A stretch of DNA of 64,000 nt from Puniceicoccales bacterium (GTDB lineage Bacteria > Verrucomicrobiota > Verrucomicrobiia > Opitutales > UBA9783), in the NCBI GenBank assembly GCA_031258545.1, contig JAIRMU010000019.1:70219-134218 (forward strand). The letters are read 5' to 3'. A program made the position numbers and the translations under genes. Shown one piece after another: positions 1 through 64,000 of the stretch. Within the stretch, counting starts at the first letter, position 1; each line of letters begins with the position of its first letter. A model generated the notes under the pieces. That model made no database searches and was not told where the DNA came from. It worked only from the letters and a program-made list of their open reading frames with translations.

Positions 1-3000
1 ATACCCAGCGGATTTAAAATGATATCCACCGGTGTCCCATCGGCTAAAAAAGGCATATCCTGCATGGGTACAATTTGAGCCACAACCCCTTTGTTGCCAT
101 GACGACCTGCCATTTTATCGCCCACCTGAATCTTACGCTTTACGGCGATGTAAACTTTTACATTTTTAATGGTACCCGTTTCCTCGCCCTCTTCTTCAAC
201 GTGTCGAATTTTTGCTTCGTACTCTTCGTCCAAAAGTTCAAAACGTTTCTTGAATTGATTTAAAATTTCAACAATCTTAACTTTTACGGGAGATTGGTCG
301 ATCTGTAAACTGTCGGGAGCCGAAGCCAAACGGCGTAGCAAAGTTTTAGTAATTTTACGATTCGCCGGAATAATAATTTCACCCGTCCCCTGATGGATGA
401 TGTTCAAGGGTATCTTTTCACCCAATAAAATATTGGATAAGGCTTCCGTTAATTCTTCGCGCAAACGTTCCTTTGAAGCCCTCTGCTCTTCCGTAATTTT
501 CTTAAGTTTGCGACGATAATCCACCGTTTCGACGGACTCTTCTTCATCTTCCTTATCGGCATGCACCGATGTTCGGACATCCATGACGATCCCCGAGCAA
601 CCCGGAGGTGCAATCATTGAAGAATCTTTAATATCGGCTGCCTTTTCGCCGAAAATGGCCCGCAATAATTTTTCTTCCGGCGCCAATTCGGTTTCGCTTT
701 TGGGTGTAATCTTACCCACCAAAATATCCCCCGGATGCACCTCAGCACCCACACAGATAATACCGTTGCGATCCAAATTTTTAAGCGCTTCCTCGCCCAC
801 ATTGGGAATGTCACGCGTAATCTCCTCTGCGCCCAATTTTGTATCGCGCGCAGTCACTTCAAATTCCTCAATGTGGATGGACGTAAAAACGTCTTCCTTG
901 ACGAGACGCTCACTTAAAATAATGGCATCTTCAAAATTGTAACCATTCCAAGGCATAAAAGCAACCAAGACGTTGCTACCCAATGCCAATTCACCGTCCC
1001 GCGTTGCGGCACCATCCGCCAAAATTTGACCTTTCTTCACCACGTCCCCCAAACGCACCAAGGGCCTTTGATTAAAACAGGTGGTTGCATTGGAACGAAC
1101 AAATTTGTACAAATTATAAACGTAAATGCCTTTCTTGTGATCCGTCTTCAAATGCTTATCCATCCGCAATGGCAAAGTCCCACTCGTTGCAACAACAATA
1201 TGTTTTCCGTCAACTTCGACGACTTTTCCGTCCGCTTCCGCAACCACCACGGTGCGAGAATCTTGAGCCACCTTAGCCTCAAGGCCCGTTCCCACAAAAG
1301 GCGTTTGGGCTCGCAGCAATGGAACTCCTTGACGTTGCATATTCGATCCCATCAAAGCGCGACTCGCATCATCGTGTTCAAGAAATGGAATCAACCCTGT
1401 GGCAACGGAAATCAACTGCTTTGGAGAGACATCCATATAATTAACTTCCTTGGGATCCACTTCAATCACCTCAAATCTTTTACGCGCCGTAATTCTTCCT
1501 TCCAAACGACCTTCTTTGTTGACGAAAGAATTGGCCTGCGCAACGATCACTTGCTCTTCCTGATCCGCCGTTAAATAATGAACTTCATCGGTCACTATCC
1601 CCTTCTTAACCACCCTGTAGGGCGTTCCGATGAAACCAAATTCGTTGACGCTTGCATACGTCGTCAATGAATTGATTAAACCAATGTTGGGGCCTTCAGG
1701 CGTTTCGATGGGACATATGCGTCCATAATGGGAAGCATGCACATCACGCACTTCAAACCCAGCCCGATCGCGGTTTAATCCTCCCGGTCCCAATGCCGAC
1801 AAACGACGTTTATGCGTCAACTCGGCCAACGGATTAATTTGATCCATCAATTGCGATAATTGACTGCGCGCAAAAAAGTCACGCACAACGGTGGCCAAAG
1901 CTTTGGTATTCATCAAACGCTGCGGCGTGACGGCATCCACCGTTTGATCGTACAATGCCATGCGCTCTTTCACAATGCGTTCCGTACGCGACAACCCCAG
2001 ACGACACTGATGATATAGTAACTCTCCCACCGGACGTACTCTACGACTTCCCAAATGATCGATGTCATCCACCACGCCATTGCCTTTTTTCAAACTGCAC
2101 AAATAGCGCGTTGCCTGAACTATGTCATTGGGTTGCAACAAACGTTTAGACAAGTTAACATTTTCACCAAATTTTTGATTTAAACGATAACGCCCCACAC
2201 GTCCCAAATCATAACGTTTTTCATCAAAAAATAATCTTTTAAATAAATTTTTCGCGTTCGCCAAAGTCGCCGGATCTCCCGGACGTAAACGTCTAAAAAT
2301 ATCCCTCAACGCCTCTTCTTCATTGGGCACCGTATCCTTTTTCAAACAACGAATAATGGCCCCTTCATCCACACTGCTGTCCACAATCCATACGGTTTCA
2401 ACGTTGGACTGAGTAAACGCTTGCAGTACCGTTTGCGTAACAGGCTCAAATGCACGTGCCAAAACTAATCCCTTGGTCGCATCAATCACGTCTTCAACCA
2501 AAATGTACCCCGTCAAATCTTCTTTTAACAACAATACCTGGACGGATACTTTTTCCGGTGCATAAAAAAGCTTTAAAATATCCATATCACTACTGAACCC
2601 AAGCGCGCGTAGGAATGTGGTAACCAAAAATTTACGACGGCGGCGACGACGATCCAGATAAACGTACAATAAATCGTTGGGATCAAATTGTACCTCAATC
2701 CAAGTTCCACGGTCAGGAATAATGCGGAAGGAATGCAGTACTTTGCCCGTTGTATGCGCCTCTTGTTCAAAACAAATACCGGGCGATCTGTGCAATTGGC
2801 TGACAACCACCCTCTCCGCCCCATTAATGATAAAAGAACCTCTTTCGGTCATCAATGGAATTTCACCCATATAAATTTCACTTTCCTGAATGGATTCTTC
2901 AGCCTTGAGCCGCAAGGTTACATACAGGGAAACGGAATAAGTATTGCCCTCTCTAATGCACGTATAGTCCGATTGCTTCGGTTCCATAAGCTGATAGGAT

Positions 3001-3200
3001 ACATACTCCAAATGAAACTTATTGTCGTAACTTTCAATTGGAAAAACCTCTTGAAATACAGCTTCTAATCCAACATTTTCCCGTTGACGTGGGGCTTTAT
3101 TTGCCTGTAAAAACTCCTTGAAAGAAGCAAGCTGCAATTGTATTAAATCAGGCGGTAGAATAACCTCATTTAATTTTCCAAAATTAATGCGATGTGACAT
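1..3200 (-). CDS. rpoB: DNA-directed RNA polymerase subunit beta, partial (C-terminal part lies beyond the left edge)
   Basis: Absent from the ORF track because it has no in-window stop. My reverse-strand translation from ATG (3200-3198) gives MSHRINFGKLNEVILPPDLIQLQLASFKEF...MGEIPLMTERGSFIINGAERVVVSQLHRSPGICFE...IPDRGTWIEVQFDPNDLLYVYLDRRRRRRKF, the conserved RpoB N-terminus. It lies directly downstream of rplL as in rplKAJL-rpoBC clusters. Frame continuity down to position 1 was not checked codon by codon. Confidence 0.9.
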   Translation of the reverse strand, partial: MSHRINFGKLNEVILPPDLIQLQLASFKEFLQANKAPRQRENVGLEAVFQEVFPIESYDNKFHLEYVSYQLMEPKQSDYTCIREGNTYSVSLYVTLRLKAEESIQESEIYMGEIPLMTERGSFIINGAERVVVSQLHRSPGICFEQEAHTTGKVLHSFRIIPDRGTWIEVQFDPNDLLYVYLDRRRRRRKFLVTTFLRALGFSSDMDILKLFYAPEKVSVQVLLLKEDLTGYILVEDVIDATKGLVLARAFEPVTQTVLQAFTQSNVETVWIVDSSVDEGAIIRCLKKDTVPNEEEALRDIFRRLRPGDPATLANAKNLFKRLFFDEKRYDLGRVGRYRLNQKFGENVNLSKRLLQPNDIVQATRYLCSLKKGNGVVDDIDHLGSRRVRPVGELLYHQCRLGLSRTERIVKERMALYDQTVDAVTPQRLMNTKALATVVRDFFARSQLSQLMDQINPLAELTHKRRLSALGPGGLNRDRAGFEVRDVHASHYGRICPIETPEGPNIGLINSLTTYASVNEFGFIGTPYRVVKKGIVTDEVHYLTADQEEQVIVAQANSFVNKEGRLEGRITARKRFEVIEVDPKEVNYMDVSPKQLISVATGLIPFLEHDDASRALMGSNMQRQGVPLLRAQTPFVGTGLEAKVAQDSRTVVVAEADGKVVEVDGKHIVVATSGTLPLRMDKHLKTDHKKGIYVYNLYKFVRSNATTCFNQRPLVRLGDVVKKGQILADGAATRDGELALGSNVLVAFMPWNGYNFEDAIILSERLVKEDVFTSIHIEEFEVTARDTKLGAEEITRDIPNVGEEALKNLDRNGIICVGAEVHPGDILVGKITPKSETELAPEEKLLRAIFGEKAADIKDSSMIAPPGCSGIVMDVRTSVHADKEDEEESVETVDYRRKLKKITEEQRASKERLREELTEALSNILLGEKIPLNIIHQGTGEIIIPANRKITKTLLRRLASAPDSLQIDQSPVKVKIVEILNQFKKRFELLDEEYEAKIRHVEEEGEETGTIKNVKVYIAVKRKIQVGDKMAGRHGNKGVVAQIVPMQDMPFLADGTPVDIILNPLG

Positions 3201-3252
3201 AAAATAAACAAAATCTTAACAACAAGGATTTTCTCTCCATCCTATCCTTGTT
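3201..3252 (-). terminator. rplL-rpoB intergenic hairpin (possible attenuator)
   Basis: Minus-strand transcript forms AACAAGGAT (3252-3244) / ATCCTTGTT (3229-3221), a 9-bp stem with a 14-nt loop. It is followed by U-rich GUUAAGAUUUUGUUUAUUUU (3220-3201). E. coli has an attenuator at the equivalent position. Confidence 0.4.
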
Positions 3253-3280
3253 CACACAAGACACGTTCACAAACCCAAAA

Positions 3281-3658
3281 TCACTTGACTTCAACCTTCG
3301 CACCGGCTGCTTCAAGCCTCTTTTTGAGATCTTCCGCCTCTTGCTTTCCTATACTTTCTTTGACGGCTTTCGGAGCTCCCTCCACCAAATCTTTGGCTTC
3401 CTTTAAGCCTAAACCTGTAATGGCACGAATCTCTTTAATAACATTGATCTTATTGGCGCCAGTATCTGCCAAGATAACGTTAAATTCCGTTTTCTCTTCA
3501 ACGGCCTGCTCGGCAGCGACAGGTGCTGCGGCAACCGCAACCGGAGCAGCGGCACTTACGCCCCACTTCGCTTCAAGCTCTTTAACCAAACTAGCAATTT
3601 CCAACACCGATTGATTACTCAACCATTCAATAACTTGATCTTTTTTTAGATTACTCAT
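3281..3658 (-). CDS. rplL: 50S ribosomal protein L7/L12
   Basis: [34 protein letters not shown]...Ala/Val hinge...[20 protein letters not shown]...[14 protein letters not shown] lies just upstream of the ATG at 3658; the track ORF starts 5 codons earlier at 3673. Confidence 0.95.
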
Positions 3659-3754
3659 ATTTCCTCCTAGCACAGATTAGCGTTCATCTTTTATTCTTTT
3701 TTTCTCGGACGAAGCATTTAAGAAGATAAAATCTCCCTAACCTGACCTGAAAAA

Positions 3755-4276
3755 TTATTTGGTGACACCATCCCTTTTTTCATATGCCTTCAGCAATGTC
3801 AAAAACCCCTGCGGAATTCCTTGCATAACATACAAACATTGACGATAAGGCGTCCATAATAGAGATAAAAACATAGCCCTTAGCGTTGCCAAATCAGGTA
3901 GTTTGGATAAAGCTTCCAAAGCCATAACATCGTACAATTGCCCTTCCAAAAAACCACCTTTCGCATTTAACTTTTCTTTATCTTCGGCAAACTTCAACAA
4001 CAGTTTAATGACACCCGATGGATTATCTCCTCCGTATACAATGGCGGTTTGTCCCTCCAGCCACTGTACAAAAGAAGGCCACTTGAGATCTTCTCCCACT
4101 TTACGTAAAATTGCATTTTTAACAACGTGAAAATAGGCCCCTTCCTTGGATAAATCCGCCCGTAGTTTGGCAATTTCCGCAACCGTTACGCGCCTAAAAT
4201 CAACTAGATACCAATAACTCGAATCCTTAACTCGGTTTGAAACTTCGCGCACCAAAAATGTCTTTTCTATTCTCAT
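3755..4276 (-). CDS. rplJ: 50S ribosomal protein L10
   Basis: Position between rplA and rplL, L10-like sequence (MRIEKTFLVREVSNRVKDSSYWYLVDFRRVTVAEIAKLR...). The start at Met-13 of the track ORF avoids overlap with rplA. Confidence 0.9.
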   Translation of the reverse strand: MRIEKTFLVREVSNRVKDSSYWYLVDFRRVTVAEIAKLRADLSKEGAYFHVVKNAILRKVGEDLKWPSFVQWLEGQTAIVYGGDNPSGVIKLLLKFAEDKEKLNAKGGFLEGQLYDVMALEALSKLPDLATLRAMFLSLLWTPYRQCLYVMQGIPQGFLTLLKAYEKRDGVTK

Positions 4277-4296
4277 CCGATTTTCCTTTCCAAAAC

Positions 4297-4998
4297 CTAT
4301 TTCCCGCAACAAGCCAACAAAGTTTCATGCAAAGTGAGTCCTGGACTCATCGTGGTTGAAACCGTTGCACGTTTGATAAACTTACCTTTTAAAGATGCGG
4401 GCTGCGCATGCTGAATAGCCTGCAATGCACTTTCCGTATTTTCTACGAGCTTTTGAATGCCCAAGGAACGTTTTCCAACACCCAGTTGTAGGTTGGCCCC
4501 CTTGTCCATTTTGAATTCCACGCGCCCTTTTTTCAAAGCTTCAATGCAAGTTACCAAATCGTCCGTTATCGTACCCGTCTTTGGATTGGGCATCAACCCA
4601 CGAGGTCCCAGTATACGCGCAACGACTTTTACGTCTTTCATCGCTTCGGGCGTAGCAACGGCCACATCAAAATCTAACCACCCTTCTTTAATTTTTTCAA
4701 TTAAATCAGTCAATCCAGCCGCGCAAGCACCTGCCCCTAAAGCTTCTTCGGGCTTAGCCGTAAATGCAACAACGCGTACTTCTTTACCATTGCCGTGAGG
4801 TAATTGAACAATACCCCTCACCATCTGATCGCTCTGTTTGGGATCCACCGCCAAATGCATCGATAATTCAACCGTTTCATCAAATTTAGCCGCCGGCATT
4901 TCCAATAAACATTGAAAAGCATCCGCGAGTAATGCGTACGATTTTCCTTCTTTCACTTTTTCAAAAGCCGACCTATAACGCTTACTATGTTTTTTCAT
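4297..4998 (-). CDS. rplA: 50S ribosomal protein L1
   Basis: MKKHSKRYRSAFEKV...FDETVELSMHLAVDPKQSDQMVRG...LGPRGLMPNPKTGT, typical L1. Confidence 0.95.
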   Translation of the reverse strand: MKKHSKRYRSAFEKVKEGKSYALLADAFQCLLEMPAAKFDETVELSMHLAVDPKQSDQMVRGIVQLPHGNGKEVRVVAFTAKPEEALGAGACAAGLTDLIEKIKEGWLDFDVAVATPEAMKDVKVVARILGPRGLMPNPKTGTITDDLVTCIEALKKGRVEFKMDKGANLQLGVGKRSLGIQKLVENTESALQAIQHAQPASLKGKFIKRATVSTTMSPGLTLHETLLACCGK

Positions 4999-5012
4999 TG
5001 CTTCTCTTACCG

Positions 5013-5444
5013 TTAGTCTACCACCTGAATACCCATGCTGCGGGCCGTCCCTTCAATCATTCGTACGGCACTCTCTATGGTATGTGAATTTAAATCCGAT
5101 TGCTTTATGCTCGCTATTTCCTTCACTTGCTGGCGAGTCACCGTACCTACTTTTGCCTTATTGGGTTCTCCGGAACCTTTGGGGACCTTAGCCGCCTTGC
5201 ACAACAATACGGATGCCGGAGGTGATTTCAAAATAAATGAAAAGGATTTATCCGCATAAACTGTGATGACTGCCGGAATTACCAGGCCCGTCTGATCTTT
5301 GGTTTGCGCATTAAACTCTTTGCAAAACGCCATAATATTAACACCTTTTGCTCCCAGCGCTGGGCCTACCGGTGGTGCAGGATTCGCCGCACCCGCAGGC
5401 AATTGCAAACGTATTTCTCCAATAACCTTCTTTTTGACCGCCAT
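5013..5444 (-). CDS. rplK: 50S ribosomal protein L11
   Basis: [46 protein letters not shown]..., canonical L11 N-terminus. Confidence 0.96.
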
Positions 5445-5461
5445 AACCTAAAAATCTATCC

Positions 5462-6037
5462 TCATTCCTTTTCCCTTTGAACCTGCCAATATTCCAATTC
5501 AACAGGGGTAAAACGTCCAAAAATAGAGACCGAAATCTTTAATTTTCCTCTTTCGGGATCCACCACATCAATTTTACCGGTTAAATTCAAAAATGGCCCA
5601 TCTATAATTTTGACCATCTCTCCCACTTCATACGCAACCTTTAAAACCTTTTTACCTTTGGTCTCTTCCACTTGCCCCAGGATGCCTTCCATCTCTCTTT
5701 TTTTAAGGGCAACGGGATGGTCTCCTCCCATAAAATTCAAGACCCCCTGAACATTTTTCACATACGAAACAACCTGTTGTAACATCTCTCCATTGTCGTC
5801 GTAAAGCCGCATCTGAAGGAAAATGTAACCCGGATAAAATTTATGCACCTTACTACTTTTTTTACCATTTTTAACTTCCATGACCGTCTTTGTGGGAACC
5901 AGGACGGTCTTTATGTATGCTCCCAATCCCTCAATGGCGGTAAAATGATCCAAATGACGTTTAATTTTTAATTCCTGGTTGGAAGCCGTTTGAACCGCAT
6001 ACCACTTAAAACTATCTTCCACTTTTATTTCGGTCAT
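5462..6037 (-). CDS. nusG: Transcription termination/antitermination factor NusG
   Basis: WYAVQTASNQELKIKRHL (NGN) and C-terminal KOW GEMVKIIDGPFLNLTGKIDVVDPERGKLKISVSIFGRFTPVELEYWQV. secE-nusG-rplK synteny. Confidence 0.92.
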   Translation of the reverse strand: MTEIKVEDSFKWYAVQTASNQELKIKRHLDHFTAIEGLGAYIKTVLVPTKTVMEVKNGKKSSKVHKFYPGYIFLQMRLYDDNGEMLQQVVSYVKNVQGVLNFMGGDHPVALKKREMEGILGQVEETKGKKVLKVAYEVGEMVKIIDGPFLNLTGKIDVVDPERGKLKISVSIFGRFTPVELEYWQVQREKE

Positions 6038-6066
6038 CTTGTGTTCTCTATTCTGGGATTACGCGA

Positions 6067-6270
6067 TCAACGGCTTACACAACGTATCAATAGATCTACC
6101 ATTTGAAATAATGAAAAATCTACCATACTCACAAAAACTCCTAAAAACAATACCCCTAATAGAACAATCGCTGAAGATTTTCGCAATTCATACCAGCTCG
6201 GCCACGACGCTTTTTTTAATTCTTCGACCATTTCGCGTCCAAAAGTACGTATTTTTTTAAAAATTTTCAT
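6067..6270 (-). CDS. secE: Preprotein translocase subunit SecE
   Basis: MKIFKKIRTFGREMVEELKKASWPSWYELRKSSAIVLLGVLFLGVFV..., a single TM. The longer track ORF (to 6315) would overlap tRNA-Trp, so Met-16 was chosen. Confidence 0.8.
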   Translation of the reverse strand: MKIFKKIRTFGREMVEELKKASWPSWYELRKSSAIVLLGVLFLGVFVSMVDFSLFQMVDLLIRCVSR

Positions 6271-6285
6271 CTTCGTTTTATTCCT

Positions 6286-6361
6286 TGGCAGGAGAAGAGG
6301 GACTCGAACCCCCAACCGACGGTTTTGGAGACCGCTGCGCTACCAATTGCGCCATTCTCCT
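6286..6361 (-). tRNA. tRNA-Trp (anticodon CCA)
   Basis: Reverse complement AGGAGAATGGCGCAATTGGTAGCGCAGCGGTCTCCAAAACCGTCGGTTGGGGGTTCGAGTCCCTCTTCTCCTGCCA. Acceptor AGGAGAA/TTCTCCT, anticodon loop CUCCAAA, T-loop TTCGAGT, encoded 3' CCA. Confidence 0.9.
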
Positions 6362-6448
6362 ACTCGCAATTACACCTTCACGCCTCATAACTTTTCTGGA
6401 AGTCTTATTTTTGTCAACGAAAATCGTCCCAAAACGTTACCCAAGCAC

Positions 6449-7639
6449 TTAAGCAATAACTTCAACAATACGTCCTGCACCGATGGTCCTTCCACCTTCA
6501 CGCATGGCAAAACGCTGTCCTTTTTCCATAGCAACCGATTTTTGTAATTCGATTTCAATGGATAAATTGTCTCCCGGCATAACCATTTCAACTCCCTCTG
6601 GCAAAGAACAAACACCCGTTACATCGGCTGTGCCAAAGAAAAATTGAGGGCGATATCCCTTAAAGAAAGGTGTATGACGACCTCCCTCATCTTTCGTTAA
6701 AACATAAATTTCTGCTTTTGCCTTCGTATGCGGCGTAATAGATCCCGGCTTCGCCAAAACTTGACCCCGTTCGACATCCTTCTTTTCAATACCTCTCAAC
6801 AGAACACCCACGTTGTCGCCCGCTTGCCCACGATCCAGCAACTTATGAAACATTTCAACACCGGTACACGTTGTACTATGCGTTGGACGTAATCCTACAA
6901 TTTCCACCGTATCGCCTACTTTAACGCTACCACGTTCAATGCGGCCCGTCACAACGGTACCTCTTCCCGTAATGCTAAAAACGTCTTCCATGGACATTAG
7001 AAAAGGCTTCTCCAGGTCGTGCTGTGGCTCGGGAATATCTTTGTCAACCGCCTCCAGCAAACGACTAATGGAATCTACGCCTTCGGGTTTTCCCTCCAGG
7101 GCACCCAAAGCAGATCCGCGAATAATGGTAATATCATCGCCTTTGTATTCATATTTGTTCAAAAGATCCCGAATTTCCATCTCCACCAATTCAAGCAGCT
7201 CCGGATCATCCACAAGATCTACTTTATTGAGAAAAACAACCAAATTAGGTACGCCCACCTGACGTGCCAACAAAATGTGTTCACGGGTTTGGGGCATGGG
7301 ACCATCGTAGGCACTCACCACCAAAATAGCACCATCCATCTGCGCGGCCCCCGTAATCATATTCTTCACGAAATCCGCATGTCCCGGACAATCGACGTGG
7401 GCATAGTGACGAACTGTCGTTTCATATTCAACATGCGCAACGGCAATTGTAACAATTTTTGAAGCATCGCGAACGGTACCTCCTTTTGCGATTTCTGCAT
7501 AAGACTTACATTCCGCCAATCCTTTGTCCGATTGCACTTTAAGAATAGCCGTTGTGAGCGTTGTTTTACCATGGTCCACGTGACCAATTGTTCCCACGTT
7601 AACATGTGGTTTTGTTCTTGCGAAGGTTTCTTTAGCCAT
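6449..7639 (-). CDS. tuf: Elongation factor Tu
   Basis: [26 protein letters not shown], full-length 396 aa. Confidence 0.98.
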
Positions 7640-7674
7640 ACAAAAAAATTGAGTTTAAGATAAACTTTGGTTGA

Positions 7675-7750
<76 letters not shown>

Positions 7751-7956
7751 AACTTCTCATCCACTTTTGGCCTTTAACCAAAATACTGTGAAGATTAAAC
7801 TTTTGATGCCTAATTGCAAACAGTCAACCTTTTATTTTAAAAAATATTAAAAAAATAAGGATAATAGGTTTTTGATCGCCATCGCATGCGTCTATGAAAC
7901 TTAAAAAATGCTTGCAGCGCCACTTATTTTTAATCATTCAACCTACGCTACATTCT

Positions 7957-9078
7957 TTAAAATACTTTCACGGCATTTCCCAAACAATGTAACTGCAACT
8001 TAATTTCGGCAAACTTATTTCTATAGTGTCGGCCTTTTGCTCCGCACATCACTTTTGACAAGATCCAATATCTACCATAGTTAAAATAACTTACACGCGT
8101 AAAAAGATTCTTTTTAGGTAGATACAATTGCGTCTTATAAAAGGGTATGTTGCCTTTTTCTATGACGGCAACTAAAAATTGTTCTAAACTTTTTTCATTA
8201 TTTAGCATCGTTTCCTCTTTGACGATAGGTTCACGAAGCATGGCAAGATACTTTGCATCATCTTGATCAAGTTCCATCACTTTCTGCATCACCGTATCCA
8301 AATTGTCGTATTCATGACAATTAATAAAGGCCTTTGTATTTAGCAATGTTCCTACGCTTGGATTTCCCCAATAAATTGGAATAGAATTTGCCATAAAAGG
8401 ATGTACCAGTTTTTCGGTTACGTAGCCTTCACTCGAAGCATTTTCAAAGGCAATTGTAAATTTGTAATCTTTGATAAAAGCCACCTTACTTTCCCATGCA
8501 TTACCGCCTCCTCGGGGAACAATGGTCTGTTGCATGTTATTTAAGACACGCCCAGGACAATCCACTTTCTTGTAACGCATTAATTTTTTGGCAAAATCCT
8601 GCCTTAAAATGGCTCCGTTGCCTTTGGAAGCATTGCAGTATATGAAATTACAAAACTTTCGCTGTAGGCACTTTTGATCCACCTGCAAACGCACACGTTC
8701 ACAAGATTTAAAATTTAGAATGTCCGAATTATATTGAAAATGGCGCGATCCAAAGTGAATGGGATGGCACGTAATGGCATAATCGCATTCGTTAAAATTG
8801 GGCATAACATTCTCCGCCGTGTAAAATATTTTAACGCAATTTGCATACTGCCTAAAAGCATCTCCCCAGCACGAGTAAAACAAAAAATCAGCGTTTGGAC
8901 CTATCTCGACGTGGTAATACTTTTCCAACATGGAAACAAACTTTTGCCCTTGAATATCCGATGTCCCTGCTGGGTCCACACAAAAATCGGCAAAAGCAAT
9001 TCTTATCGTCCGCTTTTCAGCAGGCAGGACAAACGTCACCGCAAAAGAGATGACAACCAACCAAGCAACACGATTCAA
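7957..9078 (-). CDS. Glycosyltransferase family 10 (alpha-1,3/4-fucosyltransferase-like)
   Basis: DYKFTIAFENASSEGYVTEKLVHPFMANSIPIYWG matches the GT10 FucT motif (YxFxLxFENSxxxxYxTEK...P(I/V)(Y/V)xG, as in H. pylori FutA/B). N-terminal hydrophobic anchor MNRVAWLVVISFAVTFVLPA. Visibly AT-rich. Confidence 0.75.
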   Translation of the reverse strand: MNRVAWLVVISFAVTFVLPAEKRTIRIAFADFCVDPAGTSDIQGQKFVSMLEKYYHVEIGPNADFLFYSCWGDAFRQYANCVKIFYTAENVMPNFNECDYAITCHPIHFGSRHFQYNSDILNFKSCERVRLQVDQKCLQRKFCNFIYCNASKGNGAILRQDFAKKLMRYKKVDCPGRVLNNMQQTIVPRGGGNAWESKVAFIKDYKFTIAFENASSEGYVTEKLVHPFMANSIPIYWGNPSVGTLLNTKAFINCHEYDNLDTVMQKVMELDQDDAKYLAMLREPIVKEETMLNNEKSLEQFLVAVIEKGNIPFYKTQLYLPKKNLFTRVSYFNYGRYWILSKVMCGAKGRHYRNKFAEIKLQLHCLGNAVKVF

Positions 9079-9117
9079 AATGTAACTCCTTCAATCTCTA
9101 CAAATATTATACAATAC

Positions 9118-9201
9118 TGGTGCTTGAAAAGGGACTCGAACCCTTACACCTTGCGGCACTAGATCCTAAGTCTAGCGTGTCTACCATTCCACCATTCAAG
9201 C
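9118..9201 (-). tRNA. tRNA-Leu (anticodon UAG)
   Basis: Reverse complement GCTTGAATGGTGGAATGGTAGACACGCTAGACTTAGGATCTAGTGCCGCAAGGTGTAAGGGTTCGAGTCCCTTTTCAAGCACCA. Acceptor GCTTGAA/TTCAAGC, anticodon stem CTAGA/TCTAG with loop CUUAGGA, long variable arm, encoded CCA. Confidence 0.87.
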
Positions 9202-9249
9202 AAAAATACATATTTATTGCCACCTCCATAACCCGTACACGCTGCATCA

Positions 9250-10857
9250 TCATCCAAGAAGGTTTTTCGTCTTTATGCAAGCCTGCACAAAAGATTTAAA
9301 TAAAGGGTGTGCCGCATGCGGTTTAGATTGAAATTCCGGATGATATTGTACACCCACAAACCACGGATGTCTTTCCAATTCAACGGCCTCAACAACGTCC
9401 AAATTACGGCACGTGCCAGCAATTTTCAATCCTTTTTCGGTCCAAAGATTGCACAATTGCTTATTGACTTCGTAACGGTGGCGGTGTCGTTCAAAAATAG
9501 TATTGGCTTGATAAACACTTTCCAATAAGGAATGGGGAACTATATTACATTCCAGCATACCCAAACGCATGGATGCCCCCTTATGCATGTTGCCTTTTTG
9601 TTCTTCCATAAGACCAATAACGGGGGTCGTGGCCTGCGCATCAAATTCGGTACTGGTTGCATCCGACAAGTTGACAACGTGACGTGTAAACTCAATCACG
9701 GCCAGTTGCATACCCAAACAAATACCTAAAAAAGGCATGCCCTGCTCTCGAGCGTGACGAATTGCCATTATTTTCCCTTCAATACCTCTTATGCCAAAAC
9801 CTCCGGGAACTAAAATACCATCCAGATCATTTAACCCATTATCCGCCCAATGCTGCTCCAACCACTCCGCATCTATAGGTTTTACTTCGACGGTACATTC
9901 ATTGGCAATACCCGCGTGAAATAAAGCTTCATAAATAGATTTATAGGCATCTCTTAAGTCAACGTATTTGCCCACAACACCTATTTTTACATGGCACTTG
10001 GGAGCACAAATCCTACCCATAATGGTTCTCCACGTATTCAAATTGGATGGACGATAAGGCATGCCAAAATGCGCTAAAACCAATTGATCTAACTTTTCTT
10101 CATGCAAAGAAAGAGGTAGCTCGTAAATGGAGCTTTCAACATCTTTTTCTTCAATCACTGACTCCACCGAAACATTGCAAAACAAACTTAACTTCTGGCG
10201 GATAGATTTTTCAAGCGGTCTTTCGGTCCTACAAACCAAAATATCCGGCTGAATGCCAATTTCACGTAATTTGGCAACACTCTGCTGAGAAGGTTTTGTC
10301 TTCAATTCCGAAGAAGCTTTTAAAAATGGGATTAAGGTAACGTGCAAAAACAACACGTTGTTTTTTCCAAAATCTAGGGCTAATTGCCTCAACGCCTCCA
10401 GAAAAGGCAAACCTTCGATATCTCCAACCACGCCTCCAATTTCGGTAATTAAAATGTCCGTATCATCGTTGGCTCCCGACAAAATACGCGCTTTAATTTC
10501 ATCCGTAACGTGCGGAATGACTTGCACCGTATTGCCCAAATATTGGCCTTGCCGTTCTTTTTTAAGTACACTTGCGTAAATTTGACCCGAAGAAACGCTG
10601 TGTTTTTTGGACAAGGCAACGTTGGTAAAACGTTCGTAATGCCCCAAATCCAAATCGGTTTCCGCCCCATCTTTTAAAACGTACACTTCTCCGTGTTGGA
10701 ATGGACTCATGGTGCCCGGATCTACGTTCAGATAAGGATCAAATTTTTGTAACCCTATGCGTAATCCTTGTTCCTCCAACAGGGCTCCCAAGGATGCTGC
10801 CGTTAGACCTTTCCCCAACGACGAAACAACGCCACCCGTCACAAAAACTAATTTCAT
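9250..10857 (-). CDS. pyrG: CTP synthase
   Basis: MKLVFVTGGVVSSLGKGLTAASLGALLE...; C-terminal glutamine amidotransferase GICLGMQ...HRHRYEVN. The track ORF begins 11 codons upstream (10890); homology favours MKLVFVTGG. Confidence 0.95.
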   Translation of the reverse strand: MKLVFVTGGVVSSLGKGLTAASLGALLEEQGLRIGLQKFDPYLNVDPGTMSPFQHGEVYVLKDGAETDLDLGHYERFTNVALSKKHSVSSGQIYASVLKKERQGQYLGNTVQVIPHVTDEIKARILSGANDDTDILITEIGGVVGDIEGLPFLEALRQLALDFGKNNVLFLHVTLIPFLKASSELKTKPSQQSVAKLREIGIQPDILVCRTERPLEKSIRQKLSLFCNVSVESVIEEKDVESSIYELPLSLHEEKLDQLVLAHFGMPYRPSNLNTWRTIMGRICAPKCHVKIGVVGKYVDLRDAYKSIYEALFHAGIANECTVEVKPIDAEWLEQHWADNGLNDLDGILVPGGFGIRGIEGKIMAIRHAREQGMPFLGICLGMQLAVIEFTRHVVNLSDATSTEFDAQATTPVIGLMEEQKGNMHKGASMRLGMLECNIVPHSLLESVYQANTIFERHRHRYEVNKQLCNLWTEKGLKIAGTCRNLDVVEAVELERHPWFVGVQYHPEFQSKPHAAHPLFKSFVQACIKTKNLLG

Positions 10858-11045
10858 CGGCCTATGCATACAATAATTTGAATCAAACATAAAACTCTAA
10901 TAACATCAAGTATGTATCCTCAAATTCATCAAAAGGCTCTTTGTTGCAGTGCCTAATCTCTCCAAAGCACGAATCATTTTCCTCATGCGGCATGCGTTAC
11001 TTAATTTTGATTTGTAAAACAAAAAACCTAAAGTAGAATAAATGC

Positions 11046-11486
11046 ATGCATATTTTTATGGGAGCTGACCATGGCGGTTTTGAACTTAAACAAAAAATTA
11101 TACACTGGTTGCGGCAAAATCAATACCCTATCGAAGATGTAAAACCTTTTTCACAAAACCCCTGCGACTATCCTTTAATTGCTCAAAAAGTTGCTCTGCA
11201 GGTACAAAAGGATGATCAATATTTTGGCATCCTCATCTGCACTTCAGGCATTGGCATGTGCATCGCAGCCAACAAATTCAAACATGTGAGAGCCGCGCTC
11301 GTACACACTCCAGAGGCAGCCCAGAAGGCACGTGAACACAATCACATCAATATACTTTGCCTTGCGGGCACTCTAGATGTCGACATTGCCTATCTCATTG
11401 TTCAAAAATTCCTGACGACCGTACCCAGCACGGACCCCCGACATCTAAGGCGCCTAAAACAAATCCAAGAGATTGAAATCTTCTAA
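11046..11486 (+). CDS. rpiB: Ribose-5-phosphate isomerase B (RpiB/LacA/LacB family)
   Basis: GADHGGFELKQKI...ICTSGIGMCIAANKFKHVRAAL...AREHNHINILCLAG, size 146 aa. Confidence 0.85.
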   Translation: MHIFMGADHGGFELKQKIIHWLRQNQYPIEDVKPFSQNPCDYPLIAQKVALQVQKDDQYFGILICTSGIGMCIAANKFKHVRAALVHTPEAAQKAREHNHINILCLAGTLDVDIAYLIVQKFLTTVPSTDPRHLRRLKQIQEIEIF

Positions 11487-11622
11487 AAAGCATATGGGAA
11501 AACATTTCCTAAGCTTGTATTTTATAGGAATTTTGCCGTTAAAACATTTATGCACAACAAGCATACGCTTCGACCTGAACAAACTAAAACTTGGTAATTG
11601 AATCCGCATAGTAGTAGAATTC

Positions 11623-11654
11623 AAATAAAAATGCCACCCTATGCCAGGGTAGCA
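11623..11654 (-). terminator. Rho-independent terminator of the 257-aa gene
   Basis: Minus-strand RNA UGCUACCCU-GGCAU-AGGGUGGCA (9-bp stem incl. one G-U) followed by UUUUUAUUU. Confidence 0.55.
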
Positions 11655-11677
11655 TTTTACAAAGAATCTTTAAAACC

Positions 11678-12451
11678 TTATAAGACGTCGTGCGGATTTT
11701 CAAAACCCATTTTATGACAAGACTTATGGACAAATGGTAAAGAATGCCGAGCGCCTGTTTGTCGGTTAGCAGTATTTACGAAAAAGCCTCCCATTCTCTC
11801 GGATGTGGCAACATCGCCACCCTTACTCTTTGCCATATTGATGCACATAATTAGAGCGTTCTCATAATCATCCATCGATCCGTATAAATTAAGCCAACCA
11901 AGATATTCATATCCTTTCTCACTCACGACTACTTTTGCCTTAGGATCATCTGATATATCATCATTGAAATTCTGAACACAACATAGCGATTGTACGGGAT
12001 TGAATTGTGGACAAATAGAAAAATCTTTCGGATCTATCCCGTTAATAGTTGCCCAGCCCTCTGTTGGCTCACCTTGCTTGATAGCCAAAGCACCTTCCGC
12101 TGATATGGTAACAGCTCCACCTTTGGCTCCTATGGCACAATTTAGTAAATTTAAAATAACCTCAAAATCATCTGCCGATCCATGTAAATCAAGCCAATGT
12201 AAATATTGAAAAACCCCCACGTATACTTCTCCTCCTTTGTCCCACTCAATCGGTTGATACATTGGGCAATGCGAAAGTACATGTGTTCTACCACACTCAG
12301 GACAATATCTTGTACCGTTCTTGGGGCAACAAAAACTGGGATCGTCTGGATGTTCCTCGTTACAAACCTTACAATGCCAAGCATTTAAGTTTACGGTTCC
12401 CATCATGAAACCCACTGTTGCTATTGTTTGAATCACATTTTTCATATTCAT
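11678..12451 (-). CDS. Hypothetical secreted protein: signal peptide, Cys-rich zinc-ribbon-like segment and an internally duplicated domain
   Basis: N-terminal MNMKNVIQTIATVGFMMGTVNLNA. CKVCNEEHPDDPSFCCPKNGTRYCPECGRTHVLSHCP. Two related ~40-aa units (FQYLHWLDLHGSADDFEVILNLLNCAIGAKGGAVTIS / YEYLGWLNLYGSMDDYENALIMCINMAKSKGGDVATS). No family recognised. Confidence 0.6.
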   Translation of the reverse strand: MNMKNVIQTIATVGFMMGTVNLNAWHCKVCNEEHPDDPSFCCPKNGTRYCPECGRTHVLSHCPMYQPIEWDKGGEVYVGVFQYLHWLDLHGSADDFEVILNLLNCAIGAKGGAVTISAEGALAIKQGEPTEGWATINGIDPKDFSICPQFNPVQSLCCVQNFNDDISDDPKAKVVVSEKGYEYLGWLNLYGSMDDYENALIMCINMAKSKGGDVATSERMGGFFVNTANRQTGARHSLPFVHKSCHKMGFENPHDVL

Positions 12452-12695
12452 ATAACCTTTCTTAATTAATGATCAGAGAAAAGAGGCTTTCAAACAATTC
12501 AATGTATGTTAACATAAAAATCAAACTTTTTTCAACATCAACAAATTAAAACCGTAACCTTATATTTTGGATTTTACTTGCCGACGGTCTAGTTATCATC
12601 CGAAATGCCAGTTACGATCATTCAACGACGTATGCTAAAAATCCCCTCGACACTATTCTACAAATCATTTTTTCATGACGTAAGCATCGCCCCTT

Positions 12696-14480
12696 ATGAT
12701 TGCTAATTTGCATTTCCGTCGCATCCGCCTAAAATTTAACCCAACGTTACAAAAAAAACAACAAGGCAGTTTAATACTAAGTGTTATGCTGTTAAGTACA
12801 CTTGGTGCCCTCGTATTCATCTACACCCACAAACAAAATTCTCTGTACAGACAATGGAAATTCAGAATACGTACACTCCAAGCAGAAAAATTAGCCTTGT
12901 GGACCTGCCATCACGCGCTTAAGAAATTGTCGAAAAGGGCTACCGTTGATACCCTGGCCACATACGATGATGAAAATTCATCCCTGCCCATCGTCCAATT
13001 TTATGACACGTTGAATGGTAACCGCCTAAAACCCATCGTATCCAAAGGTGAATCATCCATTCGGGTCAATATCGATAAAAGTAAACACCATCCCCTAACG
13101 TTACCCCTGGAACAAAAAACAAACAACATTGCAGTGGCTTACGGCGTAATTGAAGGCAACCTTCTCAAAAATTATACCAACAAAATCCCAATTTGTAATG
13201 CAAAACAGGGAGGCTTACGTGAACTTTTTGGTGAAGCAATTCACAAATCACCTCCCAAGAATTTTCCAGGCCCAGAAGCATTATGGAATAAAAACCGTCA
13301 AAGATTTCTAAATCTCGAAGATATCCATCAACCCTTAAGCACCATGAATGGATTTCTCCCCGTTTTACTTCGTTCTAATTTAACACTGACTGAACAAGAA
13401 ATCACCGTAAAAAACCTCTGGTGGAACCCCTATGATCGGGCTTTGGAGGGCACAATGGATTTTCGAATTACACTTGTAATCAACTCAGAGAGTGGACATG
13501 CCTCCATCCATCGTACATGTAATCAAACCATACACATAAAACCTGGAGATGTGCGTCGGAATGATATCACTTATCCGACTACCGAGCTCCAGGATAAAAA
13601 AAATATTTTTCTCAATAACCTACAGATTCAAACGGGTACCTCACATCATTCATGCACGTATCACATGGATCATATTCCGTGTGATTGCTTACCAAAAACG
13701 CTTATAATATCTTTAAATATCGATGCGCACTGCGATTTCCACGCCATTAACTTATGGCCATCCCACAATGAGATTCCTACCACAGCACCTTCTGGCAAAC
13801 GGCCTGGATGGAAAAAATCTAAACCATCGGCACCTCGGGTGCAGTCAACATCTTTGTGGGTATCGGACGAAACTAAAGACTTTTCTTTTTTATCAAAACA
13901 AACACCCTATTTGACCCAAACTCCTTTTCAACGTATGCAAGCTTGCTTTTTAAAAGAGGAACAAATACCGTACGCCTGCATCGGCTGGCCAAATTCAGCG
14001 AAAACACATCGCATCAGGGCTTACAATCAATTTTTCTGGGATTATTTCTATTGTGATCATGTCATGCCACTCCTGAACGTAAACACCGTATCTGACGACT
14101 GGGCCATGCACTTCGAAAATGTTTTTAAATCACTAGGATGTGCGCACAATACCGCAGACTTAGAACATTTCATAAAAAAATTGCAGGGGCAGGTTATAAA
14201 AAATAGACCTTTTTTATCCGTAGAACAATTTATTCAATCGGGTATTTTGCAGACAACACTCGATGAAATAGATGCATTTAAAAAAGTTCGCCAAAGCGAT
14301 GTACTCTCTTATCTAAAAAATCCTTTGGCGGTCCGCTCCGAATGCTTTGTCATCATTGGCACTGCCGTTGTAAAACATGATGGCGAAACTGTTCAAAAAA
14401 CCTGCAAAATGCTTGTCCACCGCGAAGCTTCAGACGCGACAAAACGTCTATGGGTAGTCGATGGTATTACATGGCTGTAA
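12696..14480 (+). CDS. Hypothetical membrane-anchored protein, weakly GspK (T2SS minor pseudopilin)-like
   Basis: Pseudopilin-like N-terminus KKQQGSLILSVMLLSTLGALVFIY, LNVNTVSDDW (cf. GspK xNxNTA), C-terminal ...RPFLSVEQFIQSGIL...LAVRSECFVIIGTAVV. Resemblance is by eye only. Confidence 0.4.
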   Translation: MIANLHFRRIRLKFNPTLQKKQQGSLILSVMLLSTLGALVFIYTHKQNSLYRQWKFRIRTLQAEKLALWTCHHALKKLSKRATVDTLATYDDENSSLPIVQFYDTLNGNRLKPIVSKGESSIRVNIDKSKHHPLTLPLEQKTNNIAVAYGVIEGNLLKNYTNKIPICNAKQGGLRELFGEAIHKSPPKNFPGPEALWNKNRQRFLNLEDIHQPLSTMNGFLPVLLRSNLTLTEQEITVKNLWWNPYDRALEGTMDFRITLVINSESGHASIHRTCNQTIHIKPGDVRRNDITYPTTELQDKKNIFLNNLQIQTGTSHHSCTYHMDHIPCDCLPKTLIISLNIDAHCDFHAINLWPSHNEIPTTAPSGKRPGWKKSKPSAPRVQSTSLWVSDETKDFSFLSKQTPYLTQTPFQRMQACFLKEEQIPYACIGWPNSAKTHRIRAYNQFFWDYFYCDHVMPLLNVNTVSDDWAMHFENVFKSLGCAHNTADLEHFIKKLQGQVIKNRPFLSVEQFIQSGILQTTLDEIDAFKKVRQSDVLSYLKNPLAVRSECFVIIGTAVVKHDGETVQKTCKMLVHREASDATKRLWVVDGITWL

Positions 14481-14489
14481 TTTGATCCA

Positions 14490-15227
14490 TTAAGGTGACG
14501 CAGATGTATCCTCAGACTTTAGGTAAAGCCGATGCTCCTGTAACGCAATTTCCAAGTAGGCCACCGCAAAACAAATATTGGCAATTGTGGCACAAAATTT
14601 TGCATTTGCCATCCCAACCAAAGCGTACCATAGGGCACACATACTCAAACAAACTTGAGGAATTGCGCGGTTCATATCCCGCCTTACCATGGCAAAATAA
14701 GGTGCTAAACAAATAAGAGGGAAAGCCCACAATGAAGCGCCTCCTGCAGCTAGGCCGGCATACAGCATCCCGAGCGCTATGAGCACAATGGGTTCCTTCA
14801 AAAGGGCCAACAACAAAGGTGTCAAAGAACGCGTACATTTTATTTCTTTTAAAATTTTTTCAAAACTCGGAAGTGCATCCAAAATGCCTTTGTTGAGTCG
14901 ATGGGCCATGAGTAAATTTGCGAAACCAAAACAAACACTGCAAATGAAACCTACAAAAGCCTCGTTGATCATCGCAAATAGAGCCACCACCAAACAAGCG
15001 TATCCCATCATTTCCAATCCCCAACAGGGATTGTTGCCAGCTTGCTGCAAAACACCCCAAAACCCTTTCAAATTTTTTCGCGAACACGTAGCCGGCCAAC
15101 GACTCAAGATGATGAATACCAACGTCATTAACATAACCACAAAGGCCAATGGGCTGACCAAAGCAAAAAGACACGTGTTGCCCAGGGCAAAAAAAGTTCC
15201 CGGATCCCTCAAAATCAAACGAATCAT
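14490..15227 (-). CDS. Hypothetical multi-pass membrane protein
   Basis: 245 aa with about 6 hydrophobic segments; longest ORF at the locus. Competing alternative-frame ORFs look non-proteinaceous. Confidence 0.55.
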   Translation of the reverse strand: MIRLILRDPGTFFALGNTCLFALVSPLAFVVMLMTLVFIILSRWPATCSRKNLKGFWGVLQQAGNNPCWGLEMMGYACLVVALFAMINEAFVGFICSVCFGFANLLMAHRLNKGILDALPSFEKILKEIKCTRSLTPLLLALLKEPIVLIALGMLYAGLAAGGASLWAFPLICLAPYFAMVRRDMNRAIPQVCLSMCALWYALVGMANAKFCATIANICFAVAYLEIALQEHRLYLKSEDTSASP

Positions 15228-15454
15228 ATTTATCTAGGCTATGGATGCTTTTGACAATAGACAAGGAAAAGTACAAGTTTTTTCCATTATTTTAAACCAA
15301 TCCTTAGGGATTATACATTCTCACTGCCACGATATTACGAGCTCTCTACGAGTAAAAAACTCTAGGCAGATAAATTAAACCCAACATAAGATTTTAATCC
15401 TTACTCAATTTTTGATGTTTTGCAAAATTACAAAAGGCATGCGCCGGGTACACT

Positions 15455-15955
15455 CTACTGACTACATTTTATTTCAAGCTTTAGGCAACGCTCCTTTAAA
15501 AAGTTCAGTACCGCTTGCTCTGCCGCACGCATGGCTTTACGATCGCTCGCTTTTAAGTCATCGTATCCACACAAGTGTAACCAACCGTGCACCATATATA
15601 AAGTCAATTCTTGTGCCAAATTTTGCCGATGTTCGGCGGCATATTCTTTGGCTTGATCCACAGAAATACAAATTTCTCCAACCCGCTCGTCATCACTTTT
15701 ACTTGCAGGGAAAGTAATCACGTCCGTAGGGGTCGGATCATTTAAAAACCTCATGTGCAAATCGACCAAAGTTGATTCGTGTAAAAAAGCGACGGAAATG
15801 ATATCGTAATGATCCAATGGCACATACGTTTGAATGGCCGACAAAATTGCTTCCACGTTGGCATCATCCAACTGAACCCCGGGATGCTCATTATAACAAA
15901 AATACTGCACAGGCGGTATTGTGCTACCTGGACATTCTAGGTCAATGCAATTCAA
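15455..15955 (-). CDS. ybeY: rRNA maturation endoribonuclease YbeY
   Basis: Metal-binding motif VHGWLHLCGYDD (HGxLHLxGYD), 166 aa. Confidence 0.85.
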   Translation of the reverse strand: MNCIDLECPGSTIPPVQYFCYNEHPGVQLDDANVEAILSAIQTYVPLDHYDIISVAFLHESTLVDLHMRFLNDPTPTDVITFPASKSDDERVGEICISVDQAKEYAAEHRQNLAQELTLYMVHGWLHLCGYDDLKASDRKAMRAAEQAVLNFLKERCLKLEIKCSQ

Positions 15956-16015
15956 TGGGAAAGCATTTTCCCGGGTTCACGTATTCACGTATTTACTTTT
16001 CTTTTAAAATACTTA

Positions 16016-17131
16016 ATGTGTCCTAAAATGATGTCATTTGTTCTTCCGGACATTGCACCTATTAGGCAACGGCTTGAGGCCGTTAATACGCAGCTGAGTG
16101 ATCCAGAAACGTTTAAAAATAATCAACTCGTTTCAGGATTGTCCCGGGAACATCAGTACCTCTCCAAAATTACATCGCTGTATGACGATGTACTCAAAAT
16201 GCAGCACGAACAAAAAGGATTGGAGGAAATTTTAACGCATTCCGCCGAAGAAGATTTAAAAGCATTGGCATTCCAGGAAAAAGAACAACTTGCACAACGA
16301 TATCAAACAACGCAACGTGCACTTAGGCTTGCCATGATTCCTCCGGATCCCAGTGATTCCAGAAATACCATTCTAGAAATTCGGGCAGGTACCGGAGGTG
16401 AAGAAGCGGCTCTATTCGCAGGCGATTTGTATCGCATGTACATACGCTTTGCCGAAGAACACGGATGGAAAACCGAACTCATGGGTAGCCATCCATCCGA
16501 GTCGGGAGGATTTAAAGAAATCAGCTTTCTAATCAGTGGAGATAACGTCTACAAAGCGCTCAAATACGAAAGCGGAGGCCATCGCGTTCAACGTGTACCC
16601 ATTACGGAAACCAACGGCAGAATTCACACTTCGTCGGCAACGGTCGCGGTACTTCCCGAAGCGCAGGAGGTGGATATCGCCATTGCTCCGGAAGACATCG
16701 AAATTAGCGTTTGTAGGGCCAGTGGCCCCGGAGGACAAGGCGTTAACACGACCGACTCTGCCGTTCAAATTTTACACAAACCCACAGGCCTGATCGTTAC
16801 ATGCGCCGATGAACGCTCCCAGCAAAAGAATAAATTAAAAGCCTTGCAAGTGTTGCGCGCCCGTCTGCTGAAACAAAAAGAAGATGAGGAACGTGAAAAG
16901 TATGCCGCCTTTCGTAAGCAACAAATTGGATCCGGCGATCGTTCCGATCGCGTACGCACGTACAATTTTACCCAAAACCGCGTAACGGATCACCGCATAG
17001 GTCTTACCTTATACAATTTAGATCGGGTGCTCGAGGGGGATCTCACAGCATTTATTAACGCCCTTGAGCAAGCGGATCAAGAAGAAAAGTTGGCATCCTT
17101 CCTAACGCAAAACTGTCAATCCAGTGCATAA
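16016..17131 (+). CDS. prfA: Peptide chain release factor 1
   Basis: GGQ motif RASGPGGQGVNTTDSAV. RF1-type tripeptide region RVQRVPITETNGRIHTSSATVAVLPE (PxT, not SPF). Confidence 0.93.
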   Translation: MCPKMMSFVLPDIAPIRQRLEAVNTQLSDPETFKNNQLVSGLSREHQYLSKITSLYDDVLKMQHEQKGLEEILTHSAEEDLKALAFQEKEQLAQRYQTTQRALRLAMIPPDPSDSRNTILEIRAGTGGEEAALFAGDLYRMYIRFAEEHGWKTELMGSHPSESGGFKEISFLISGDNVYKALKYESGGHRVQRVPITETNGRIHTSSATVAVLPEAQEVDIAIAPEDIEISVCRASGPGGQGVNTTDSAVQILHKPTGLIVTCADERSQQKNKLKALQVLRARLLKQKEDEEREKYAAFRKQQIGSGDRSDRVRTYNFTQNRVTDHRIGLTLYNLDRVLEGDLTAFINALEQADQEEKLASFLTQNCQSSA

Positions 17132-17589
17132 AATTTAAATTCCGAGATGAAAACTTAGGTCTTCCCCGTTGAACCTAAAAAGATGTTAGCATCATTCGGA
17201 AGGATTTGTAATCTTATGAAAGCAACCATTGAAAATACTTCCAAAGGTTTCTGATCCCATGTCAACAATCCATCTGTTTACAGTAAAATTATACCTTATT
17301 GATAGGCCCGACTTCTCGGAATATAACTGCACGTGCCTTTTTAAATTAAATATTGATTGCTAAAGGAAGGATAAAATTTCAATACCGCATAATTGCATAT
17401 TTTGTTCAATGTTTGGGCCGATTTTATCCTACATACGTAGATGCTGATGCATTATAGCCAAACGGATTAATAACATTGTAATAAAGCAACATAGTCTATG
17501 TAAAATCCCCTCGCTAGCACTCATCGTGGTGTGAGCTTCATTTTTATGGTTGACATTGAGGGGAAAAATAAATCCTTGGTATTATTAAA

Positions 17590-19347
17590 ATGGAATTTTT
17601 TTTAGAAGCATATTTAACAAGACGTGTAAAGGAAGTTGCGTTAACGTTGCCCGTCTTTGATGCAACATTTGATCCAGAAATTAGGCCAGCGGATGAACGT
17701 TTTGGTGACTTTCAAGCCAACGGTTTATTGGCCTATTTGGGCAAGAGAAAAGAAAATCCGCGCATGTGGGCACAGCAGTTAATGAATTTATTTGCCGCAC
17801 ACGACCCATTATTTGACGTTGCTGTGGCAGGACCCGGTTTTTTAAATTTTTCACTAAAAGACACGACATTGATGCGATGGCTTTGCAAATTTCACACGGC
17901 ATCTTCCTACCAAGGAGCCTACAAATCCATTTTCTCAGATCGCACCGTCGTCATCGATTACTCTTCACCAAATACGGCCAAACGTATGCACGTGGGACAT
18001 TTACGTTCCATGGTTATAGGCGAAGCCCTACAACGGCTCATTCGTTTTGGAGGAGGCCGTGTTATACGTGACAACCACATCGGTGATTGGGGGACACAAT
18101 TTGGTATTTTACTGATGCAAATCAAAGCATCCTCATATGCATTTAACGAGGATCCCGAGGCAACCATCGAGGCATTGGAATATTTATATCAAGTGGGTAT
18201 GACCAAAACAAAGGAAGATGCAACTGCCCTTGATCAAGCCCGGCAGGAACTCGTCAAGTTGCAGCAGGGAGACGCAGAGAACCTCATGCTCTGGGAACGC
18301 ATTAATCGACTCTCTTATCAAAGCTTTGATCGCATCTACCAACGCATGCAGGTTGCATTTGACCACGTTTTGGGGGAATCATTTTATCGCAATAAAGTGG
18401 ATGACGTGTACGATGAGCTGCAAAAGTATCAATTGGCAGTTTTCGATGGGGGTGCTCTGGTGGTATTTCATCCGGAACATCCACGTTTTTGCAAACAAGC
18501 TTTTTTGATACGCAAGTCGGATGGAGCGTCCAATTACGCATCGACGGACTTGGCAACGGTCAAATATCGTGTCCAAGAATTTCATGCGGATGACATCGTT
18601 TACGTGACGGACTGTCGACAGTGCGACCACTTCGAACAGCTATTTTTAACGGTAAAAAAATGGTTTCAGGCGGCCGACTACAGAGTACCCAATATGTATC
18701 ACGTCTATTTTGGAACCATTTTGGATGCGCATGGCAAAGCCATCAAAACGCGTGAAGGTAGGCCCATTCAATTGCAATCTTTACTGAACGAAGCGGTTAA
18801 ACGTGCCTACAATTTGATTCAAGAGAAGAGTCCAGACTTACCGGAAGCCGAGAAGCGCAAGGTTGCGGAAGTCGTTGGCTTAGGTGCCATCAAGTATGCG
18901 GATCTTTTGCAGGAACGTACCGGCAACTACCGTTTTGAATGGGATAAAATGATCAATTTTGATGGCAATACGGCCCCGTATTTACTGTACGCCATCGCGC
19001 GCATTTACGCCATCTTTCGCAAGTTGAATCTCAAAATATCTACTCTCGATTTTGCCGCGTTAAAAGATGTCCAATCCTTTTCGACGGCGACGGAACGTGC
19101 ATTGGCCAAAAAATTGATTGCATTTCCTTCCGCCTTAAATTTGGCACTCAAAGAATTAAAGCCCCATTGGTTGTGCCATTACCTGTTTGACTTAGCGGGT
19201 ACTTTTTCGGCATTTTACAACGCGGATAAGGTGGCCGTTGAAGATACTTGCCTGCGGCAATCCCGCCTGCTGCTCTGCAGTGCTACGTTGTCAACCCTGG
19301 AAACGGGCCTGCACCTTTTGGGACTGGAAACTCTGGAGCGGATGTAA
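17590..19347 (+). CDS. argS: Arginine--tRNA ligase
   Basis: Class I HIGH-type SSPNTAKRMHVGHLRSMVIGEAL, ArgRS-like length (585 aa) and C-terminal anticodon-binding helices ending ...LGLETLERM. Confidence 0.94.
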   Translation: MEFFLEAYLTRRVKEVALTLPVFDATFDPEIRPADERFGDFQANGLLAYLGKRKENPRMWAQQLMNLFAAHDPLFDVAVAGPGFLNFSLKDTTLMRWLCKFHTASSYQGAYKSIFSDRTVVIDYSSPNTAKRMHVGHLRSMVIGEALQRLIRFGGGRVIRDNHIGDWGTQFGILLMQIKASSYAFNEDPEATIEALEYLYQVGMTKTKEDATALDQARQELVKLQQGDAENLMLWERINRLSYQSFDRIYQRMQVAFDHVLGESFYRNKVDDVYDELQKYQLAVFDGGALVVFHPEHPRFCKQAFLIRKSDGASNYASTDLATVKYRVQEFHADDIVYVTDCRQCDHFEQLFLTVKKWFQAADYRVPNMYHVYFGTILDAHGKAIKTREGRPIQLQSLLNEAVKRAYNLIQEKSPDLPEAEKRKVAEVVGLGAIKYADLLQERTGNYRFEWDKMINFDGNTAPYLLYAIARIYAIFRKLNLKISTLDFAALKDVQSFSTATERALAKKLIAFPSALNLALKELKPHWLCHYLFDLAGTFSAFYNADKVAVEDTCLRQSRLLLCSATLSTLETGLHLLGLETLERM

Positions 19348-19350
19348 ATA

Positions 19351-19378
19351 AAAGAGCCAGGATGTTTTCTGGCTCTTT
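19351..19378. terminator. Bidirectional hairpin between convergent argS and the Pro-rich gene
   Basis: AAAGAGCCAG (19351-19360) / CTGGCTCTTT (19369-19378), a perfect 10-bp stem with an 8-nt loop and A/T flanks on both sides. Confidence 0.6.
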
Positions 19379-19392
19379 AAGAATAAGATTAT

Positions 19393-29207: not shown

Positions 29208-30980
29208 TCACTCGTACAAAGTCCCATCGGGTTTTATGCCCAATTGTTTTAATTGGGAAATGAAATCGAGTTTTTCTTGTTTCCGATTCGGTTTTTGGAA
29301 GCTATCGAAACTCGCTTCTTGTTGTTCAACTTCGCCTTCCAAAAATCCTTTAAATTGGCGTAAACGCGTCGGATGGCGCATTTTGCGTAAAGCTTTTGCT
29401 TCAATTTGCCTAATGCGTTCCCGCGTTACGTGAAAAGTTTTGCCCACTTCCTCCAAAGTACGACTGTAACCATCGTGCAAGCCAAATCTCAAAGATAAAA
29501 CTCTACGTTCACGATCCGTCAAAGTATCCAAAACGCCAATCAACTTTTCTTTCAACAAGGTGTAGGCCGTCATATCGTAGGGATTATCCGCAGACTTATC
29601 TTCAATAAAATCTCCAAAGCAACTGTCTTCGCTTTCTCCAACAGGACTCTGCAGGGAAATAGGCTGTTGGGCCATTTTTATGATAGATTCAATGCGGTTT
29701 ACGGGAACTTGCAATTCTTCTGCAACCTCTTCGGGCGTAGGATCGTATCCCAATTCCTGCACCAACTGTTTTTGGACTTGAATAACTTTATTCAGGGTTT
29801 CGATCATGTGCACAGGAATACGAATGGTACGTGCCTGATCTGCAATGGAACGCGTGATGGCTTGGCGAATCCACCATGTGGCATAGGTTGAAAATTTGTA
29901 GCCGCGACGGTATTCAAATTTTTCAACCGCCTTCATCAACCCCATATTGCCTTCCTGAATGAGATCCAAAAAAGATAACCCTCGGTTGGTATATTTTTTG
30001 GCTATACTGATAACAAGCCGCAAGTTGGCTTCCACCATTTCGGTTTTTGCGCGATGCGCTTCTTTCATGTGTTTACGCACGCCTTTTACCAACTCAACCA
30101 ACTCTTGGGGCGATAAACGTAATTCTAATTCAATGTCCCGAAGTCGTTTTGTCATCTTATCCGCATCGATCGTTTTAAAGCGCACAACACTTTGGTTGCG
30201 ATGCACCGATTGCAAACAGTCCGCGATGGTTTCTATCTCACGAATGAGTGGAGAAAGGCGATTCAAGAATTCCTCAAAAATTTTTAATTTAAAACAATAT
30301 TTTCTGAAAATTGGTTTTAATTGTGCCTCATATTTTTTATAACGCGCCAGCAGCTTTTTCTCTTCTTCCCCATCTTCGGCACTTAAGTATTCCTGCCAAA
30401 TTTTATCCAACTGATCGCCGATTGTATCGCACTGTTTGACTAACTTTTCTAAAACTTGATAATATTCCTCACGACTTTCAATTTTCTTATCAACGACCAA
30501 CTTATCAAACCGTTCGTTCTTTTCCAGGAGCTTTCGAGCCAAATCCTGCTGAAAATTGAGCGACAAAGCCACCGAGAACAACTTATCCTGAGCCGCATAT
30601 TCCGCCTTTTCAATGCGCTTGGAAATCTGCACTTCCTCATCACGCGACAGCAGGGATACTTGTCCCATCTGCTTTAGGTACATGCGAACGGGATCTTCTA
30701 AATTGTCCTCGCCTTCTAGGGACGCATCTTCTTCGGCATTTTCAATTTTTTGCCTGTACCGTTCTGCCTCATCGTTATCCAGGATATTTATCTCTAAATT
30801 TTCCAAGATATTAATGACATTCTCAATTTCCTCCGGTTTTTTAACGCTTTCCGGTAAGTGACGATTAATATCCTGGATCGTCAAAAATCCCTGCTGTTTG
30901 GCAAGCGTTATTAATTGACGAATCTGCTCGTTCAAAATATCTCTAGCTTTTATAACTTTTACTTTTCTTTGAATAATCAT
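29208..30980 (-). CDS. rpoD: RNA polymerase primary sigma factor (sigma-70 family)
   Basis: [74 protein letters not shown] (regions 2-3). Region 4.2 [30 protein letters not shown]. Carries ~41 extra C-terminal residues. Confidence 0.95.
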
Positions 30981-31001
30981 CAGAAAAATGCAATAATAAG
31001 G

Positions 31002-32858
31002 TTATTGTTCGTTCCGGCGAACTTCTAAATGCACATTAACAAGTGCTTTTTTCAATCGATAACGTTCTACACGAAGCTGCTCTACTTTATCCGCATTGAT
31101 GTTAGAACTTTTTGCCATCTCTTTGTCAATGTTGGAAATACACTTTTTTAAGAATTTTTTATACAATTGTTGCAAAATTGTCACCAATATTTTTCGTTCA
31201 TCTTCAATTTGAAAAGGTTCTGCCGTAATTTGGTACCATAATTCCCTTTCGGGCTCACTCAAATGCAAAGTTTCCATAGTTGTCATCGTAAGCGGTTCAA
31301 CACCGTCCGCAATAAATGCATGGACAATTTTGAACAGCAATTGCCCCACGGGAACATCCGTATCAATCCAATCCAAAGATAAAACTTCCAGAATACGAGC
31401 CGCATATTCCGATCTATGAAACAAAAATCCCAGGAGCTGTCCTTCCGCAGAATCCCAATAGGTCCCAACCTTTGCAGCCATCTTTACGTCATCGATCGCG
31501 TGTTGCATCGCATGTTTGGTATCCCGTCTACGAAAATCCTCCTCCAAAACTTTGAGGGGCATCCCCGTTTCACCCGACAACGTTCGCAGACTTTCGTATT
31601 GCACAATTGCGGAAGGACATTTTGCTAAAATAGAATAGATAAAATCCACAGCCAAGCGTTCCGCCGTTTTTTCATTTGCTTCCAATCGCCGAAAAGCTTG
31701 CATTATAAAGGGGATCGGCATTAGAGATTGTTCCAGTAATGCCTCATGCGTACATCCATCCTTTTGCGACGCAAGCCAAGCGTCGGGATCTTTATCCGAA
31801 TCCAGTAAAACGTACTGCAACTGTAGCCCTAAAGATAATCCTAAATCCATCAAACGAAGACCCGCTTTTACGCCCGCACCATCACCGTCAAACATACCCA
31901 CAATAAAACTCGAATACCTTTGCAACAATTTTAATTGCATTTCGGTAAGTCCCGTCCCTTGGGGAGCAACGGCCGTTTTTAAACCCAACTCCCAGCACCG
32001 TACGACGTCGAGCGGGCCCTCCACCAAAAAAAATGGTTGCGTGTCACCCAAGTGCTGACGTGCTTGATGTAGATTGAACAACTGATTACCTTTTACAAAA
32101 ATAGGCGTCTCCGGAGAGTTAACATACTTGGCGTCATGCGTTGGATCTCCTGAACTTTCCACAAAAGGGAGACATCGACCCGAAAAGGCGATCGTACGTC
32201 CTTGAATATCTTTAATTGGTAAAACCAATCGACCCTGGTAGCGGCAGGCTAAATTTCTTTGCGCTGCGTTTTTGGAAGCGTAAAATAACCCACTTGGTTG
32301 TAAAACGGCGTGATCGTATCCATCACGACGCAGAGATTTATACAACTCAAAACAATCCACGGGCGCAAAACCAACGGAAAAAGTTTGTGCAGATTCTTTG
32401 CTAAATCCACGCGTTTTTTCCCAATAATCGCGTACCTGAGAGCTATAATCATCGGACATCCAGAAACATTTTTTAAAAAATTGTTCCGCTTTGGAATAAA
32501 TATCCCACAGCACTTTTTTATTCGATGGGGCTACATTTTCCACCAAACGTCTCCCATCGCGTTCGTATTCAAGGGGTACATTAAATCTTTCCGCAATCCA
32601 TTCGACGGCTTCACCGAATGACAACTGTTCTTTTAGTTCCAAAAATCTAAACATATCACCCGCATACCCACTACTGAAACACTTAAATACATTTTTTTGC
32701 GGATCCACAAAAAATGAGGGAGTTTTTTCATTAGAAAAAGGACTGAGGCCTTTAAACATATGCCCCGCTGGCTTCAATTGCACATATGGAGATACGATGT
32801 CAACGATGGAAACTCGCTGACGAATTTGTTCTAAACAAGCACGTGAAACGAAAGGCAT
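31002..32858 (-). CDS. dnaG: DNA primase
   Basis: NEKTPSFFVDPQKNVFKCF (zinc-ribbon region, ligands partly substituted), TOPRIM FFLVEGPLDVV and MFDGDGAG. rpoD-dnaG synteny. The start at Met-17 of the track ORF avoids overlap with the upstream gene. Confidence 0.9.
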   Translation of the reverse strand: MPFVSRACLEQIRQRVSIVDIVSPYVQLKPAGHMFKGLSPFSNEKTPSFFVDPQKNVFKCFSSGYAGDMFRFLELKEQLSFGEAVEWIAERFNVPLEYERDGRRLVENVAPSNKKVLWDIYSKAEQFFKKCFWMSDDYSSQVRDYWEKTRGFSKESAQTFSVGFAPVDCFELYKSLRRDGYDHAVLQPSGLFYASKNAAQRNLACRYQGRLVLPIKDIQGRTIAFSGRCLPFVESSGDPTHDAKYVNSPETPIFVKGNQLFNLHQARQHLGDTQPFFLVEGPLDVVRCWELGLKTAVAPQGTGLTEMQLKLLQRYSSFIVGMFDGDGAGVKAGLRLMDLGLSLGLQLQYVLLDSDKDPDAWLASQKDGCTHEALLEQSLMPIPFIMQAFRRLEANEKTAERLAVDFIYSILAKCPSAIVQYESLRTLSGETGMPLKVLEEDFRRRDTKHAMQHAIDDVKMAAKVGTYWDSAEGQLLGFLFHRSEYAARILEVLSLDWIDTDVPVGQLLFKIVHAFIADGVEPLTMTTMETLHLSEPERELWYQITAEPFQIEDERKILVTILQQLYKKFLKKCISNIDKEMAKSSNINADKVEQLRVERYRLKKALVNVHLEVRRNEQ

Positions 32859-32865
32859 AAACAGA

Positions 32866-33984
32866 TTATTTGGGAGCCAATTGCTTGTACAAAAAGATAC
32901 CCACAACCAGCATGAGCGTATTGGGTAACCAAGCGGCCAATAGAGGACTCAAAATACCCTGTGCACCCAACGTACGTCCCAGGCTACTGAAGATGTAGTA
33001 ACAAAAAAACAATCCTGCCGCCTTTGAAATTCCCACCATGGGATTATTACGTACACCCGTCAAAGAAAAAGGAACCGCCAACAAAACCGTCATAAAAAGA
33101 ATCAATGGGCTGGAAAGAATGGAATAATATTTTACGCGGTGCTCAAGAAAACACTCATGGTGCAGCGGTGCAACCTTTAAAATCAACTTTAGGTCATTCA
33201 TGTTAAGATTTTTAAGCGGCGTGTTGGCAATTTTCATCAAATGCGGTGTATCGTCACAACGTATGGCATATTCATCGAACGCAATAAAACGTGTAGGTTC
33301 AGGGTGATTTTTATTAAAAATCCAACGTTTCCCCTCATTAAAAATCCAAACGTTGCGGTAATTATCAAAACGCACCGATCGCGCATTGATACGTTCAACT
33401 TCTTTGCATTGTTCATCCAATAAACATACGGTGGCATAAGTTCCGCTATAAGTGTACAAACTAAACTGAGAAAAAAACCACAAACGATGTTCTTTGGTAT
33501 TGTAAAAACTTAAATTAGATTCCACACCAATGGCATTTGGCGCCAGATGACGCCTTTTCTGATCGTTGTAGTCGATGGAACGTACAATCGATTGTATGCG
33601 GTCCGCCGCGTAGGGTAAAATTTGAACGTTAAAAATGAGCATGCAAACGGTCAGCAACGCGGCCACACACCAAAAACTAAGCGTAATTCTAAAAATGGTT
33701 AGTCCCGCTGCACGCAAAGCCACCACTTCATTGTGGGCCTGCATATCATTGAGTACGTACAAACCCGATATGAAAAACGCAATGGGTAAAATGGTGTGAA
33801 AGCAATTCGGAACCATAAAAGTATAATACGTCATCAACGTGGATAAAGATGCCCCTTTTTCAATAAACGTCTTCAAATACTTGTACATATCCTCCAGAAT
33901 GAGTATACCCATAATGAGCATCAAGGCAACGCCCATTGCTTTGCACCATTCTTTAAATATGTAACGGTCAATTAAAGTAATCAT
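32866..33984 (-). CDS. LptF/LptG-family LPS export permease
   Basis: MITLIDRYIFKEWCKAMGVALMLIMGILIL..., 6 TM with a large periplasmic loop (YjgP/YjgQ family pattern). The track start 33996 is 4 codons upstream. Confidence 0.72.
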   Translation of the reverse strand: MITLIDRYIFKEWCKAMGVALMLIMGILILEDMYKYLKTFIEKGASLSTLMTYYTFMVPNCFHTILPIAFFISGLYVLNDMQAHNEVVALRAAGLTIFRITLSFWCVAALLTVCMLIFNVQILPYAADRIQSIVRSIDYNDQKRRHLAPNAIGVESNLSFYNTKEHRLWFFSQFSLYTYSGTYATVCLLDEQCKEVERINARSVRFDNYRNVWIFNEGKRWIFNKNHPEPTRFIAFDEYAIRCDDTPHLMKIANTPLKNLNMNDLKLILKVAPLHHECFLEHRVKYYSILSSPLILFMTVLLAVPFSLTGVRNNPMVGISKAAGLFFCYYIFSSLGRTLGAQGILSPLLAAWLPNTLMLVVGIFLYKQLAPK

Positions 33985-35161
33985 AGGGCAACGCATCCGC
34001 CTGGGAAGTATTGTTCCAAGAATCGCAGGGCAAAGGTATCCTGGTTCCTGTCCGCGTATCGTATATTACCAACTTACGCTTACCAACATTTTTTTCCGTA
34101 CACACCATATGACGTCCATCTGCCAACCAACAACCCTCCATATGATCCAGGGGACCCTGGGTTACAAAGTAGGCTTCCTTGGAATTTAAGTCCAATACAC
34201 CCACTTGGAATGTTTTATGGATTGTTGCCGTAAAGAGAAGTTTATTTTTATCTAAACTTAAAGCGGCTTCGTCCACAAAATGACTCAAAGGAACTTGTAT
34301 TTTTTGAAAATTATTAAAGGAATTTTTCCCTTTCAGCGTAGGTACTTTATACAACTGTGGACCGCAGCCACTTTCGTCCCACCCAAATACCAGATTTTGA
34401 TTGTCAAACCAAACCGGTGAAGTTTTAATGCCGCCGCATTGCGTAATGGCACGTAAATTTTTACCATTTATATCGGATGCATAAATCTGCGGAATTCCTT
34501 TTGCGGACAACACCATGGCTAATTGTTTACCCGAAGGACTGAAACAGGCCGATGCGTTTATGCCACGATATTGCGCAACGGCCGTGACCGATTTTGAAGC
34601 CAAATGCATGCAATAAATATCCGGGAAGCCGGACTTACCACACGTCGTATAAACAATGTGCGTGCCTTTGGGATACCATCGTGGATGTAAAATCGCAGCG
34701 TGATCCTGTGTCAATTGAACCACTTTTTCGAACAGTAAATTGGACAAATACAATTCGGGATGCCCAGAAACGTCCGAAACAAAAACCAACGTAGAATGAA
34801 AAAATCCAGGGGTACGAAAAATAAAGGTTACAATGCGATTACACGCATCGATGTAGGCTTTTTGCGTATCAGGCCCTTCCCAAATCAATTTACGCAATTT
34901 TGAGCTTTCCCTAAGCAAATAAACTTTGATCCGAGATTGCCGTACATCGACCGTAATCTGCAGTTGTCCCGTAGGACCTGATTTTTTTAACCCTCCATGC
35001 AATTGTAAAATCCGTTCGAAAATTTCCTGCACCCGAGGATTGATGGACATCACCGAGAAAGTATACGCATCCACACTTCCCAAATTGGATGTACGGCTCC
35101 CATGTAAGACAACATTGACCATGAGACCGTAAAACACGCAAACAATTCTCAAAAACTTCAT
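33968..35161 (-). CDS. TolB-like periplasmic beta-propeller protein
   Basis: Signal peptide, N-terminal alpha/beta domain. Repeated ...SPSGKQLAMV.. / ..SPVWFDNQNLVF.. / ..LSLDKNKLLFTA.. blades are typical of TolB/WD40-like repeats. Confidence 0.6.
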   Translation of the reverse strand: MKFLRIVCVFYGLMVNVVLHGSRTSNLGSVDAYTFSVMSINPRVQEIFERILQLHGGLKKSGPTGQLQITVDVRQSRIKVYLLRESSKLRKLIWEGPDTQKAYIDACNRIVTFIFRTPGFFHSTLVFVSDVSGHPELYLSNLLFEKVVQLTQDHAAILHPRWYPKGTHIVYTTCGKSGFPDIYCMHLASKSVTAVAQYRGINASACFSPSGKQLAMVLSAKGIPQIYASDINGKNLRAITQCGGIKTSPVWFDNQNLVFGWDESGCGPQLYKVPTLKGKNSFNNFQKIQVPLSHFVDEAALSLDKNKLLFTATIHKTFQVGVLDLNSKEAYFVTQGPLDHMEGCWLADGRHMVCTEKNVGKRKLVIYDTRTGTRIPLPCDSWNNTSQADALPYDYFN

Positions 35162-35326
35162 ACCGGCTACGGCGTACGACTATCGCTTGTATTCAATTTA
35201 ACTTCAAGTAAAAATACCTAAAAACCCTCACTGCGTCTCAAAACATCTCCGGCCAAAAGACGTAAGCGCTTCTGCAGTGCAAAACGAATAAAGTCATCAC
35301 AAATAACCGCCTTATGCATCATTTTA

Positions 35327-36484
35327 TCAGGACCCCAGCAGGTGCAAACATTCACACACGATAATACCAACACTAAATAGCCACAGAAAAATCCTCCAGG
35401 TACCCGAATTTAAAATGTTAAAATGAAGCTGGCCCGTAAGCTTAGACAGTAAGAATAAAGGAAGCATAATGGCCAGGATAGCCAAAATGCATCCCGAAAA
35501 ACTTAATACGTTGATAAAAGCTTCCGGAATCCATACGGCAACAAACATGGCCGGCAGTACCGTCAATCCGGATAATAAAATGCGCCGCATAATTGGACTA
35601 CACCCGAGGTGACAACGATCTGCCAGACGATGTAAATCATCCATCAGCGCTATGCCAACACCTATCATAGACGTTGAAATTGTAAAAACGACAAGCCCTC
35701 CAATGAGGTATCCGGGTATCAAAGACTTCAATAGGGACAACCATTCGTGCACATTCAATGGATTGAGTAAATTTTCGTGCACACTCTTTAATAATAGCGT
35801 AATGCTCACGTACCAAATAAGATAAATGCTCGCCGAAATAGCACATCCCCATAGGCAAGCTCTTTGGATCATTTTTGAATCGTTTTTGCAGAATTTGGTG
35901 AGGGAATGCAAGGATCCATGAAATCCAAATGAAGTGAACAAAATGGGTAAAACGACGTATATATTTGAACAAATGGCCGTACCTGTGGCAAGCGATAAGG
36001 ACGTAAACTTTATTTTTGTATAGGCGGTCACTACCGTAACAATCACCATACTTATCAGTATAAGACAACTGTATTTATTGATGCGCAATACATCACTTGA
36101 AGCAAATAAAAATAAAACGAATAGCATACCGGCAATGATTATTTTAAGCGTGGCACTTCCCGGCATGAAAACGGAACTTAAGCCATAAATGTAGGCAGAT
36201 AAAAGAGAAAATGAAAGTATTTTTAGACAAACATTGCCCAATAGAGCTGCCATTCTTCCGGAAAAATGTAGACCCACATCTTCCAGTGTAAAATCGCATT
36301 TTGACTGTAAATTCAATTCACACCGTGCCAACGCAGATACGTAAGCCACAAACGTACACAGCAACATGAGCCCGCAGGCCTTTAAAATTCCAATTTGAGA
36401 TAATACCATGGGCAATGTTATGAGCCCGGACCCCACAGCAGTTCCCACAAGTAAAAAAATAGCACTTAACGTCTTCTTTTTCAT
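35327..36484 (-). CDS. Aromatic amino acid (Tyr/Trp) permease-like transporter (HAAAP family)
   Basis: MKKKTLSAIFLLVGTAVGSGLITLPMVL..., ~11 TM, ~385 aa from Met-42 of the track ORF. Resembles TyrP/Mtr/TnaB. Confidence 0.65.
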   Translation of the reverse strand: MKKKTLSAIFLLVGTAVGSGLITLPMVLSQIGILKACGLMLLCTFVAYVSALARCELNLQSKCDFTLEDVGLHFSGRMAALLGNVCLKILSFSLLSAYIYGLSSVFMPGSATLKIIIAGMLFVLFLFASSDVLRINKYSCLILISMVIVTVVTAYTKIKFTSLSLATGTAICSNIYVVLPILFTSFGFHGSLHSLTKFCKNDSKMIQRACLWGCAISASIYLIWYVSITLLLKSVHENLLNPLNVHEWLSLLKSLIPGYLIGGLVVFTISTSMIGVGIALMDDLHRLADRCHLGCSPIMRRILLSGLTVLPAMFVAVWIPEAFINVLSFSGCILAILAIMLPLFLLSKLTGQLHFNILNSGTWRIFLWLFSVGIIVCECLHLLGS

Positions 36485-36939
36485 AAAAATTAAGTAAAAA
36501 ATATTTCTGAACAAAACATACCTCAAAGAATTACTGCAATTTTGAAACACACTATTGAAGTAAGGTATCTTTGAGAACGAACAATAACTAACGATGTACG
36601 CCGGCACAACGGCCGTATCGTATTTTATAAAAATAAATGTATTTTAAATAAAACATTAATAAATTCACCCAAGAAATAAATGTTTAAAATGTGATGTCAA
36701 TTTAAAAATTTACGCATGTTCACATGCTTTTAACAATTAGAAAATGCCGCCGCATAAAACTGATTTCAAACCTTCGGAATGCTACAAATAACGCATTTTA
36801 CGGCAGCATGCTTTAAAAATTACGTTTAAGCCTTGTATTTGGAGAAAAGTTTTATTTAATTCTTCTTTAATACGCCAATAAGGACAACTTATGCGGCGTA
36901 TTAAGGGATAAAAAATCTCAACCAATCAACAATAAATAA

Positions 36940-37143
36940 ATGAATACAGGTACAGTAAAGTGGTTTAATCACAAAAAAGGATTTGGGTTTATACAACCTG
37001 AATCGGGTAATAAAGATGTGTTTGTACACATCACGGCATTGCAACAAGCACGTATTGATACGTTGACCGAAGGCCAAAAAGTACGCTACGAATTGATTAC
37101 ATCACACGGTAAGACTTCCGCTGGTAATCTCCAACTTTTGTAA
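36940..37143 (+). CDS. cspA: Cold-shock protein (CspA family)
   Basis: [34 protein letters not shown] (RNP1/RNP2 motifs). Confidence 0.94.
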
Positions 37144-37166
37144 TAAGACTACCCTTAAATCACCAA

Positions 37167-37190
37167 AGGCCATTCCCTAAGGAATGGCCT
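37167..37190 (+). terminator. Hairpin downstream of cspA
   Basis: AGGCCATTCC-CTAA-GGAATGGCCT, a perfect 10-bp stem. No clear U-tract follows. Confidence 0.45.
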
Positions 37191-37371
37191 CCATGAATTA
37201 ATAATAAATACAAAACTTATTTTTGCACATATACAAAGCATTGTAAAGCTTTTTTTGAAAAAATTATTTTTCGGGTCCATATGAGATTAATAATGAATTA
37301 CCTCAGGATACTTTCGTAAAGCAAAACCTACAATAGCTTCCACATGCCAGCAGGGTACCAAATAACCGTTT

Positions 37372-38250
37372 CTACAGTCTTTTTAGGGCACGTATGAGCG
37401 CATTCCCGATATCTGCAGGATGCGCGGCCACTTCGACACCGGCCGCCTCTAGGGCATTCATTTTTGAAATGGCGGTACCATTGCTACCGGAAATAATTGC
37501 ACCTGCATGCCCCATACGTCTACCGATGGGGGCCGTTTGCCCACCGATGAAGGCGGCAACAGGTTTATTGACATGGTACCTAATATAATTTGCGGCATGC
37601 TCTTCGGCAGATCCGCCGATTTCTCCAATCAGTACAATGGCTTCCGTCTGAGGATCTTCATTAAAAGCTTTCAATACATCGATGAAAGTTGTTCCCACAA
37701 TCGGATCTCCACCTATGCCCACGCACGTAGATTGTCCATAGCCATGTTCGGTTAACTGACATACCGTTTCGTACATCAAAGTTCCGGAACGGGAAACGAC
37801 GCCGAGGGAACCTTCTTTAAAAATAGTATCCGGCATAATCCCCATTTTACATTTCCCGGGTACAATGATTCCGGGAGAATTGGGACCGATTAATCGGGTC
37901 CGAGAGCCCCACAATTTCCGTTTCACCATCATCATATCTCGAATGGGGATGCCTTCCGTAATGCACACAACCCATTCGAGGCCTCCATCGATGGCTTCCA
38001 AGATAGAATCCGCCGCACATGCCGGTGGAACAAAAATGAGAGAAGCCGTTGCACCTGTTTCTCGGACGGCTTCTTCTACGGTGTTGAACACGGGGATTTT
38101 ATGCAACACGTAACTACCGCCTCTGCAGGGGGTAACGCCCGCCACGATGTGACTGCCATAATTTAAACACAATTTGCCGTGGGCCAATCCACTTTTGCCG
38201 GTAATTCCCTGAATTAAAATACGGGTGGATGTATCTACAAAGATGCTCAC
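37372..38250 (-). CDS. sucD: Succinate--CoA ligase subunit alpha
   Basis: [11 protein letters not shown]..., ...SRSGTLMYE..., phosphohistidine loop GHAGAIISG. Confidence 0.95.
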
Positions 38251-38252
38251 GA

Positions 38253-39449
38253 TTATACTCCCCGTGCTCGACGAATAATTTCCTTTGTGGCCGCTTCCAA
38301 CGTATCACTGGTAACCAAAGGTAAAGCGCTTTGGCGTAAAATTTGGTGAGCACGTTCAACGTTGGTACCTTTCAAACGAACCACCATCGGCAGGTGTAAT
38401 GCCGTGGATTGGGCGGCCGTAACGATTGCTTCCGCCAACAGATCGCACCTTAAAATACCACCAAAAACGTTGATGAAAATGCCCCTAACGCACGGATCTT
38501 TTAAAATAATTTTGAAAGCTTTTTGAATTTGTTCTGCGCTGGCACTACCGCCCACATCGAGAAAATTGGCAGGTCGACCTCCAAAATGTTGGATCATATC
38601 CATGGTTGCCATCGCCAAACCGGCTCCATTCACCAAACAGGCGATATCGCCATCCAACGCAATGTAGTTTAATTTCGCCTTTGCCGCCTCAACTTCCTTG
38701 GGATCCTTTTCATGATCATCGGTCCATTTCCCGTAATCTTTATGGCGAAACAGCGCATTGTCATCCAGTTGGATTTTTGCATCTAATGCCATTAAATGTC
38801 CATCTTCGTTCAAAACCAAGGGATTAATTTCGACCAGCAGGGCATCCGCCTGCATAAACAACCGATACAAATTTTTAAGCAGCTGTACGCATTCGGGAAA
38901 AACTTCGGGAGCAAGTTGAAGGAAGAATGCTGCGTGACGTGCCTGAAAATCGGTTAATCCCACCAGTGGGTCGATCAAAATTTTCAAAAGCTTTTCCGGA
39001 GACGTTTGGGCCAACGTTTCAATTTCGGTACCGCCTTCCGCCGATGCGATCAGGACGGGGCAATAATGTTCGCAGTCCACCAGGATGGAAACGTAAAATT
39101 CTTGCTGAACGCGAATGCCTTCCGTCAGATAAACTTTTCGAACGCGTTTGCCTTTGGGACCCGTTTGTCGCGTGACGAGGGTATGACCCAACATGGCATG
39201 GATGCTTTCATGCGCTTCTTGCTTATTTCTAGCACATCGAACACCTTTGCAACCGTTTTCGACAAAACAACCTTGGCCGCGTCCACCCGCATGGATTTGC
39301 GCTTTTACGACGATCATTTTGCCTTCCCCAAAAGCATTTAAAGCTTTTTCGACAACGTCCGGTTGGCAGGACTTGATGCAAATACCTTCGGGGGCAGGGA
39401 TTTGGAATTTTTTTAACAAAAGCTTTGCCTGGTACTCATGAATATTCAT
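38253..39449 (-). CDS. sucC: Succinate--CoA ligase subunit beta
   Basis: [15 protein letters not shown]... (Met-27 of the track ORF), ATP-grasp, ...[10 protein letters not shown]. Overlaps the rpoN stop by 14 nt. Confidence 0.95.
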
Positions 39450-40815
39450 ACGCATCATATTTTCTGCGCAGATTGGTGGGAGGAATGCACAATAGTTCGC
39501 GATACTTCGCAACCGTTCTGCGGGCAATCTTCACATTTTTCTGCGCCAAAATTTCAACAATCTTCTGGTCACTGAGAGGTTTTTTCTTATCCTCCTGCTC
39601 AATAACTTTTTGAATTTGTTGTTTTATGATAGTATTAGCAATAGAGTCTCCCGAATCCGAATTCAATCCCTTTGTGAAAAAATATTTAAAATCAAATATG
39701 CCGAAGGATGTTTTTATAAATTTGTTTGCGACGGCGCGACTGACGGTGGTTTCATGAATGCCCAAATCTTCTGCGAGCGACTGAAGTGTTAGCGGCTTCA
39801 AATGCTTGGGGCCCGCTTCAAAAAAATCTTTCTGCTTGTCCAGGAGGGCATAGGCAATGCGCTCGATTGTTTTTTGACGATGCAGGATAGATTGGATAAG
39901 AAAGCGACCCGAACGAATTTTGAGCCGTAAATAATTCTTATCTTGATGATTGACGGAAGCATCGGACAGTAAATGTTCGTAGGTATTACCGATGCACAAA
40001 CGTGGAATATAGTGATTGTTGAGGTCCACAACCCACTCGTGCAGATGATTTTTATAGATGGCAACATCCGGAATAATACCTTGTGTGTGGTGAACCTCAA
40101 ATCGACGTCCCGGCGCCGGATCTAGCTTTGCAATTTCTTCGATGGCGCTTTGAACGGCATCGCAGGAGATGGACAAACATCGAGCTATGTCGATTACTTT
40201 GTTGCGCAGCAGTAGGTCGTAGCATTGATCCAATATTTGAAAGGCCACCGAAGAAGTTTTGTTCTGGATTTTCAATTGCTGCAACAGGCAAGTGCGTGGA
40301 CCATCGCAACCGATTCCGGGAGGATCCAATTGTTTTAAAACGGCGATGGCCGTTTGAATGGTTTCGGGGTCGGCTTTTGTCTGTTCTTCAATTTTGGGCA
40401 AAGGTAGGGTTAAAAATCCCTTTTCATCGATGCTGCCGATCAAAAAACGGACGACATTTTCGACTTCGGAGGCAACATCCAAAAAACCTACTTGCTCGTA
40501 CAAATGATCCTGCAATGAAATTTCGGATGCGAGTGAATTCATCAGAAAATCGTGTTTGCGGCTACGGGCAATGGCATTGGCTTTTGAATCGGGAGCAAAC
40601 TCGTTGTAATCTTCCCAACGATCTTCGGCACTCCCGGGATCATCCAGGCTTACCTCATCCAAAGGTAATTCCTCCAGCGTCGGATTCATCTGAAGCTCTT
40701 CCAGGATAACGTTGCGCAGGTCCATGGCCGAAACTTGTAGTATTTTCAAAGATTGCCTTAACTGAGGCGCAAGCAATTGCGATTGCGTCTGAATCTGCTC
40801 CATTCGCTGAACCAT
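39436..40815 (-). CDS. rpoN: RNA polymerase sigma-54 factor
   Basis: N-terminal Q/L-rich region I (QTQSQLLAPQLRQSLKILQ), HTH, exact RpoN box ARRTVAKYRELL. Confidence 0.93.
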   Translation of the reverse strand: MVQRMEQIQTQSQLLAPQLRQSLKILQVSAMDLRNVILEELQMNPTLEELPLDEVSLDDPGSAEDRWEDYNEFAPDSKANAIARSRKHDFLMNSLASEISLQDHLYEQVGFLDVASEVENVVRFLIGSIDEKGFLTLPLPKIEEQTKADPETIQTAIAVLKQLDPPGIGCDGPRTCLLQQLKIQNKTSSVAFQILDQCYDLLLRNKVIDIARCLSISCDAVQSAIEEIAKLDPAPGRRFEVHHTQGIIPDVAIYKNHLHEWVVDLNNHYIPRLCIGNTYEHLLSDASVNHQDKNYLRLKIRSGRFLIQSILHRQKTIERIAYALLDKQKDFFEAGPKHLKPLTLQSLAEDLGIHETTVSRAVANKFIKTSFGIFDFKYFFTKGLNSDSGDSIANTIIKQQIQKVIEQEDKKKPLSDQKIVEILAQKNVKIARRTVAKYRELLCIPPTNLRRKYDAYEYS

Positions 40816-40913
40816 GTTTTCATCATACTACAAGCCATAAGCAATGAAAAGAAAATTCTGATATTTGCCGCCATTGAAGGATGCGGTAGCCGTCTTGGAT
40901 GCGTGGTAAAATT

Positions 40914-41061
40914 ATGATATTTCATCAAGTTTACCCCAAAAATATGCTTTGATAATTTAAGCACAGCCGTCTTGGAAGCGCCGCTTAGGTTGTTGGGGAA
41001 CCATCGATCACCCGCTTCGCCCCATCCTCCGTTGCAAACTTGCGCCTAAAATAAACTTTTT
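40914..41061 (+). repeat. Inverted repeat, left copy (IR-L), immediately upstream of the translocator-like gene
   Basis: ATGATATTTCATCAAGTTTACCCCAAAAATATGCTTTG...CACAGCCGTCTTGGAAGCGCCGCTTAGGTTGTTGGGGAACC...CCGTTGCAAACTTGCGCCTAAAATAAACTTTTT aligns with the reverse complement of 43450-43598 (roughly 85-90% identical by eye, one small indel). Confidence 0.88.
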
Positions 41062-41182
41062 AAAAATATGCCCCAAGTAATTTTACCATTAAAGAAATTT
41101 CGAAATAGGTCGAAATTAATTACATACGTGGCAAAATCGCAATGATACGTTGCATAATATGAAATAAGATAGAAGGAAATTT

Positions 41183-42070
41183 ATGAGTACACCAGATATT
41201 AATAGTCTGCAAAGTTACGGTAATGGTACCTATAACGTAGCATTTGACGCCAAAAATGACGCGAAAGATGGGACTTATACGGTCACAAAGGCGGGCGATT
41301 CCTATACGATCAGTAAGGATGGAGTTGCGCAAGTTTCAACCGGTAATTTTAGCGAGGTAAGCAGTTTTTTTGCAGAGGGAGAGGTGTCGAGTATTTCAAC
41401 ACCGAAAACACCCGTTACAAGTCCCGCCAGTAAAATTATCACGGACGATGATATTCGCGCTCTAATGAATTTGCTATTGAAGGCCTTTACATTGATGATC
41501 AATGCACAACGTCAAGGGGATCTCAATGACATGCAGGGGGTACTCAACGCCTTAAATACAAAATTGGAAGCCATGGAAGAATCCAAAGACGCCGCCTATA
41601 ATGCGGCCGTAAAGCAGGCGGTCGGCCAGATGGTATCCGGTGCATTTACGATTGTGGGCGGTTGTTTTCAGGCTGGGGGAGCAATGAAGGGAACAGTTAA
41701 AACTGGTGGTGAGCCTATCCCAGTAAATGATGCAACTGGGAATGGTGGACAGGTTGCTGGAGTCACGCCTGAGGTAACAGAAGACTTTGGGGCAGTAGGT
41801 GCAGGATGGTCAGGAGTTTCCCAAGGATGCGGGACAATGTCACAGGCGGCATGTAGCCTTGATGCTGCATCGGACACCAAAGAACAGCAGGAGGCCGAAA
41901 TCGACAAGGAGCGGGCCAATTCGCAATTGGAATTCTGGAAACAGGGAGAATCAATGGACGAAAAATCCATGGATTCCTTCTTCAACTTTTTGAAAACAAT
42001 TCTCGCCATGTTGCAGGAATACAGGCAAAACGCCGCCAATACGGAGCAAAGCATTGCCCGGATGTCCTAA
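41183..42070 (+). CDS. Hypothetical protein with T3SS translocator-like (SctB/YopD/EspB-class) architecture
   Basis: 295 aa, no Sec signal, Ser/Thr-rich N-terminus. Coiled-coil segments flank one Gly/Ala-rich hydrophobic segment (AVGQMVSGAFTIVGGCFQAGGAM). Amphipathic C-terminus (SFFNFLKTILAMLQEYRQNAANTEQSIARM). Adjacent to the T3SS operon. Architecture only, no motif match. Confidence 0.35.
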   Translation: MSTPDINSLQSYGNGTYNVAFDAKNDAKDGTYTVTKAGDSYTISKDGVAQVSTGNFSEVSSFFAEGEVSSISTPKTPVTSPASKIITDDDIRALMNLLLKAFTLMINAQRQGDLNDMQGVLNALNTKLEAMEESKDAAYNAAVKQAVGQMVSGAFTIVGGCFQAGGAMKGTVKTGGEPIPVNDATGNGGQVAGVTPEVTEDFGAVGAGWSGVSQGCGTMSQAACSLDAASDTKEQQEAEIDKERANSQLEFWKQGESMDEKSMDSFFNFLKTILAMLQEYRQNAANTEQSIARMS

Positions 42071-42110
42071 GGTTTACCCCGATCCCACGCATTCAAAACT
42101 TAAAACCGTC

Positions 42111-42345
42111 TGCGGGGGATCGTTTTGGAGGAAAATGTCTAGCGGTTTTTACGGGACATCAAAAAGCCTGAAGCCGACGCCATAAACACCGCATCAGCCT
42201 AGACACCGGCCCCTCCCTTCGGAGCAACCCTTACCTTCCCCGGTGGGGTTCCAAAATGTGTTCCAATTCCTGAGATTTTACCGCCAAGAGTACCAACAGC
42301 GGGTGCTGGGTTTCTCCTCTGAGGGCAATCATTTCCAGCAGCTTA
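42111..42345 (+). repeat. Direct repeat copy 1 (3' end of the Cys-cluster gene plus its downstream region)
   Basis: GGGGGATCGTTTTGGAGGAAAATGTCTAGCGGTTTTTACGGGACATC...CCGCCAAGAGTACCAACAGCGGGTGCTGGGTTTCTCCTCTGAGGGCAATCATTTCCAGCAGCTTA recurs at 43661-43892 (about four-fifths identical by eye). Confidence 0.85.
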
Positions 42346-43400
42346 CTCTTGAGGCGAAGGAGCTCTATCTGATACCAACCCAAGGGATGAATGGGTGTAC
42401 TCGGCAAACTATCCCTATCGACATATCTATAAATCGGATTGTGCCAGTGTATGAGCGTACTTGTGAGGAACACGTTAATGGGGTCCTCCTCTCTCCTGGG
42501 TACTTGCATGACGTTGAGGAACCAGGTGTGAAACCGATCCCTGACGTTGTCAAAATCGTATTGGGCAAAACCCGTTTGAAAGAGATGCCCGCAATCAATG
42601 CCGACGTAACAGCGGTACAGGTTGACGGTGCGCAAAAATGTTTCGAAATTGATCTGGGCTGCGTTTCTTGGATCGCAGGCATCCATGAGCATTTCCGCGA
42701 TGGGTCGCACAAAATACCTCTGCAGGGTATTGGCCACCTCCCGCAGCGAAGAGGCGCGAAATGTATCGTAGAGGTATTGCACTATCTCGTCCCCCATTTC
42801 CGCCTTAAAATAAAATTTGGCCGTATCTTTCTTGGGCCACCACTCCGTACAAGCCCAGATACCACACGTACCAATAAACATCATGGTGTTAAAGCAACAA
42901 CCAAGATCATATTCGTTAGAGGAACAATCGCAGCAGCAGGCCTTCCAGGCGGGTGCACCGCAGTAGCAGCACTTCTTAATTTCAGCCCTTTGTTCAGCAT
43001 TTAAAAAACTCTCGTAACCAAAATCCTTAAAGTTTCTGGAAAGCCACACCCCAGGTTGGCGGCAAAATTTATTGGCTTTCCAACATCCCAAGAAAAATGG
43101 ATAAACCCGGACGTTCCCTCGCAGGAGAAATGAGGTATCCGCCCAACCTTGCGTACCACCTTCAAACCCGAGTAGACCGCCGCCGCCGTGTTCTGCGTAA
43201 ATGTTACCCATGTCCTCCGTCCATTTGTCGAATAGGCGGATGTAGTTTGCGGCCACTTGGGGATCGCTGGAATTGGCTTGAAAAGCCTGAAAAGCCCGGT
43301 TCAAATCTCTAAACCTATCCGCCCGAAGAAGAGGCGTATGCCATAACATGGCATGCGTAAGCGCCAATGCGCCTAGGAGTACCAATTTTTTTCTCATCAT
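42231..43400 (-). CDS. Hypothetical secreted protein with a dense cysteine cluster
   Basis: Signal-like MMRKKLVLLGALALTHAMLW. 11 Cys within 41 residues (CCYCGAPAWKACCCDCSSNEYDLGCCFNTMMFIGTCGIWAC, 42849-42971). 389 aa. Preferred over the 253-aa antisense ORF. Confidence 0.7.
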   Translation of the reverse strand: MMRKKLVLLGALALTHAMLWHTPLLRADRFRDLNRAFQAFQANSSDPQVAANYIRLFDKWTEDMGNIYAEHGGGGLLGFEGGTQGWADTSFLLRGNVRVYPFFLGCWKANKFCRQPGVWLSRNFKDFGYESFLNAEQRAEIKKCCYCGAPAWKACCCDCSSNEYDLGCCFNTMMFIGTCGIWACTEWWPKKDTAKFYFKAEMGDEIVQYLYDTFRASSLREVANTLQRYFVRPIAEMLMDACDPRNAAQINFETFLRTVNLYRCYVGIDCGHLFQTGFAQYDFDNVRDRFHTWFLNVMQVPRREEDPINVFLTSTLIHWHNPIYRYVDRDSLPSTPIHPLGWYQIELLRLKSKLLEMIALRGETQHPLLVLLAVKSQELEHILEPHRGR

Positions 43401-43449
43401 AAGAATTTCACTCAGTTAAAATTCACCCACCTCTCCTTTTTATGCAAGC

Positions 43450-43598
43450 AAAAAGTTTATTTTAGGCGCAAGTTTGCAACGGATGCCGTGGACGAAGCGG
43501 ATGATTGACGGTTCCCCAACAACCTAAGCGGCGCATCCAAGACGGCTGTGATTAAATTGCCAAAGCATATTTTTGGGGTAAATCGGATAAAATGTCAT
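43450..43598 (-). repeat. Inverted repeat, right copy (IR-R), immediately upstream of the Cys-cluster gene
   Basis: Reverse complement ATGACATTTTATCCGATTTACCCCAAAAATATGCTTTGGCAATTTAATCACAGCCGTCTTGGATGCGCCGCTTAGGTTGTTGGGGAACC...CCGTTGCAAACTTGCGCCTAAAATAAACTTTTT matches IR-L. Confidence 0.88.
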
Positions 43599-43660
43599 AC
43601 CCCAGCTACGTCTCCAACCGCTTGGGCACGATCGGAGATTAATAAAACCTAACGGCGGCC

Positions 43661-43892
43661 TGCAGGGGATGGTTTTGAAGGAGAATGTCTAATGGTTTTT
43701 ACGGGACATCAGAAAACCCGAAGCCTGCGCCATAAACACCGCCTAAGCCTAAACACCGGACCTCCCTTGGGGGCAACAATTACCTTACCCGGTGGGGTTC
43801 AAATTTATTACAAGTCTCGAGATTCTACCGCCAAGAGTACCAACAGCGGGTGCTGGGTTTCGCCTCTGAGGGCGATCATTTCCAGCAGCTTA
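43661..43892 (+). repeat. Direct repeat copy 2
   Basis: Aligns with 42111-42345 in the same orientation. Confidence 0.85.
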
Positions 43893-43897
43893 TGCTT
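43808..43897 (-). pseudogene. Orphan 3'-terminal fragment of a paralogue of the Cys-cluster gene
   Basis: Encodes ...KHKLLEMIALRGETQHPLLVLLAVESRDL*, versus ...KSKLLEMIALRGETQHPLLVLLAVKSQELEHILEPHRGR* at the end of 42231-43400. Upstream homology is lost at ~43900. Confidence 0.65.
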
Positions 43898-44052
43898 TGT
43901 AAGGCTAATCCTTTTGCACTCCCTACGCGGGCGAGAATTAAAGGAAGCGGCAGCCGTCTTGATCTTCCGCCAAGGTAAAGCATCCAAAGTACTTAAGGGA
44001 GCCCCACCCCAGGGCATATTTCTGCACTCCATTCAACCGCAATAATTTTTTG

Positions 44053-44081
44053 TTTACATCGGTTTATTTCCTCATTATAGT
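44053..44081 (+). promoter_or_regulatory. Candidate sigma-70-type promoter of the T3SS operon
   Basis: TTTACA (44053-44058) - 17 nt - TATAGT (44076-44081). It would give a very short leader before ATG 44093, so it is uncertain. Confidence 0.25.
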
Positions 44082-44092
44082 TGATATGTCTC

Positions 44093-45604
44093 ATGGACTC
44101 GCAAGAAACCAGCCAAGCCGAAAACCAAGGGCCAGACAATGCCGTAACACAAGGGCCGGATGTCGCAACGACGGATAATGCCGCAACAAATGATGCCGCA
44201 ATCGACAACGCTGCACCCGACAATGCCGCCTCAACACCCGCAGGTCAGCTTGTTTTGCGCGTATTGTCCGGACCTCACAGCGGCGCAGAAATTGATCTGC
44301 AGGAAACCGCCATCGTTATTGGTAAAGAGGCCGCCTGCGACGTGGTCCTCATCGACCCAGCGCTCAACGATCAACACATCAAAGTATTCCTAAAAGATAG
44401 CAAAATCAACCTGGAAGTCCTCAATGAGTCTCACGTGATCGTGGATGGGGCCCGCGTAACGGGTACCACCGTGCTCCAAAGATTTCAAGCGGTTGTCATC
44501 GGCTCAACGCTGCTATCCATGGGCCCCAACAACGTTACCTGGCCCACCATCTCCGCCGACCAAAAACCCACACAAGAAACACCCGCAACACCCCAAAACG
44601 AATCGACGCCACAACAAGAGATACCCCCCGCTACACCCCCACCCAACGAACCCCCAGTCGTCGATAATACCCATAAAATAAAAATTAAAAAGTATATCAT
44701 CGCCGGAAGCTTAGCCTTACCCGTACTGCTGATCTTCATCGCAAGCTTATTTTCTCCAAAAGAATCCTCCGAATCCAATGAACCCAACAAACCTACATCC
44801 AAGTTATCCACCTATAACAAAACTGCCATTCTCAACATTTTGCAAAAAAACAATATCGACCCCCATAATATCATCCTAGAAGATAAGCAAAATGTGTACG
44901 ATTTGACCGTTTACGTCGAAACCAATATTCACAAACAAAATCTACAAAAAGCATTATCCCCCATACCTTTCAAAAAATTACGCATTTATTCGCAGGAAAA
45001 TTTACTTATTCAAGCCCGGGAAGTGCTAAAAAAATTCAAAACCATTTCCGCTTCAAAAGCAGTCGAACTCAATTCCATCGCACTTCAAGGCTACCTGCAC
45101 GCCATTGACAACCTGCCGAATATTAAAAATCAACTTTTCTCGGACATTGTCGGCCTAAAATCTATTCAAACGGCCATACTTAGTCCCGATGAAGTTTACG
45201 ATATGGCATCAAACTTGCTTACACAGTACGGATTAATGGGACTTCTAAACATACAAACCATCGAATCTGGAATTCTCGTATCCGGCAGTATTCCTACGAA
45301 AAACGAACCCATGTGGAAAGATGCCCATAAAGCCCTTAAAAACATTTTTAGCGGCACCTGCCAAATTCTTACACACGTTGCCGTATTGCCACCGCAATCC
45401 GTAAAACGCTCTTTCTTCAAATCACCCATTGCTTCCGTCTCCATTCCAAAAGATGGTGTTCCGTGGATTGATCTCCAAAACGGAGAACGCTACTTTGAAG
45501 GAACCACTTTACCTTCGAGCTACGTCATTCAATCCATCACGCCGAGTGGCATTATTCTTAACAAAAACGAAGAATCCATCAATTTCACCCTCAACGAACT
45601 ATAA
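44093..45604 (+). CDS. sctD: T3SS inner-membrane ring protein SctD (YscD/CdsD/PrgH class) with N-terminal FHA domain
   Basis: FHA-like LVLRVLSGPHSGAEIDLQETAIVIGKEAACDVVLIDPALNDQHIKVF...VIVDGARV. Pro/Thr linker, single TM YIIAGSLALPVLLIFIASLF, ~270-aa periplasmic part. Track ORF starts at TTG 44081; first ATG is 44093. Confidence 0.8.
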   Translation: MDSQETSQAENQGPDNAVTQGPDVATTDNAATNDAAIDNAAPDNAASTPAGQLVLRVLSGPHSGAEIDLQETAIVIGKEAACDVVLIDPALNDQHIKVFLKDSKINLEVLNESHVIVDGARVTGTTVLQRFQAVVIGSTLLSMGPNNVTWPTISADQKPTQETPATPQNESTPQQEIPPATPPPNEPPVVDNTHKIKIKKYIIAGSLALPVLLIFIASLFSPKESSESNEPNKPTSKLSTYNKTAILNILQKNNIDPHNIILEDKQNVYDLTVYVETNIHKQNLQKALSPIPFKKLRIYSQENLLIQAREVLKKFKTISASKAVELNSIALQGYLHAIDNLPNIKNQLFSDIVGLKSIQTAILSPDEVYDMASNLLTQYGLMGLLNIQTIESGILVSGSIPTKNEPMWKDAHKALKNIFSGTCQILTHVAVLPPQSVKRSFFKSPIASVSIPKDGVPWIDLQNGERYFEGTTLPSSYVIQSITPSGIILNKNEESINFTLNEL

Positions 45605-45607
45605 TCC

Positions 45608-45823
45608 ATGAATCAAAGTCAAAAAATTATTCTTGTGGAAATGGAAACCCAACTCAAGCAAGATACAACAGGAACCTTCCGCAGGAAATTACGCGATCAG
45701 TTGGCCCAATACAAGCAACTTATCAACCAATTGATGCCTTCGGCGCCAGATAAAACACATTTCGATACACTCGAAAGCCTAAAAATGGCATTGCAACACG
45801 CAGAAACAATCGTAACCCACTAA
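45608..45823 (+). CDS. Small helical protein in the position of SctE (YscE/PscE/CdsE needle co-chaperone)
   Basis: 71 aa, predicted helical, located between sctD and sctF. Assignment rests on size and synteny only. Confidence 0.45.
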   Translation: MNQSQKIILVEMETQLKQDTTGTFRRKLRDQLAQYKQLINQLMPSAPDKTHFDTLESLKMALQHAETIVTH

Positions 45824-45827
45824 TATC

Positions 45828-46148
45828 ATGACAGCAGATCCAACAAAAGTAGACGCTAATGCAGATCCTTACGCATTTACAAAACAAGCTACTCTTTGGG
45901 ACCAAACCAAAGTTACAACTATTGATAGAACCGCCAGTAGTATCGTCGGCCTCGTTGCCAAAGGCGAAACGCAGATGAACGCACTCCTTTCAGAACTGGC
46001 AAGCATAGACCCTGGGCAACTTGACCAAAGTCGTCTCATGGCTGCACAAATGACCATGACACGTTGGCAACTAGCTTCACAATTGCTAACCAATTTCCAA
46101 TCAGGTGTCGCAACAGGACTTAAAAACGTGATCCAAAACATTCGTTGA
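45828..46148 (+). CDS. sctF: T3SS needle filament protein SctF
   Basis: C-terminus ...MTRWQLASQLLTNFQSGVATGLKNVIQNIR resembles needle subunits (PrgI/MxiH end ...IDAAIIQNFR). Small helical-hairpin protein; 106 aa, long for the family. Confidence 0.75.
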   Translation: MTADPTKVDANADPYAFTKQATLWDQTKVTTIDRTASSIVGLVAKGETQMNALLSELASIDPGQLDQSRLMAAQMTMTRWQLASQLLTNFQSGVATGLKNVIQNIR

Positions 46149-46156
46149 TTTTAATC

Positions 46157-46615
46157 ATGAATAACTTCTTACAACAAATTCCCAATGAACTTCTACAGTT
46201 GCTTGCCGAAATCGGATACGTGGGCGCCAATAATGGCTTTTTTAAAGAATCGCAAGCTATCTTTGATGCCATCGTTAAAGCACGTCCAGATAGCTTGGAT
46301 GCGCTGCTCGCCCAGGGCATTGGACACATATTTTCAGGCCAAATTGCCAATGGATCCAAAATTTTATTTAGAGTATTGGAAAAAAATCCAGAAAATGAAT
46401 TGGCCAAAAGCTTTCTGGCGGTTGCATTTAAAATGACCAACGTCGACCCGCACGCCGTAGCCGCCGCCGAATCCGTTGTCAAGTATGGAGAAAATCCATC
46501 TGCCAAACAATTGGCACAGGCTATCCTGGACACTTACCAAAAAGAACTTTCTCCCATGGATTTGCAAACCCAACAGGCCAGTCAGTTTTCTAAAACATCC
46601 AACGTACCGTCATGA
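46157..46615 (+). CDS. TPR-like T3SS chaperone in the position of SctG (YscG/PscG/CdsG); could alternatively be a class II translocator chaperone
   Basis: TPR-like repeats (FFKESQAIFDAIVKARPDSLDALLAQGIGHIFSGQIANGSKILFRVLEKNPENELAKSFLAVAF). ATG 46157 lies inside the track ORF that starts at TTG 46145. ATGA overlap with the next gene. Confidence 0.5.
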   Translation: MNNFLQQIPNELLQLLAEIGYVGANNGFFKESQAIFDAIVKARPDSLDALLAQGIGHIFSGQIANGSKILFRVLEKNPENELAKSFLAVAFKMTNVDPHAVAAAESVVKYGENPSAKQLAQAILDTYQKELSPMDLQTQQASQFSKTSNVPS

Positions 46616-47040
46616 GCATCGAAGGCAATACACTGAGTACCATCCAGAAGCAACAAGCCGTCGAGTCCGACATACAAGCTTCGCTCGACATACGCCCGGA
46701 TAATCCAGTTGTAACAAATTTGGACATACCCGAAACTCCTCTGGATGCATTGAATAACCTGCCTCCCACTTTAACGCCGCAACCTACTGCATTTGAAAAC
46801 CGGGCCCCGGGTGACGAAATTCTTCTGGCTCTACAACGCGTCTCCGATAGTCAAGGTGCCAATACAAAAGGCATTCAAGACACCCTCAGCCAAATAAGTA
46901 GTGAAAATGGTCCCATTACCATCGCAGATACGCTCAAATTGCAAAAACTATTGGTGGATTATCAATTAACGCAGGATTTAATATCGAAAGGGGCCGACAA
47001 AATTAGCCAGGGCGCACAAGCGCTTTTCAGAAACCAATAA
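46612..47040 (+). CDS. sctI: T3SS inner rod protein SctI (YscI/PrgJ-like)
   Basis: C-terminus ...TLKLQKLLVDYQLTQDLISKGADKISQGAQALFRNQ resembles inner-rod C-termini. Position immediately upstream of sctJ. Confidence 0.55.
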   Translation: MSIEGNTLSTIQKQQAVESDIQASLDIRPDNPVVTNLDIPETPLDALNNLPPTLTPQPTAFENRAPGDEILLALQRVSDSQGANTKGIQDTLSQISSENGPITIADTLKLQKLLVDYQLTQDLISKGADKISQGAQALFRNQ

Positions 47041-47044
47041 GCGT

Positions 47045-47803
47045 ATGAATTGGAAATCCAGTTTTTCTCTCGTAGCATTGTTTATTTGTGGGTGTAGTCA
47101 ACAAGCCCTGTACACGGGACTGCCAGAAAAGGATGCCAACGATATGGTTGCTATTTTGCTATCCAATCAAGTCAATTGCGATAAAGTCTCGGGAGTGGAA
47201 GGTACCTGGAATATTGTGGTCGATAAAAACCAATTTACGGAAGCCGTCAGCCTACTCAACGAAGTAGGTTATCCTAAAGACAAATTTAGTTCCCTGGGAG
47301 ACGTATTTAAAAAGTCGGGCCTCGTATCCTCACCGCTTGAAGAAAGGGCCCGCTTTATGCATGCCCTATCGGAACAATTGGCCGAAACTTTAACGCACAT
47401 CCACGGTATTGTAACGGCACGTGTTCACATCGTCCTTCCCGACAACGACCCCTATTCGGCCAAAATATTACCCTCATCCGCCTCCGTTTTCATCTCTTAT
47501 CTACCTCAGGTGAATCTAGACGACTGTGTCCGCGACATACGTCAGCTGATAACCAACAGCATCGAAGGTCTTACGTACGATAAAGTCAACGTCGTATTGT
47601 TCCCAGCAACCAATCCCAAAGAACGCTTACCACTCAATTTGTCCACTCAAAAAAATTCGTATACAACCGTTCTTTCCATGAAAATCGCCAAAGATTCCGT
47701 GCTTAAGTTTTGGTTTTTCCTTGGTACTCTTTCCGTAAGCGTGATAGTCATTCTCGGTGGCACAATCTTCTTCCTGAAACAAAAACAATCCTCTCAAAGT
47801 TAA
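47045..47803 (+). CDS. sctJ: T3SS inner-membrane ring lipoprotein SctJ (YscJ/PrgK/EscJ)
   Basis: Lipobox LFICGC, LYTGLPEKDANDMVAILLSNQV, GDVFKKSGLVSSPLEERARF, GIVTARVHIVLP, NSIEGLTYDKVNVVLFP, C-terminal TM. Confidence 0.9.
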   Translation: MNWKSSFSLVALFICGCSQQALYTGLPEKDANDMVAILLSNQVNCDKVSGVEGTWNIVVDKNQFTEAVSLLNEVGYPKDKFSSLGDVFKKSGLVSSPLEERARFMHALSEQLAETLTHIHGIVTARVHIVLPDNDPYSAKILPSSASVFISYLPQVNLDDCVRDIRQLITNSIEGLTYDKVNVVLFPATNPKERLPLNLSTQKNSYTTVLSMKIAKDSVLKFWFFLGTLSVSVIVILGGTIFFLKQKQSSQS

Positions 47804-47820
47804 CGCATGCTCAATTCCCT

Positions 47821-64000: not shown

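Follow-up and report, generated by a model that had tools for sequence, protein, structure and literature searches.

A GT10 fucosyltransferase gene, probably of horizontal origin, between two tRNA genes upstream of tuf in termite-gut Puniceicoccales, and its repeated loss

A small clade of termite-gut Puniceicoccales (Opitutales) carries, between two tRNA genes located upstream of tuf, a gene that by its sequence encodes a bacterial-type fucosyltransferase of family GT10. We give a probability of about 0.72 to the whole account in which this gene specifies a functional enzyme, was inserted horizontally in the stem lineage, was then inherited by vertical descent, fucosylates a surface glycan at the inner membrane, and has been lost recurrently. 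The insertion would have occurred in the stem of the clade, after its split from the lineage of L004, a human-gut MAG that is its nearest outgroup.

The window, i.e., the whole stretch of 64,000 nucleotides that was analysed, contains a single ORF between the tRNA-Leu and tRNA-Thr genes. This ORF (positions 7957–9078, minus strand) encodes 373 residues and begins with a TTG codon, preceded at 7 nt by the Shine-Dalgarno sequence GAAGGAG; both elements are kept in all six sister genomes. The Shine-Dalgarno sequence is carried by a 39-nt leader (9079–9117, minus strand) that joins the ORF to the gene of tRNA-Leu(UAG) (anticodon tag; 9118–9201, minus strand), which is the upstream boundary of the slot. 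At the 3' side, an AT-rich spacer of 206 nt (7751–7956, minus strand; GC 0.316) separates the ORF from the gene of tRNA-Thr(GGU) (anticodon ggt; 7675–7750, minus strand), the downstream boundary, and a tRNA-Thr gene was also found 5' of tuf in three of the four other Opitutia loci scanned for tRNAs. The slot is flanked by two conserved neighbours: upstream, pyrG (CTP synthase; 9250–10890, minus strand), with the Pfam domains CTP_synth_N and GATase, and downstream tuf (EF-Tu; 6449–7639, minus strand), with the Pfam domain GTP_EFTU and its D2 and D3 counterparts, which is 94–98% identical to the copies of the relatives. Since ARAGORN and Rfam (61.5 bits for tRNA-Leu, 67 bits for tRNA-Thr) agree, the placement of the ORF between these two tRNA genes and on the strand of tuf, as proposed by an earlier sequence-only reading, holds; the interval given there, 7751–9249, spans tRNA-Leu and both spacers besides the ORF. 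A scan around the ORF gave no separate promoter or terminator, and because the leader lacks a separate detected promoter, co-transcription with tRNA-Leu and pyrG is likely. Genes for GDP-fucose synthesis (gmd/fcl or fkp) were found neither beside the ORF nor elsewhere in the 64-kb window, and the same is true of other glycan-assembly genes. The window also includes genes for LPS export (LptF/G) and sugar modification, as well as a complete injectisome type III secretion (T3SS) cluster at 44–54 kb, which lies 35 kb from the GT10 gene and is unlinked to it.

The assignment to GT10 was first made from an α-1,3/4-fucosyltransferase signature, DYKFTIAFENASSEGYVTEKLVHPFMANSIPIYWG, which is located at residues 204–238, and it was borne out by an HMM search in which two Pfam models pass their cutoffs: Glyco_transf_10 (PF00852; 69.5 bits versus 23.9, E 3.8e-19, residues 151–279) and FucT_N (PF18025; 76.7 bits versus 27.2, E 2e-21, residues 38–116). 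The protein has no match in NCBIfam. In a sequence search the closest solved structure was the α1,3-fucosyltransferase (FucT) of Helicobacter pylori (PDB 2nzw, E 1.8e-26), whereas eukaryotic GT10 structures reached E values of only 1e-6 to 1e-9. An AlphaFold2 model of the protein (mean pLDDT 82.2) gave a concordant picture with Foldseek, where H. pylori FucT occupies all the top ranks (2nzw_A, E 5.6e-21, TM 0.61/0.65) and the plant and human GT10 enzymes come next; the modelled protein adopts a GT-B fold that is superimposable on a solved GT10 structure. Three parts can be distinguished in the polypeptide, i.e., a hydrophobic, clade-specific segment (residues 1–21), the predicted GT-B catalytic core (approx. 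22–320), and a basic helical tail (323–373). In the alignment with 2nzw, E89 corresponds to E95 of the H. pylori enzyme (HpFucT), and E222/K223 to E249/K250. Roles have been described for Glu95 and Glu249 of HpFucT, Glu95 being the catalytic base (PMC4202792). By this correspondence the protein would be an inverting GT-B enzyme that uses GDP-β-L-fucose, with Glu89 as the catalytic base and Glu222/Lys223 at the donor site. Residues E89, R159, N213, E222 and K223 are invariant in an alignment of 25 sequences (A2), and Y219 is present in at least 90% of them. From the family alignment, and from the role of R195 in HpFucT, R159 is presumably the equivalent of this residue. Taken together, these comparisons identify the product as a predicted bacterial-type, H. 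pylori FucT-like homologue of the GT10 α1,3/4-fucosyltransferases. It had been assumed that GT10 enzymes are mainly eukaryotic, a premise that fails because an exhaustive HMMER search retrieved 9526 representative clusters (50% identity) at E≤1e-3, which puts the diverged relatives of this protein of bacterial type in the thousands, and the protein fits H. pylori FucT far better than the eukaryotic members.

The insertion itself is revealed by the synteny of L004, where the order is pyrG, tRNA-Leu(tag), a spacer of 203 bp, tRNA-Thr(ggt) and tuf; GT10 is missing and no remnant of it was found in the 203 bp. Occupied and empty sites differ in length by 1164 nt, essentially one ORF with its Shine-Dalgarno sequence, and therefore GT10 is a single-gene insertion of approx. 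1.16 kb, as the idea of an insertion between the two tRNA genes had anticipated. In the proposed history this DNA would have arrived by horizontal transfer and landed upstream of tuf, in the short stretch that separates tRNA-Leu(UAG) from tRNA-Thr(GGU). The other 79 tuf/nusG loci of Opitutia all lack GT10. The pyrG–tRNA-Leu–tRNA-Thr–tuf junction is common only to the clade and the L004 lineage; in relatives with pyrG at 68–70% identity this gene does not adjoin tuf, and consequently these genomes say nothing about the slot. Within the downstream spacer, the 130 nt proximal to tRNA-Thr are 75% identical to the spacer of L004 (alignment A1), while the first 75 nt or so after the stop codon match it no better than shuffled sequence, and the 39-nt leader resembles the first 39 nt of the L004 spacer only weakly (27/44 versus 51 ± 5% for shuffled sequence). 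Demonstrable homology is limited to the tRNA-Thr-proximal 130 nt, and the boundaries of the insertion are approximate. The homologous part includes a conserved TTGACT block, a probable promoter region of tRNA-Thr/tuf. The suggestion that the tRNA genes acted as the integration point did not gain support, given that no mobile-element signature ties them to the insertion: the locus has no integrase and no direct repeat of a tRNA 3' end, and the best att-like flanking repeat, 27 nt at 70% in AT-rich sequence, is unconvincing.

A foreign origin of the gene is supported because, in addition to the empty site, identity drops from 85–90% within the clade to about 53% for the nearest homologues outside, and the named homologues come from other phyla. 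Among the 120 best homologues, most of the near ones are metagenome proteins that bear no source name; the few named sources are Gastranaerophilaceae, Alphaproteobacteria/Pseudomonadota and Lachnospiraceae, and apart from the cluster of the clade itself none is named Verrucomicrobia. An empty orthologous site thus coincides with phylogenetic discordance, a combination that points to horizontal acquisition. In a neighbour-joining tree the clade stands on a long branch, with P0082 as its sister in 19 of 30 bootstraps; the support for every candidate sister is weak, and this tree pointed to no donor lineage. P0082, the nearest single relative, is encoded on a 3.7-kb contig next to a gene for GDP-mannose 4,6-dehydratase. 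Searches for carriers with tblastn gave at best ≤27% identity in 72,556 plasmids and ≤33% in 50,697 phages; nothing exceeded 34% in IMG/VR contigs or 43% in JGI metagenome contigs, and none of these collections yielded a carrier or a further member of the clade.

Alternatively, GT10 could have been present in the common ancestor with L004, or deeper in the Opitutales, and lost in L004 and others. The native codon usage of the gene, a dS no different from that of its neighbours and its liability to loss, seen in three independent inactivations, would all agree with this, and given that a single outgroup shares the junction, a gain in the stem looks the same as an earlier gain followed by a clean loss in L004. 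We nevertheless consider an ancestral gene unlikely: it has to be reconciled with the 0/79 count at other Opitutia tuf loci, the remnant-free spacer of L004, and the lack of Verrucomicrobia-named proteins among the best homologues together with the fall in identity, and it would still need an insertion into the tRNA-Leu/tRNA-Thr spacer after the pyrG–tuf junction was formed.

Regarding its age, the gene had been described as visibly more AT-rich than its flanks and as a horizontal acquisition. The first part is correct for total GC (0.388 versus a mean of 0.436 for the genes of the window; z = −1.4, rank 3 of 46), whereas GC3 (0.388 versus 0.427; z = −0.8) and codon usage (z = +0.4) are native; the visible dip in GC is due mostly to amino-acid composition and to the downstream spacer, with its 31.6% GC. 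Deviant composition as a signature of recent transfer was therefore not found in GC, GC3 or codon usage. The slot is filled in all six sister genomes, and dS is 0.40–0.58 for GT10 versus 0.37–0.58 for pyrG and tuf. The undeviating composition together with a dS like that of the flanking genes implies an old transfer with subsequent amelioration of the gene, and places the insertion before the six sampled sister lineages. The notion of horizontal acquisition is hence retained as far as a foreign insertion is concerned, but, measured against the sampled clade, the event is ancient; vertical conservation with native composition, which would speak against such an origin, is seen within the clade and does not extend to the wider group. 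Following the insertion, the gene would have been inherited vertically, adopting the codon usage of its host and probably being expressed by read-through from the pyrG/tRNA-Leu transcript.

Of the six sister genomes, three have an intact GT10 and three a broken one. In LBB19, Q115 is replaced by a stop codon; an assembly error was ruled out here, since the sequence recurs in an independent Logan assembly, with 1475/1475 nt identical. LBE99 has a stop codon in place of R140 plus a 1-nt deletion, and LBH52 shows multiple indels that include a deletion of 294 nt. On the tree of the flanking genes the broken copies are scattered among the intact ones, and the three inactivations are independent. 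Phase variation was also discarded as the cause of the split genes: the longest homopolymer in the gene is 6 nt, and what broke the copies were nonsense substitutions and large indels. With half of the sister copies being pseudogenes, and with no glycan or GDP-fucose cluster around the gene, it could be thought that the copy in the window is a non-functional relic on its way to loss whose frame is intact only for lack of time. This seems very unlikely to us, considering that the frame of 373 codons is uninterrupted, every catalytic residue is present, and the Shine-Dalgarno sequence and start codon are conserved; moreover, dN/dS among the three intact orthologues is 0.09–0.18 at dS 0.4–0.58, similar to pyrG and rpiB. 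Where it is intact, in three lineages, GT10 is under purifying selection.

The N-terminal segment is an oddity of the protein. The membrane anchor proposed at this end corresponds to a real hydrophobic run by Kyte-Doolittle analysis (2.66), which comprises residues 4–18. Among 138 full-length homologues the segment is confined to this clade, and those outside begin straight at 'KKTIKI.F.DF'. Over codons 1–21 the window differs from LBD69 at seven synonymous and no nonsynonymous positions; purifying selection thus acts on this part of the protein too. Because the run has only 15 residues and the charges that flank it are balanced, it may instead be a cleaved signal peptide, which would place the enzyme where GDP-fucose is not expected. 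An Eisenberg hydrophobic-moment scan did not show strong amphipathicity in the C-terminal tail, for which reason it is called just basic and helical.

In the account that we favour, the hydrophobic N-terminus and the basic C-terminal helices would hold the enzyme on the cytoplasmic side of the inner membrane, where it would add α1,3- or α1,4-fucose to a lipid-linked surface glycan (the O-chain of LPS/LOS or a capsule), as FutA/B do in H. pylori. The LPS-export and sugar-modification genes of the window and its injectisome agree with this account; the lack of GDP-fucose and glycan-assembly genes there speaks against it. The fucosylated surface would be an accessory trait for host interaction, dispensable in some hosts, and therefore prone to recurrent loss in a lineage that is apparently undergoing genome reduction of the symbiont type. 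Host-glycan mimicry, which had been offered as the role of this gene, is a plausible possibility, and the secreted or host-acting enzyme suggested beside it found no direct support. By their accession range the genomes are termite-gut MAGs, and small-genome Opitutales from this environment have been described as putative endosymbionts of flagellates (PMC11257099). This lifestyle, in which related Opitutales may be intracellular, also leaves a slim chance for a host-directed enzyme, whose N-terminus would serve for export or as a type II signal anchor of the eukaryotic kind, and which, once delivered through Sec, in vesicles or by the T3SS that lies 35 kb away, would fucosylate protist or gut glycans with host GDP-fucose. 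The clade-only, selectively maintained N-terminus, the complete injectisome cluster and the absence of GDP-fucose genes nearby are in line with it; against it, the protein has the catalytic core and basic tail by which the cytoplasmic, membrane-associated FucTs of bacteria are recognised, and the gene is unlinked to the T3SS cluster. T3SS substrates are not known to have a strongly hydrophobic N-terminus as a typical feature, and no fucosyltransferase effector is known. Slimmer still is the chance that a T3SS-bearing protist symbiont exports GT10 through a gained eukaryote-like signal anchor so that it acts on host glycans; if true, it would be a fucosyltransferase effector, a class that is not known to have been described, and its repeated loss would track changes of host or lifestyle.

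The case is an ordinary but cleanly documented gain of a gene followed by its loss. As a worked example the locus combines an occupied and an empty site, a relative age, purifying selection, and three losses in six sisters. If the cell surface is indeed fucosylated, it would represent a host-interaction trait that is being tried and dropped in the course of symbiont genome reduction, and comparing the termite or protist hosts of the lineages that keep the gene with those of the lineages that lost it could reveal what the trait is for. More generally, a bacterial GT10 need not be a sign of eukaryotic mimicry, considering how large the family is in public genome and metagenome data. Only one feature could lead somewhere new, namely the hydrophobic N-terminus specific to this clade.

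Among known systems, tRNA-targeted genomic islands are alike in that foreign DNA starts within approx. 5–40 nt of the 3' end of a tRNA gene; they differ in that the slot in the window has no integrase, tRNA 3'-end direct repeat or other cargo. Eukaryotic GT10 enzymes (human FUT9, 8D0O; plant FUT11/FucTA, 9S6A; mango FUT13, 7YRO) belong to the same CAZy family, have the C-terminal nucleotide-binding motif and show a superficially similar layout, i.e., a short N-terminus followed by a hydrophobic segment and the catalytic domain. However, besides their modest E values (1e-6 to 1e-9), they have a TM of approx. 0.5 and 13–18% identity, and the protein groups with bacterial sequences, which gives no indication of a transfer from eukaryotes to bacteria. 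A closer similarity, 45–54% identity over the whole catalytic core, is found with a large and mostly uncharacterised GT10 family from public genomes and metagenomes, whose members have the same invariant motifs RKFCNF, VDCPG, YKFTIAFEN, TEK and IPIYWG. Within it, proteins of 360 residues of the Gastranaerophilaceae type have in common with the window protein a C-terminal 'RY(W/L)(I/L)LSK..G' tail, and P0082 is found in the usual context of a polysaccharide cluster, with its GDP-mannose 4,6-dehydratase gene, in contrast with the isolated gene of the window.

The best-known counterpart is H. pylori FutA/FutB/FucT (2NZW, 2NZX, 2NZY, 5ZOI), with which the structural alignment gives only approx. 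25% identity. Its DDLRxNY heptad repeats were not seen in the C-terminal alignment region of the window protein, and the gene lacks the poly-C or long homopolymer tracts of the H. pylori fut genes and is therefore not subject to slipped-strand phase variation; unlike HpFucT, the window protein has the extra hydrophobic N-terminus, and its gene stands by itself between tRNA genes next to tuf. Both proteins nonetheless consist of FucT_N and Glyco_transf_10 with a GT-B fold predicted or solved, and they share the catalytic Glu (E95/E89), the pair E249-K250 (E222-K223), the equivalents of N240 and Y246, and a basic helical C-terminal tail in place of the eukaryotic stem region. By analogy, the decoration of surface glycans is presumed to be their common role.

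The minus-strand ORF at 7957..9078 encodes a fucosyltransferase homologue of 373 aa, starts with TTG preceded by GAAGGAG at 7-nt spacing, and lies in the gene order pyrG, tRNA-Leu, GT10, tRNA-Thr, tuf, tRNA-Trp, secE, nusG, rplK, rplA. The location proposed by the sequence-only reading, between tRNA-Leu(UAG) (9118-9201, minus strand) and tRNA-Thr(GGU) (7675-7750, minus strand) and on the strand of tuf (6449-7639, minus strand), was borne out by ARAGORN and Rfam, which agree on both tRNA genes. The alpha-1,3/4-FucT signature that it had claimed is present at residues 204-238, and the HMM check of the GT10 assignment gave 76.7 bits for FucT_N and 69.5 bits for Glyco_transf_10 (Pfam), both far over the curated cutoffs; no NCBIfam model matches the protein. 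A weak Rfam match to HPnc0260, an H. pylori antisense RNA (7579-7713, plus strand; 40.7 bits versus a gathering threshold of 59, E 0.024), overlaps the 5' end of tuf and tRNA-Thr on the opposite strand and most likely arises from the conservation of the tuf and tRNA sequences.

By sequence, the closest solved structure is the H. pylori alpha1,3-fucosyltransferase HpFucT (PDB 2NZW; E 1.8e-26), the plant and human GT10 structures being matched at E 1e-6 to 1e-9. An AlphaFold2 model built with 25 homologues as input (mean pLDDT 82) has 2NZW as its best structural match (Foldseek E 5.6e-21, TM 0.61/0.65), with TM about 0.5 for eukaryotic GT10s. Residues 195-283 align without gaps to HpFucT 222-310; N213, Y219, E222 and K223 correspond to HpFucT N240, Y246, E249 and K250, and E89 to HpFucT E95. 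In the 25-sequence alignment E89, R159, N213, E222 and K223 are invariant and Y219 is nearly so. According to a review citing the crystal structure, Glu95 of HpFucT is the likely catalytic base and Glu249 stabilises the oxocarbenium-like intermediate, and mutants of either residue are nearly inactive (PMC4202792). With a 2NZW-like sequence and model, and with the catalytic residues kept, the protein has all the features expected of an active bacterial-type GT10 and is predicted to be one.

Homologues start at the motif 'KKTIKI.F.DF' (residues 22-32 here), and the segment ahead of it, MNRVAWLVVISFAVTFVLPAE, contains a hydrophobic stretch of 15 residues. In a set of 138 full-length sequences this hydrophobic N-terminus is limited to the window clade, with one marginal exception that looks like a mis-called start. 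The TTG start and its SD are kept in 6/6 sister genomes, codons 1-21 show 7 synonymous and 0 nonsynonymous changes between the window and the sister genome LBD69, and the replacements in the remaining lineages (V/I, A/V, V/F) conserve hydrophobicity; the segment is thus both translated and under constraint. The GTG start that PGAP called at codon 14 in one MAG (360 aa) lacks an SD. The last 51 residues, helical in the AlphaFold2 model, are strongly basic (10 K+R versus 1 D+E), and their 'RY(W/L)(I/L)LSK..G' motif is common to Gastranaerophilaceae-type proteins. We infer a double membrane attachment on the cytoplasmic face, the site of GDP-fucose and lipid-linked acceptors. It is possible that the N-terminus is instead a cleaved signal peptide; that the enzyme is secreted and directed at the host is highly improbable.

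Using NusG as a probe, 80 tuf/nusG neighbourhoods of Opitutia species representatives were searched for GT10, tuf and pyrG. None of them contains GT10, and pyrG adjoins tuf only in L004, an outgroup locus from a human-gut Verrucomicrobia MAG, which is identical to the window at 94% in tuf, 78% in nusG and 72% in pyrG, and has the upstream rpiB and 594-aa protein in common with it. In L004 the two tRNA genes are separated by 203 bp with nothing in between, versus 1367 bp in the window; the ORF (1122 nt) and its leader account for essentially all of the 1164-nt difference. Over the 130 nt nearest tRNA-Thr the two spacers share 75% identity, a conserved TTGACT block included, while the rest gives no alignment better than shuffled controls and the L004 spacer shows no trace of GT10 coding sequence. 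In three relatives with 68-70% identical pyrG this gene is not adjacent to tuf, so that the pyrG/tuf junction is a shared derived feature of L004 and the window clade, and GT10 was therefore inserted into an existing junction. The synteny check thus upheld the suggested insertion between the tRNA genes by horizontal transfer, the L004 site being empty and flanked by the same genes. The simplest reading is a gain on the stem of the window clade; with a single outgroup compared, an earlier gain followed by clean loss in L004 is possible. Vertical ancestry would turn the absences elsewhere into losses, and is considered unlikely. Two loci labelled Zhongshania aliphaticivorans and Acidobacteria (L010 and L076) carry Opitutia-like tuf/nusG at identity levels (tuf 76-79%, nusG 55-61%) resembling those of true Opitutales, and are probably mis-binned contigs in those two MAGs.

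Near GT10 no integrase was found, nor any att-like repeat of a tRNA end (the best flanking repeat, 27 nt at 70%, is in AT-rich DNA), and the gene received no promoter or terminator call of its own. Plasmid, phage, IMG/VR and JGI-metagenome scans gave closest matches of only 27%, 33%, 34% and 43% identity, respectively. The impression that the gene is AT-richer than its flanks held in part: overall GC is lower (38.8% versus a mean of 43.6% for the 45 other window ORFs; z = -1.4, third lowest of 46), but GC3 (38.8% versus 42.7%, z = -0.8) and the codon-usage log-likelihood under a model trained on the other window genes (z = +0.4) are unremarkable. The dip visible by eye is due in good part to a downstream spacer of 31.6% GC and to a protein rich in N, K, F, Y and I. 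The gene is an old, ameliorated acquisition, not a fresh island. A stronger compositional outlier is the gene for a 595-aa ABC transporter with fused permease and ATPase (27077-28864, minus strand), with by far the lowest GC of the window (32.6%, GC3 29.2%, versus the mean of 43.6% GC); it may be a more recent acquisition.

The slot is occupied in 6/6 sister genomes. For the intact copies (window/LBF43, LBD69 and LBJ78), the Nei-Gojobori dS of GT10 is 0.40-0.58, matching pyrG (0.38-0.50) and tuf (0.37-0.58); from this agreement and the occupancy in all six, the gene was present in the common ancestor of the clade and has been vertically inherited since. Its dN/dS (0.09-0.18), similar to that of pyrG (0.08-0.10) and rpiB (0.11-0.13), points to purifying selection on the intact copies; the fastest-evolving neighbour is the 594-aa gene (dN/dS about 0.27), whose product is 75% identical in the sisters and 34% in L004. 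The GT10 gene is broken in LBB19 (codon 115, CAA to TAA; confirmed base for base, 1475/1475, by an independent per-run assembly), in LBE99 (invariant R140, CGA to TGA, plus a 1-nt deletion) and in LBH52 (deletions of 5 and 294 nt, plus a 17-nt insertion). A tree built from the concatenation of six flanking genes places the window lineage on the first branch and joins broken copies to intact ones (LBE99 to LBJ78, 148/200; LBH52 to LBD69, 187/200), which requires at least three independent inactivations. As the ORF holds no homopolymer longer than 6 nt, H. pylori-style phase variation was rejected and the broken copies represent decay. That the window copy is a relic, its function already gone, is quite improbable and is contradicted by the dN/dS of the intact copies.

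The premise that GT10 enzymes are mainly eukaryotic did not survive an exhaustive phmmer search: of 1.84 billion cluster representatives, 9526 matched at E<=1e-3, and 771 did so at E<=1e-30. The best 120 word-indexed matches, from public genomes and metagenomes, are 41-56% identical, and the few with a named source are from Gastranaerophilaceae, Alphaproteobacteria/Pseudomonadota and Lachnospiraceae. In a neighbour-joining tree of the catalytic core (122 sequences) the clade has a long branch with nearest neighbours about 53% identical, and its sole recurrent sister (19/30 bootstraps) is P0082, the closest GT10 outside the clade and a protein of 373 aa, the same length as the window GT10, from a 3.7-kb contig. 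A GDP-mannose 4,6-dehydratase gene (2336-3481 of that contig locus, L089) directly follows it; P0082 is thus in the usual fucose-cluster context, whereas the window copy has no such neighbour and was probably taken out of a polysaccharide cluster originally.

The window GT10 protein is identical to MDR0647537.1 (LBF43_03840) from a 'Puniceicoccales bacterium' MAG, and the window pyrG is a 100% match to the same MAG. The WGS prefixes of the sister MAGs (JAIRKR, JAIRSW, JAISBA and JAITJL) fall within JAIRJQ-JAITXW, the range of 1,723 MAGs from termite guts in BioProject PRJNA732531 (PMC11257099); that study regarded a large Opitutales clade from lower termites, with small genomes and low GC (families LL51 and UBA9783), as putative endosymbionts of gut flagellates (PMC11257099). 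A complete-looking non-flagellar type III secretion (injectisome) cluster at 44081-53993 (plus strand), with SctD/YscD, SctI, SctJ, SctK, SctL, the SctN ATPase, SctO, SctP/HpaP, SctQ and SctR (Pfam), in a Puniceicoccales/Opitutales MAG from termite gut, suggests direct interaction with a eukaryotic host cell and fits a eukaryote-associated lifestyle. ORFs of 295-779 aa without a Pfam family lie at 12696-14480 (plus), 19393-21732 (minus), 41183-42070 (plus), 42231-43400 (minus) and 60034-61905 (plus); the 594-aa gene is among them. A 257-aa ORF without a Pfam match (11678-12451, minus strand), situated between rpiB and that 594-aa gene, has a Cys-rich N-terminal part with CxxC pairs; three sister loci (L086, L087 and L088) have a gene of 251-277 aa there, likened by size and position alone, and none is called in LBD69, so this position appears variable within the clade.

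The best-supported account, with a probability of about 0.7, takes the gene to be an ancient acquisition that still encodes a functional, accessory fucosyltransferase for surface glycans. The gene would be read from the pyrG/tRNA-Leu transcript, and the enzyme would act on a surface glycan and be dispensable in some hosts, which would explain its recurrent loss in a lineage apparently under reductive evolution. The main weakness of this account is the context: the 64-kb window encodes LptF/G, a DegT aminotransferase and a hexapeptide acyltransferase, but no GDP-fucose or glycan-assembly genes were found within it. Beyond routine annotation, the locus offers a clean comparison of an empty with an occupied site, three pseudogenisations that arose independently, and a hydrophobic N-terminus peculiar to the lineage. 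The protein itself is a new addition to an already known and very large bacterial family, and host-glycan mimicry, after the Lewis antigens of H. pylori, would be a reasonable analogy for its role.

Follow-up and report, generated by a model that had tools for sequence, protein, structure and literature searches.

A probable breakpoint-associated inverted duplication at a rearrangement-prone site beside a type III secretion locus of an uncultured Puniceicoccales bacterium

In site-specific DNA switches (fimS/FimBE, hin-hix, the invertible promoters of Bacteroides, shufflons) the repeats are about 9-30 bp long and near-perfect, a dedicated tyrosine or serine recombinase is used, which is usually encoded nearby, and the flip moves a promoter or swaps coding ends. 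RecA-dependent chromosomal flip-flop occurs between long inverted repeats, such as rrn operons, IS copies and duplicated genes. The regulon boxes of type III secretion systems (T3SS), among them the hrp box, the tts box and the ExsA sites, are short and recur before many operons and effectors. Inversion breakpoints carrying inverted duplications of formerly single-copy sequence, as well as the reuse of breakpoints, have been described, and under the simple staggered-break model the arms should be arranged as b-e' ... b'-e (Ranz et al. 2007, PMC1885836).

Here an inverted repeat that bounds two genes next to a T3SS operon was compared with these systems. Overall, we regard it as a breakpoint-associated inverted duplication at a rearrangement-prone site.

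The repeat and its locus

The DNA comes from a MAG of an uncultured Puniceicoccales bacterium (Verrucomicrobiota; source sample SRR14710907). A stretch of 64 kb was analysed, which is called the window in the following. The two genes enclosed by the repeat, geneA and geneB, lie between rpoN and the sctD operon of the T3SS. The original prediction had described them as T3SS-adjacent, convergent and unrelated. This was borne out: genes for SctD, YscE-like, CdsG/HrpB1, SctI, SctJ, SctL, SctN, HpaP and FliP/SctR were identified beside the pair, and BLASTP between the products of the convergent genes gave an E value of 0.19. The features of the region are as follows.

39436..40815, minus strand: rpoN (sigma-54), TIGR02395, E 1e-117; left flanking gene, outside the cassette
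40816..40912, no strand: rpoN-side flank (R), delimited by BLASTN end points and alignment
40913..41061, plus strand: IR-L, 149-nt inverted copy of the geneB upstream junction
41028..41061, plus strand: identical block, 34 nt, the same in both arms
41062..41182, plus strand: native upstream region of geneA (U), travels with geneA in every genome
41183..42070, plus strand: geneA, 295 aa, fast-evolving
42090..42350, no strand: tail1, geneA-geneB intergenic region and the last ~120 nt of geneB; source of tail2
42231..43400, minus strand: geneB, 389 aa, Cys-rich orphan
43450..43599, minus strand: IR-R, the original arm
43636..43899, no strand: tail2, direct 86% copy of tail1
43900..44092, no strand: sctD-side spacer (S), right breakpoint region
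44081..45604, plus strand: sctD, TIGR02500, E 4e-32; FHA-type inner-membrane ring protein, first gene of the T3SS operon

The RpoN protein is 92-94% identical (aa) in relatives, and the true start of sctD is likely the ATG at 44093, as judged from the alignment with relatives. The GeneA protein is 57-66% identical among relatives, compared with 97% for SctN. Its only family matches, to the translocon families SseD, SctB and SseC, were below threshold, and PDB sequences gave no match; at most, geneA may tentatively be called translocon-like. The geneB product has an N-terminus resembling a signal peptide and contains a Cys cluster, and a family search with it gave no match. The gene is intact in the window genome, disrupted in four relatives and has its 5' part replaced in L010; it is decaying in most lineages.

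When the region was searched against the entire window with BLASTN, 40913-41061 aligned with 43599-43450 (minus strand) over 150 columns at 88.7% identity (E 8.6e-50). Global alignment of the arms gave 133 identical positions out of 150, with 17 differences including one 1-nt indel, and the longest identical runs were 34, 25, 22 and 15 nt. A separate repeat search recovered this pair in two pieces, 110 nt with 88% and 34 nt with 100% identity. These values match the end-to-end inverted repeat of ~148 bp and 85-90% identity that had been predicted, together with the long identical blocks quoted for it. The same applies to the position of the copies, which had been placed ~50-120 nt before start codons and pointing to them: IR-L ends 121 nt before the ATG of geneA (41183, plus strand) and IR-R 49 nt before that of geneB (43400, minus strand). 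The 34-nt identical block makes up most of the conserved upstream core of geneB (CCGTTGCAAACTTGC...AAAATAAACTTTTT). Both edges of the repeat are sharp, since the 60 nt outside each arm end were no more alike than shuffled sequence (690 of 2000 shuffles scored equally at the outer and 463 of 2000 at the inner ends). A repeat longer than 150 nt was considered and rejected, because the flanks, ~65% alike by eye, did not exceed the shuffled expectation. Self-BLASTN revealed no third copy in the 64-kb window. The junction between rpoN and IR-L was confirmed by an independent Logan contig (L018).

A second repeat, missed by the original prediction, lies just outside IR-R. It is a direct copy of 236-262 nt with 86% identity (tail2), which carries a 3' pseudogene fragment of geneB and is inserted in the spacer upstream of sctD, ~36 nt beyond IR-R.

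Cassette orientation in relatives and origin of the arms

In five sister genomes (L001, L004, L005, L007, L013) the gene order is sctD(-) / geneA(+) geneB(-) / rpoN(+), which is opposite to the order rpoN(-) / geneA(+) geneB(-) / sctD(+) found in the window and in one collinear sister, L010. Independent Logan assemblies (L002, L003, L006, L011) agree on the orientations, and L010 compared with L001 shows a clean inversion. Homology of the flanks is minus-oriented up to 40880-40902 and from 44030 on, and that of the cassette (41062-43485) is plus-oriented; the breaks, ~40880-40902 / 41062 and ~43485 / 44030, are located at or beside the arms. Thus, the cassette occurs in opposite orientations among sisters, with breakpoints coinciding with the arms. 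On the left, the rpoN-side flank R is kept in all relatives up to ~40869-40902, where the homology ends at the breakpoint. On the right, homology of spacer S to the relatives is strong again from 44030 and weaker from ~43900.

When the loci of the relatives were compared with themselves by BLAST, the repeat pair was absent from each of them, in both orientations and including L010. In this genome ~34 unaligned nt lie between the rpoN flank and the geneA upstream region, as against 210 in the window. At the breakpoints of relatives, the sequence making up the arms is present as a single copy. A tree constructed from 6.2 kb of flanking genes joined the window and L010 as sisters with 98% bootstrap support. 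These two are 72-78% identical in the same non-coding and geneA sequence, compared with 88.7% between the arms, and IR-L is younger than the split from this nearest sister. In the distant outgroup L012 a 65-nt direct duplication is present at the equivalent place.

IR-R is the native 5' region of geneB. It is flanked on both sides by sequence that is contiguous in relatives (the geneB leader inside, the end of the sctD spacer outside), and IR-L has novel junctions at both ends. Within IR-R, an internal junction separates geneA-upstream-derived sequence (43549-43599) from geneB upstream sequence (43450-~43548). The distal 43 nt of the arm are ~79% identical to sequence lying directly upstream of the geneA upstream region in L007 and L001, a match equalled in 0 of 500 shuffles. 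The proximal 36 nt together with the following GCTTGCA form the stretch of non-coding sequence before geneB that is conserved best in all relatives, and for the ~65 nt in the middle no significant match was found anywhere in the relatives. The distal ~45 nt of IR-R derive from the geneA upstream region of oppositely oriented genomes, indicating that IR-R harbours the junction of an old inversion. IR-L, which has sharp edges, is an inverted copy (149 nt) of this junction, situated between the rpoN flank and geneA's own upstream region. The homology of the latter (region U) to relatives starts exactly at 41062, and its first ~27 nt (AAAAATATGCC...ACCA) correspond to a motif that recurs in the distal portion of both arms, the copy in U being the third and an older one. 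The structure of the junction suggests that the window descends from the opposite orientation. There is a conflict of polarity here, as the outgroup clade L012, L016, L017 has the window's orientation relative to sctD.

We interpret the repeat as a lineage-specific inverted duplication at the two breakpoints of a geneA-geneB cassette that flipped as closely related Puniceicoccales genomes diverged, and assign to this reading a probability of roughly 0.6. Because the same block is flipped in sisters, the reading that suits the repeat best is a by-product of chromosome rearrangement specific to this lineage, and neither a new kind of switch nor a new regulatory element. The inversion would first have created the junction of geneA-upstream and geneB-upstream sequence, leaving a ~27-nt inverted duplication that resembles the mark of staggered breaks. 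IR-L and the 262-nt tail2 copy would have been added later, in the window lineage only, when sequence was copied and pasted at these fragile junctions, possibly by a template switch via A5/T5 microhomology at AAACTTTTT/AAAAAT. The similar identities of the IR copy (89%) and the tail2 copy (86%) suggest a similar age. As a consequence, geneA would now be preceded, at 121 nt from its ATG, by the greater part of the conserved core that lies upstream of geneB, perhaps incidentally, and the exact arm blocks of 34, 25 and 22 nt could allow the segment to re-invert, rarely, in a RecA-type manner. This reading invokes no dedicated recombinase, RNA element or regulon-wide box.

A separate copying step was assumed because the composite arms are exact mirror images, which one staggered inversion cannot yield. 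The data also deviate from the simple staggered-break prediction in that the repeat is absent from L010, which has the same orientation. The finding that the arms are more alike than orthologous spacers counts against a duplication simultaneous with the inversion, and only the ~27-nt motif at 41062-41088 fits the model. A one-step staggered-break derivation and several schemes of tandem duplication followed by inversion were tried and rejected, because the arms plus tail2 need extra deletions. Since no single scheme gives both arms and tail2 without such deletions, only a two-stage outline is presented. No unique reconstruction of the copying step was obtained.

Regulatory, switch and other readings of the repeat

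The original prediction had offered two functions for the repeat, the first being a duplicated promoter or operator that co-regulates both genes with the T3SS. This holds to the extent that IR-R includes the geneB core and IR-L places most of it before geneA. IR-L might accordingly be a functional cis-regulatory duplication, kept because geneA gains the promoter, operator or leader of geneB. Across five relatives, no other non-coding stretch upstream of geneB is conserved as well as the proximal part of the arm (in L001, L004, L005, L010 and the window AACTTTTTGCTTGCA is invariant there and CGTTSCAAACTTGC nearly so), each copy points at its gene, and the window genome is the only one with an intact geneB. 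Moreover, the 34-nt core is identical between the arms while the remainder differs at ~15%; the hand-calculated P for this is ~0.005 with drift in both copies and ~0.08 with constraint on IR-R alone, which leaves room for selection on IR-L. However, the copy is incomplete, the edge of IR-L falling inside the invariant block AACTTTTT/GCTTGCA, and geneA retains the conserved 121 nt upstream of it, a region that suffices in six relatives lacking IR-L. The distal third of the arm is unrelated geneA-upstream sequence, indicating a rearrangement junction and not a module. The core fits no sigma-70 or sigma-54 consensus, scans for promoters, terminators and sigma-54 sites detected nothing in the proximal arm (sigma-54-like matches in the window were at chance level, 33 observed vs 36.5 expected), and no Rfam match was obtained up to E 1. 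Folding of either strand was no better than that of shuffled sequence (z-scores -0.56 to +2.05). The covariation analysis that had been proposed yielded a term of +0.2 and one compensatory pair, and by these measures no stable or covarying RNA structure was found. The search for further copies, also proposed, was similarly negative. In the window and eight loci of 8-21 kb a fuzzy motif search recovered the core at geneB-upstream sites and in IR-L only, without recurrence before other T3SS operons or effectors, and a degenerate pattern run across the complete assemblies of two relatives found the orthologous geneB site alone. Rather than a T3SS regulon box, the core is an element specific to geneB of which a single copy was made. 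With the core absent elsewhere in the sequences searched, the copy cut at its edge and geneA keeping its own upstream region, co-regulation with the T3SS was not substantiated, and we consider selection for a regulatory copy unlikely.

The other suggested function was that of arms of an invertible 2.4-kb segment. Exactly this segment has been inverted in evolution, five sisters being opposite, but the repeat is present in the window genome only; its absence from L010 and from the five opposite-orientation sisters means that it did not drive their inversions. An active flip-flop, with the arms serving ongoing RecA-type inversion of 41062-43449 and both orientations coexisting in the population, would agree with the occurrence of the segment in both orientations among sister species, with the inverted exact blocks of 34, 25 and 22 nt, the longest of which reach the roughly 25 nt of exact homology expected for such exchange, and with the repeated changes at the locus (tail2, the duplication in L012, the replaced geneB 5' part in L010). 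Against this, the arms are only 88.7% identical with spread differences, a pattern that frequent recombination or gene conversion would not leave, one inversion on the tree suffices for the observed distribution, and genomes of either orientation lack the repeat, which a single genome carries. The 168-kb MEGAHIT-style contig is continuous across both arms; Logan contigs (k=31) are interrupted at the 34-nt exact block irrespective of orientation. A flip would leave each gene with the same upstream sequence: geneA keeps 41062-41182, geneB keeps its 49-nt leader inside the segment, and both arms carry the core. Since both genes retain their own upstream regions in either orientation, no promoter is connected or cut off; the flanking genes are divergent either way. 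In accordance with the original claim, no recombinase was found: no Pfam match to a recombinase or transposase was obtained among the ~38 ORFs scanned out of 44 with a length of 170 aa or more in the window, seven of those scanned having no Pfam match at all, and the gene tables of the related loci list neither a recombinase nor a transposase. The six ORFs outside the scan included sucC, sucD, sctN and sctQ-position genes, identified via orthologues in related loci. The sequence AGCCGTCTTGGA was considered as a recombination site and rejected, because its three occurrences in the window are not conserved in relatives. We judge ongoing flip-flop to be quite improbable. Still less credible is a newly born, recombinase-independent orientation switch, in which the translocon-like/Cys-rich pair would flip recurrently, the core copy would keep both genes expressed either way, and interference with the divergent rpoN and sctD promoters would be altered by the flip. 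Sharp edges and an A-rich pentamer (AAAAT / AAAAAT) on both sides of IR-L would suit a small repeat of the mobile or dispersed type (MITE or REP-like), two copies of which had by chance landed on either side of the cassette. This explanation has a very small probability and is already largely refuted: there are only two copies in 64 kb and none in the relatives' genomes beyond the orthologous geneB site, no terminal inverted repeats were seen on inspection of the repeat unit, and parts of the arm are homologous to local single-copy sequence in relatives. An assembly artefact, in which a mis-join at the repeat made a spurious orientation or second arm, has to be considered for a metagenome assembly whose Logan k=31 counterparts break inside the repeat. 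Its chance is slighter still, as the longest exact repeat (34 nt) is far below k=119 (the value in the contig names of two sister assemblies, assumed to be the same for the source), and the arms differ at 17 positions. Furthermore, two Logan contigs, L018 (with its end at 41057) and L009 (41032-42308), are 100% identical to the window and end precisely where a 31-mer graph has to break, and the orientations in relatives are each backed by two assemblies.

Significance and comparison with known systems

The breakpoint duplication proposed here provides a clean, nucleotide-level bacterial example of a reused inversion breakpoint region with acquired duplications, including the junction sequence itself, a copy of which reached the other breakpoint. 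In addition, the T3SS locus of this group of uncultured Verrucomicrobiota is otherwise very conserved, and the geneA-geneB pair beside sctD stands out as its fast-changing part. If the repeat were an active switch or rewired the regulation of geneA, it would be a rearrangement scar becoming functional. As it stands, it is mainly relevant to annotation and to studies of genome rearrangement.

With the site-specific switches the locus shares an inverted-repeat-bounded segment beside genes of surface or secreted machinery, and an orientation that varies between genomes. It differs from them in that its arms are 150 nt long and 11% diverged, no recombinase is found in 64 kb, and each gene has the same upstream sequence after a flip. 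As in RecA flip-flop, the exact blocks are near the minimal length for homologous pairing, and inversion is possible in principle. Rates of RecA-type inversion would be low because the arms are short and diverged, and, unlike in that system, genomes carrying the repeat show no evidence of two orientations. A conserved upstream element before T3SS-adjacent genes is reminiscent of the T3SS regulon boxes, but the core precedes geneB alone, apart from its one copy in front of geneA in the window genome.

The inversion breakpoints of Ranz et al. 2007 (PMC1885836) differ from the present case, which is bacterial and small (arms of 150 nt, a segment of 2.4 kb). Here, the large duplication is younger than the inversion that it flanks, an extra direct duplication (tail2) is present, and the arms are exact mirror images and not of the b-e'/b'-e type of the staggered-break model (PMC1885836). 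The resemblance to those breakpoints (Ranz et al. 2007, PMC1885836) lies in an inverted segment flanked by inverted copies of sequence that is single-copy in un-rearranged relatives, in breakpoints that were rearranged repeatedly with no transposon or dispersed repeat, and in the ~27-nt geneA-upstream motif, whose presence on both sides fits the staggered-break signature.

The inverted repeat and the cassette between rpoN and sctD

When positions 40800-44100 were compared with the whole window by BLASTN, 40913-41061 matched 43599-43450 on the minus strand over 150 columns with 88.7% identity (E 8.6e-50), confirming the original prediction, made by eye, of an inverted repeat of about 148 bp and 85-90% identity. 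A separate repeat search recovered the same pair of arms as 110 nt at 88% plus 34 nt at 100%. In a global alignment 133 of 150 positions were identical, with one single-base indel and longest exact runs of 34, 25, 22 and 15 nt. The edges are sharp: over 60 nt outside either end similarity was at the level of shuffled sequences. The same region also contains a direct repeat, absent from the original prediction, consisting of tail1 and its 86% copy tail2. As a copy, tail2 is 262 nt long and similar in identity to the left arm. The features are:

40913-41061 (+), left arm of the inverted repeat (IR-L)
41183-42070 (+), geneA
42090-42350, tail1, just downstream of geneA, with the final ~120 nt of geneB
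42231-43400 (-), geneB
43450-43599 (-), right arm of the inverted repeat (IR-R)
43636-43899, tail2, in the spacer upstream of sctD, ~36 nt outside IR-R

Each arm points toward a gene, as had been claimed: the ATG of geneA lies 121 nt past the end of IR-L and that of geneB 49 nt past the end of IR-R, and the two proteins show no relationship. Exact sequence matching assigned geneA, geneB and the adjacent rpoN to a metagenome-assembled 'Puniceicoccales bacterium' genome (locus tags LBF43_03975 and LBF43_03980, on a 168-kb contig). The pair is bordered on the left by rpoN, sucC and sucD, all on the minus strand. On the right follows a T3SS operon led by sctD (FHA domain) and continuing with YscE-like, CdsG/HrpB1, SctI, SctJ, SctL, SctN, HpaP and FliP/SctR genes, so the predicted T3SS adjacency holds for both genes.

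The geneA product gave only sub-threshold matches to translocon families (SseD, E 8e-6; SctB, 3e-5; SseC, 8e-3), and its homologue profile matched no PDB sequence. It is 57-66% identical among genomes whose SctN, SctJ and RpoN are 97%, 94% and 93% identical; such fast evolution is consistent with a secreted or translocon protein exposed to the host. No family was matched by geneB, whose product has an N-terminus resembling a signal peptide and a dense Cys cluster. The geneB reading frame is intact only in the window and, over the available part, in L013; among the other sister loci it carries two in-frame stops (L001), a frameshift and a stop (L004), two frameshifts (L005) or one stop (L007). 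L010 has a version only 23% identical in place of the first ~250 codons, while its last 136 aa are 71% identical. The distant-clade homologue is 24% identical (E 5e-22). A 74-aa ORF in the tail2 region (43808-44032, minus strand) has a C-terminus that duplicates that of geneB.

Of the 44 ORFs in the window that reach 170 aa, ~38 were scanned with Pfam; among the other six were sucC, sucD, sctN and sctQ-position genes, recognised via orthologues in related loci. Among the ~38 scanned ORFs no recombinase or transposase family was matched, in agreement with the original prediction, and seven had no Pfam match whatever. ORFs of 182-779 aa without a match at 1e-5 were 12696-14480 (+), 19393-21732 (-), 60034-61905 (+), 11678-12451 (-), 14490-15227 (-) and 1026-1574 (+); they could encode lineage-specific or effector-like proteins. 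Between sctJ and sctL, a 254-aa ORF without a family match (47710-48474, +) occupies the place of SctK-type proteins in other systems, and several relatives have its counterpart split or shortened. GC content fell to 0.31-0.34 at 27001-29000, over an ABC-transporter ORF, against ~0.43 elsewhere.

Inversion of the cassette in related genomes

A geneA orthologue is present in six sister MAGs or contigs (57-66% identity; rpoN, 92-94%) and in a more distant clade (~47%). The gene order was sctD(-), geneA(+) geneB(-), rpoN(+) in five sister loci (L001, L004, L005, L007, L013) and rpoN(-), geneA(+) geneB(-), sctD(+) in the window and L010. Between flanks that stay fixed, the two genes have thus been inverted together, and either orientation was seen in a second, independent assembly (L002, L003, L006, L011). 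In BLASTN alignments with the inverted relatives, the rpoN flank aligned in minus orientation up to 40880-40902, the cassette in plus orientation, starting exactly at 41062 and ending at ~43485, and the sctD flank again in minus orientation from 44030. These end points place the repeat arms at both inversion breakpoints. L010 and L001 likewise differed by a clean inversion between these limits.

In a neighbour-joining tree of 6.2 kb of flanking genes the window and L010 grouped with 98% bootstrap support, L001, L004 and L005 formed a second clade (100%), and L007 stood apart; a single inversion therefore explains the distribution of orientations. The junction structure suggests that the window may have descended from the opposite orientation, but the distant clade (L012, L016, L017) shares the window's orientation relative to sctD.

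Only this genome has the repeat. When the corresponding regions of L001, L004, L005, L007, L010, L012 and L013 were each compared with themselves, no comparable inverted pair appeared, and tail2 is absent from all relatives, including L010. Although L010 is collinear with the window, only ~34 unaligned nt separate its rpoN flank from the geneA upstream region, compared with 210 nt including IR-L in the window. Over the same stretches, non-coding DNA and geneA, the window matches L010 at 72-78%. Since the arms are closer to each other (88.7%), the duplication is younger than the split, unless the arms were homogenised or are under selection. L012 contains a 65-nt direct 86% copy of the geneA 3' end (10916-10980 vs 12573-12633) in its geneB-sctD spacer, a stray internal copy of the same kind and in the same place as tail2.

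Composition of the arms and their possible function

In every relative, homology to the window's cassette spans the 49-nt geneB leader and goes on for ~36 nt inside IR-R. In the alignment of geneB upstream regions no other non-coding block is as well conserved as this proximal part with its continuation GCTTGCA, and AACTTTTTGCTTGCA is invariant in five genomes. At the distal end of the arm 43 nt, TTATCCGATTTACCCCAAAAATATGCTTTGGCAATTTAATCA, have a ~79% identical counterpart in L007 and L001, directly upstream of the native geneA upstream region (0 of 500 shuffles scored as well). That counterpart adjoins the sctD spacer, and by eye, from the alignment and printed sequences, the window's homology to this spacer end continues ~40 nt past IR-R. 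The middle ~65 nt showed no significant similarity to the relatives' geneB upstream DNA despite the equivalent position. IR-R is thus native at both ends, yet chimeric, with an internal junction between geneA-upstream and geneB-upstream sequence. The junctions of IR-L, with the rpoN flank and with the geneA upstream region at 41062, are both novel; IR-L is therefore the copy, 149 nt long, inverted and lineage-specific, and tail2 accompanies it just outside the other arm.

Of the two readings originally proposed, a shared regulatory module stands insofar as one arm is the upstream region of geneB copied in front of geneA. The copy brought most of geneB's conserved core before geneA and might have rewired its regulation, which we consider a minority possibility. 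The arms agree at every position of the 34-nt core and differ at ~15% elsewhere; by hand calculation from the alignment such identity has P ~0.005 if both copies drift and ~0.08 if only IR-R is constrained, a weak hint that IR-L may be constrained. Other findings speak against a purpose-built module. IR-L breaks off midway through the invariant block, and geneA has not lost the conserved upstream region of its own, with which six relatives make do. The core fits neither the sigma-70 nor the sigma-54 consensus, neither strand folds better than shuffles, and the arm showed no covariation and no Rfam match. BLASTN found no third repeat copy in the 64-kb window, and in the window, eight related loci and the whole assemblies of two relatives the conserved core stands only before geneB, apart from IR-L.

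As for an invertible segment, the cassette is indeed an inversion unit on the evolutionary scale, but there was no sign of ongoing switching. The exact blocks in the arms would allow homologous pairing now and then, and with it, in principle, re-inversion; an active orientation switch nevertheless seems a minority possibility, because an 11% divergence extends over the whole length of the arms, the 168-kb contig is continuous through both, and no recombinase was found nearby among the scanned ORFs. Moreover, after a flip each gene would keep the same upstream sequence and divergent neighbours. Logan contigs of the source run (L018, ending at 41057, and L009, covering 41032-42308; both 100% identical to the window) stop in the 34-nt exact block and in the tail repeat, where a 31-mer graph has to stop. 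They confirm the window junctions and are uninformative on orientation polymorphism.

The rpoN gene (39436-40815) itself borders the T3SS locus. About 4.4 kb upstream of geneA, the distant clade has a sigma-54-dependent response regulator (Response_reg, Sigma54_activat and HTH_8; L012 4206-5636, L016 206-1636) adjoining sctS/T/U-type export genes (Bac_export_3/1/2). Both arrangements hint that sigma-54 may control the T3SS, but no site with a sigma-54 consensus was conspicuous.

Origin of the duplications

The data are best explained by an inverted duplication associated with the inversion breakpoints, on an edge of the T3SS locus that is prone to rearrangement. In this account the junction would have been made first, by an inversion that also left a small staggered duplication, and later copy-paste at the same fragile junctions would have produced IR-L and tail2, plausibly by template switching aided by the T5/A5 run at AAACTTTTT / AAAAAT. 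The first ~27 nt of the geneA upstream region (41062-41088) are a third, more diverged copy of the arms' distal-junction motif, as expected if an earlier inversion had involved a staggered break. Two other kinds of scheme did not yield the structure: a single staggered-break event predicts b-e' ... b'-e and not mirror-image composite arms, and those tried with tandem duplication followed by inversion require extra deletions. Cases in which once-unique sequence became duplicated in inverted orientation at the breakpoints of an inversion, and in which breakpoints were reused, have been documented (PMC1885836). The present locus resembles those breakpoints in its inverted duplication, and is a fresh example of an already known kind of structure.
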